From: Ruditapes philippinarum | Lineage: Eukaryota | Reading direction: 5' to 3' | NCBI RefSeq assembly: GCF_026571515.1 | Contig: NW_026855956.1 | Span: 1-64,000 of the forward strand | DNA: 64,000 nucleotides | In this document: one piece after another, positions 1 to 64,000 of the stretch | How the letters are laid out: each line of letters opens with the position of its first letter | How positions within the stretch are numbered: the first letter of the stretch is position 1 | Notes under the pieces: model-generated | The model's database searches: none | Told to the model about the DNA's origin: nothing | What the model saw: only the letters and a program-made list of their open reading frames with translations | Translations under genes and position numbers: made by a program

Positions 1-255
1 CCCCCCAAAAACGCCTGTCGGGTGCATTTGCCTCTTTTTTTGGCAAAGTTTGGAAACAGAACATAAACTTTCCCAATTTGGGGATAGTCCTTAAAATTTT
101 AAGATCCAAGTATTTTAAGAATTTGAGTAAAAATTGTCAGTGAAAATGTTCCCTGTCAAAAATTTTAAACCTGTAAAAAAAGGTGCCCCAAATTTTAAGA
201 AAAAACTCACACTGTTTCCACATAAAACCCTTTGTTTTTTTTTTTAGTGAATTTA

Positions 256-2653
256 TTTGCATGACTGAGTATGTAGAAATGGCCGCTCAGTAATGTCGGA
301 TACGCCCTTTGACCCTGAAAATTTGCATAAAATTTGAACGAACCTTTTCCTGAAATAGTTTTTAAAATTTATATAATTTAAAATAAGCTATACAGAAAGA
401 ACTATTCCTTATAAAAATAAATCTCAAAAAATAGCAGCATGAAATGTTTTTCTTCAAAAAAAATCTAAAAAAGATTTTCGGGGGGGGGGGGGAAATTATA
501 AGTCAACGATATGAATAAGTGGGGCTTGAATACTAAAAAATAAAAAGAAAAAAAGTTTGAATACTAAAATCAAGAAAATAAGTTATGAATAAAAATAAAA
601 AAAATGTTATGAATAAAAAATAATCAAGAAAATATTTTATGAATACAAAAATAAAAAGAAAAAATTGTGAATACTAAAAAAAAACTTTTTTTTTATAAAT
701 TAAAAAATAAAGAAAAAAGTTATAATGAATAAATAAAAAGAAAAAATAGTTTGAAAAAAACATTTGCCCCTATGGGCACAAAGCCCAGTGATCGGTTATT
801 TGCTGATTTTGACCTGAACAACAATTAAAAAGGAACTACTGGTTTTATGACTATCCGGTAAAATTTTTTGTGAATAAGGTTGGGGGCAAATTTAAGTTAT
901 TAAAAATTTTCCCAAAAAAAATATCTAAATTTTTTAGAATCAATAGGCCCATTAATACAGCCCCAAAATCAATAGGGGCATCTCTGGTATGGCAATACAT
1001 CAATTTTTGAATTCCCTGGGCCTAGCCTTTAGGTTAAGGTGGAACCCATTTTAACTTCAAAAGGGACTTGACCTTTGCCCCCTTGACCCCAAAATCAATT
1101 GGGGTTATCTCGGGGTCATGACAATCTATACTAAATTTTAAAAAATCTAGCCTTAAGCGTTCTAAAATAGATGGAACCGTTTTTCCCTAAAAGTCAATGT
1201 GACCTTGCCCTTTCCCTCAAACAATGGGGGTTCTACTGGTCATGCCCCAATCCCCATAAAATTTTGATTTTCCTAGCCAAAGGGGTTTTTTATTTATTGT
1301 TTGGGAAAACCGTTTTTACCTAAAAAAGTAAAGGACTTTGCCTTTGCCCCCAAAATTAAGGGGTATTATGGGGTATGGAAAAATCACCATCAAAGTTTGA
1401 ATTGGGGCCTAACGTTTTTTGGGTTTTGATGAAATTTTTTAACCTTCAAGGTAAAAGTGCCTTTTGCTTTGACGACTTGCTCCAAAATAATGGGTTACTC
1501 TGGTCATGACCAAAAAAACATCCCAATTTGAATTTCCCAAAGGGCCCCTTTAGGGTTTTTTGTTATCACTAAAAAAACTTTGATTACGGCCCACGGCCCA
1601 ACGACGACGCCCGGAAAAAAAAAAATATCCCCCTTCTTTTTGAAGGGGGGCTTTTAAAAAGTAATGAATACTAATAATCATAAAAAATTGAAAATGAAAT
1701 AAGAATAATCAAACAATTCCAGAGCCCAGCAAAAGACCCAAGCTTTACATTATTAAAATTGTTTCGGGGTGAATCTGGTGGGCGAATCGTAAAGCTGAAA
1801 AAGGAACTATGTCCCCAATCTTTTTTCATCTAAAACCCGGTCCCTTTTTTAGAATCCGATAAATTTTTTGGGAAAAAATGAAAAAATTGTTTTCTTTTTG
1901 ATTTAAAAAGTACAATTTGGGGTTTTAAAAAAACCCCAAACATTTTTGAAAATTTTTTTCCCTTTTTTTAAAATCAAAAAATGTTTTTCAACCCCCAAAG
2001 GGTTTTTTGCGATTTTTACTGATTTTTTTAAATTACAAATTAAAGGGTTTCTTTTTGGGGAAAAAGACTTTCCCTATCCCCAAAACCCAAGTACACAGTT
2101 TTTAAAAAAGTTAGCAGTGACATTTTTTTAAAACCCCTTGAGATATATCTGAGAGCATTTCAGGCACAGCATAGAACTGGGGATTCCTAAAATTTGCTTA
2201 TAGTTCTCCAATAAAACTTCAAACCCTTTAAATGGCACCCAAGTCCAAAGAGTAAAAGGCAATATTTAAAAGTAAAAATTTTTTGGTTTTTGGTTTACAG
2301 CACCAACAAGGTTTTTCCATTTTACTGGTGGAAAAAGGCCCTTATATTTTTTTTACAAATGGGCATGAGTGGGGACAAAATTTTTTTGAAGCCTGGGGAT
2401 AGTTTTCTAAATAAAAAAGAATCAAAAGTCCCTGTCAAAATTTCGAACCCACAGCAGTGAAGTCAAATTTTTTTGAAGTCAGATTAATCATTGCCCCTGC
2501 AAATTTCCAAAGCAATTTTACTTCCTGCAGATGAGGGGCAAAACTTAACTATGTGGGGCTGTTTAGCGCTTGGCTATTTTTTTGGATTTTTCCTCCGAAC
2601 AAAATTTTTTGTCCCAAAAAATGACTTTTCCCCAACCCGTTCTTTACATTAGC
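256..2653 (-). CDS. TRAPPC8: Probable further TRAPPC8 exons (approx. 2653-2545, 1845-1716, 314-256), garbled by sequence errors
   Basis: Minus-strand fragments resemble the expected next TRAPPC8 segments (LM.RKG..KS.FGTKK; MKKIGD..FLFQLYD...NN..AW..FAG; GQR.YP.....S.Y.QSCK). Two of them follow clear TTT(A)CAG acceptors (2654-2655, 315-316). All carry indels in a homopolymer-distorted region, so boundaries are approximate. Confidence 0.55.
760..1660 (-). mobile_element. Degraded HINE-like element (GACCTTGACCTTTGACCCCAAAATCAATAGG core repeats) in error-rich sequence
   Basis: Recurring GACCTT...CCCCAAAATCAATAGGGG...CTGGTCATGAC units, a CGAC microsatellite near 1600 and a terminal hairpin CCCCCTTC..GAAGGGGG. 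Confidence 0.55.
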
Positions 2654-3195
2654 TGTAAAAAAAAAAAAATTTTTATTCTAATATATAAGTATTTTTTAAA
2701 TAAAATATAACCATAATGTTTGTCAGTTTGCCCAAACATTAAATACGTATTGTCAATATGACAGGCATGCGAAACTCTATAATACCCCACCATAAGTAGT
2801 AGAGGGCATAACAAGTTTCTCTGATATTAGTTTTGTTAAATATCAGCCAGTAGATATAAAAAAAATTTGATCAGATTCTTTTCTCATATTTGTAAATAAA
2901 ATATTTCTTTAGGATTAAAGCTCCTATACGATGAAAATCTTTGAAATTGACCTACTGCTTTGAAAATTCTAGTATATCTAAAGGATTTACAGAGTAACAA
3001 ATAACTAATTTCTTATTTTCTTCCATTTTATTCCATTTAAAATGGAAATGGCTTTAACACAGAGACGAACATACTTTGTTTTTGGAATCTAATTACCGAG
3101 TCTAACAATGAAAAAGCATGATAATGATGTCACTTCAAAACGAATGAGTGTTCACAATAATTCAGTTGCTTAAAAGGGAAACAAGCCCCTTAAAA

Positions 3196-4203
3196 CCAAG
3201 AGCTGTCAGAAGGACACGCCGCGCTCGACTTTTTTAGTGCTTGCCTATAAAAACAAAAACTTTGGAACAGTTAAGGGCACACCAAGACTTTAAACTAGGA
3301 ATTTCTAAGTACAAATCAAGAAACATTTTCACAGAGTTATCTTCTCTTGCTTACAGATAGGTCTCATGATGGCAGCATAAGAACTCCAACTTCCAAAGTA
3401 ATATCTCAAATGGTTAGGTCAACAAGTGGACAAGAATGAAAAATTTTAACTGAGTTTCTAAGTCAAAAAGGGCCATAATTCAAATAAAATCCTTAACAGA
3501 ATTACTTCTCCTGCCCATGTTTGGGACCATGATGGTAAACAAGTATTTCCAACTTTCCAATTTAATATCTCAACCAGTTTCAGTCAAAAAGTTGACTGGT
3601 ACAAAAAACTTAACCAAGATTCTAAGTCGATAAAAGGCCTTAATTTTTAAAACAAATCCCTGACAGAGTTACCTTCTCTTGCGTACAGATGGGGGTAATG
3701 ATGTGAAATAGCATTAAAAGTTTCAAAAGCAATATCTCAAAAGGGTTAAGGCAATAAGTGGATTTTACCCATATTCAATGTATTTTCTAAGTCAAAAAGG
3801 GGCATAATTCTGTCAAAAAACCTTGACAGAGTTATGTCCCTCTTGTCTGTTGATGAAGGTCGTGATGGTAAACAAGTATGGTCAGTTTCAAAGCAATACC
3901 TCCAATGGTTTTGAAATAAAGTGAGGTGGTACAAAAAACTTAACCAAGCTCAATACACTTTCTAAGTCAAAAAAGGGCCATAATTCTGTCAAAAACCTTG
4001 ACAGAGTTATGTACTCTTGTCTGTAGATGGAGGTTATGATGGTGAACAAGTATGGTTAAGTTTCAAAGCCATACTTGTAATACTTCTGAAAATAAAGTGG
4101 GGTGGTACGAAAAACTTAACCAAGGTGTGACGCCAAACGCTAACGCGCCGACGCCGGGGCGAGTAGGATAGCTCCCCTTTTCATAGAAAAGTCGAGCTAA
4201 AAA
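3196..4203 (-). mobile_element. HINE/Helentron-type element with ~155-175-bp internal repeats in TRAPPC8 intron 7
   Basis: Minus strand starts TTTTTAGCTCGAC...GAGCTA, followed by a GGCGTC-type microsatellite and about 5 core repeats (TCTAAGT anchors 3304, 3457, 3621, 3787, 3961). 3' end reads AGTCGAGCG...GACAGCTCTTG. Confidence 0.75.
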
Positions 4204-4212
4204 ATTTCTCAC

Positions 4213-7200
4213 CATGTCATTCAAAGTTCTCATCTGTCGCTCCGCCCAGGGTATCAGAGCTCGCACGGCAAACTCGTGTATAAATATCCTAATGCGATCT
4301 TGATCACTGGCCGTGAGACACATCCCGTGTCCTGGAAATTGACCTTTGTTTTGCATATTAAATGAGGATGATTTTGACATGGCTGACTGAACGCTGTTGA
4401 GACTGCTAGTGGAGCCCTGGTAGTCCGAGCTGTATTCTAAGGTCGGGCTCTGTAGCGGGCTCTCATCTGACAAGGCCAAGGGATGGTCCATAACTGAGTT
4501 AGTCACTGAGCCTAGACCATCTATACCTATAAGATATATATTCCACAAACTATTTTCTGTTCCAATGTCAGCTGTCCCAGGTGGGTTTTTTTTACATGTA
4601 TTTTCAAAACCCTCTATAAATGTATATTTCAATCCCGAGACGTTTCAAAAACGCGAGCTAAATGCATTTTTCAATCCCCTTTCTCTTTTTTAAATGGCTA
4701 AAATCATACAATAAGTTTCCAGTCCCATTCATTGAAAAATAAACACACTGAAATACACACCTTTGCAATATTCTAAGAACAAATCAACTCATCTCCAATA
4801 AGCTAAGATATTGATAGACAAGTAATTTATAGAAAGAGTCCACCTGAAACTGTAAAGGTCACAAGGCAAGTTTACTTGTGCACTGAAAATAATACAAAGG
4901 CAGTCACCTGAGCAAAACATAATTTTTCCTTAAGCAAACTGGATAGATCCAGCACATCAAAAAAGTCTATGTACCTAGTTTGACTCATAGCCACAATGTC
5001 AAAGCCTACTCTGAAGGGCAAGTGATGTGCAGTCAGTGTGATCTTAACCATTGGATAATTGAGACCCCATGAAATCACATTTTGATAAATTAGTAAATTA
5101 AAGAAGACATTGTAACTTCATACCTTCATCAGAGTGGGAATTTGTGTCTAGAACATGGTTGTTAGTTTCCGGTGCACCTTCTTCCAGCCTTGTAGGGAAC
5201 ATGGAATCATCGGCACCACTGCTGCCCCCGGCATCGTAATCAACCCCTTCCTATGAATGAAAAAAAAATCTGTAACATAATAATATGAAAATGATTATAC
5301 AGGTTGCAATGGATGCTCTAATCATTATTCTCATTTACTATAAACTAAAAAAAAATGTTACTATATAATAAACCTCTTGACCACTTCCTCTATGAAATTC
5401 GTACTTATGACATACAAAATACCACTCATGAATCCAAATCTGTTTGTTATCTGGAATCTTCCAATATTTAAATAGTAACTGATAAAATGTTTTTTAGGTA
5501 ATTCCATATAGTACTGTATATTACTGCCCTACTAGATTTACATGAAAAATAAAATTACGAGATAGAACACAATATAAAAAGCAGTATTTTGGTCTTGCTC
5601 ACAATAAATAATAAATACTTTTATCTCCTCATTCCTTTGCCACCCCCAGTTCCCTCATTTCTTTTTTTTAATTTGACATTTCATTTACAATGCTTGTTTT
5701 TTTACTCTCTGGTTGGGTCTGAAGTCACACCAACACTGTTATGATTGTATGGTGACTTTCCGAAAAAAGAACTCAGGTGCGCTTCTGTACATTATTTCAG
5801 GCATGAAGAGTAGGCATCAGAGTAGAACCACCAACCTTTTCTTAAACTGGCTGGAAAACTCCTGCACAAATAATATTACGTCCCTGAAGGGATTTGAACC
5901 AACAACAGTTAGGGCCAGTGGTAAAGAGCCAGCGATTTGAGCCACTTGTCCACAGAGGCCCCAACAAGGCATTATTAATATATAATTGGCCATATCTATA
6001 CTTATGCCATGTTGTACAATAAAGTTCATAATTATGTCTCAAGGAATTTTAGTAAGCTATTAAAAGAATTTTCAGAAAGATCCAGTATTACTTTTACATG
6101 TTATTAAGATAATAGAAAAAATATTTTAAACAATGCTGGGACACTCCCTACATTCCCTTTGATCAAAGCTTTCCACATGGTGTTACTTTATACAGAAAAG
6201 AAGTCTGAAGAAAATTCAATTTTTCATCTAGGTGACCTTGAACTTATTTAAACCAGTCTGAAACCTAATCCAAAGGTAAGTGAAGCATGGACAGACATTA
6301 TATATGTAAAATATCAGTCTATAAGTTGTTACTGAATATCCCTGGAAAAATGGTTAGTAAGTAGTACTAAGTACGATAAAGAATAGAATCAAGGAAGAAA
6401 GGAAAGGACACACCGGCAGCTGCATGATATACTTCAACATAAAAGTTTTGCCCCATTCCCCCCCCCCCATCCAAAAGGACTGCCCACGTTAGACTGCTCT
6501 TTTAAAAGAAAAGATAAAAAAATACCATGTGAATCCCTCAAATAGATAAGCATACAAAATCGGAAACAAAAAAAAGAGTTACAACTGTACATGCAAATCA
6601 CACATGTAATGTATAAAAGAAAAAGAAAATAAAAAATGTACATAGAAATATGAAAAGCTGAAATACTTAACAATGTTAAAATTTGCTTCATGTATGGAAA
6701 AATGAAAAGTAGGGCTAAAATTGAACACTTGCAAGGTTTAAGTGAAATAAAAATGTAACCTGTAGCAGTTTTATTTCATATACAATGTAAATTTATCAAC
6801 AAAAACTTCAGAAGTAAAACTGATGCTATGTTGAACTTTTTTTTGTTTTGTTTTTATTTTTTTTGCCAAAAAAAACCCTTCAAGCTTGAAAACAATTGTG
6901 CAATTGTGAGTCATAAGAAGCAAAATTCTAGCCCATAAATGCATGCTTACTCAATGCAAAGAAGAAAATTCTAAAACCGTCACACCAACACTTACCCAAG
7001 GTATAAAATATTTAGCCTTTTGAGGCTTTTTCTGTAAAGAATTAAAATCACAACACCTTGTTAGTACAGAACACAATCACACCCCTAAAAGCTTTAAATG
7101 CAAACCTCCCCATCCATCCACAACTGAATTTGTATAAAAAAATTTTTGTTCCTGATTTTTTAATTCATAACTTCCCATTGTGAATTTTAATGGCTTCCAA

Positions 7201-10200
7201 TTCATAAAAACTTGAATTGTGCACAAAATTAAAGTTCAGTCATACTGCACAGATGCCATGGGCAAGCTGGCTTGTCTCAAAACTGGTTGCGAAATGGTAA
7301 GTATATGTAGTTATTGCCACTAAAAAGTTAGTAATGCTGATAATACAATTAGTAACAAAGCTCTGCTAGAAATACCTTCCCGTGCCTACAAAAGCCTGTG
7401 TTATAATTCCAGCTCAAAACACAAGTGATTTGTTATTTCTACATTTCATTAGTTTATGACACCTGCAACATGTGTTTGATAGGTTTCTTTGCAACAAATA
7501 CCAAAACTGCGACCATTCCAGATATAGTATTTAAAGGATAAAACTAAGTTAATAACAGAAAAACTTGTTAGATTTCATATCTATAAACATGGAAGGTATT
7601 TGCCAAAGCATAATTATGTTAAATGTTATCTTAAAACAAATTCTTTCATACCATGCCCACTAAGCATTCATTAATATTTTGTTACGACAAAATCCACAAT
7701 TTGCATCAATTATTCAAATCAGATTAATTTTGCTAACAAGGCCGCTGATGCAGCATCCCATTGCCAGTTTCTAAACAATAAAGCATCGCAATTAGTCACT
7801 TCATTAATCAATAACCGCAAGATGATCAAAGTGGCATACCAAAGTAACTTTTTGTATCACAAGTTTCGGAGCGAGAAAAAAGATTCCCTTTCCTGTTTTT
7901 TCTACTTGGTCTGATAAGACATTCATTGGCAAATAAAAATATTACTCTTATGTTTGCTTGATACAATAAGTAACATGGGTAGCTATATTTGTAACACTGT
8001 CAAAACGTACCCCTACATCTGTAGGTTTATTTAGAAATTGTCCCCATGGATCTGGCAGACTTGTGTCCATCTTCATTGTTTCGACCGTCGTTAATGAACG
8101 AGAATTGATCTGTAACAAATGGCAGCTTTGATGACCGAAAGATGACTTCATACTTTGGTAAACTGCTTCAGCTCTAGAAAGTACATGCAAAAGAAACAAT
8201 AGTTATGAAAATTTCAAAAATAGCCTTCCTTCAATCCTTTAATTACATGAACATATATGTATACAACATCATGCGTATAAGAATTTAAGTAAACAACCTC
8301 TGTTGTGAAAATTTGAAGAAAAATTATATACTTAGTTAAAATTCTTAAAATAGACTGTAGTAGCCGTTAAAATAATATATATGTCACATGAATAAAGTAT
8401 GTACTATAATTATAAAGTATGTAGATGGAAATCTTCTGTGCATAATTTCAGGCACGAATGGGCGCCTGAGTAAAACCACCGACGTTTCGTCAGCTAGCTT
8501 GATAGCATCCTCACGTGAAAGAATCCAAAAGTCTCTGTCAGGATTCGAACCCACAGTAATGAGGACTTTTACAGTCTGCTAAAATCTAAAATGATTAGCA
8601 AAAGAGCAAATAACTACTTATCCTTTAATACAAGAAAACTTACTTAGAGGCCTCTGCTTCCACTACGTCATGAACAAGAACATAATATTTGAGAATATTT
8701 GGACAGAACCAGTGTGGCAGTTTGTTTGGGAACTGGGACTGCTGTTGTTGCTGACTACTCGACAATGTTTGTAACATCGCCAGAGGGTCTGTGTGGTTGG
8801 AAGACACAACAAATATACCTGGTGCATTGTGTTAAGGAAAAATGTAGTAAACAAAACAAACTATAAACTTCTTTTGGCAGAATTTTTTGTATTGACATTG
8901 TTCATTCAATTCAAATATCAACCAAATTGCGAAGCGTAACAAATACAATCAAATTTGACACTGAAATATGATAATTAACAAATATCATATCTTCAAATTA
9001 CTTCTTCAGCAATATGACATATAAAATGACAAACTATTGAAACTTGTACATATTAAAGTTTTTTTCACAAATGGGGCACAGGAAGGGCATCCCCTAAAGG
9101 AGATAACACAGTGCTATGTTAATTGAAATTTAGGGGATAACTGCATGATTTTAAACAATTTTCCCTGGGAAGGGGGGGGGGGAGTGAACATTTACCATTT
9201 TGTTAGTTTCAGCCTAACCTTATCAATTAAAATGACATGGAACTTTATCATTTTATGTGATTGTTAATCTTCTACAAGGATACAAGCTAGACAATGTTTG
9301 AGGAACTCATGATCAGATGGTGGTAAAGTCTGTAGGAAACACTCTCTGTAAGCTTCAAACCATGGTGTGGAAGCTGTAAACAAAAAGATACAGATTACAT
9401 TATAATACTGGTTTCAAAATGTCAATGACAATGATAAAGTATAGGTAAAATTGTCAACAGATAAACACAGATTAAATCTTAATACTGACTTCAAGAAGTA
9501 TGACATCTAAAAAATTGTATTGTAAATATGGTAATCAATGAAACAATCAATATTTTATAAAGTAAATAATTTGTAGAATGGCCCTATTCAGACCAAATTT
9601 TCGTCAATTCTATTATAAATTTTAGATTACCCAAAGCCAAAGGAAAGTTCTGTTGACTCTGAACATGTAGAAATTTCTGTAACAGTAATGCTAGCTAAAT
9701 TTCAGCTAGCAGGTATTTTGTATATTTAACATTTTGAATTAATGCTTAAATTGATTAAGGGTCAACAAATTTATGATAAATGATTTCAAAACTCTTTGAT
9801 AAAGTATTATGGTAATGGTATATTGAGGTAAAATATGAGCTTGTCAGTACTAGTATATAATGAAGCATTTCAGTTCTTATATTTATATCAACAACTCGTA
9901 AATTTTTTTTAAAAAAAAGGTATATAAAGTTAGCATTCATTAATAAGCATTTAGAGGCCTTCAAAAACTTTCATTTTCTAAATGCTTACTAATGAACACT
10001 AGCTTATCTAGTGGTTGAAATTATTTAAACAGGCAGTCCATTTACATGACTGATAAATTTAAGAATTTATCTGAAAAACTACTATTCTATTGGACTAAAC
10101 ATATTTTCAAACACTTCAGAAAAAAATAAATAGTTTCATACAGCTCAGTTGAAGGTCATAATCTCCCACAGAGATAACATTCCCTCTAGATCCCTCTGCC

Positions 10201-12232
10201 ATCACTTGTTGTTCACTATTTACGGCATCATTCATTAACTTCTTGGCTGCTGCAGCTGGGGGTATCTGACAGTTCATGTCCACCATGCTGATCCGCAGAT
10301 GTTGTACATTATGCTGTACATTGTTCGGATCTTTTATGTGTGCTGAATAAATACACATTAAATTATATTTCATAGTAAATTTGTTTGCTGAATAAAATAA
10401 CATAAAATTCTATTTCATTAAATGATTAATAAGAGAAAATCTCACAAATGCAAATCTGCATGTCACTGTGCCTATAAAACACACAAAATCAGCTGGGTGT
10501 TAACTATGCTGTTATTTATTTCAACAATGGATGCATTAAATTTTATGGATAAAAATCAGTAGAACATAACATCATATAGCTGAGTGACATACATGTACCA
10601 TAATAATTATAAGTGTAATATATTGCATTTTTGAAGATAATCCGGTGATAAATCAAAGTTTATAAATTATTAATAAATGTACCATAAAGATTATTTAAGC
10701 TTTAATATATTGTTTTTACATAATTCGAATATAAAATTCTCGCTAAGTTATCTAATGTTTTGTCCATTAATTTCAAACCCAACAATTTATCTCAGTTAAT
10801 GCGATTATCATAAACACTGATCGGCCAACAGTGATTGCACAAATTTCTTAGTGTACATCGAACGTATAGTCATAACATGTTCCAGCTTAACTGGTGGAGA
10901 CCTACAGTGACTTCTGTGCATTATCATTCAGCACTGCACTGGTAAACCACAACGTTCGCTAAGCTATGCTGTAATGCTTCTCACTGGAAAATCCAAAAGT
11001 CCCTGTAGGGATTTGAACCCACGGCGGTGAGGGGCAAGTGGTTTGAAGTCAACGACCTTAACCACTTGGCCACGGACGCCCCCTTTATTAAAGTCAAAGA
11101 GAATATATCAAGTTATAATCAACACTAGAGGGATCCGAACATTAAACCTAAACAAAGAGTTCAATGCAGGGGTGTGGAAATCCCATGCCCGACTTGTCCG
11201 ACTCGGGACTTTATGCCTGCGGACAAGTAGATTTTTCTATAGAACTTGTCCGTGGACAAGTGAAAATCTGAGCCAGTAGGAAAAACAAAATACTGTATTT
11301 TTGTCGCTTATCAATGGGGAACATTTATTGTAGTAAGTTAAGTTATGATTCTTGGTTAACTATGAGGAAATACACTTTTTCATATCAATCATTTCAACCC
11401 ATGGAATAACTCTTGTTACAAAAGCAAGCTCCTTGATACATGCAGGTCATATGGAGGCAACCGCTCTTTAAAGTAAATTTTAAAATGCACATTTGGTAAC
11501 AATTGTAAAGTTGTTTTGGTTCAAATATTTTCAAAAGGATAATTGTTTGGACATCATTCATTGCTTTTATAAGACTAAAGAGTTGTAGATTGTTTCCTTA
11601 AACTACAGAAATGATGTCTTCTCTTTACTCAGCAAATCTGTTCACACCTTACTATATGAAAGGACAGTGTAACCTATAATTAACTTTTGTTTAAACACAT
11701 GGCCAATGTATTGTATTTTTATATGGGCAAGTACAGTTAAGCTGCGGACAAGTAAAAATTTCTGGCCAACTTGTCCGTGGGCAAGTGGCAAAATTTCATA
11801 TTTCCACACCCCTGCAATGCATTGCTCCGACACCACTCTTCCTCTGCGACTAGGATGATATGCATTTTGTACAAGAAATAAGTGAAATTATTTGCATAAA
11901 TCATAATTTATTTTACATTTTCAAGTCTCTTTGTGTATTTGTAACTTTTTATGAATAAATGGGTTTTTTAGAAATCTTAATTGCATAACTTTACAGCTTA
12001 TCTGTACGAATGAAAATTTCTTCGACAGCAATATAAAATAACAGAGATCAATACATGTGTACTGGTTCAGCTTACCCTCTGTCTTCAGTCTACAAAAAGG
12101 CTGAACGAGTTGGACAAATGACAGGTTGTTTTTCTGACATAACAACTCTGCATCATTACTGCACAGCGCGGCTATTTGTGGACTGAATGTGCTTTGAATA
12201 AATTCATGAGCTGTTTGTTTATGCTGTGCCAT
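4213..12232 (-). CDS. TRAPPC8: Trafficking protein particle complex subunit 8 (TRAPPIII subunit, Trs85 orthologue), coding exons 1-7; gene continues leftward
   Basis: Exons with GT/AG ends and consistent phases: 12232-12076, 10342-10142, 9373-9284, 8818-8644, 8173-8011, 5250-5124, 4526-4213. Translation includes MAQHKQTAHEFIQSTFSPQIAALCSNDAE..., STPWFEAYRECFLQTLPPSDHEFLKHCLACIFVVSS, HWFCPNILKYYVLVHD, CHLLQINSR, LPDPWGQFL and HGMCLTASDQDRIRIFIHEFAVRALIPWAERQMRTLND, which I recognise as TRAPPC8 motifs. Confidence 0.93.
5700..5962 (-). mobile_element. tRNA-derived SINE
   Basis: Minus strand GGGGCCTCTGTGGACAAGTGG (A box) ... GGTTCAAATCC (B box). Body shared with the copies at 10830-11082 and 28878-29092. 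Confidence 0.7.
8420..8565 (-). mobile_element. SINE fragment, same family as 5700-5962
   Basis: GGGTTCGAATCCTGACAGAGACTTTTGGATTCTTTCACGTGAGG...GTGCCTGAAATTATGCACAGAAG on the minus strand. Confidence 0.6.
8819..9283 (-). other. U12-type (minor spliceosome) GT-AG intron, TRAPPC8 intron 3
   Basis: Donor GTATCCTTG from 9283 downward. Branch sequence TTCCTTAAC at 8839-8831 lies 10 nt before the AG, with no polypyrimidine tract. Confidence 0.85.
10830..11082 (-). mobile_element. tRNA-derived SINE
   Basis: Minus strand GGGGCGTCCGTGGCCAAGTGGTTAAGG (A box) ... GGGTTCAAATCCC (B box), then the family body. Confidence 0.72.
11167..11814. mobile_element. MITE, 15-bp TIR CAGGGGTGTGGAAAT, 5-bp TSD CAATG (TRAPPC8 intron 1)
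   Basis: Perfect 15-bp TIRs, CAATG on both flanks, and repeated ACTTGTCCG/CGGACAAGT subterminal motifs. Confidence 0.85.
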
Positions 12233-12302
12233 ATTCAAACTTTAGGCGTGTATTGATTTGAGAAATGCATCATAGAACTGTCAAAATTTGGCAATCAACT
12301 TT

Positions 12303-12337
12303 CACTTCCTGTTCACGAATACGCATGTTCCGGAAAT
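12303..12337 (-). promoter_or_regulatory. ETS-like motifs (CACTTCCTG; CCGGAAAT) ~70-105 bp upstream of the TRAPPC8 ATG
   Basis: Two GGAA-core motifs at a position typical of housekeeping promoters. Confidence 0.35.
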
Positions 12338-13496
12338 GGGGTGGTTTGGGATTAGGCTAAATTAAAAAATAAAACGGAATCTGGTCATCAAACACTGCTT
12401 TTTTCATTAAAAGAAGACGAAATTACTCGGAAACTTAAGAAAAGATTTTTTGATATAGGAGCCTAGATAATATTTCTTTTAGTGAGACTGTAACTCATTT
12501 AAGATTTTTACGGAGGAAGTGTTTTAATTTTTTTTAAATTAAAGATCCTGTATGATCGTTAAAATTACCACACTTAAGTGAAATTCAATATAATTATGTA
12601 CGTACATGCTTCTAAAACAATTTTTAAACATCGAAGAATTAATATGTAAAATATGTACTACAAATATTTGTCCCCAGTATATGTAATCATTACAATCAGG
12701 AATTCATTCCTTATTGAACAAAGTGACTTAAACTTGAAAGAAAATAAATTTCTAATTACCTAACTTTATAAACATGAAATGTAAATTCGGTAATAGTTTT
12801 ACAAATAATGCTTTTTGGAACTTACAATATTGATAAGTCTTCATTTGAGCATTATATGTATGATATAAAATCATAAAATAATTGTGTTACAGGATCTTTA
12901 ATATTAGTGTATTATTTAAAAGGGACTCGATCGATCCACCACAGAGCTATATTTTTAGAGCTTTTTATCCGTCTGTAATAAAAGTCTCTCGATCCTATGA
13001 GGTTTTTCGAGATACCTTTTCGAGATTTGTGTACCATTTCATGTCGGTCTATTCCAATAACTTGCTTGCAATATAACAGAGTATTCATTCATGCTGTTTT
13101 TTTTTGTTTTTTTTTCTTCTCAGAACAACTAATTTGGTAAAAACATTACCTAAAGTTATTAAAATACATTTGTATGGTAAACAAGATCAACAAGGAAAGG
13201 CGGCGTTCAATGAACGAAAAGGGTTTTTGAAAACTTAACTCAAATCTAGCTAAGAACTGCGCTAATTATAAATATCGCTCTTAAATTTAATAAGGAGTGT
13301 ATTTCTATAAATGCCCCATTTGGTCTTTGTTGATGTTTTTAGAATTTAGACCTCAGCGAAACCTTTTTATATAAAGTGGTATTGAAATCAACCTATTTGA
13401 TTTTCCTAACTTTACAACGTATGCCAACTACATAAACTTTCATTGAAATATTAATTTAAGAGTACTTGAGATATTAATTTGATAACACTGAAGCCA

Positions 13497-13801
13497 NNNN
13501 NNNNNNNNNNNNNNNNNNNNNNNNNNNNNNNNNNNNNNNNNNNNNNNNNNNNNNNNNNNNNNNNNNNNNNNNNNNNNNNNNNNNNNNNNNNNNNNNNNNN
13601 NNNNNNNNNNNNNNNNNNNNNNNNNNNNNNNNNNNNNNNNNNNNNNNNNNNNNNNNNNNNNNNNNNNNNNNNNNNNNNNNNNNNNNNNNNNNNNNNNNNN
13701 NNNNNNNNNNNNNNNNNNNNNNNNNNNNNNNNNNNNNNNNNNNNNNNNNNNNNNNNNNNNNNNNNNNNNNNNNNNNNNNNNNNNNNNNNNNNNNNNNNNN
13801 N
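13497..13801. other. Assembly gap (N run)
   Basis: 305 N. Confidence 1.
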
Positions 13802-13849
13802 TCCAGCCGATTTCTTTAGCATCCGTTATAATTACAGTGTATCGAATTT

Positions 13850-14830
13850 GTACGTAGTTTTACGGTTAAATCAATTTGAATTAATATTTAATTTATTGGT
13901 CGGCAGTTTTTGTTTTTGTTTTTTTTTACTTGGCATAGATTAAAATATGAATAGCAATTTCACGGCAAAATATAATTTTCTCTATATGTTTAACTGGTCT
14001 GCATTTTCTCGTCTGAATGTAGAGAGCATTAAATTTGCTGACCATATAGAATAAGAAGAGTTTTACGGCTTAAATCAATTTGAATTAATGTTTAATCGGT
14101 GCGCAGTTTATTTACTTAATTCAATGGTCGACATGATTTTATACAATATATTAAACTTGCAGACATTACAAAATTAATAACAATTTCACGGCAAAATATA
14201 TTTTTCTCTATATATCTAACTAATCAGCATTTTCACTGTATGTCTAACTGGTCAGCAGATTCTACTATATATTTAACTGGTCATCATTTTCTCGCCTGAA
14301 TGTAAAGAGCATTTGCTGACCATATTGAATAAGAAGACTTTTACGGCTTAAATCTATTTGAATTGATATTTAATTGGTCAGCAGAATTTTTTTACTTAAT
14401 TAAAAGGTCGACATGATTTTATACAATGTATAAACATTGCATATATAAATGAATAGCAAGTTCACGGCAAAATATCATTTTTCTATATATATCTAACTGG
14501 TCAGCATTTTCAATATATGTCTAACTGGTCAGCATTTTCCCTATATATCTAACTGGTCAACATTTTCGAGTATTACGGCTTGAATCAATTTGAATTAATA
14601 TTTAATTGGTCAGCTTTTTTTACTTTTTAGATTGTCGACATGATTTTATACACTATATGTTAAACTTGCGGACATTATAAAATGAATAACAATTTTACGG
14701 CAAAATATATTTTTCTCTAAATAACTTACTGGTCAGCATTTCCCCTGTCTATCTAACTGGTCAGCAGATTGAATAACAATTTCACGGCAAAATATATTTT
14801 TCTCTATATATCTAACTGGAGAGCATTTAA
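13850..14830. repeat. Complex degenerate tandem repeat (~200-280-bp units with internal TAACTGGTCAGCA subrepeats) between TRAPPC8 and GABARAPL2
   Basis: TTACGG..AATCAATTTGAATTAAT anchors at ~13860, 14063, 14341 and 14573. AATTTCACGGCAAAATATA occurs about 5 times. Confidence 0.85.
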
Positions 14831-15461
14831 TATCATATTTTGGACTGTTTATTGTATTTTGTCATAGACAAATCAAGAATGACACGTGTGAAATTTCTTT
14901 AAACTAATATATGACATTGGGGCATGTCTATCACGATATTGTGTATTTTGTTGGTGGAACCTACAGATAACGACGAAGTTTTACGTGCAATTTTCATTTA
15001 TTTTCCTGTCAGAGTTTCTAAAGAATAGCTAGTTCATAAAAAAAACAGAATGTGCAATTACTCCATTAAATAATTAATTTTCCGGCTAATCACAATTGAT
15101 AAAAAAGAAAAAATCATGTTATTGTTCATGCAATTTTAATTCAGATTTGCACCAAATACGAAATAATCATTATAAATCGTTAAAATATACATTAGTATAT
15201 GTATATATTGTATCTATGATGCATAGTTTTATACGTATTTGAAAAAAAATCGTGATATTTTTTATGTAAGTACACAATATTATGACTACATTATTTAAAT
15301 TTTAACCAATATATAACACAAAGAAGACAATTCATTAACATACTAAAATAAAATATTAATTATATATCAATAGAAATTGAGAAATATATCAATTACAGCA
15401 ATTTCCTATATATTCTATATCGTCAGCTAATTTGTCAGCAGTTTAGTATCGCCTCCATACT

Positions 15462-15471
15462 GTGACGTCAC
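15462..15471. promoter_or_regulatory. CRE-type palindrome GTGACGTCAC ~50 bp upstream of the GABARAPL2 ATG
   Basis: Perfect TGACGTCA core extended to a 10-bp palindrome at a promoter-proximal position. Confidence 0.5.
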
Positions 15472-15521
15472 TTATCAAAATAAATAAGAAATTTAGGTCA
15501 CTTTACGAATATTGTTCCAAA

Positions 15522-18500
15522 ATGAAATTCAAGTTCAAGGAAGAGCACACATTTGGTAGGTTTTCTATTCCCCCTGCGTATAAAATCATCCTTACCGATT
15601 TTACTGTCCCGGTGCCATTTTTACATCACAATAAAGATAATTTTAAAGGGGTCATGATCATGGTCACTTGACATGAATTTCCATTTTCTTTTCTAGATTT
15701 TCTGTTGTCATTTTAACTTTATCTTGGAATTTTCAAGTGCAAGAACAATATTTCTGGTTTTTTTTTCTGTTTTATACTCAAATTAGAAATTATGATCTAA
15801 TAAAATGCTACATGTGTACATGTACATCATAATTATTGAATTTTGTCATCAATTGTTCATAATTTTCTTAATAATAAGAATTAATTTGGGAAATCCTGTC
15901 ATTAAACTGTCCAAACACAACTGATAATCACAGCAATTCCACTCTCGGAGAATAAAAGGGAATTAGACTTCTGTCAAACTAAGGCAAAGTTCCTGCAAAG
16001 TGATGCACATGCCGTGACATGGGAGACAAGACACTTCATCCCCTGGGCAGGCACCTAAGTCTTAGCCACTTAAATTTGTAGACATTTAGCCCCTCAAGAC
16101 ACTTCTGTACCTGAAATCTGTAAGACATTTGACACCTCAACCCTATTTATTCTAGAGTAAATATTTCAACAACAATTATGCCCTTGTTATGTTAATTTTT
16201 TTACTTTAGAATATGTAACTCCAGGCATTTTTAAGTATATTTATAAAATATAACATACATGTACTGGTCGGGGACCATCAACCGGACACTTTTTGAACAT
16301 TTTTGCGTACAGAATTCATAATTTTTAACCTAGAGACCAAAAAAATTGACATGGTTCAGCTAGGTTCTTCTCCTAACTAACAAACTAGTTTGTTTATTTC
16401 TGATTGTATTAACACTTATATCTGAGGCTCGACAAGGAGGGTATCAAAATTACCTAAATTGTCTACACTACAGTACCATGTGTCTCCGGACAGATATGTA
16501 CATTACATGATTTAATTCAGATAAAAGCTTGGGTGTTTTGATTTTTAACATGATATACATTATTTCAGCAACAAATGCTGAAGTTTTGGATATATTCTAT
16601 TGTTTACTCTGCAAATGATAATAGCTGGTATATGAGGTCAGGCATTGCTTTCGTGACCCCCAAATTTCAACGTAAACATTCTTGAAATAGACATTAAAAT
16701 ATTACCATTTACGGAGGTTGAAATAAATTTATTGGCTTAATTTTAGAAGAAACATGAACGAAGAAAATACTATATTAAGCATTTTGATGGTTGTCCGGGT
16801 TTGGTGGTCCCCAACCAGTAAGCATAATTTATAAATTATATCACGAAAGACAATTTAATTACAGTTACATGAACCATATAACATAAAACTTTTTATAACA
16901 ACATGTAATCATAACAAAACGAAAGAAAAATAAACATGAGAGAGAGCTTTGTATAATTGCTGACAAATATAATTATGTGTGTTTCAACATGAACAGTAAA
17001 CTGTCAAGGAACAAGAATAAGGCAGTGTGAAAGAAATTAAAAGTACATGTATCATCATAAAATTTAATCTTGGAAAAATCACAGATTTTAAATTCATGCA
17101 TGAGTGACAGTGATTTTTCTGCTTATATAACAGACTCCGAAAAAGGGCCTCTTCCCAATTGAAATTTTCTTTAAAATCATGCAGTTTTCCCAAAAATCTG
17201 AATTTAAACCTGGTTTTTTGGTTCCCAAATTAGCAATTTTAGGGATAATTTTTCCCAAAATCAAGAGGCTAAGGCCAGTCTTCCCATTTAAGTGAGAAAA
17301 ATCACTGAGTGATAAACAATAAAATATTTTGATATGTGAACCTTTCATTGCAAGTTTAGAAATTACAATAATAAAAATATTTTAGAAAGAAAATATGTTC
17401 ATTTAATAATGACCATTTTTATTTGCTCTAGCCAGATTTCAAAAACATCCAGCCCTTTTTTAAGAAAAAAAAAACAAAAACAACATTGTTACAACAATAT
17501 TTCTATTTTATTAATATGTCTACATAAATAAATTTATAATACATGTGTATATAATAAAAAACAAATTAAAACAACAAATATATTTAATCACATAGATTAC
17601 AAAGTTCTCACATTTTTCAACATTTTTTATATGAAACGCTTAATCAGAAAATGAGGGGTGAAGTGTATCAGATTTCATAAAAAGAGAGGTGAAGATTCTG
17701 CCAAAACTGACTTTGGGTGAACTGTCTGTAAATCACATCTAGTAAATGTCATGTGCTATTATACTATTTAACTAGTTCAAAATCACTGTAAGCCTATTTC
17801 AGAGTTTTTAACATACACTATATTAAACTCTCTGTCTCTGAAAAAGTGTTGTAATAACTATTGTATCATAGTTTGGGGACATTGCTGTTGAAAATGTGTC
17901 AGAGTTAAATCGTATACATAATACATGCACATTGCGTTAACTGGAGCGCAGGTATTAGTTACCCTGCAGAGCATGCTCATTGATTGGTTCATTTTGTCTG
18001 GGGTTTACACATTGTGATGACGGGGAAAGGGAAAGCGATAGAAATATTATTTTCAGATGCTCGTTCATTGGTTCCTTTTTTCTGGGGTTTCATATTGTGA
18101 CATCAGGGAATGTGTTTTTATTTTTGACTATGATACAAAAGAGAAAGAACATCAAAACACTCGGCAATCTGATTTATACTCATTTATCTGATTTATACAA
18201 ATCAGATAGCCTCGTGTTTCGATGCTCTTTCTATTACATATTCAACCCATCACTTGTCAGACTAATATTCGACTTTTCACTTGTTATACTAATATTCGAC
18301 TTCTCACTTATTATACTTATATTCAACTTCTCACACTAGACATTGGATACTGTTACAGCATATATACTAATATGCTAAAAGTAAATTCCGTTACAATTCC
18401 TCATATCATTCAAAATATATGACATATACTAAATTCCTGTACAATTACCTTGTCTCGACATTGCATTTATAATAATCATATAGTATTTGTACTGCTTATT

Positions 18501-21500
18501 GAAACTAGTTATAACAGTGGTATTAATTTATTAGTATCTATTTGCCACATTTCCCCTTCTTTCTTGAGGTTTGCTCAAGAAATAAGAGGGCAATATAACA
18601 TTTTACTGTTGCATAACCCTTAACTGCACAGGGCCAAATAACCCTTCTTTGTAGAGGCCTAATAAAGACTGCTTCCATAACCAAACTAAGCTCTTTTTTC
18701 CCCAGTTTGGTCCTCAAAATTCCCCAGTCTTTTGAAATTTTGATAGAATTTTGAACAAAATAAATGATGGTGTTGAATTAAGGTCTTTTACTGCCTTATT
18801 AGTATTTCCAAGTGCTTTTTGCTTTTCTATTTTGAAGAACTTGTTATAAGTTTGTGTTAAATTTGAGACCCTTTTCCCTAAGTATGCCAAAATCACGCAT
18901 ATTTTCCCCAAGAAAAAGGCTGAGGCCCCTTCCCCAAAAATGGTGTTTTGGCCCTGCTGCATTACATAGATATAAAAACAAGCGTAATATTTATTTCAGA
19001 TCAGAGGAAGGCAGAATCAACAAAAATAAGAGACAAGTACCCAGAGAGAATCCCGGTAATAGAATTTTTACTATTTGATTATACATGAATTAGCTATTGA
19101 ACAATGCTTGAATTAGAATTTTAATTATGCTCAGGACGATATTCATTAGAATCTTCCTTTACTAGGAACCTTATTGAAAGAATGATTCATAAATTATGTG
19201 AACCTGAATTATGTCCATGTTACTGCTAAACACAGATACTAAGGAAACTGGATAATTTATTTATACACCCAATCTGTATCACATTGTTTCATGTAAGAAG
19301 GAATGACTGCAAAACTGTTTTTATTTTCTATAATTTTTTTTATCCCTAATACCAATAAAGAAAAAAGTAATTTAATTTGCATATTAACACAATTAATTTT
19401 TTATATATATTTGTTCACATGACAAAAGTTTTAGTTATTTAGAGTACTTTTTTAACTGACAAATCTAGAAAAAAAAAAGAAAAAAAAAGAAGAGAAAAAA
19501 CAATATTTCTTGGAAAAAAATTATGTTGTACAACTTGTGATTTATAAGAAACATATTTATACAGCAACGTTTTATCTACATGTTTATTTAAGGATCATAA
19601 ATTTTGCTATTACATGATTGTATATTTTTTTCACTCAGGTGATTGTTGAGAGAGACCCGAAGTCACAAATTCAAGACATAGACAAAAGGAAGTTTCTGGT
19701 ACCAAATGATATTTCAGTTGCTCAGTTTATGTGGATAATAAGAAAGAGGATACAATTGCCTTCAGAAAAAGCCATATTCCTGTTTGTTGAAAAAGTTCTT
19801 CCACAGTCAAGGTAATTTTAATCTCGTTTTTTACAGGCAATTTTTCCAAAACTTTGTTCATACAAAATTACATTTACTACTTTTGACTCCACGCCTCATT
19901 GACTAACCAGTGCCGCCGCCATTACCATATATAGTTAAATCACAGAGTTGGAAAGACCCCCTGACAGTAGAATCTATCTTTGGTGCAGGCAAGTGATTTG
20001 AAATCAGTGTCTGTCAGTATCTTTCTTGTAAGAAAGCTACCCAACGATCTTATAAATGTTTAAGGCTATAACTCGTACACATGTGCCTGTTTATGTATGA
20101 AATAATGCACTTGAACAAAATGAGGACATTTATTTTAAGGTCTTCTGCCAAAAGAGCTAACAAAAAAGATGTACATTTACATGTATGTCTTTCTAAATGA
20201 TTCCTCCACCCCATCCCCCCCCCCCCCCCCCCTTCTATAGCTGGCCGAGTGGCTGTTTATAGTCTGCTTCGCCTCAGGAATATTCTTTAAAAACATGCAG
20301 TTTTCTCCCTTTAATTTACATCAAGGGTTTTTTCCCCTGTTGTTGCAAAAATTAAACCAAATTTAAGGATATGGCCACTTTCCCTTTCTTTGTAAAAAGC
20401 TCTGTATGACTACACTTTGGAAGTACATCCCTGTTGCTAAGGCCTATGTCCTATTTGTTCTTTGAAGCACATTGATTAATACTGTAAAAAGGTCAAGTCA
20501 TTGTTTTTGCACTGGGAAACACATGTAACTGTGTACACACATGTATATTATAACAGTAACTAGATTTGTCAATAATAATGTCATACATAATTATTATTAT
20601 TACATGTATGTTTCATTTGATGACAGTCAAAGGCAATAGTTTGAAGGAATTTTTTAGTTGATAGTACATATTGTTTAAATTTAATCAAACTGTCAACTTT
20701 CTCAATAAAGACTTAGAATTTTTATACGCAGTGCCAGGGATTTTTTTATTTTTATCTATTTCCAATTCATTGAAGTGAATTGTCAACTTTTCAAGACATA
20801 TTAATGTGTCATCTGTCACCTTTGGGTCATTAACTTTTAAACTTTTAGTATATTCACTGTATTTATATAAGTGTAAAGATGGTTAATGTTATTGTAAGTA
20901 CATCATGTAACATGTACAAGATAAAAGGTCATCCTAGGTCAAGTGAATAAAGGTCACTAACCTAGAATCATGTGCACGTGACTGCAATGGGTTTGAATGT
21001 AGTACAAAGATGTTGAATAATATACATGTATTATGTGAGGAAGTTGTGCAGCTCTTGAAAATGTTGATAATCAACTGGTATCTACTGGTTTCAATGTCAT
21101 GTTGAAATATTGCAGGGACGGGCTCTAGAGGTCTTCTAAATTCTTGGGAAAGTACAGTGTTAACATCACCTAAAACCTCAAACTAAATAATTATTGGCAA
21201 TATCTTCAGTTCTGTTGTTGACTGTTTAGTAATAATATTTTATTGTTATGAATGATGTTTCTAAATCATTACATTGATATATTCCAATACAAACATGTGT
21301 TACAATTTGTACTGTTAAAACTTTGTTCTCATTGTTGTAGAGTGCCTCTCCCCTTTTCTAGATTTTTATACTTCACAACAGCAGGTGTCAATTTGCTGTG
21401 TAGCAGCAGTTATGTTACCCATAATTCACTTCAGTATTACTAAATTTTTCTGGTCCTTTGGTATCATACTTAAATCATGTTGAAGATTGAAAACCACTTG

Positions 21501-22615
21501 AACTTGACCTTGTGTATAAAGGGGACATGAGGGATATTGTACTTTCAATTTTCTACCATTGAGCAGACTCAATTATACCAAGTCGGCAGATTTCACTTTA
21601 AAACTTTGTTTTCATTGTTTCTAGAGATCTCTTTATTTAGTGTTTTTTCACCTTATATAATAGAGGCCTGTAAAATTATGGACTCTTCCTAATGGAAATT
21701 TCTTTAAAATCATACAGTTTTTTCCAAAATATAAACTTACAACAGCTTTGATACTTCCCAAATTAACAATTTTAGTGATACATGTAGCTTTTCCCAAAAT
21801 CAAGAGCTTTAAAGGGCCACTTCCCAATTAAGTGAGAAAAACCACTGCTTTTTTCCAGATTTTTTATGTTTGATTATCATCATCTAACATAATATTGTGA
21901 AATATTTCAGCGTGAGCATGGGATAATTATCTAACATAATATTGTGAAATATTTCAGCGCGAGCATGGGATAATCATCTAACATAATATTGTGAAATATT
22001 TCAGCGTGAGCATGGGATAATCATCTAACATAATATTGTGAAATATTTCAGCGCGAGCATGGGATAATCATCTAACATAATATTGTGAAATATTTCAGCG
22101 CGAGCGTGGGATAATCATCTAACATAATATTGTGAAATATTTCAGCGCGAGCATGGGATAATCATCTAACATAATATTGTGAAATATTTCAGCGTGAGCA
22201 TGGGATAATCATCTAACATAATATTGTGAAATATTTCAGCGTGAGCATGGGATAATCATCTAACATAATATTGTGAAATATTTCAGCGTGAGCATGGGAT
22301 AATCATCTAACATAATATTGTGAAATATTTCAGCGTGAGCATGGGATAATCATCTAACATAATATTGTGAAATATTTCAGCGTGAGCATGGGATAATCAT
22401 CTAACATAATATTGTGAAATATTTCAGCGCGAGCATGGGATAATCATCTAACATAATATTGTGAAATATTTCAGCGTGAGCATGGGATAATCATCTAACA
22501 TAATACTGTGATATATTTCAGCGCGAGCATGGGTCAGGTTTACGAAGAACATAAAGACGAGGACGGTTTCTTGTACATAGCATACAGTGGGGAGAATACA
22601 TTCGGAGAAAATTAA
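15522..22615 (+). CDS. GABARAPL2: GABA(A) receptor-associated protein-like 2 (GATE-16, ATG8 family), 118 aa, 4 exons
   Basis: Exons 15522-15555, 19000-19055, 19639-19811 and 22522-22615 splice in frame to [118 protein letters not shown]. The [22 protein letters not shown] motif is typical of GABARAPL2, and Gly116 for lipidation is present. Confidence 0.96.
16262..16820. mobile_element. MITE with imperfect TIRs (TACTGGTCGGGGACCA / TGGTCCCCAACCAGTA), probable TA TSD (GABARAPL2 intron 1)
   Basis: Inverted ends of ~25 bp seen directly. Confidence 0.7.
17108..17307. mobile_element. MITE, 13-bp TIR CAGTGATTTTTCT, 5-bp TSD AGTGA
   Basis: Perfect TIRs with AGTGA on both flanks. Related copies at 21638-21847 and 45346-45600. 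Confidence 0.82.
18260..18335. repeat. 27-bp tandem repeat x3
   Basis: ACTAATATTCGACTTTTCACTTGTTAT repeated with minor variants. Confidence 0.8.
18629..18956. mobile_element. MITE, TIR CAGGGCCAAA, 5-bp TSD CTGCA
   Basis: 10-bp perfect TIRs with CTGCA on both flanks. Ends 43 bp before GABARAPL2 exon 2. Confidence 0.8.
21638..21847. mobile_element. Copy of the 17108-17307 MITE family
   Basis: Shares internal sequence (TTTCCCAAAATCAAGAG, TTAAGTGAGAAAAACCACTG). The left TIR is degenerate and no clean TSD is visible. Confidence 0.7.
21879..22533 (+). repeat. 47-bp tandem array (14 copies) of the GABARAPL2 intron 3 branch point, acceptor and exon 4 start
   Basis: Unit ATAATCATCTAACATAATATTGTGAAATATTTCAG|CG(T/C)GAGCATGGG. 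Post-acceptor starts fall at 21911+47n (n=0..13); the last (22522) is the real exon start. Confidence 0.97.
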
Positions 22616-24720
22616 ATCATACAGGACAATTGTTTGTTGTGATATAGTATAATTTTTGTTATATATTTGGGGGTATCATCTCTGTAAATCGTAAATCGCT
22701 GTAAAGAAATGGTTGCTTCTCTAAATTCATTATTCTGGTAAAATGTTGCACTATTCCCATTGTAACTTGGAAGAGATTTTGCATTCATTTTTTGAAAATT
22801 TTTACTTTTTTTTTTCTTTGATAAAATCATGTATTTTTTACTCAGTATTTGGTCTTAATTAAGATTAGAAGATTATATATGGCCAAAATGTTTTAGAATT
22901 AGTTATCAGCACATTTATTTTCTGTCTTGTATCGGGCATGGCTTCGAGATATGATTTTTTTTTTTTGGCACAAATGTTATTTTAAAAAGATGAACATTAG
23001 TCATTTCATAAGTAATACTTGATTTTTGATGTTGTTTTCATTAAACGCTTGCCTTTTTTGTGATTTTTTTTTGTTAAATATAAATATAGACTTGTTATGA
23101 TAAAGATTTTTGGAACAATTTTATGCAAGAGTTTTTTTTGTTTGTTTTGTTTTCTTCTCTGTAGTATTAAAAGTATTTTTTACTCTGTCCTGTGAACATT
23201 TATTACTATCTGTTTTGTTTTTTTCAATACAATTCAGATTGTTTATTTCATCATTTGTATTAGTCTGTTTAGTTTTGTACTTTAGAACAAATTTTTAAAT
23301 ATAGTACAAACTGTATATACTAGGCCAAGTTACAAACCTATTGTATCAGAATTCAGATATCAAGAAATACTAAAGATGAATTTATTATCAAGTGGAAGAA
23401 ACAGTCAAGACGGTATAAGTTTAAAGGTTTTATTTAATGATAATAAACAACTACGGTATTCCACCCTCACGAGTCTTGATCACCTCACCGTTGTAAAATA
23501 TCAGGATACATATATATAGAAATCAAAGTCTTAACGTATAAAAATTTGTTATATTTATAGTCACATGATTTGTTCTTAAAATAAATTTTAGGTCATTTCA
23601 GATATCAGAAATTTTAAAATGTTTATTTGTTTTGTCTGAGACATGAGCTATAAATAACTCATGAGCTATAAATAACTCATGCAGATGACATCATTATTAA
23701 CTCTTTAATCAGATGATTTTTTTGCACTCACTTTTTTGTTATCATTGAAAGGTACATGGATTTTTTCTCACTTTTTTTTTCAATTTAATTTACTGAATCT
23801 GTATATTCCTAGGGTTATATTTAGTTGTTTTGATCATGTGTAATTTGGTAAAAAAATGCATTGTATGATTTACTAGTAAATGGTTGCACAGTTGTATATG
23901 CTTCCAAGAATTTTACCAAACACTGTAAAGCTCTCCAAATACAAAGACCCTGACCAATCCAATAAAACTTGTATGATTTGATTTTAGTACTAATTTGAAA
24001 TTGAGCAATAAAATTGTTGTATTTTTTAGACTGGATTTCAGTCTTAGATCACATTTCAGTTTTGTATTGCACTGAGGAAATTGTAATGTGCCGGTATATA
24101 AAGCTAAAGGGAAGAAATTGTGTTACATGAAACACATTTACTGTTGTTAAATTGGCTTTAATTAAGTTTTCTTATGAATTGTAAGCATAGTTCTCTCCCT
24201 TGACTGTGTGAAATGTGAACTCTGCACAGTTTTCTCCCTTGCTATGTGAAACTGTAAATTCCATGCAAAAAATGTGAAATGTTTACCCCATACAGAATTT
24301 TCTCCCTTGCTATGTAAAAATGTGCTATACATGTATGTGAAATTTAAGTAGCTTTATCTATATTTTATGTGGATTGTTGGTGTAATTGTTTTAAAAGCAT
24401 TGGAAAAAAAGGCATTTCACTTCAGATAAATCGTTAATAGGAAGACTAAGTTAAATTCATACATGTTAAAAGAAATTATCACATTTTTATTTTCTTGGAA
24501 CCTTCCTACCTTATGGTAATGTTGGAGATAAGAGACTTAATACTTCCAGTTTGTTGGTGAAGTGTTTGGATGATTGTTAAATAATTTATATAATTAGCAT
24601 TTGAAGTGAATATCTCTAATTGTAATTTGAACGTAGTTATAAAATGAAAAATAAATCATTGCAGACCTTCACAGGGAAACGCCTTCTATAATTGAAAAAG
24701 AAAACATTACAGGCCTTTAA

Positions 24721-25087
24721 AGTGACACGCCTGCAGATGAATAAAACAATCACTAAGAAATATTTATCTATAGTATAGGAAACATATATATATATTATAA
24801 ATATTCACTAGCCTGGTTAAACTTTGAAAATATAACATAAAATATGACAGAAACAATACTTTAGCCAGTAAAATTCTACCCTGTCAGTTAGCAAAGATAT
24901 CTGGATATTTTGACATGTAATAAGTAATTTCTGTGAATTTTTTTCCCAAGGCTAGATCAGATCATATAATTTGTACACTTGACAACTTTTTACTCATTAG
25001 ATCAAGTTTATGACATTTTGCTAATAAGAACAATTTTTTTTTTAACCTTTCATTAGGAAATAAACACAAATCTGGAGGTGTGCTGCT
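24721..25087. mobile_element. TTAA-flanked MITE (Kolobok/piggyBac-like target)
   Basis: TTAA|AGTGACACGCCTGCAGAT ... ATCTGGAGGTGTGCTGCT|TTAA, imperfect 18-bp TIRs. Confidence 0.55.
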
Positions 25088-25194
25088 TTAAGCCATTTAC
25101 TGTACATGTATTTACAATACTGATCTACAAAATCAGTGCTACTTTTTTCAATCTCTTAGCTGAGCGATGTAGACATCTGACTGCTGAATGATTT

Positions 25195-26724
25195 TTTTTA
25201 GCTCACCTGAGCTTGCTCAGGGTGAGCTTTTAGGATCGGTGAATGTCCGTCGTCCGTCGTCCGTCGTCCGTCGTCCGTCCGGCCGTCCACAATTTCTTGT
25301 GAACACTCTAGCGGTCGCATTTTTGCCTCAATCATCATCAAACTTGGTCAGGATGCTTATCTAGTTGAAAGCTCGGATGAGTTCGAACATGGGTCATCTC
25401 GGATGAAAAACTAGGTCACAAGAGCTAAAAATAGAAAAACCTTGTGAACACTCTAGAGGTCACATTTTTGACCCAATCATCATCAAACTTGGTCAGGATG
25501 TTTGTCTAGGTGATAGCTCGGATGAGTTCGAACATGGGTCATCTCGGATGAAAAAGTAGGTCACAGGAGCTATAAATAGAAAAACCTTGTGAACACTCTA
25601 GTGGTCACATTTTTGAACCAATCATCATCAAACTTGGTCAGAATGCTTTGTCTAGTCAATTGCTTGGATGAGTTCGAACATGGGTCATCTCTGATGAAAA
25701 ACTAGGTCACAGGAGCTAAAAATAGAAAAACCTTGTGAACACTCTAGTGGTCACATTTTTGACCCAATCATCATCAAACTTTGTCAGGATGCTTGTTTAG
25801 ATAATAGCTCAGATGAGTTCGAATATGGGTCATCTCGGATGAAAAACTAGGTCACCGGAGCTATAAATAGAAAAACCTTGTTAACACTTTAGCGGTCACA
25901 TTTTTGCATCAATCATCATCAAACTTGATCAAGATGCTTGTCTAGGTGATAGCTCGGATGAGTTCGAACATGGGTCATCTCGGATGAAAAACTAGGTCAC
26001 AGGAGCTAAAAATAGAAAAACCTTGTTAACACTCTAGTGGTCACAATTTTGACTCAATTGTCATCAAACTTGGTCAGGAAACTTGAATAGGTCATTGCTT
26101 GGAATAAATCGAACATGGGACATCTCGGATGAAAAACTAGGTCACATGAGCTAAAAATAGAAAAATCTTGTTAACACTCTAGTGGCTACTGTTGTGATCC
26201 AAATATTCTGTTAATTGGTCTGAAAGTTTTTTTTTGATGATTTCTAAGTCAAGATCAAACATGGGTCATCTTGGATGAAAAACTAGGTCACACCGCCCAA
26301 ATATGGAAAAACCTTGTTAACATTCTAGTGGTCACATTTTCGACTCGATTATCATCAAACTTGGTCAGGATGCTTGTCTAGGTAATTGCTTGGATTAGTT
26401 AGAAATCGCATGTGAAACTAGGTCACCGGAGCTAAAAATAGAAAAATCTTGTTAACACTCTAGTTGCTACTGTTTTGATCCAAGTATCCTGGAAATTGGT
26501 CTGAAAGTTTGTTTTGATGATTTCTAGGTCAAGTTTGAATATGTGTCACCTGGGTAAAAAACTAGGTCGCACTGCTCAAATATGGATAATCCTTGTTAAC
26601 ACTGTAGTGGTCACATTTTTGACTCACCTGTCATGAGACTTGGTCAGAATGCTTGTCTAGGTAATTGTTTGGATGAGTTTGATAATTCAGGTGAGCGATC
26701 TAGGGCCATCATGGCCCTCTTGTT
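25195..26724 (+). mobile_element. HINE/Helentron-type (pearl/DINE-1-like) non-autonomous element with ~10 internal ~145-bp tandem repeats
   Basis: Starts TTTTTAGCTCACCTGAGC...CTCAGGGTGAGC (subterminal IR), then a (GTCC/CGTC) microsatellite and ~145-bp core repeats (anchors 25301, 25446, 25591, 25737...). Ends with CAGGTGAGCGA, the hairpin AGGGCCATCATGGCCCT and CTTGTT. Confidence 0.85.
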
Positions 26725-27909
26725 TGATGTTCTACAAAATAACTATGTACTAGATAAAGGTATAATATTATATACAGTTTAATTTTCAGCCATTTTGTAA
26801 TCAGATGCTACATGCTAACTGTAAATGCTTACTGTCATTCTTACTGTGCATGCTACAGTTGTGACCTATTAATGTGCATGCCCATATTTTTTAAACAAAT
26901 GCTTCGTGGACTTTTCCAAGTTTTTAGTGGTGAAATATTTAGCTTTCTTGATTTCTAGGTCTGTTGTCCACAAACAGGGCCAGAAACAAGAACATGCATA
27001 CTTTAATGTAAACCAGGTCAACCATAGACTGTATATTATCCAAATGTTGCAATCGGATACCCAGTAAACCAATTTTAGTAAAATTGTAAAGACTTGAAAG
27101 GTCCATTAAAAGTATAAAATATCACTGTGCATGTAAGGGAGGTAACTCTCAATTTAACTGTAGCTTTATTTAGATGATACATGATATTTTGTTTACATGT
27201 TTTAATACATCATTCATGCACCTGACAGAGGTTGTATTTCTCACATTTTTTGCTCTGTATTATACAGAAATATAAAAAGGAGGAAGAGGCCCTGCCATTG
27301 TCCAATGATACTTACTTTGTCTCTCTATTCTTGAAATTTGCTTAAATTTTGTTTGAAACAAATAGTATTATTTAATCCTTGAAAAGTCTGATATTTGAAG
27401 ATTTATTGATTATACTGCAATAAGCCTCTCCCATACACCACCCCCAAAGTTATTTAATATACATTTATAAGTGTTAATAACAGTAAGCCAGTTGATTTCA
27501 CAGAAATTTGCATGTCCTCTAAAATAAAATCCCCTGCTGGTATGATATAGAATGTACATGTATGTATAGATGTGTATACATTATATATGAAAACGCTTGA
27601 AGGTGGGCCTAATATGGTAAAATGGAAAATGTTACTGCTATGGCTTGCTTGAGCCTGTTTATGGATTGCAGGGAACGAGCTACAGCTATTGTCACTGACC
27701 GCGCCACCCCCAACACCATCGATCCCTAGCTCTACAGACTGCAAAAATCGGTTAAGCAGAATTGAGCATCTACTTATAGAATAGAATTAAATTTAGAATT
27801 TTAATAACATATTCTGAAGATTTTAGTAATGAAATGATGTAATCTATTAAAATAAAGCTGGAACAATTCTGAAATTAAATGTTAACTGATCTAAGAGAAA
27901 AGATGGACA

Positions 27910-28481
27910 TTTTTAGCCCGACTATTCAAGCAAAAAGGAGAGCTATTGTACCCACGTTGGTGTCGCTGTCACAATTTGTTTTAGTGTCCAGCTTTATTTG
28001 TCATCCAATGAAAACGCTGTATTTCTTAAAAATTATGTGTGTTAATTTTCATAGAAGAAAAAAAGTCGATACTATATTGAAATCCGTTCATAGTCGCCTT
28101 CTATTTTTCATAGTGCTTCATAGTACCGCGTAGTGACGTAATCAAGGTCCAAATAAAGCTTGACACTAAATATGTTAGTGTTCATCCTAAGCTGTTCTAC
28201 AGAAATTAGAAACATTCTCCTGTCGCTATCGCTCCGGTCGAAGTTTCTAATTTCTGTAGAACAGCACGGATGAACACTAATATATACGAAGTTTCTGCGT
28301 GCAAGTAGCTGTCATCAAAGGGAAAGGGTTGAAACTTCACACACTTGTTCTCTGTGATTATCTAACGTGATGAGCACAGGTCCTGTAACTCTTGAGTTTC
28401 TTTTTAACAGTGTTATCCCCCCTTTTTTATTGTCAAGAACTGAGAATAATCTAGCTTGCTGTTTTACAGACAGCTCTTGTT
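27910..28481 (+). mobile_element. Short HINE-like element interrupted by two nested inverted-repeat insertions
   Basis: 5' end TTTTTAGCCCGACTAT...GAGCTA and 3' end GCTGT...ACAGCTCTTGTT. Internal IR pairs at 27981-28000/28149-28169 and 28175-28213/28243-28280. Confidence 0.6.
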
Positions 28482-28877
28482 ATGTATGGTAAAGGCTGTT
28501 ATTGCTTATAATTATATGAAGTAGTGGTTTTTGATTTATTGTAGAAATGATGCATTTGCACTGACAATAATTAGTAATTGTATAAAATGAAAGTGATTGA
28601 GTGTTGTTGTTGTTGTTAGTTGTAATCATAGAAAAAATGTCATGACATTAATAAACATTGTGTATTTTTCATACTCGACCTTTTGACAGATGAGTTATTA
28701 TTGAATAAAAGTTATATCGTCATTTCGTCTCTGTGTTATTTGATGTCACAGGTTCATGGTAGTTAGTCTTTCACTGTTTATTATTTCTATAGAAAAATAT
28801 CATGTAATATATCCCATTGTCATTACTTACTTGCATTGTAATATTTTGTAATTTAGTTTGCACATCATTGATTTTCA

Positions 28878-29092
28878 CCACTCGAATCCCGACAGGGACT
28901 TTGGATTCTTTCATGTGAGGAAGCTTTCCAACTAGCTTACGGAATGTCCTTGGTTCTACTCAGGTTCCCGTTCGTGCCTGAAATAATGCACAGAAGGGCA
29001 TCTGAGATCTTTTTCCTTCAGTAATGCGGGAACGTCGCCATATGACCATATACTGTGGCGGTGTGACGTAAAACCGATTCAAACAAACAAAA
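28878..29092 (+). mobile_element. 5'-truncated SINE, same family, with AAAC tail
   Basis: TCGAATCCCGACAGGGACTTTGGATTCTTTCATGTGAGGAAGC...GTGTGACGTAAAACC...AAACAAACAAAA. Confidence 0.72.
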
Positions 29093-30329
29093 AGCTTTGG
29101 TTTTTATGAAGCTATAAGCTTTATATAGACACTCTGGAATCATACAGTACTGAGCAATGAGTGTAAAGTTTCTTGCTTTTGGTAACAACAACTTGCCTGA
29201 CATGGTTTGAACTCTTTCATTTCTCAATGTGTCTTGAATGGACTCCTTGACAGTGTCCAAATATTTTTGATAACAGAGTCCATATGTGTGACATATGTAA
29301 ATTAGAGGGAGTTTTAAACATTGAGTTTGTATCAATATGAAATTAAATGAAAATCACCGTATTGCTAAACAGTGCACTGGTTATTTCTACATTATTTAAC
29401 TGAGTGTCTTTATGTACATGATTATTTACACTTTTTATCTGACATTCTATTCACTTTTATTAAATGATAACAGACATAAATGGGTTGAATAATGGGATAA
29501 TGCATCCCTGGTTCATACATTAAGTTTTGTTGAGAGCATAATTATTTTATTCCACATTGATGGAGGAATTTTAGTGCTTTACACAAATCTTTACCATCAT
29601 GTGACATTGTGAGCATGTACCAGGTCAAAGGTCAAAGTCACACTTAAAACGCTTGTGTGGAGCAAAACTTCTACAGCATTGGTAATGTGAAGCGGTTTGA
29701 ACAGTTTGAAAATGAACTTTTCATGTGGTTTCATCAGATTGCAAAATGAACGCATGAGCAGGCGGATTTTTTGGTTACTCCAGTTTTCATGGATATCTCA
29801 CATGTTATCGATCACTGAACCTTTAAATTCCAAAATTTTCGTTCCAAATGTTTGAGCAAACAGAAGCAATAGATGAAGGTCTGTTCGGTTCTGTGAAAAT
29901 ATAATAAATCCTCATTGCTAAAACTTTGAGTAAAATATTTGCAAAATACAACATCATTGGTTGATGGGACTTAAATTTCCTGTATGTTATAATTAAAGAT
30001 GGAACATACACTTAAAGATCCTGTGACTCAAAATTTTATGTTCTTATATGAAAAATCTTTGGCTTAAATAAAGAATTAACAATGTTAAAAGTTACAGAAA
30101 ACCTTTTTGATAAGGATATTGCCAAAATTTAAAATTTCCGATAATAAAAGGAGATAATTAGAGATCTGTTTTTGGTAAAAAAAAATCAGTTTTGCATTCA
30201 AATAAAAAATTCACAACCTTTTTTCCTCAAGAAATATCATATAATGTGTTTAATAATGTCAACTTCTATATGTTTTTCATAAGAACTGACTTTATATACA
30301 ACTTTCGCAAGGATGTTACATCCTTAATT

Positions 30330-31443
30330 ATTACATACAGGATCAGGTATGTAATCGCATATGATCACTCAAAGCTTTCTTTTACAGTGTTTGCCACACA
30401 TATCACACATAATAATGTTATCTTTGCTTTCATCACTACGAGAGTGAATATTCCTTTCATGTGCAATAAGGTTATCTTTTCTAGTAAAGACACGCTCACA
30501 AACTCTACATTGGAAATCCTCTCTTTCCTCGTGGGCTTGAAAGTGTCTTTTCAGACTGTCCTTCCTCGAATAGGCCTTCCCACATATCTGGCACACATGT
30601 TCGGTCTGTGATATTGTAACTAAAAAACAGGAAATTATGATCTTGAAAATGTTTCATGATAATCTTTATATGTGCGTGTGCGCGCGTGCGTGTGTACGTG
30701 TCACAATAAATTACAAGAATATCATCAGATTGTACGAAATCCGATTTTAAGCATAAGTCTTGTCTTCAATTCACTGTAAAAATTTCGAATGAATAACACA
30801 CACGCATGCACGCACACTAACTTTAAGTTACTTTTAACTGTAATAAAATTGTAAGAATATGAGCGAGATTTTGCGAAAGACATTTTAATAGCATTTTCTT
30901 TTTACAATGGTATCTTATGTTTGGTAGCAAAAATTAATGGAGAATGCTGATAGCAAAGTATTTGAGAATCTGGACATTGCTTAAAGAAGTCAAGACTATT
31001 AAAGAAAATGTATCCTAAATTCTTACAACAGGATTGATCACTTCTCAAATTAAAGTGTACAAATCTATATCTGATGAAAAGTATTGCAAATATTTAAAAG
31101 CAGCATAAGTACATTGTTTCCATTACTGTTGTGACAAAGAATGCCTCTGTTATTTTACAGATACGACAAATGTACGTTATCTGAAATAAAATGTTCCCCC
31201 TACTTATTTTAATTGGCTTATTGATTATTTTATGCATGTTCCACCCCATATCAATACAAAGGTAGACGCATTTCTTCCATTTTTAGGTATTTTGTATCTA
31301 TTCTAATCATGTTACAAACGATAAAACATCGAATATATAGCATTATACACTTTAAAACCATAAAATAAAAGCAAACCTTCCGTTCCCATGGCTGGCACTG
31401 GTGGTTCTTCCACGGGTATTATGGCGTCGTATTCTTCAATATT
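30330..31443 (-). pseudogene. Decayed C2H2 zinc-finger gene fragment
   Basis: Exon 31443-31377 (NIEEYDAIIPVEEPPVPAMGTE) splices in phase to an exon starting at 30619 with two intact fingers (CQICGKAYSRKDSLKRHFQAH; CRVCERVFTRKDNLIAHERNIH). A third finger (CDMCGKHCK... / KALSDHMRLHT*) is split by a frameshift near 30375 and followed by stops. No start exon found. Confidence 0.6.
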
Positions 31444-33875
31444 CTGTAATATTGATAAAAATACACTTCATTCTAAGTGATAATTTTTGTGTTCTTAGGT
31501 GAAATGGGTCAGCTCTCTTCTACGCAAATTTTTTATCTGTTTAACAAGTACAACAGCAATTCCGTATATATTATGTACAAGACAATTTGCACAGTGCAAT
31601 TATTATTTCTTACCAAATCATAAGCATGTCGACATGCAACATAAATTTCGCATTAAAATGGCTTTAATTTAGTTATCAATTATTTGTACCTTTACCAATT
31701 GCTTTGCATTGGACGGCATTTAGCACCATACACCACCAAGAGTTACTGGGCTTACATAAACATATTCTATAAGCTTGTAATTCGTCGTTTAAAAAAGAAA
31801 TTTATATCGAAATGTTGAATATTTAAACGTGATTCGTGTATAATATATTTTCATATGCTCATACTATAAAAATAGGGGAGAAATAATTGTACAAAATAAC
31901 ATGTATTGGAGAAATTCATGAAATTACATCAATGCTACAGAACAGAACAGGCTTTTGGTGGATGAGGATATGTTAATAAAGAACCTTTAGAGCGATACAA
32001 ATGTTTAGAAGTTTGCTTGGATGTCAAGTTATTGGCTATCAAAGAGCGATTTTACCAATTTTGTGACTTTTCTTGTGCAGTTGTCGATAATGATCTAATA
32101 AGTTAACAAAGATTTGGCGAGTTTGAGATGCCTGTCGGATAAAGTAATAATACGAGATCAGAATAGGCTATAAAGTTTTGTGAGATATGCATTTTCAAAG
32201 AAATTGAAGACAATTTTCTTACCACAATATCGGTTTTCCACCTGTAAAATTGATCTCTTCATGCGTTCTCCGCCTGGGAAACATAGTGAACGATTGGACT
32301 CGGTGATTGAGAGATTGAAATATACCTGTAACTTAAAACAAATGTTCACATTGTGAAATGTTGTGTCATGCACAAAATTTAAATCTGTGTGACATTGGTC
32401 AATCTTTCATTTAAAGCTGCTTTTTTGTTTCAAAATATCACGACTAGCGGACATAACACTCGAAAATTAAATCAGTCGTTTGCCAATATAGTCTATAACT
32501 CGAATGACTTTATTGGTGCATATATATATTCAGAGATGTATACATTGTATATCATGATTATATAATAAACTTTCCTGATTTATTGAAACAAAATGCAAAT
32601 GTTGCAGATCCTGATTAACGGAGCCCTTTTGTTGATGTCAGTGGCTAAATGCACCCCAACCCCTAGCACCATGGCTCAACTGACAGTCCTAATTATTAAC
32701 TTAACGTCATATTTCTAGTACGTGCAAATACGTTCTGCATACGCAACTAAAAGTACCTACACGTTGAAGTTTGCAGTTATCTAAACATATTTAAGATAAC
32801 GTTTTATGACGTCATTTACTTTTAAAGTCGTGTTCTTTGTAAGATATTTAACATATGCTTAAATATATCTATAATTAATAAGGCACCCCCATACATTTTC
32901 AATAAGTACTGGTGTTCATCTAAAAGTATAAAATGAAATGAAATTCAAAATAATATCTTGCCGCTTCATTGAAGTATCCCATTTCATACTGTATTATTTC
33001 AAGTACGTTATTTACCATCTGGAACGAACGTCATGTGAATTTTCAGTTTATCTGAACTTGAAAAACGAGACTTAGCTAAGCTTTATATTTGCCCATTAAA
33101 GTTTCGAGTGATTTTATATTACTGTCCCATATATATCTAGTCTGATAACGTTAAAATCCAGGCCGAGGGTTTTAAAGGCATATCTTTGCAGGGAAGATTT
33201 TCATTACAATGTTTCATATACAATGTAAACGGTAAATTTTGCATTTGAAGTTTTGTTTTCACGTTCTACCCTATCGTCATACTGTGATCACATAGGATTT
33301 TGTCTTTACAATGTGTATCCGTGGATTGTTAAGGAACAATTCTTTTTCTAGTGATATTTAAATGGATATATAAAGCTATAAAATAGTGTTATTGGTTTTT
33401 AAATGACCACTTTCATCTTGAAAGTATGACCGCGATTTAATGTGTAAAGTAAACAACGAATCACTTCAGATAAGCAAAATAATACATTGTATGCAAACGT
33501 TTTTTAGTGTTTAGAAATTTTCCTATTACTTATTTACATTATCACACATATATCAATATAATTGAAAACTGCATTGAAGTGTGGATATGCGGCGGAGTCT
33601 CATAAAATTATTTATTATCACAATCAATTGTAATAATATCAAATGAAATTTGAAATATAGAAAATATGGATTGAAATGGTTTGGACGGAGTCCCACACTT
33701 GTCTTCAAATGATAACCACGCCAGGACAAGAGTCATTCTATTAAATGTATGATAAGATAATGCGGTCTGGTTGATAACGATAAAACACTCATTTAGTTAT
33801 CAACGATATGAAAAATATCGTAATAGTTACTTATTTTTGGCTATAGGAATTTAGTGCTAAAAGAATTTTTTAAAA

Positions 33876-36800
33876 ATGGATGCCATTCACAACAATATTG
33901 GTTCAAATTTAACAGACTATTTCACCTTCACGGAACCGTTACTTCTTTTCATGTTTCTTGCAAAACAATTTCCAATGAACATAAGCTTCCCATGCACTCA
34001 TGTTGGACATGAATATTCATTTATATTGTCGAGCCATTCAGAAGAAATATTTACGATTGGAAGCAATAAAAGCACAACTTTCACGTGTATTGGAAATGAT
34101 AATCCACTTACTCAAGTCTACACTATTGGCATGGTAAAAGAAAGTATTGATGTGCAATTACATGGAAAGCTTTTAGGGATCTCGAAACTTCAAATTGTGA
34201 TTTCAGGACCTGATCCCGATGAAATTATATTTAATGGGACGTCTAGTAAGACAAAAACATTTCATACTGCAGAACCAGACGCTAGAAAAACACAGCAAGA
34301 ATTTGTGTTTCCAGTAACAGTTCTAAGAAGTATTCGGCCAATAGACAAAATATTTATGATATTAATGACAGCGTTTCTTTTTCTTATAACATTGGGGTTC
34401 GGTTGTAAACTTGATTTAGGCATCGTAAAAGAGTGTTTAAAGAAACCGGTCGCTCCAGGGATTGGGTTCGGATGTCAGTACCTAGTAATGCCACTGGTGA
34501 GTATTAAATTAAAACTTGTTAGTGCATTCGTAGTAATGAAGGAACATTTTAAAAAATGAGACTGCAATTTTTATTATTATTTTGCTATAAGCGTTTTCCA
34601 TTAAGTACACTTATGTACTTATATGAATCTGTATAGCGGATGTACTCTTACTTCAATGTACATTGAGTCACTGCATGAAGTGTTATATAGTTCCCTTAAT
34701 TTTATAAAATTTAGCCACGTCAATCAACATGAATTACGAAGCTGCACATGTTGGATATTTGATATTATTCAGGGTAATACGAAAGTTAGACTATCACCTA
34801 ATGTACTTTTAGATATACACAATGTATGTAAATATTAATATTAATAAATCTTTAAGTACATGTATAATTCAATTTTGACTAAGTTAATCATGACTTATAC
34901 ATATATACGCAAATTCTTATCATAAGCCAGTGGCCGGGTTGGGTCTAATAATTATGTTCTTACAAGACTCTTCGAGAAGTACGAGTAAATATCATGAGCT
35001 AGTTTAACGTTGGTTTTTACGTTGTATCATGCGTGTATTCCATGTCGTTTTCCGACAACTTATGGGGAAAATGTAATAAAACTAGGAACATAATGATACT
35101 GAATTTGAAATATATTAAATGTCAGAAGTTGAAATTCCCATCTTTAAATCACATTATAGCTGTTAGTTATGACCTTCAATAATAAAATTACACGTTATAT
35201 GTTTGTGTTTGAGATTACTTTATGGTATACCAGCGAAATAAACTAGGACAAGTGCAAAAGTTTATATTTACTGTTTTGATAAAGTTCGCCTTTACTTTTA
35301 TTATTTCATGTTTGAACAATAACTAGCACAATACCTTAAAGGGTTAAAGGCACATTATGCCTCAGAAACCATTGAATTTTCTGGTTTTTTTTAGGAAGGG
35401 CAAGCATGTCTAAGAAATAGTTTTAGACATGTTAAATGCTTTTCAAAATATAATGCTGAATATAAATCAATTTGTTATAAAAGTGGACAAAATTTTAATA
35501 TAAACAAAGTACATGTAGTATTTTTGACTTCCATATAAAATTATCACTGTAATAGTGCGTATAGCCAAAAAGCAACAGAAGAAAAACATGGAGCAGGGAA
35601 TTGGGCAATAAGTATTTTTTTTGGAAATTTTAATAGTGCACCATAAGTAAAAAGTTTTTGAGAAACAAAACTAATATAAAAAACCCGTAGAGCGCGATTT
35701 ATTGACGGAAGATTATTTCATTTGAATATGTTTGCACTGCGAAATTCTCCAGTTCGCTATTCATTGTACAAATGTACTATAATAATGTGTATTGTTATAG
35801 ACGTTGAAATATGAAATTTTTTCAAAACGGCTTATGTTAAGTTTTTTTGATATACATGTGTATATGATCAGTACATGTGCTGGGATTGACAAATATGCAT
35901 TTTATTTGGATTTTAAAGGCGTTTTGAGCTCCACACCCCAAGTGTCTGTGATCCCAGCTGGTGCTCAAAAGTCCCATCATGCACATGTTTTCAGTATTTA
36001 TAATCATTCTTAACCTATGTTGACGTGGGAATATTCCTATCTTAATTAACGGCAAAAGGTAAAAATTATAAATAATATTAGATTTGTATAAATGACGGCA
36101 TATGTCAACAAAATCTATGTCATATACATATTTTTGTAATTTTCAGCTTGGCTTTGCGATCGCTAAATTATTGCCCCTGGATGTGGACAGAAGTGTAGCG
36201 CTGGGTATATTCGTGTGTGGCACGTGTCCCGGGGGAGGTATTAGCAATATCTATACGTACCTCCTGGACGGAGATGTTTCACTGTCCATAACAATGACAT
36301 TTCTGAGCACTGTAGCATCTTTAGGTAGGTAACCAGTGATGACGTTTGAGGACTTATATACCTCGGGCTTTTGTAGCTGGGGTTGAGGACGCTATTTTCA
36401 TTTACTTATAATTATAAAAAGTGCAAGTTTGAAACCCACAGGGGATATATGGATTTTATTCATTTGAGGAATGTTTTCACCTAGGTTATGGAAGGTCGAT
36501 GGTTATACCTAAAAGGAAATCCAGGCTCCGTGCTTACAATCAAGATTAAATGATGTTCATTGAAACATGATACTGTCATCTGATTTCGAGTATTTGCAAC
36601 GAAACAAATTCATTTAGAGATAGTATATAAGAAAAATATATAAATAAAGATTATTACTGGATCAAAAGACTAAAAGTAGCTATTTGAGCTCAACAATAGT
36701 GTCGCCACATAATTTTTACCACTCATTGTCCTAACAGAAACATCATAAACGATATTGATGATATTGAAATGGACTAAAATCAGTTTCTTTTTGTTGAATC

Positions 36801-37473
36801 CGGTTTTTCTTTCTCTATTCCAGGTATGATGCCACTATGGATTTACACACTAGGGCAGCTTTTTGTAGATGACGAGTATAACATCACCATTCCATACATC
36901 AACATGCTGCAGATCATAGCATTAATAACAGTGCCTTTGTTCGTTGGCATTTTTATTAAATATAAATTTCTCAAAGCTGCGCTTAAAATCCTGAAAATAT
37001 TAAAGCCGGTCACGGTTATAGGGATTTTACTTTTCCTGTGCATTGGTTTGTACTCAAATTGGTATATTTTCAAACTGTTCAGACCGCTTCACATTGTTGC
37101 TGGATGTCTATTGCCTTATCTAGGTTACATTATAGGGGGCGCTATCGCTGCAATATTGAAACAGCCATTTTCCCGCGTAAAAACTATTGCTCTTGAAACT
37201 GGGATGCAAAATGTGGGCGTGGCCTATCTGTTGATGATCTCATCGTTTCCGCCTCCTCATGGTGACTTATCCTCAGTTGCCCCTATGGCATCTGCTTTAA
37301 TGACACCATTCCCGCCATTTATAGTGACGATTGTTTACTTGATATACAAGAAATGTTTCAAAAAGTATGAACCAGTCATTGATGAAGAGCCAGAGGTCAA
37401 GGTCGGTAACGAAGGTCAAGAGGTCAAGGTAAATGGAGAGCAACTGCTACTAGAAAAACTTAGTTCTGTATAG
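33876..37473 (+). CDS. SLC10 family sodium/bile acid cotransporter-like protein (~482 aa, N-terminal extension), 3 exons
   Basis: Exons 33876-34496, 36147-36324 and 36824-37473 are in phase. SBF-family motifs: GFGCKLD..., PGIGFGCQYLVMPL, CPGGGISNIYTYLLDGDVSLSITMT, MMPLW, TIALETGMQN. AATAAA signals follow at ~37656 and ~37791. Confidence 0.9.
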
Positions 37474-38250
37474 ACGGTCACATGTTTACATTTAGAAATA
37501 CCCCTAGCAACGGAAGTACTATTTTGCACATGCGCAATTTGATTAGAGGATTTTTTTTTTCAATTTATGAAGGAAATGGATTTTATATGCTTTGTAAAAA
37601 TCTTTGAAAACCTGTAAATATGTTTCTATTCGTGTTATAAATGCGAATCATGTACAATAAACTGCAATTTTCATTTTTTTAAGAAAAACAAACATCAACA
37701 TGTGTTGTGTATAAAAATATAGGGTGCATTATTGTTACTTGTACAAATATATAATGGTTAGCTATATTGGTCAGAGTTTTGCCATATGACAATAAAACAT
37801 TCTTTGAACTATTACTGTTATGTTGATAAATTATTTTGATTTAATATCATGCGCTGTCTTAATCGCTTTACGATACAGACTGAGTGCTTACAAAAGTCTA
37901 ATATTCATTACCAGGTAAGGTGCCATGTCGTGTTTGGAACAATATATAAAGACGTTTTCTCAAATAAAGAGTAGGTACAGTGGGTACTACTTTAAACGGC
38001 GGTTTATGGGGGTCTCATAATTTCTTTTTTAAGATTATGGTGGCAGAACCTCATAAACAATTAAACATTATCATGTTTGCTCAGTCAGATAGACGGGTGA
38101 TTTACTGCGGATTCTTCAGCGAGTCCTCAATTATAATATGTACATAAAAAAATTCAAGCTAAACACTTCGGACCCATTTTAATTTGCTTTTTGGATTGGA
38201 AAAGCTTTTTTTATTTACAATTTTGTCAAATAGAGAAGCAATGTTTTGTT

Positions 38251-38423
38251 GCATCCGCGCAGTCTGATCAGGATCCACGCTGTTCGCTATCAGTTTCTCT
38301 ACTTGTAATAGTGTTTGTAAGCGAACAGCATGGATCCTGATCAGACTGCGCGGATGCGCAGGCTGGTCTGGATCCATGCTGGTCGCAAACACATTGCGTT
38401 GGTTTTGTCGTGACGCGGCTCAT
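38251..38423. mobile_element. Truncated fold-back MITE-like repeat
   Basis: GCATCCGCGCAGTCTGATCAGGATCCACGCTGTTCGCT (38251-38288) is inverted at 38320-38357, followed by the rest of one arm ending GACGCGGCTCAT. Confidence 0.7.
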
Positions 38424-39303
38424 ACGAGTTTGTTTACATTTTGCTGCTTTTATAACATATTATTTTACATTTAGCACCAACAAACATCTATCATGCCCTA
38501 AAGCCATTATCTTATCGTTATAGATCTCATGTTTGACCTTTCTCAAGAAGTAAATATTTACTCACTTTTGAGGCATAATGCGCCTTTAAAGGTTGATATC
38601 GTAGCTGGCGTGGTTAACCATTTTGTCAAGATGCCTAAAACTTTCAGAAATGTCTGAAACTATAAAGGTTTATGTTTATGCTCAAAGTTAGGGCGTTACT
38701 GTTGATACTATGCTCATTTAAAGTTTTTATATCGTTTAAAGTGTCATCATACCTATCAAAGAGTAATGGTAGGCTCAAAATAACGTAAGATTTTTTCAAT
38801 ACCTAATTGATTTCAGTTTTCAAGTCTCTACCTCATTTGTGTATACTGTAATCTGCCACAGAGAAAATTCTGTACTGTAAATAATCGTAAATATTCGATT
38901 GATAAAAAAAGTGGTACAGTCGTTTTATACTTTAGGCAGTTGTTATATTTTATCCTATATTTTATCATAAACATTTTTCATAATCAATAGTAAGTCGATG
39001 ACCATTATTGTAGTCGATCTTTTTAAATGTAATATATTATAGTCAGTTCAGCTCAACAAAATGAGTACACTTTAATCGGTATGTCGATCAACATATGCGT
39101 TTCAGCATTTGTGTATATATATAACAAGTTTCCTGGCTCACTTGTACATCATAAAACAAGTATAATAGTACGGACGTAATAGAATTCCCGTCTCGTAATG
39201 CTTCCCCTTTGCTCTGAAATCTATTGTTTATATTCTTTATTAAACACAATGAAACAGAAGTAAAGTATCAAATATACAATTTAAAGTGAATAACAATAAT
39301 AAT

Positions 39304-39305
<2 letters not shown>

Positions 39306-39350
<45 letters not shown>
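39306..39350. repeat. (AAT)n microsatellite
   Basis: About 15 uninterrupted units. Confidence 0.95.
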
Positions 39351-39355
<5 letters not shown>

Positions 39356-40378
39356 TAAAAGATTGTGTGTATAAAGTGTGACATGTTTATTTACTGAAAG
39401 AACGTCAATGCGGCACTTAATAAATTTGCTTCCCAATAGCATATTGGTTCCATTTGCCTCCCTTGTTCTGTTTATTATATTACTGTTAACAGCTTGAATA
39501 TGTAGCCTAGCGGGTATGTTGTAATTTATTTTATGATTTTGTTTGTTACTCATCATATGGACTGTCCACAATCCACTTAATTAATGAAGTAAATTATGAT
39601 ATGAGGTTTTGTTAATGCTGTTTTTGTGGAGTTACTGAAATAAAGTGTTTTTTGCTTCATATTTTGACCAATAGCGAAGGCATTTATCGATTTTACGGAT
39701 GAAGTTGTGTAGAAACTGTATTGTATTTTGATATGGATCCAGATGTCTGTCTGAAAGTCATGTACAATACACTCCTGACGCACATTTAATATTAGTTTTG
39801 TATAGCAAATACATGTAGTTATGTACATGTACAATTTGTTTTTACACTAGTATCTTAAGAATTATGACATTTAAAAGGCTTGTTTTGTCCCAGAAATGCC
39901 TTTTTATTTTTTAAAAGCTTTTTCTTTTTTGTGTACTTCTAATACTTTTATAAATGTTTTGCTTCTGTTGGTTTTTAGGCCGTTAGTAAAGTTAAAGTGA
40001 TTCACTAATAGTATTTTGTATGGAATTCAAAATACTACTTTTAATATTTTAATACTATCACGATAATTTTTTTCACATCAAGCGCTATTTTCTTTTGGTC
40101 TTAATCGTTTTATTTAATATCTTATGCCTTTTCTTGGGAGGTAGAAATTGTATAATATCTAAGGGCCTATGTGCCTTTAAGTCATTCGATCCTTGCTACC
40201 CAACCCACCATTTGAATTTTTGTTCGGACGTTTCTGTACATCGGTAAATTATAATGAGTAGGTTGAAGTGATTATTTGTCATGTAGTGATCCTTCGGATA
40301 AAAGAAATAATTAAAAATGGCTTACCGTATTCTTAAGGAATTATTTGAAATATGTCAAAAACGCGGACACAGTATTAA

Positions 40379-42793
40379 CACGGGGGAGGAAGTGTTACAC
40401 GAAGGATGGAGTTCTTATGATAACTTGTTCAGGAGTTCTTGTGATAACTGTCACGGAGTTCGTCGGAAAATATCTGTATATACTACAAAACACTCGTTAA
40501 AATTGGTTATTTTCATCGTTCTAAAAAGAGTTTTAGGTGCTTAATTAAACTTTAATGATTAAGCTTGTCTTACATCTTGTTTTATGTGTCAAAGCCTAAT
40601 TTACAGGCCATTTTTCATCGCCTCTTGCTTCAAATCTGGTAGTTTTGAGTAAAATTTCCAAATTACTTGCCAATTCACAAGTTTTGACCGGTTTATTTCT
40701 GGTCTTCATCCTTGCCATACATAATTACCTAATTATAATGCAAAATTGCAAACATAAAGCACCGGCTAACAGATTTATACCCAAATTTTCAAATGTCCCG
40801 GAGTTCTTGTGATAACTCTGAAGATGTCACAGAGTTCTTATGATAACTTTTGTTATTACCAGTGTGTTTCTTGCGCTAAATCACGGCACGTTTTGGCGTT
40901 TATTATCATTCAATAAGATGTTAAATCATTATGAAATGCAGTACGCTCATTCTTTGCACAAACATGTGGATAAAACGTTGATCTTAAGTGTTTGCAAAGG
41001 ATAAATAGGTGATAGGCTATCATCTACAGTAAAAATTAAGCCAGCGGCCACTGATATTCAGCAGTATAATGGCTTAAACCACAAAACAAAAATGTCTCAA
41101 AACATACACGTTGTTCTAAGTTTTACATGTTTCAAGAAAGCAGACAATATATAGGCATGATTCCCTTACCTATAAGGGCTAAGTAATTTGTATCATTTTA
41201 TACCATAATAAATTAGTATATACCAAGATAATTTCCACACCTATGTCTGAAAAAAGTACAAACATGATAAAAACTCAACTGCAGTTGGCTCTAACGAACA
41301 AATTTGAACTGTCCCTCCAGGTTCGAGCGAACCAAGTTTGACTTCATGTTTTTGTTATCAATTACAGCAAAAGTAGCAGAGTTTCCTCCACTAAGATTAC
41401 ATAGGGGAAATACTCATCAAACATCGACAGAAAAATATACATGAAAATACCATATTTGAGTATTTCAAAGCGCATTTTATCACGTACATAAATGTCCTAC
41501 TGGTTTCATAGCAGTTCCCCGTCCCAAATCGCACTTTTTAACAAATAAAATAAAAATATGTCTACCGAAGAGTGCAAACTTTGACAGAACAAAGTTAGGT
41601 ACCTTGTCAAGCATTACCATGTTTTAATGTTGCTCTTTTATTTTACATTTTAATAGAATAAAGGCCTGAGATGTACACCTTTGCTCACATTTATTCAAAA
41701 TTTCATAGCAGTTTTTGGACCTTTTTTATTTTGAATATATAGCAATGTCCCAAACTTTTCCGTGTCGTCTGCAAATTTATTGTTTAAAAGTAGTGATTTA
41801 CCTAGAATGGGATTTCAGTTATTGTCCATGGGCATTCAAAGTAGAATTCCCGAGGTCTTGTTATTCGTAAGTGTCGCAAGTTCTCTAATGTAACTTAAAA
41901 CAACAGACAAACACTTTGAAACATATTAATCGCTGTACTATTATAACTGCTGTATTTCATAAAAAAAACAAATATTCTCTACTTGATGCAGTTACATAGA
42001 TACTTAACTGAGAAAAAATAGTCTGTATGCCTTGATGAAAATGATAAAGGGCCAGAATACTGCTAGGAGCCGGAAACTGCTAGGAAACCAGTAAATAACT
42101 ACGAAATCTGCGTTAAACAAAAAAAAATACTATGAAAAAGAAACGGGGGTAAGAAATAATATCTCTTGAACTAAAATTCACTCAAAACCAACATTATATA
42201 TCCTATTTTTTGCGCAAAGGATGAGCGTACTACATTTAATAATGATTTACAATCTCATTGAATAATAAAAAAAACGCTTAAACGTGCCGTGATTTAGCGC
42301 AAGAAACACACTGGCAATAAAAAAGTTATCATAAGAACTCTGTGACATCTTCAGAGTTATCACAAGAACTCCGGGACATTTGAAAATTTGGGTATAAATC
42401 TGTTAGCCGGTGCTTTATGTTTGCAATTTTGCATTATAATTAGGTAATTATGTATGGCAAGGATGAAAACCAGAAATAAACCGGTCAAAACTTGTGAATT
42501 GGCAAAATAATTTGGAAATTTTACTGAAACTACCAGATTTATAGCAAGAGGCGATTAAAAATGGCCTGTGAATTAGTTTTTGACACATAATACAAGATGT
42601 AAGACAAGCTTAATCATTAAAGTTTAATTAAGCACCTAAAACTCATTTTTGAAAGATGAAAATAACCAATTTTAACGAGTGTTTTGTAGTATATACATAT
42701 GTTTTCCGACGAACTCCGTGACCGTTATCACAAGAACTCCTGAACAAGTTATCATAAGAACTCCATCCTTCGTGTAACACTTCCTCCCCCGTG
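40379..42793. mobile_element. Non-autonomous DNA transposon, 2.4 kb, ~590-bp TIRs, CAC...GTG ends, 5-bp TSD ATTAA
   Basis: 40379-~40965 is the near-perfect reverse complement of ~42207-42793. ATTAA flanks both ends. The motif GAGTTCTTRTGATAAC is repeated within each arm. No internal transposase ORF. Confidence 0.88.
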
Positions 42794-43969
42794 ATTAAGA
42801 ACATTTGCAGTGAGCGCGGACTTCTTACCTAGCATTGGTGTTGGGCATTTCTTGCTATACCCTTATTTTCCTTTCCGTTTAGAAATGAATCCAAGACAGC
42901 TTAGAAGTTTCATCTTTTTCTTCTTATCACTTTTTTTATTATCTTCTTTTGAGGTGGTTTTCTTTTTTTTCTCACTTTCTTCAGTCATCCTTTCAAGTTG
43001 TTGTCTTCTTGGTCATAAACAGGCTTAATCAAACTGAGCCTGCAACATTTTCAATTTTGTCGTTTTGGACGTTCTTAATGGATTCTGTTTTTCTCTATTT
43101 TCTTTTCCGGCTTAAGCATAATTCAACATTTAAACACAAAAATGAATTTTTGAACAAACGCAACGTATATAGATGTAAAACACATGCAAACGCCAAAGAT
43201 ATCGGTAAATAAATAAATAAATGTTCTTTAACAAAAATGTATTGCCCTTAATATCCAGTTGTTGAAAACCTAATTCAATTATGGATGCATTTGACAATTG
43301 AAAGCGGAATTCAAACAAAAGCATGAAACATCAAAGTTGTCGGCCTTAACAAAATTTCACTGTTATATCATTCTAGACAAATATTGGCAGGTCTAAATTG
43401 TACGATTTTAATACATTTAAGCCCGTTTCCCATTTTTGTCTCCCGTAAAAAGGTAAACTTCACAGTAAATTTTTGTGACATATTTGAATGTATTTGGCAC
43501 TCCTGTTTGAACAATTTGTACGTATTTTTTATACGTGCGACGTATGTGTGTTTGTGTGTATGCGCGCGCGCGTGTGTGTCTCTGTGTGGAATTTGCGTTT
43601 ATCTGAAAGAATAGCTCTTATGCACATTTTATCGTGCATAACATCTGCAGAAGCCCTCCGACTGCGTCCTCGTGCTCTTCAGTTGTTAATTCACGAAGAA
43701 GGTGCTTCAGTAAAAACAAAGGATTACGTGTGAGGTTAAAACAGTTTATCCACTAAACCCATGGGAAATTTCATTAACACAATTACGGCCGGGTTAATAA
43801 CCTCTATGGATTAAATGTATTCACTCACATGTTATCTTGACAGGTATTGGCGTATTTCTCAGGGCAGTCGCAACTTCTCGGCTCCTTTCGTCAAACTTCA
43901 GATATGTATGAATAATCGTGGAGGTTTCCCGAATTCGAGTCAGTGTATTTACATTGTAGAAAATAAAGC

Positions 43970-46900
43970 ATGATTTGTGACGTGACAGACAGACGGGTGG
44001 ACGGCTGCTATGGCTGGATTGTCGTGATGTCGGGGTTTTGTCTAATCGTATTAACGGATGGTATATTGTTTACTTTTGGCAACTTGCTGATTGAGCTCAC
44101 AGAGTACTTTGATGCTGATCGTGCCAGGATAGCTCTCGTTGGAGCATTAATGCTTGGCTTTTCTTGCCTCACTGGTAAGTTTTTTCTTTCTTAACGTTTA
44201 CAGGGCATGAATTGTGCATGCTTTTTTTATATTCTTTATTTTTCTAAGACTTAGAAATATCTTTGTATATTTTCATAGAAACTGTGGGCTTACGAGTGGA
44301 CATTAAATGACTTAAAGGATAAAATAGCACGAGTTTCGCGTTTTTTTTAAACGCATGTCTCAGGGTGCCATGTCAAAGAAAGCTGACTGCAATGACGCCC
44401 CAGTAGTTTTATTTTATAGAATTATAACACTCAAAATAGCATTATACGAGCATAATTTATTGCACACCCGATTTCTTTATACGAAAAAAAAAGCAAGATA
44501 GATATATATAGATATTCCTTATCTCCTCCTTAAAGAAGAGCATGTCAAATATTAATGTTACAAATATTACATTTACATATATATAACAGTTATATGATAT
44601 TGACATTGTTACAAACATAATCATACATTCTGTAATCTTAGTAGGTTTAAGAAACGGATATTTGCAACCATTACAAACATATGATGCAGACGATATTTTT
44701 ATTCATCACACACATGAATTTTATGCAAAAACAACAACAAATAACGAAACGTAAAACGTATACTTTTTACTGCAAGAATATCGTTGTTACATTGTATTAC
44801 ACATTGTTTCGTACATCAACATCTTTGGACACCATCGTACTTTAATATAACCCTCGCCCTGTAATTCTGCAGATTGTAATGCTCGAAACCACTAAATGTT
44901 AGCGATATCTTAACAACTATTCTCCATTCAAGTGCGTAAAAGTTTGATAATGTTAACCACCAAAATTCCTAAATTGTCAATAGAGTGAAGGTCAGGAGTA
45001 CGTACTATTGTGTACACATGTATTAATTTGTTGCAGATTTATTATGATTATGCTATTTTCTATAAACTCAACCAAAGTCGAGTGAGTAAACATCTCTCGA
45101 CTTTTTTTTCTTCCGTAAAACACACCATGTTTTGGTTAAAATAATAATTATTCAACAAATTTCCTCTTTAATCAGGACCAATAAGTGGAGGTCTTTGTGA
45201 CAGGTTTGGTTGTCGGATGGTTGCAGTGACTGGTGCTGTGTTATCGTCCGTCAGTTTGTTGATTAGTTCGTTCGCCACAAACGTTACATATCTGTACCTT
45301 ACCTACGGTGTTCTTGGTGGTAAGTCAGCTTTGCATAATGACAAGCAGTGGTTTTTCTCACTTAATTGGGAAAAGTCCATAACCTCTTAATTTGGGGAAA
45401 AAATCGCTAAAATTTCTTGGTGGTTAGTCAGCAGCAGTGGTTTTAAAAGTCCTAAGCCTCTAAGCTAAAATTGCTAATTTGGGAAGTAAATAAGCTGAGG
45501 TAAGTTTAGAACTTTGAGAAAACTGCATGCTTTTAAGGAACGTTTCCATTGGGAAGAAGCCATATTAAGGTCTTTGTATTATAAGGAGGAAAATTACTAG
45601 ACAAGGACATATAACAATATATCAGAATTTGGTATCTTATATCCGTGGTAAGTTGTAAAAGATGGCCTAGCAAATAATTTCATCTCACCCGAGAGATTTT
45701 TGGTATAAGCCCTTCTTGTTGTTTCATTTTCGATGAATTTACTGTTATTTTCGGGACAGTGCATGATACAGCACTTGCTTTGTCCCTGAGTCGACCTTTG
45801 TTCTGGGACTCATTTGAGAGACATCTAATTTTGTTAGTGAATGAGCGTGGAATCGAACCTGCGACTGCGACCCTGGTTGAAAAGTCAAGAGCGTTACCAG
45901 TGAACTACGGATTCTTATGTCATGGTCATGTTCACTAAAACTCTAGCACTGGTGTGTTCGAGCGCAAATAAATTAGCTACAGGCGGTCTTCAATATCAAG
46001 TCCTTAATGAAGAAATAAACATTTTCTCAAAGAAATCATGTAACGGTGTTAACTATTATCATTTTAATTCAAGGTACGGGCGTAGGATTCATGTACTTAT
46101 CAGCAAATGTGATAGCGGTGCAATATTTCGACAAACATAGAGGTCTTGCATGTGGAATAACATTGTGTGGTTCCGGTAAGTCCTTACAACGAAATCAGTA
46201 ATATTTAGTAATTGTCAGTTTTCAACACATTTAAAGATTGTTCATGTCTGACAGCTAAACGATGTCAAACGTTTTATTATTCAAGAGTAGCAGAGGATAA
46301 AGCACACGATCTCATGATTTGTGTATCTGCGCCAGACTCGACGTGTTGTTATATTTTTCTGGTCCTTCGGGATCAGTTATTCCAGCAAGTTTGAAAATTG
46401 AGTACCACTCAAGCCGGTACTGGGGGATGCCGTTACGGATGTTTTACTATTTAATAATTTCTCATATGTAGACTCAATCAAACCGAGTCTGCAATTTTGA
46501 TGTAATTTTGCCGATTTTGAAGCTTCCAATGGATCTCTTTTTTCAGATATTTATTCTTTTCTTTCTAGTGTGCTATTAACAATGAATACATTGTTTTAAC
46601 TTGCAGGCATTGGGATGTTTATTTTTAACCTAATAACACGTTTTTGGATAAATGAATACGGATGGCGGGGTACAGTATTTACTAGAAGCAGGAATGTGCA
46701 TACAGGGGTCTGTGTTTGGTCTATTACTTTTACCTCCCGTTAAAAGCAATGTAACCAATGCAAAACCAGTAAAAGACGAGCAATTGCAGATTATGATTGA
46801 AACCGAAAATCGTAAGACTAATAATTCATGCGACAAAAATGATATCATATTAGAAACCGATTTAGCTGAAGTTGATGAGGATTTAACCGAAAGGGATTAT

Positions 46901-49900
46901 TTTGAAATTGAGAAAAATACAGAGAAAGAACCGAAAGCAGAGAAATGTAGCAAAAGTCCAAAATGTAAATGGCTGTTGAGTCCAATTCGGAATATGTTTG
47001 ATATTTCATTGTTGACCGATGTAAAATTCGTGATATTTCTTCTGTCGTTGATTGCATGTCATCTAGCGTATTCATTAGTGTTAAACATGACTGTAGATCG
47101 TGCACTTGAGTTGGGAATGACAAAAAATGAGTCAGCGTGGTTAGCTTCTTCTATTGGTAAGTTGGTTTTTATTTTATTGTTGTGTGCGCTCCATACCTTT
47201 TACAGGACTGATTTTGAGAATTTGGCTCCCTATAAGATGCTAGAGGCATTTTGTAGTACAGGTGGTATCTTGGTGTATTTAACCTATTTAAGGTATGCTG
47301 AATCCGGTAAAAGTGGATACCAAATTGAAAAACTTGATCTTGACCATTGAAATGGCCATTTGAAATGACCACTAAAATGGGCACCAAATTTCTTTAACAT
47401 CAAATGGACGATATATCAAATAAAACTTTTAAGGAAAGGAAAAGCCTGAAATTTGTCACAAAGCATGTTAGGTAAAAACAAATTAGACACCAAAACAGAA
47501 TTAAAAAAAACAAAACAATCCAATATGGCCGAATAATCCAAGATGGTGGACATTTTTCTATAGGCCAGTATAATACTAATATAGAAATAATATTAGAGAT
47601 AGTACTGAAAATTTTAAGGCATTTAAACATAAGAGAACTGTATTTAGGGTTTACGCAGCGAACACTTCACTCTTACCTGCCCTATCTGCTTGATATAGGG
47701 TTTTCATGTATTTTATCTTATATGCAAGCATATAACGTGACTACTCAGATTCCTACTGCGTATGTGTGAGGAGGTTAAACATGTGCATGCAAAATATACA
47801 TTAATTAAAGGCACCTTTCTCTGAGTACTCTTGGGTTTTGATGCTCGTTTTTTGTTATTGGTCGTCGTCTTCGTTCTTCTGTTATCGGTCCTGGTCTCAG
47901 TTCTTTTGTTGTCAGATGTTCTGTTATCGGTTCACGTCTCTGTTTTTGGTCGTCGTCTTTATTCTTCGGTTATCGGTTCTCGTCACCGTTCTTCTGTTAT
48001 CGGTTCTCATCTTCGTTCTTCTCCGTTCATCTATCATCGGTTCCCAACTCTATTCTTCTGTAATCAGTCATGGTTTCCGTTTTCTTGTTGTCAATTATTC
48101 TGTTATTGGTCCTCGTCTCTATTTTTCTGTTATCAATCCTGTCTCCGTTGTCTTGTTGTCAGTTTTTCTATTAACGGTCCCTGTCTCTGTTCTTCTGTTA
48201 TCGGTCCTCGTATCTGTTCGCTTGTTGTCAGTTCTGCTGTTATCGGTCCCTATCTCTGTTCTTCTGTTTTTGGTCCTTGTCTCTGTTCGCTTGTTGTCAG
48301 TTTTTGTGTTCACGGTCCATGTATCTCTTCTTCTGTTTTCAGTCCTCGTCTCTGTCCTTCAGGTTCTCTTCTCCGTTCGCTTGTTGTAAGTTTTTCTGTT
48401 ATCGGTCCCTGTCTCTGTTTTTCTGTTATTGGTCGACGTCTCTGTTCGCTTGTTGTCAGTTCTTGTGTTCACGGTCCCTGTCTCTCTTCTTCTGTTTTTG
48501 GTCCTTGTCTCTGTTCGCTTGTTGTCACTTCTTGTGTTGTTCGCTTGTTGTCAGTTCTTGTGTTCACGGTCCCTGTCTCTCTTCTTCTGTTTTTTGTCCT
48601 TGTATCTGTTCGCTTGTTATCAGTTCTTGTCTCTGTTCGCTTGTTGTCAGTTCTTGTGTTCACGGTCCCTGTCTCTCTTCTGTTTTTGGCCCTTGTCTCT
48701 GTTCGCTTGTTGTCGTTCTTGTGTTGTTCGCTTGTTGTTAGTTCTTGTGTTCACGGTCCCTATTTCTCTTCTTCTGTTTTTTGTCCTTGTCTCTGTTCGC
48801 TTGTTGTCAGTTCTTGTGTTGTTCGCTTGTTGTCAGTTCTTGTGTTCACGGTCCCTGTCTCTCTTCTTCTGTTTTTGGTCCTTGTCTCTGTTCGCTTGTT
48901 GTCAGTTCTTGTGTTGTTCGCTTGTTGTTCTTGTGTTCACGGTCCCTGTCTCTCTTCTTCTGTTTTTGGTCCTTGTCTCTGTTCGCTTGTTGTCAGTTCT
49001 TGTGTTGTTCGCTTGTTGTCAGGTCTTGTGTTCACGGTCCCTGTCTCTCTTCTTCTGTTTTTGGTCCTTGTCTCTGTTCGCTTGTTGTCAGTTCTTGTTT
49101 GTGTTGTTCGCTTGTTGTCAGTTCTTGTGTTCACGGTCCCTATCTCTCTTCTTCTGTTTTTGGTCCTTGTTTCTGTTCGCTCTGTTTTTGGTCCTTGTTT
49201 CTGTTCGCTTGTTGTCAGTTCTTGTGTTCACGGTCCCTGTCTCTCTTCTTCTGTTTTTGGTCCTTGTCTCTGTTCGCTTGTTGTCAGTTCTTGTGTTCAC
49301 GGTCCCTGTCTCTCTTCTTATGTTTTCAGTCCTCGTCTCTGTTCTTCTGTTATTGGTCCTCGTCTCTGTTCGCTTGTTGTCAGTTCTTGTCTGCGTTCTT
49401 CCTTCTGTTATCGGTCGTCTTCTTCGGTATTGTACTTTCGGTACTTGTTTCCTGTTCCGTTAAGGTCTTCTCTTGTATACTATGGTTGCCGTCATTCTGT
49501 GTCGATGTCCTGGTTTTGTCAGTCTTGTAGTCATTTATTCGTTCAGTGGAGTAGCGGGGGATCGAACTCACGACCCCTTGATTTGTAGGCAGACAGTGTT
49601 ACCACTGCACCATAGCGCCCGCTCTGAATAATAACCATTTTTGAAAGTCCTTTATACATTAAATACTATTTCAATGGCTAACAAAGGGTGTATTACAATT
49701 ATATTTTAACACCTCTACTATGTAGCCATCCCACGTGACTTTTATATATGGTCAAAGTAAATATTACTCGATTTATTACAAGTAATATTTTTATAGATAA
49801 CTTTGCTGTTACTTTAAGATATCCTGGATTTATTGGAGGGTACCCAGAATTCTAATGTATATCAAATGATGTGATAATCTTCTTGTAGAATTTTCTCAAA

Positions 49901-52307
49901 ACCGTGACTGAATTCCAAAATTTTCGAGAGCTGCCATGGTAAAGCAAGCACACATAGCAATCTCCCGGTTTCAGACAATTTATGACTCGATGAAAATAAG
50001 GTGTTGTTATTGTTGTTGTTGTTTTTGACTTTCACTTTAAATTTCAAATTAAATAGTCACTTATTTTTAAACAAGATGGTAAACATTTGGTGTTTTCTGT
50101 AATTTTTGTTAAGAATGTGATGAAGTATACACTTCTTAGTTTAAGATGACTTTTTATCCATCGTATACCTTAATGCAGTTATAATTGAATCTAAAAAATG
50201 AATTATGCAGACATTATTTTCAGCAGAAAACAACAAATGCAAACAATACCACACACAAAAAACTTACATGCAGCATACATGTGTAATGTTCACTATGTGC
50301 TGAAAAACGGCTCTTTATTATTTCAATATTTCAGCAAGTTACACATTTTATAAATGAATGGGACAGAAATGTTGTTGTAACCATTTAAAAAGTAGGATTT
50401 GTAAAAATTTGTAAGTTGGCTATATTTTTACCTAGTTTGCTCAACACTCAATTAACACATTTTTATATATAAACCTGAGGTAGAAAACAACTTTCATAGA
50501 TTGAGATAGAGCCATAATGTCGTAGATATTTGGGTTACAACAGGAGTTTTTGATCCTGATAATGTTTTAAGTAGGATAAACATAAATTATTCTTAAAATT
50601 TTGTACTGCCTTAATTCATTTTTTAAGTGATCACATTATGGGGAAGGTGTCTGCATAAAGTGCTGCTACGTGCACTCTTATTTGTCGCATTCAAAATCAC
50701 ATTGATTTGTCACTGTCTACTTCCTGGCAAATCCTTGTTTCACAAAAAGGAAGATAGATATGTACTATAACATATAATTGTTACATCTTCCGCCTGCGTT
50801 ATTATTTGTTCACTTAGTATTAGCTGTTACATTTTACTCCCAGGTATTGCAAGCACTATAGGCCGGGCTGTACTCGGATGGTTCGGAGATAGGCAATATG
50901 TGAATAAGATTATGCTAGTTTCTGTTCTACTACTTTTGTTGGGATTGTCTACAATGCTGTCCTGCTTCTTGAAAACCTTTTCAACTTTAGTGATCTACTC
51001 ATCTATCTACGGTTTCTTCGCAGGCATGTATCATTCAGTCTTGCTTTACATTTTTGTCTCGTGAGCTAAAATTTTACAGATAGAGTTGCTTTCCAAATGA
51101 AACGGAACGTGTAACCTAGAGAGCCCATATAAAGAATAAAGAAAGTATTTATCAATTTTTCGACATTATTTTATCATGAAAAATTACTTATATTGATATG
51201 TCCTGAAAGTCATTTTTTATTGAACTTCATACGTTATTTTTAACATAAAACTTCATAAAATAAATAAAAAGATAAGTATCTAAGGAAAGATATCAAATGT
51301 GTTATCAAATGTTATTGTCACGTGACTGATTACATTTCATTTTAGGCGGATATATTGCGTTATGTCCAACAGTATTGGCAGAACTGTTCTCAGCAGAACT
51401 GATTGCAAGATCATTCGGTTTATATTTTCTCTTTATTGGAATATCTTCTACAGCAGCGACACCTATTGGAGGTAAAAGTAAAACACGTGGTTTGTGACGA
51501 ACGTGGTCAGTCATTGCGTCATTAGGTCATCAACGTTTATGTATTTTGTGTGAAAAAGTTTAGTATGTCCATTTAGTTTGCGCGATAGGTCGATAATTCT
51601 ACTCAGGTCTGTTGCTAGAACAGCAAGAAAGTTCGAGGTACCTTCAATTCTTGTGCAATACACATTTTTATCCCCCATACACTAAGCAATATTTATAGAT
51701 CTAGTTTTGGTATAAATGTGCATAAAATTCAGAAAATAACGCCATAAATATAAGTTATTTCAATACGAAATTTATTGAACAGTTTAATAAGTTCATATTA
51801 TGCTCGCCAGAGGCTGCGCATTATATAATCTATTCAACATGTTCAATAAATTCAGTAATAAACCTACACGGATAATATTCTTTTTATCAAATTTCCAAAA
51901 TACTAAGTACATGTACCCAAAATAAGAATTGTTTACAGTAGAAACAATTACAATTTATTTGACGCACCCATAGTGTAACGTTTACGCTCTTTAACGCTAT
52001 GTTTGTATAACGTGATAATTTATGCACAGCCGTGCCATACCATTTTTACGGAGTCGAAATAGCGGCACGGGTATGTGATAGTGTGCATTTTGTTATCCAT
52101 GAAAGGGCCAAAACTAAATGATAATATTTATTGCAAAATTTTATACTAAGACGTACGGTTTCGTGACGGAATGTTTTCTTTTTTTCAGGATTTCTGTACG
52201 ACACAACCGGGAGTTATGACGTCACGTTTGTTGTTGCAGGAGCTGAGCTTTTTACGGCAGGAATTTTGATAATAGTTCTCAGATGTGTTCATGTACATTA
52301 CGTTTAA
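43970..52307 (+). CDS. Monocarboxylate transporter (SLC16/MCT family, MFS), 7 exons, ~474 aa, with an apparent +1 frameshift at 46678-46680
   Basis: Exons 43970-44174, 45176-45319, 46074-46175, 46607-47156, 50844-51023 (GC donor), 51346-51471 and 52189-52307. MCT motifs: DGCYGWIVV, DRFGCR, YFDKHRGLACGI, YGWRG, GR...GWFGDR, TPIGGFLYDTTGSY. Confidence 0.88.
45346..45600. mobile_element. Inverted copy of the 17108-17307 MITE family, 5-bp TSD ACAAG (MCT intron 2)
   Basis: CAGTGGTTTTTCTCACTTAA...AAAATTACTAG with ACAAG on both flanks. Confidence 0.72.
47850..49450. repeat. A-poor hierarchical tandem repeat (~69-bp unit built from ~21-24-bp subunits) in MCT intron 4
   Basis: CTCTGTTCGCTTGTTGTCAGTTCTTGTGTTCACGGTCCCTGTCTCTCTTCTTCTGTTTTTGGTCCTTGT repeated. 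Homogeneous in the centre, degenerate at the edges. Confidence 0.93.
49545..49620 (-). promoter_or_regulatory. tRNA-like Pol III type-2 promoter head (SINE-like)
   Basis: A box TGGTGCAGTGG (49612-49602) and B box GAGTTCGATCC (49569-49559). The acceptor stem does not pair, so it is not called a tRNA. Confidence 0.55.
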
Positions 52308-52969
52308 AGGATCTCCACTGAGATTTTCTTACATAGATCATCTGCGGTATTTAAAATAAAGATATGCAAAAGATAATTATAAGAAATATACACTGAAATG
52401 ATTGAAATTTTAATGTTTGTGCTATCTTAGCCCGGTTTGAGTGAAAGGCGTTGCAATGCTGTTTAATGTTGGGTCATTTTTTCACATTTTATTCTTGGAA
52501 AAAGAAATGAGCGAATGATTTGAAATTTTTTCGCACAAGTTATTATTCTCGATCTACATCAAATGAAACTGAAATCTCTTGAAATTATTTCATATTTTAT
52601 GACAAAAAACAAAACAAAACAAACAAACAAACAAATAACACCAAAAAAAAAAACAACAACAAAAACCAGTCAAGGCCCTTTAATATTAAAGTATAATTAG
52701 AAATTTGTTAGTAAAATATCTCGTTTAAGATCTCTTGGTCTCCTAAGCCCGTGTGCTGCATGTATTCATGCATGCAGAGTAAGGCTGTCCGCCCGCTTAA
52801 CTCATAGACGCCCGCTTAACACATTGGTCAAATAAAGAGATTATCGGATTAGTAATCCAGTACTCAAACAAAATTCAGATATCATGTGGAAAAAGTAGTC
52901 GTTCTCATTTGGAAATGATACACTATTTATTGTGAAAAATTACAAACAGCAGTACATAGTATGCATTAT

Positions 52970-53978
52970 TCATACACAAACAGGCTTTTGTGCAAAATAT
53001 AAGCACGTGCAATTTTTTCCGTCAACTATTTTCCAATGGTTCCATGGAATTATTCCACCAGCTGGATCTCGACAATTCGGACCTGAAATCAAAGATAGGC
53101 CTCTCCTTACAGAAGATATAGTTCAAAACTTAACCATGCTGATTTTCGTGTAATGGGCTTGACCGGCATTAAGCTTGGAACAATCCATTCCTTTTTTTCA
53201 GTGATATCAAACTACAAAAAACAGCGCTACCAATAGTGTAGAACCAAGTCAGATTTGCAGATGGCCTAAGTCTATAACAGTGGCAAAGGTCAATCTATGG
53301 TGGCTGCTTTGAGCCATGTCGTTTATGGTTTAAACTTAACGGTGTACCATTCACACCCGTAGTGCCAGCGTGTCCGAGTGTTTAAATTTCGGACTTGTAA
53401 TCTAAGGGTTGCTGTCTGCATGGGTTCAAACCCCGTCAGGAGCAAGACTTTGTTTCCTTGAGCAAGAAACTTTACACTCATTGCTTAGTATTTGTTAGTC
53501 CCAGAAACTGATTCGAAAGTGTTCCAATCCAACACAATCGAACTAAAATAAATTTTGTATAAAACTTTCTCACCCAAACATTAGCAAGATTTATTTATAA
53601 CATGCGCAAAATACACTATATTACCTATTTATCTTCTATATTTCTATATGCAATCGTATACTCCATTTATTTAAATGTTAAATGTAGCCAATAGAAGTAA
53701 TCATATTGATAAAAACACAGCACATTACCGTTGGGACAATATTCACAGCAATCCGTCGGCTGATATTTCGCCGGGTCCACACAGGTTGGAGGCGGACACG
53801 GGGGAGGATAACATAAGGTCTGGTTGCCAACTGTACATGGATACGGGCAGTAGTGCACCGTTACATTCTTCATACTTGCAGTCGGTAAATGGTTTTCGTC
53901 ATCAGCATTTATTCCGATGATTAATAAAAGATTTATAAAAAGAATGCACACTAAAGTGTAAGTAAAATAAAACTCCAT
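52970..53978 (-). CDS. Small secreted cysteine-rich VWC-like protein (120 aa), 2 exons
   Basis: Exon 53978-53729 encodes a hydrophobic signal peptide plus CPYPC...CYPPPCPPPTCVDP...DCCEYCPN. It splices in phase 1 to exon 53082-52970 (GPNCRDPAGGIIPWNHWKIVDGKNCTCLYFAQKPVCV*). The CCxxC motif is typical of VWC modules. Confidence 0.8.
53355..53560 (+). mobile_element. tRNA-derived SINE of a second family (CORE-like centre) in the intron of the VWC-like gene
   Basis: A/B-box-like head (GTGTCCGAGTG...GGGTTCAAACCCC), then CCTTGAGCAAGAAACTTTACACTCATTGCT. Inverted fragments occur at ~59760-59850 and ~61150-61210. Confidence 0.62.
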
Positions 53979-54179
53979 TGTTTATATTGTCTTTTTGTTA
54001 GTTTAATATGAAGGACAAGTAATATAGGTCAAGAAGATAAGAATCTTAATACTGTAAGTTTTCAAATTTGCAAAGCACTAAACTTTTTATGTTTCAATTT
54101 TAACCAAAACAAGTATAAAATATTATTTTAAGGTGTTTAGCTCAACTGTGGATCGATCGAGGCATTTGTCCTCGAAAAT

Positions 54180-55230
54180 CGGTCATTTATCTTCGGTCAT
54201 CAGTCATTTATCCTCGCTCATTGGTAATTTATCCTCGATTATCCTCATTTTTCCACCATTTCGATTATTGGCCATTTATCCCCGATCATTTGTCATTTAT
54301 CCTCGATTATAATAATTTATCCTCGATATTTCGTCATTTATCCTCTATTATCGAGTCATTTATCCACGATCAACGGTCATTTATCCTCGATCATCGAGTG
54401 ATTTATCATTTTATCTTTAATCATCCAGTCATTTATAATTTTAACCTCAATCAGCAAGTCATTTACTATTTTATCCTCAATCATCCAGTCATTTATCATT
54501 TTATCTTCAATCATCAAGTCATTTATCATTTTATCCTCAATCATCCAGTCATTTATCATTTTATCCTCAATCATCCAGTCATTTATCATTTTATCCTCAA
54601 TCATCTAGTCATTTATCATTTTATCCTCAATCATCAAGTCATTTATCATTTTATCCTCAATCATCCAGTCATTTATCATTTTATCCTCAATCAACCAGTC
54701 ATTTATCATTTTATCCTTCATTATTTATCATTTTATCCTCAATCATCAAGTCATTTATCATTTTATCCTCAATCATCCAATCATTTATCATTTTATCCTC
54801 AATCATCCAGTCATTTATCATATTATCCTAAATCATCAAGTCATTTACTATTTAATCATCAATCATCCAGTCATTAATCATTTAATCCATTTATCCTCAG
54901 TCACCCAGTCATTTATCATTTTATCCCCAATCATTCAGTCATTTATCATTTTATCCTCAATCCTCAAGTCATTTACCATTTAATCATCAATCATCTAGTC
55001 ATTTATCATTTAATCCATTTGTCCTCCAGTCACCCAGTCATTTAATCCTCAATCATTCAGTCATTTACCATTTAATCCTCAATCATCAAGTCATTTACCA
55101 TTTAATCCATTTATCATTTTATCCTCAATCACCCAGTCATTTATCATTTTATCCTCAATCATCAAGTCATTTACCATTTAATCCTTGATCATCTAGTCAT
55201 TTATCATTTTATCCTCAGTCATCAAGTCAT
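54180..55230. repeat. 30-bp minisatellite (ATTTATCATTTTATCCTCAATCATCCAGTC)n
   Basis: Near-perfect 30-bp units over ~54400-54960, flanked by shorter degenerate TCATTTATCCTC subunits. Confidence 0.93.
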
Positions 55231-55919
55231 GTTTCACACCGAGCAAATGTTTTCCATTGAGGTAGCAGCAATATTTGATAAGCTTCGTAACGGGTATAGT
55301 TTCTTTATTTCCTGTCAAGATACGAGTTTCTTAACCATTATCTCGTATAAAGGTTTGAAGTAAAAGACAGCCTGATTTACTAGGGGAAACGAACAAATTT
55401 GTTGAAAATATCTCGCGAAATGTTGTCAGTGTTGTTGTAACTCAACGTCAGCAAAGAAGAAAGAAATGAGAGGGTGGGGGATAAAATTTCAATAAAGCCG
55501 CATTTACACATCGACAATTTCAAATGCTTATAGAATGCAAAGAAAATGTAGTGTGTACAAGTGTGTTAGTTATATAAACATATACATGAACGAGTAAAAC
55601 GACTATTTAGTTGGTTCTGTTGTGCTTTGGATTTGGTAAAAATAAAGCTGAGATTGCCATCTAAGACGTCTGAATAATAATGGCAAGCGTGTCGTTCCAT
55701 AAAAAATCCTGCTTCCGGTCAATATTTAATGCAGTCCATATTTATAAAATAATATATATCGGACACGTTCTTTTTTCGGCCGTGGATACAGTCTTAAGTA
55801 TTCTGTGTTTGATACATATGTATATTTAAATTCTGCTTTTTCTATATGATAAATAGGTATAATGTCTATTTTATTAAAATATGCACGATTTTCAGTGAAT
55901 TCCATTGTCTACATAAATG

Positions 55920-58900
55920 TTATTGTACATAAAGTGTACATGTTCCTTTAATATCATGGATCTGATCACAGTTGAATGTCATAAATAAAGGACATGTTCC
56001 TCTTGTGTCGGGTGTGATCTGTATCGATGTTTGCAACTTCTCATCCGCCATTACATTCCTGAAAATAAATCAAATATATGAAAAATTATCTCTACGGCAC
56101 AGTTTTCATTAATGTGTAAATATGTATATGCACTTGCAATACTTCCAAGTATAGTAATGTTTGTATAGTTATGGTACATGACAGACATGTATATATACCG
56201 CGAGCATTTGTTTTCTTTAAAAGCCATGATTGTGTTTTGTACAGTTTTGTAGTTTGTTTACACTGGAGACAAAATGGTGGACATTGCCAACACATATTAA
56301 AGTTGGTTTGTGAAACAAGTTCGTTCAACTTATATTTGTATTTATCACTATTGATTCTGCTTCCTGGAATTTACCAGTACTGATTTCATATGAAGAAACA
56401 TGGTCGTGACCCATAAAAAATCTCAAACCGATGATATCTGGTTGAGAAGCAGACACTTTACCCGTTAGGTACCGCTCATCATATAGTTACATGACAAAAT
56501 CAACATTTTGAATAATAATTGCTTATTAAAATAAGTACAACTAATCAACAGGTATAGATTTTTGAAAATAAAAGTTTCGGGAAAATAAATAAATTTGTCA
56601 AATTGAATTCTAAAAATAGTCTGTATGGTGACGTCACGAATATTTTTTTCTAAAATTCAAACTATATGCTTACCTAGTAGAAAACACTTTCATGTGGCTC
56701 ATTCCGGGGCACTCGGCAAGAATGACACAATTTGTGAGGGATCTTGTCTTAAACGGGTTGTCAAAGCTAATCATCACTTCTACTGGCACCCCTGTCCTCA
56801 AAAACCGGTCTCGAATCTAAACATTTAAAACAAAATATTTTTAGATTATAAAAAAATAAGTATTTCTCACCAAGATTTTAGAGTTGAAAATAAAAAAATA
56901 AAGCAAAATCATATTTGAATGAATGTACAACTTGCCTGTCTGAAACTATAAGTTATGATCATTCGGCATGCATTATTTGAATTCTGTTTTCAGTTAGAAT
57001 TTAATCTTTTGGACGCATGCAACTTTAAAGCCGTATTATAAAATATATAATATCATAAAATTAAAAAAAGGATTACTGAAGTTTTTTGGCATGACGGGAC
57101 TTGAAATATTTTCTAAGATTTGAAAAACATTTAGTGTTGGTCTTAACCAATAACTTGTTCAGTTCATTTCCTCACTCTTTTTTTCCCAGTATATATTTAC
57201 TTGAATTGTGCAAAATGATCCAAAAATGAAAAGCGTTGCAACGTTTCTTAAACAAAAAACTGGCATAGAAACGCACAAAAATACCCAAAAAATCGATTTT
57301 CAAAAAAAATCTTTGATATTTCTTCATCATTTCAGATTTATCCATTTTAAGTGCCTTATTTGATCTATGTAAAAGTTTTCAAATTTATAGTTTAAGGCTT
57401 TTTTGACCTCAGTGGAGTTCCTTTAAAGAAAACCCTACCTGGACTGTCAAGTCGGGCAGTCGGAGCCTGAAGCTTTCCAGGGCTGCAAACTGTTGCCCGG
57501 ACTCCTTCACTTTACTAAGCATTGCACATCTAAACATTGCTCCCTCCGACACGGCGTCAACATACTCGTCCACGCTGACATGCATCGTTACACTCTGTTC
57601 TGTNNNNNNNNNNNNNNNNNNNNNNNNNNNNNNNNNNNNNNNNNNNNNNNNNNNNNNNNNNNNNNNNNNNNNNNNNNNNNNNNNNNNNNNNNNNNNNNNN
57701 NNNNNNNNNNNNNNNNNNNNNNNNNNNNNNNNNNNNNNNNNNNNNNNNNNNNNNNNNNNNNNNNNNNNNNNNNNNNNGCCCTTTCTGTTGAAAATGATAA
57801 TAGCCGACGATATTCCACTCGGTTATTTCCTGCTTTAGAATATAGACTGGCTCATTGGCACGTTATTTTATTGGTAAAAAATAAATATAATAAAAAAAAG
57901 ATAGAAATAAAGAGAATGTTATATTTAAACATGGAAGTATCACTTTTGTTAAACGTTTATTTAATTCCATGACGCTATTTTCATCCGAAAATCTGAAAAC
58001 TGTGTAATTTTGTGAGAACAAAAAAATTAAACAAAAACAAGACTAAAATTTTCCCCATTGCTGACTGAACGAATGCATATCTACTAGACGCCGCGTGCAC
58101 GCGGCGTCTGATAATATCCCGTGTAAACTAGGTTTATATGTCTGAGAATTTCCGCGCCAAAGGTTAGCTTTTTGTTAACGCATTTTGCAAGTTAATAAAT
58201 AACATTATTTTGTGGACAGTTAAAGAGATTTGAATTTGAACAAACTTGGCCAATGGAAATAATATTTAAGTTAATAACAAGCCTAAGCTGTCTATAAAAA
58301 GGACATGCGAAAATGAAATGAAATTCATTTTCTATACTATTCGAATTGCATTTAATGCCTTTTCTTCCAATAACATTACTGTACTAATATAATTATAATC
58401 TATTACGACAATTTTATCATTTATGACAATACAAAAGTGCCAAACGCTCATGTCACCCATTGTTAACTAAAGTTTACTTGTTGTCTAATATTCTGTTTAA
58501 ACGTCGTTGACGTTGATTTCGTATACATATCGTAATATTGTAAAAAAAACTCATTGCAAATAATTGTGACAAAAACGTTGCATTGGTAGATCCGTGCATA
58601 TTTTCACATGAATACTTCCTTTATAAATGATGCATTTTGCATCTTTGTACATAGTATTAGTCTTAAATCTTGTCATTAAAAGTAATTTTCTTTTTTATTA
58701 CAACTTACGTTGATAAGCTTCTATTTCAATATCTAAGGCTTCTTGTTTACACTGACGTACGACGGTTCCCGTGTATTTTGTCACTTCACATATCAGTCGT
58801 CCGGATAAAGTTTTAGAAACACCAGACGAATTGGACATCTCAATAACCACCTCAAAATCCTCCCCGATCTTGACAGATTTTGGTGTCAGTATTTGAATTT

Positions 58901-61900
58901 TAATGTCCTGGAAAAAATGTTGTTCAATGTTTATTTCGGAAGGTTATTTAGCATTCATCCGTGCATCATTTCATTATTATAATAAAGGAAATTTACAAAA
59001 ATGTGTCTTTCATCTGAAATCGTGCATAAATATATTCCTTACTCTTCGTTAATGTTTGTAACATATCATCCTCCATTCAAATATTTGTAATTTACTTGCG
59101 ATTACTGTATACTCAGATATTTTCGAGAGGCAAAAATTTCGCGAAATCAAAATTTCGGACTGTTGGACCAATGTTAAATATCATCGCGAGTTTCTAAATT
59201 TAGTTCAGTGAAACTGATATGACACTTACATGAATGCGAAAATTGACTTTTATGTTCGAGAAAATCTTCATTTCGCAAAATTAAATGCCTCCCGATTTTT
59301 TTTTATTTTACAGTATATGTAAAGTATTTATCGTAGACTACAAAAGCAGCCTAATGTAAATTGCCCCTTGAAGAGGAGAGTAAGTTTTTTCTGATGTTAC
59401 ATTAAAACAGTAAAAAAAGAAGCTTACATTGTCCTTCGTATAAATTCTACTTAGACCACGTGGGGCACTTTGGGTTGCTGACAAGACAGACATCCGCTCC
59501 CTCTCACTTCCTGTTTTGCAAAATATCAAAAGAAAAAAATTCACTTTTCGAATACACTATAGGGCTATTTGCACAGTATAAAAATAAACAGCCACGGTGT
59601 GTCATTTAAATGTTTATAAAGAAAGTTAAACTGAAATGGTAATGTAGTCATGACAAAGTATGGCCTTAGACCAAATAACTTACTTTTAGAAATTTGCATG
59701 CAAAGTCGTAAGTTAATATCGAATTTTTTAGTTCCATTTTGTAGGAAACCATAAGCTTAAAGACACAACTTTGAATCCGTTTTGGTACCAGCCAATATTG
59801 AGCAATTAATGAGTGTAAAATTTCTTGCTCAAGGAAACAAGGGATTGATCTTGACAGGGGGAAGGGCTTAAATGCAATGCCATTAAGAGTTAAGAAAAGC
59901 CTACCTTCTATGTATTTGTACTGGGACGTGATATCATCTCTGAATTTTTCAAAGTCGTCAAAATTATCTGGTATAGGAAGACCGTCCGGTTTCTTTGTAC
60001 TCAACATCTTCCCTACTCTATATATAAGATAAATCAAATTAATCAATCAATCAATTGATCACTTATTAATCAAAGATGAATATAGCTCTTCTTTGCTTTT
60101 AACATCTTACAAACTAAATAAAAGGAAAACAACTTTTTTAGATAATCAAATGAATGAATGAATGAATGAATGAATGAATGAATGAATTAATGAATGAATG
60201 AATGAATTAATTAATTAAATGTTAGAAATAATTCAGGTTTTTAGTGAAACAGGGGTATTTAAATTTTCAAATATTGCTAGTTTTCACTATAGGACTTACA
60301 GTAAGTTATTTTCTCCCATCTTCGTAATAATGGTTACAAAATATTTCTAACACGCAAATAATTAATACGTGTATATATTTTCTTATAAAAAACGATAATG
60401 ACCAGTTAATTAGTTTTAAAAAAGTAGTCAACCACACAATCAAACAGCATTTTAATTTTTGGCAAACACTTTGATGCACGAGTCTAATGTGAATGACCAG
60501 GTGTCTTGCCGCAAAATAATTAACAACGCAGTTTCAGAAAAAAGTATTTATTTATATATTTATGTTAGTGCCTGCAGCTTTTGCATTCATGGCAAACTTT
60601 CAATGTGGTAATGAATGACATTTCTTCTTTGAATGTATGTACAATTTTAAATGTAAAAGTACATTTGTATTTAATTCAAGACTGAACTTTGCTTTCAAGG
60701 GATAGTAAATCTATATAGAAATAAGAGATAACGTTACAAGTAAGCAAACACAAATAAATGGTCTATATATAGTAGTCAGTTTTTCAAAAGCGTATGCCTA
60801 TTTATATAACTTGTGCAAAATAAAGCTCGTTTTACTGAAAATCAAAATACAGAATGACATAAATGGAATTCCATGACTCATAACTAGAACGCTGGGATTC
60901 CGATTCATTTTTGAAAAAATCAGATTGTTTTATTTTAATATCGCTCGGTATGTCATTGCACCATCTGTCAACAATTTGTTTATAAATATTTTGTTCTGAT
61001 ACAGTTTGCTTTCTTTTTGTCTATGTTTTTATTTGTATTATTATTGATTTTAGTTTTGAAAATGAAGATGTGTGACACGAGACAAAGGCTATTACATGTA
61101 GTTTTCTTTATAAAGATTCGATTATGTTGTAAAATTACAAGCTTAAAGAAACACCTGGAAACAACCAGTACCAAGCAATGAGTGTAAATTCTTACCCAAG
61201 GAAACAAGCCAAGTCAAGTCAAATAGTTCATTGGCATAAACATTTTACACGTTAATCGCCAACAACGGCCGTTTACGGGGGCTAGAAATCCTTGCATTAC
61301 TATAGTCCGACATGTTTACCACTCGGTCATGCCGCTACATGTTTTCCTATTGGGTGTACATATTTCTCAACCTTTCTATATGTTAAATGCACTCACGCAG
61401 ATTTGTCTATGTTCATCGTCTGCCAGCTCCCGTCGTCCTGTTTACCCCAGTGCACCCGGTCCGCGTTCACTTCAGCATAGATAAATGCCGTGTCGTAATT
61501 CACGTCACATTTCCCATTCAGAATGGCTGTCAGGGGAGACGGGCCGCATCGGAATTCACCTAAACAAAATGACAATTTTGAAATAAATAAAGTCTAAGCA
61601 AACATTAAAGAGATCCCACGCTTTCTAAAATGATTACAGATATGGAAAGTGGCTACAATTTCCGATTTTTTAACGAACGAGCTATTGACTGTAATTCACA
61701 TGAGTGCACGTCATTATGTTTTTGTAGATATCTTACACTAAAATATGCTAAAATTAAGCAAAGAATAATTAATTGTAATCATTTTTTACCATCACTAGTT
61801 TCCTGTGGCGTCGAGTCTAAAACCTGCCAACCGTCGTTCCCTGCCGGCAAATCTTTTCTCCTCATCCAAACGTCATTCCAGACATGAAAATTCCTGTCAA

Positions 61901-63869
61901 GAAAAAAAAACGAATATTTTTTTCTTTAAATATACAGAACAAAATAGTGAAAGTCTATCCGGTTTCTCAAACCACAGTGTCCAACCGTTACACTGAGCGA
62001 CAGAATAAAAATGGATAGGTCTGTCCTAGTAACTGGTTCCGTCTGTAGATGATTGGACACAGTGTTGACACTGAAATTAAATAGCTTACCGTCATATAAG
62101 ACTATTTTATTCTTTCGATATAAATATATAAGCTTTTATCATTGAACATGAACGATTGTAAATGAAATGGTAAAAGATCTAACGCCATGAGAGAATATGC
62201 CATTTCTGTCTGGTAATGAAAATAGAAGTAAAAGATGTGAAATCAGGTTGAAATACTAGTATGTTAAAATAACCCGAGAGCCCGCTGACGCTGAAATGAA
62301 AATGGAAAATCATAAATCATTATATGATATTTTTTAAATTTAAAAAAAAGCCACGCGCGAAGTTGACACACATTATACATTGATAGTGATGGTTTCCATA
62401 GTGTAAAAGTGAAAGGAAAAAACTACTCAAGGGCTGTATGGACTGAGCTTGGATTCAGAGAAATTCTTCTGCATAGATAAATTCATTGCCTTACCATATA
62501 GAGTCTGTGTTCAGGGATGTTAGCTCGGAATTGCCACGGTTATCCCAATGTACATCAACAGTTACACTTCCGTCAGTATCATGTGCAGACGAGAAATTGG
62601 TCACTGTCCGACATGGAATACCAATCGCTCTGCAAACTGAAACAATCCGTGGAAAAAATAATATCTAAAGTCTACAAGTTATATCAACTTTTCATTGTCT
62701 TACAGTGTGTTTCGGGACGAAAAACACGTTTGTAAAAAAAGAGCATGGTCGAAAAGCAGTATCATAATTTTAAAGTTTCGAGCCCAGAAACTGTTGTTTG
62801 TGATTAAAAATAATCTTTCCAGGAGATTTTCAACAATTTAAATATTATTAAAGATTATGAAAGATTATTAAAATAATAAACTGTTGTTTGTGATTAAAAA
62901 AATTCAAGGCGATTTTTTACAATTCAAAGATTTTTTAAAAGATAAACTCTTTTTTTCAACTGAAATTATGGATGAAAATCCAATAAAAAACACAACTTTC
63001 AAACAAATAATTGCCTAAACAATGAATGTATTATTATCAGAATTTTAATTGTTTTCTAAATGAATGTTAAACTAAAAACGAACATATAATGTTAAAATTA
63101 TGGACGGGATGTTGCACAGGCCGTATGGATTGCTGGATCAAATCAAGATATAAAGTAAATAACATACATGTACAAAAATGTGATTTAATACTCACCTGTA
63201 GTTACAATACCAGCAAACACAAAACATTGTCCATATTTTACGGGCATCTTTGACTTCATAAACTCCCTAAGAATAGACACACTGCCCACCCAGGAGAGAG
63301 GGGCGGTGCCGTTCCTATAGTTACCCGACCAGTTACCGGATAAAACTCCATTGTCGTCATTGCTATTGACCTAAAAACACATATGTTACGGCCGTTCTTA
63401 AAAAGATCATTTGCTTTATGAGAATAGAATGAAAACTACTGTCAACTGGCATATTTGCGTAAACAATATATTTCCCGGAGAAAAAGTGTTTCATTTTATG
63501 TTCATTCTTGAAAAACACCTGCTTTTGTGGTTTATGTAAGAACAAGACTGTTTCTAAATCTCTGGAATTTAACTTGATAAAAAAGTCAAAAATTATTCAA
63601 CAAATTGAATGCAAAATTTCCACATTGCGTATGCACCTTTCAACCCGATTTACATACAGTATTTACTCAACACTCATGCACTTAATAGAGAGAGAGAAAA
63701 ACAACAACCGACAAACATAATTAATCTAAAGCTGTATTGTATGAAAATCACGTGCTATTTTGGAGATTGCCCTCGACATCCGAACCGGATCCCCCATGGC
63801 TCTCTTTGGCTGGGATTTAAACGCCTTCTTTATGCAATAAAGGGCGGCTTCAAGTATACCAGATTCAAA
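55920..63869 (-). CDS. Protein-glutamine gamma-glutamyltransferase (transglutaminase), catalytic core and C-terminal barrels; 5' exons lie beyond the window
   Basis: Exons 63869-63756 (GC donor), 63370-63196, 62636-62495, 61893-61790, 61559-61397, 60017-59905, 59510-59428, 58907-58709, 57603-57439 (acceptor lost in the N gap), 56816-56674 and 56058-55920. Catalytic triad motifs [17 protein letters not shown] and [11 protein letters not shown] are present, plus FIYAEVNAD and DITSQYKY. Confidence 0.93.
57604..57777. other. Assembly gap (N run) removing one transglutaminase splice acceptor
   Basis: 174 N immediately upstream (minus strand) of the exon segment 57603-57439. Confidence 1.
59103..59315. 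mobile_element. Possible Tc1/mariner-type MITE (TACTGTA...TACAGTA)
   Basis: Short inverted termini with TA flanks and internal repeated (TT)CGCGAAA motifs. Confidence 0.4.
60149..60205. repeat. (AATG)n microsatellite
   Basis: About 14 units with one interruption. Confidence 0.92.
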
Positions 63870-64000
63870 CTGAAAAAGTAAAGAAATATTGTAACGTTTC
63901 CTACAGCGTTTCAATATTAGGCGCCAAGGCTGGCTGGAGAAATGTAAAACATGCATGCCAACGTTGAAACGAACGACACTGGAAAACGGCAATATGTACA

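What the first reader, a model, noticed from the sequence alone, without database searches (positions are those of the whole stretch)
21879..22533. Fourteen tandem copies of the 3' splice site of the last GABARAPL2/ATG8 exon; each upstream copy ends the protein at Gly92-stop
Seen: each 47-bp unit carries a branch-like CTAAC, TTTCAG, and the first 12 nt of exon 4. Splicing exon 3 to any of the 13 upstream AGs reads S-(V/A)-S-(M/V)-G-TAA, a 92-aa protein. Only the 14th acceptor (22522) gives full-length ATG8 with Gly116. That unit alone differs at two positions (AATACTGTGATATATTTCAG vs AATATTGTGAAATATTTCAG). Established: ATG8 proteins need an exposed C-terminal Gly for ATG7 activation, and stops in a terminal exon escape EJC-dependent NMD. 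Inference: the spliceosome must skip 13 near-identical decoys, so copy number could act as a VNTR dial on functional GABARAPL2 dose, or yield a truncated Gly-ended isoform lacking the last helix and strand. The terminal Gly may be coincidental and the product unfolded.
Basis: partly seen in the sequence, partly recalled or inferred. Interest (0 to 1): 0.85.

Follow-up and report, generated by a model that had tools for sequence, protein, structure and literature searches.

The report
Splice-acceptor minisatellite in clam GABARAPL2
In the Manila clam, the last intron of the autophagy gene GABARAPL2 ends in 13 extra tandem copies of its own splice acceptor; this repeat type is already known ("mirage" minisatellite), and no RNA data could be reached to show whether the extra sites are used.

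Summary
Window 21879-22533 is a 47-bp x 13.9 tandem array (97% matches). Each unit holds CTAAC, TTTCAG and the first 12 nt of the last coding exon of an ATG8 gene. My four exon translations match RefSeq XP_060589708.1 (GABARAPL2, Ruditapes philippinarum) exactly. That model uses the 14th acceptor, at 22522. Any of the 13 upstream acceptors would read S-(V/A)-S-(M/V)-G-TAA, a 92-aa product lacking helix 91-98 and strand 105-110.

The kind is known. [quoted passage not shown] The human F7 intron-7 VNTR is the mirror case, with 5-9 identical donors of which only the exon-adjacent one is used.

This scan has already noted the same kind of array on several other pieces of this same genome (s1-803853, s1-793113 and others).

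My best reading is a young, probably neutral by-product of a minisatellite-rich genome. The upstream copies would be mostly silent pseudo-acceptors.

The terminal Gly looks coincidental.

The parts
15522..15555 (+). Exon 1 coding part (ATG..TTTG|gtaggt), residues 1-11 plus the first base of codon 12
   Evidence: Read. Its translation [11 protein letters not shown] matches P0090 11/11.
19000..19055 (+). Exon 2 (tttcag|AT..CCG|gtaata)
   Evidence: Read. It matches P0090 18/18.
19639..19811 (+). Exon 3 (ctcag|GTG..TCAAG|gtaatt). It ends in phase 2, with AG of the Ser88 codon.
   Evidence: Read. Pfam ATG8 PF02991 E 2.9e-22. It matches P0090 57/57.
19812..22521 (+). Intron 3 as annotated (2710 nt). 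Its last 643 nt are the array.
21879..22533 (+). 47-bp x 13.9 minisatellite. It has 13 decoy units plus the authentic unit, and each unit holds CTAAC (branch-like A at -24), a weak pyrimidine tract, TTTCAG and 12 nt of exon 4.
   Evidence: TRF. Units listed. Unique in the genome.
21911..22489 (+). Span from the first decoy exon start to the last decoy stop. The 13 decoy acceptors lie at 21911+47n, each followed by C-G(T/C)G-AGC-(A/G)TG-GGA-TAA.
22490..22521 (+). Intronic part of the authentic 14th unit. It differs from all decoys at -16 (T>C) and -10 (A>T).
   Evidence: pyrimidines in -20..-5: 8/16 against 7/16.
22522..22615 (+). Exon 4 coding part: third base of Ser88, then [28 protein letters not shown](116)EN and TAA. 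A purine-rich GAR block starts at 22544.
   Evidence: Pfam ATG8 E 2.7e-10. It matches P0090 30/30. GAR block.

Best explanation
This is a 'mirage'-type minisatellite. A 47-bp segment spanning the 3' end of intron 3 and the first 12 nt of the last coding exon of the Manila clam's single GABARAPL2 orthologue was duplicated in tandem. It was then amplified to 14 copies by slippage or unequal exchange, in a genome where minisatellites are very common. It is a young, probably neutral or slightly harmful by-product and not a regulatory device. The mature mRNA is made mainly by splicing exon 3 to the last copy, the only one followed by the exon body, and the 13 upstream copies behave as mostly silent pseudo-acceptors.

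What is shown: the anatomy, the identity of the gene, the use of the last acceptor in the RefSeq model, and what a decoy product would lack.

What is inferred: that the last site wins. Two features could favour it. It is nearest to the purine-rich GAR block of exon 4, at +23 against +69 to +633 for the decoys. It also has one more pyrimidine in its tract. A further inference is that any decoy-spliced mRNA yields an unfoldable 92-aa fragment whose terminal Gly is accidental.
For: Array anatomy. The exon translations equal XP_060589708.1 (GABARAPL2, R. philippinarum), which carries no isoform label. That protein is recorded on a single contig of 173,656 bp, the length of this window's contig. 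RefSeq does annotate truncated forms of this gene when it sees them, for example Argopecten isoform X2, which diverges exactly after exon 3. Minisatellites are dense here: 8 arrays (period 15-200, at least 4 copies) in 123.7 kb, 4.5% of bases. Eight decoy units are 100% identical and only the edge unit is diverged, the turnover pattern described for mirages in PMC3087553. Mirages at both 5' and 3' boundaries in amphioxus Adh3, globin, TnC and PGBD5 are reported not to give aberrant mRNA. The F7 VNTR uses only the exon-adjacent one of 5-9 identical donors. The same kind of array is noted on other pieces of this genome (leads only, not tested here).
Against: No RNA evidence of any kind was obtained. 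The decoys are complete 3' splice sites, identical to the authentic one from -9 to +12. [quoted passage not shown] On my reading of 'proximal' as the upstream copy (my inference from the 5'-to-3' scanning model, not checked in the original), that result would favour decoy 1. The RefSeq model may rest on protein homology, and junction reads into identical units map to several places and may have been dropped. The predicted RNA structure does not shield the decoys. The ESE argument is inference from vertebrate and fly work.
Confidence: 0.6

Rival explanations
1. The decoys are really used. A substantial share of transcripts splice exon 3 to one of the 13 upstream acceptors, most likely the first ones. 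The array would then lower functional GABARAPL2 output in proportion to copy number and would produce a 92-aa Gly-ended fragment or an unstable mRNA.
For: Each unit is a full acceptor with a branch-like CTAAC at -24 and no AG between it and TTTCAG. The authentic unit differs by only two bases and one pyrimidine. No structural shielding of the decoys is predicted. PMC1557585 cites globin experiments in which a duplicated acceptor was spliced only at the proximal copy, which I read as the upstream copy. A paralogous GABARAP-like gene and an LC3-like gene exist and could buffer a loss of dose. A truncated isoform at the same junction is annotated in a scallop.
Against: RefSeq lists only the full-length protein for this gene. 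No short protein identical to exon 3 appeared among cluster representatives of 31-100 aa. That is weak evidence, since members hidden inside clusters are not seen. All published mirages, and the F7 VNTR, keep regular splicing. The gene is ultra-conserved (82% mean column identity across animals), so a strong loss of dose should be selected against.
Confidence: 0.25
2. The copy number, or the whole expansion, is an assembly artefact. The real allele would have one or a few units.
For: Units 7-11 are identical over 235 bp, which short reads cannot count. The contig has N gaps of odd sizes and is an unplaced 174-kb piece. PMC3087553 notes that one amphioxus mirage was mis-assembled in the draft genome.
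Against: Five distinct unit types are interleaved in a non-periodic order, so at least five units must exist, and an assembler does not invent ordered variants. The same kind of array is noted in many genes of this assembly and is a documented natural phenomenon elsewhere. No gap adjoins the array.
Confidence: 0.1
3. The array is kept by selection for a purpose other than dose control. Examples would be an intronic splicing enhancer or U2AF 'landing pad' that raises use of the weak authentic acceptor, or a source of a Gly-ended peptide with its own role.
For: The authentic acceptor has a weak tract (8/16 pyrimidines, against 12/16 for exon 3). Gly92 is nearly invariant in the family.
Against: The near-identity of the units shows recent origin or turnover, not conservation. 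The stop after Gly follows from AT-rich sequence in any frame. The fragment lacks the last helix and the last strand. That strand is central to the sheet of the ubiquitin-like fold in solved GATE-16 structures such as 1eo6 (my knowledge of the fold). ATG7 and ATG4 recognise the folded domain and its C-terminal tail (established knowledge).
Confidence: 0.05

Closest known systems
[quoted passage not shown] 2002 NAR, which is not held)
   Same: The units are head-to-tail and span a splice junction plus a piece of exon. The 3'-boundary type exists (BflGb6). The authentic copy sits at the exon-side edge, the inner units are homogenised and the edge unit is diverged. Unit lengths of 10-160 bp bracket the 47 bp seen here.
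   Different: The host is a bivalve mollusc, not a cephalochordate. There are 13 decoys of near-perfect identity, against 3-6 units of 81-100% identity in BflGb6. The host gene is an ultra-conserved single-copy ATG8 gene, and the array sits before its last coding exon. Regular splicing and length polymorphism were shown in amphioxus but could not be tested here.
Human F7 intron-7 37-bp VNTR (PMC1557585)
   Same: It is a minisatellite whose edge unit holds the real exon/intron junction, so that several identical functional splice sites compete. Only the exon-adjacent one is used, and copy number is polymorphic (5-9).
   Different: It repeats the 5' splice site, not the 3' splice site. The mechanism proposed there is 5'-to-3' scanning to the first donor. 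That does not carry over to acceptors, where the same polarity would favour the wrong (first) copy.
NAGNAG and other closely spaced tandem acceptors (PMC1449888, PMC4484395)
   Same: Several AGs compete for one donor.
   Different: Those sites share one branch site and tract and lie 3-18 nt apart. Here each copy has its own branch site and tract, the spacing is 47 nt, and the outcome is truncation and not a small indel.
Intronic decoy 3' acceptor elements (for example the caspase-2 In100 element; recalled from memory, not checked here)
   Same: It rests on the idea of a non-productive acceptor that engages splicing factors.
   Different: That is a single evolved regulatory element acting on exon inclusion, not an array of exact copies of the real site.

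Membership tests
Mirage-type exon-boundary minisatellite | Head-to-tail tandem repeat of minisatellite unit size | tested here: met
   47 bp x 13.9 copies, 97% matches, no indels.
Mirage-type exon-boundary minisatellite | The unit spans an intron/exon boundary and carries the splice signal plus part of the exon | tested here: met
   Each unit holds 32 nt of intron end (CTAAC..TTTCAG), 12 nt identical to the start of exon 4 and 3 junction bases. The exon is confirmed by Pfam and by identity to XP_060589708.1.
Mirage-type exon-boundary minisatellite | The authentic junction is the edge unit contiguous with the exon body; inner units are homogenised and the edge unit is diverged | tested here: met
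   Unit 14 continues into the exon and alone carries two private changes. Eight inner units are identical. The pattern is described in PMC3087553.
Mirage-type exon-boundary minisatellite | Regular splicing is maintained despite the extra sites | not testable with these tools
The only indirect evidence is that RefSeq lists the full-length product alone.
Mirage-type exon-boundary minisatellite | Copy-number instability between haplotypes or individuals (VNTR behaviour) | not testable with these tools
   There is no second haplotype contig in the assembly and no reads were available.
ATG8 family, GABARAPL2 (GATE-16) subfamily | ATG8 ubiquitin-like domain | tested here: met
   PF02991 on exon 3 (2.9e-22) and exon 4 (2.7e-10), searched exon by exon.
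ATG8 family, GABARAPL2 (GATE-16) subfamily | Closer to GABARAPL2 than to GABARAP or LC3 | tested here: met
   The best solved relatives are GATE-16/GABARAPL2 (1eo6, 4.6e-55, residues 1-116 ungapped), against GABARAP at 1.6e-44. The named relatives are all GABARAPL2.
ATG8 family, GABARAPL2 (GATE-16) subfamily | Conserved C-terminal Gly116 followed by a short tail removed by ATG4 | tested here: met
   The sequence reads ..ENTFG116-EN-stop, and G116 is invariant in 41 sequences. Cleavage itself was not tested.

The most novel reading that the evidence does not exclude
The 13 upstream acceptors are used in competition with the real one, so that array length, if polymorphic among clams, sets the share of GABARAPL2 transcripts that are productive. 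This would be a heritable, stepwise, reversible splice-site VNTR rheostat on an autophagy gene. A related reading is that the last of 14 equal acceptors is chosen exclusively. Either outcome would make the locus a natural 3'-splice-site counterpart of the F7 model and would test the rules for choosing among identical acceptors.
Probability: 0.15. Interest if true: 0.7.

Novelty: new member of a known kind. Interest (0 to 1): 0.38.

Why it matters
As a sequence feature it is ordinary for this genome: one more exon-boundary minisatellite of a kind described in amphioxus and, for donors, in human F7.

Its value is as a natural experiment. Fourteen complete acceptors, 13 of them near-identical decoys, sit 47 nt apart in front of the last coding exon of an ultra-conserved single-copy gene, and each choice has an unambiguous read-out (GGGATAA against GGGTCAGG). 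Public clam RNA-seq would show at once how an animal spliceosome chooses among equal 3' splice sites. The duplication experiments cited in PMC1557585 gave contradictory answers to that question.

In the paper library I searched I found no report of mirage-type arrays in molluscs. The repeated notes of such arrays in this genome suggest that a genome-wide census would be worthwhile.

Tried and rejected

2. Spliced model. Exons were searched apart by reference. The full-length protein used afterwards (P0090) is the tool's own record. For the same reason I did not look up the hypothetical 92-aa product by exact sequence.

3. Short products. A search for short proteins containing exon 3 (31-100 aa) found no 92-aa clam product. 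This is uninformative. Only cluster representatives are searched, and the exact 118-aa protein is itself recorded on one contig only, so clam transcript assemblies seem to be absent from that collection.

4. Metagenome scan. An exact scan of metagenome contigs for the unit junction gave 0 hits.

5. RNA structure shielding the decoys. This is rejected. Partition-function folding at 37 and 20 C gives unpaired probabilities for the tract and AG of 0.13 and 0.09 for the real site, against about 0.2 for the decoys.

6. Array coding or structured RNA on either strand. This is rejected. No ORF of 25 aa or more lies within the decoy units, and the ORFs that overlap the array only reach into its last two units or start in the last one. 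Stops occur within 1, 3 or 5 codons in the three + frames, and there is no Rfam hit in 15000-25000.

7. Dispersed repeat or transposon origin. This is rejected, since the array is unique in the 1.41-Gb assembly.

8. Microhomology at the first duplication. I found only a 1-nt (G) match, next to an AT(C/T/A) triplet run at the left edge. That is inconclusive.

9. Single-sequence AF2 model. It was poor (pLDDT 54) and was replaced by the alignment-based model.

10. Original mirage paper. PMC117041 is not held, so I relied on the two papers that cite it.

Full report
**Observation**

Tandem Repeats Finder reports a single array at 21879-22533 with period 47, 13.9 copies, 97% matches, no indels and score 1240.

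I wrote the units out in register. Every unit reads ATCATCTAACATAATATTGTGAAATATTTCAG|CG(T/C)GAGCATGGG-ATA. Each therefore holds:
- a branch-like CTAAC with its A 24 nt before the AG;
- no other AG in between;
- a weak pyrimidine tract and TTTCAG;
- 12 nt identical to the start of the downstream exon.

The unit classes are as follows:
- Eight units (1, 3, 7-11, 13) are identical 'T-type' copies.
- Three units (4, 6, 12) are identical 'C-type' copies.
- Unit 2 has ATT for ATC, and unit 5 has GTG for ATG.
- Unit 14 alone has AATACT..GATATATTTCAG and runs on into GGGTCAGG.., the exon body.

The array is unique in the 1.41-Gb assembly. It is not next to an N run.

**The gene**

I read the exons directly from the sequence:

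| Exon | Coordinates | Note |
|---|---|---|
| 1 | 15522-15555 | ATG..TTTG, then gtaggt |
| 2 | 19000-19055 | |
| 3 | 19639-19811 | ends AG in phase 2, before gtaatt |
| 4 | 22522-22615 | includes the TAA stop |

Exons 3 and 4 were searched apart by reference and both hit Pfam ATG8 (2.9e-22 and 2.7e-10).

A search with exon 3, and then with a tool-returned mussel relative, brought up P0090. This is XP_060589708.1, 'gamma-aminobutyric acid receptor-associated protein-like 2 [Ruditapes philippinarum]', 118 aa. My four exon translations match it 11/11, 18/18, 57/57 and 30/30.

That protein is recorded on a single contig of 173,656 bp. This is the length of the window's own contig, C4443. The window is therefore the annotated Manila clam assembly, and the RefSeq model uses the 14th acceptor.

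The best solved relatives are GATE-16/GABARAPL2 (1eo6, 4.6e-55, residues 1-116 ungapped), ahead of GABARAP. The genome has two further ATG8 loci, on C5469 and C8107. This is the only GABARAPL2-type copy.

**What a decoy would make**

Exon 3 joined to any of the 13 upstream AGs (21911+47n) reads Ser88, (Val/Ala), Ser, (Met/Val), Gly92, TAA.

An AlphaFold2 model built on a 41-sequence alignment (pLDDT 90.8) places the elements at H4-8, H11-24, E28-35, E48-52, H57-67, E77-80, H91-98 and E105-110. In the solved GATE-16 fold that strand lies in the middle of the sheet (my knowledge of the fold), so the fragment is unlikely to fold.

The Gly end looks accidental. The repeat breaks after GG, so any next base gives Gly. 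The AT-rich unit then gives a stop after 1, 3 or 5 codons in the three frames.

**What kind of thing it is**

A literature search found the mirror image in man. The F7 intron-7 37-bp VNTR has a first unit that holds the exon 7 donor, so that 5-9 identical donors compete. All are functional, yet only the exon-adjacent one is used (PMC1557585).

I checked it in the papers. [quoted passage not shown] These have units of 10-160 bp, length differences between haplotypes, homogenised inner units and diverged edge units. RT-PCR indicated that regular splicing is not disturbed (PMC3087553, PMC3902484).

The clam array meets every structural criterion of that class. The two behavioural criteria, regular splicing and length polymorphism, could not be tested here.

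The scan's notes list the same kind of array in several other windows of this genome. I did not verify those.

**Base rate**

Minisatellites are dense here. I counted 8 arrays (period 15-200, at least 4 copies) in 123.7 kb of this contig, or 4.5% of bases. That is about one per 15 kb.

With a few hundred thousand splice junctions (an assumed figure), a neutral process would be expected to hit junctions on the order of a thousand times per genome. One such array in one gene therefore needs no special explanation.

This array is the most homogeneous in the window, at 97% against 75-90% for the others. It is therefore young or actively turning over.

**How it most likely works**

I commit to the silent-mirage reading at about 0.6. 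The array is a by-product of slippage or unequal exchange. Exon 3 is joined mainly to the last acceptor, and the upstream copies are pseudo-sites used rarely if at all.

Indirect support:
- RefSeq gives only the full-length product for this gene.
- RefSeq does annotate a truncated isoform at exactly this junction in the scallop Argopecten (P0199..PQSS+LPEISKAI).
- All published analogues keep regular splicing.

A plausible but inferred reason for the choice is proximity to the exon body. A purine-rich GAR block (GAAGAA..GACGAGGAC) starts 23 nt after the real acceptor, but 69 to 633 nt after the decoys. The real unit also has 8 pyrimidines in -20..-5 against 7 in the decoys.

RNA structure does not explain the choice. 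The two private changes of unit 14 each break a palindrome present in the decoys (AATATT and GAAATATTTC). Even so, partition-function folding gives the real acceptor no accessibility advantage.

**Rivals**

- Real decoy use, about 0.25. The decoys are complete sites, identical to the real one from -9 to +12. [quoted passage not shown] Paralogues could buffer a loss of dose. Its NMD argument uses the vertebrate EJC rule. In invertebrates the 3' UTR, longer by up to about 700 nt, might itself trigger decay (my own knowledge).
- Assembly artefact in copy number, about 0.1. Five identical units in a row cannot be counted by short reads. However, five unit types in a non-periodic order argue that a real multi-copy array exists.
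- A selected function of the array or of the fragment, about 0.05.

**What could not be done**

- A metagenome scan for the unit found nothing.
- The original mirage paper (PMC117041) is not held.

**Verdict**

The array is a new member of a known kind, a mirage-type exon-boundary minisatellite. I found no report of this kind from a mollusc in the library I searched.

Interest is moderate (0.38). The locus would make a clean natural model for choice among identical 3' splice sites, and existing clam RNA-seq would settle the question in an afternoon.

Noticed in passing
window 21879-22521: Decoy units contain two perfect palindromes, AATATT and GAAATATTTC, the second directly before the AG. The only two substitutions private to the authentic unit each break one of them (AATACT, GATATATTTC). 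Predicted RNA accessibility does not clearly differ.
   Followed up: partly
window 21911-22489 (units 1, 3, 7-11, 13): The eight T-type decoys read CAG|C-GTGAGC, a 5'-splice-site-like GTGAG one base after the decoy AG. The C-type units and the real exon read CGCGAGC, a CpG transition difference. Any consequence is unknown.
   Followed up: no
P0199 (Argopecten irradians GABARAPL2 isoform X2, 96 aa): This RefSeq isoform in a scallop leaves the family sequence exactly at the exon 3 end (..PQSS then LPEISKAI-stop). C-terminally truncated ATG8 forms at this junction are therefore annotated in another bivalve.
   Followed up: no
window 25296-26679 and C4443:92303-93408 (L009 8303-9408): The same 145-bp satellite unit forms two arrays (9.6 and 7.6 copies, 79-83% matches) in opposite orientation on one contig. 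It is a dispersed satellite family.
   Followed up: no
window 47845-49390: Nested 27/69/95/159-bp pyrimidine-rich arrays lie inside long + strand ORFs (up to 585 aa) with no Pfam hit. Whether this is a repetitive coding exon or plain satellite is undecided.
   Followed up: partly
window 54380-55108: A 30-bp x 24 minisatellite (83% matches) with a 7-8-bp sub-period TCATTTA.
   Followed up: no
window 4063-4632 (-), 33876-34559 and 36826-37473 (+): The neighbouring genes are a TRAPPC8/Trs85-like exon on the minus strand and two exons of a sodium/bile-acid symporter (SBF, SLC10-like) gene on the plus strand.
   Followed up: partly
L010 950-1175 (C4443:104950-105175): A 38-bp x 5.9 array of 100% identical units ends about 45 bp before an exon-like stretch. 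It does not include that exon's acceptor, so it is not of the junction type.
   Followed up: partly
P0001 (74 aa, ENA contig of 2819 bp): This genomic exon-3 read-through is 98% identical to the clam exon but has a different intron start.
   Followed up: no
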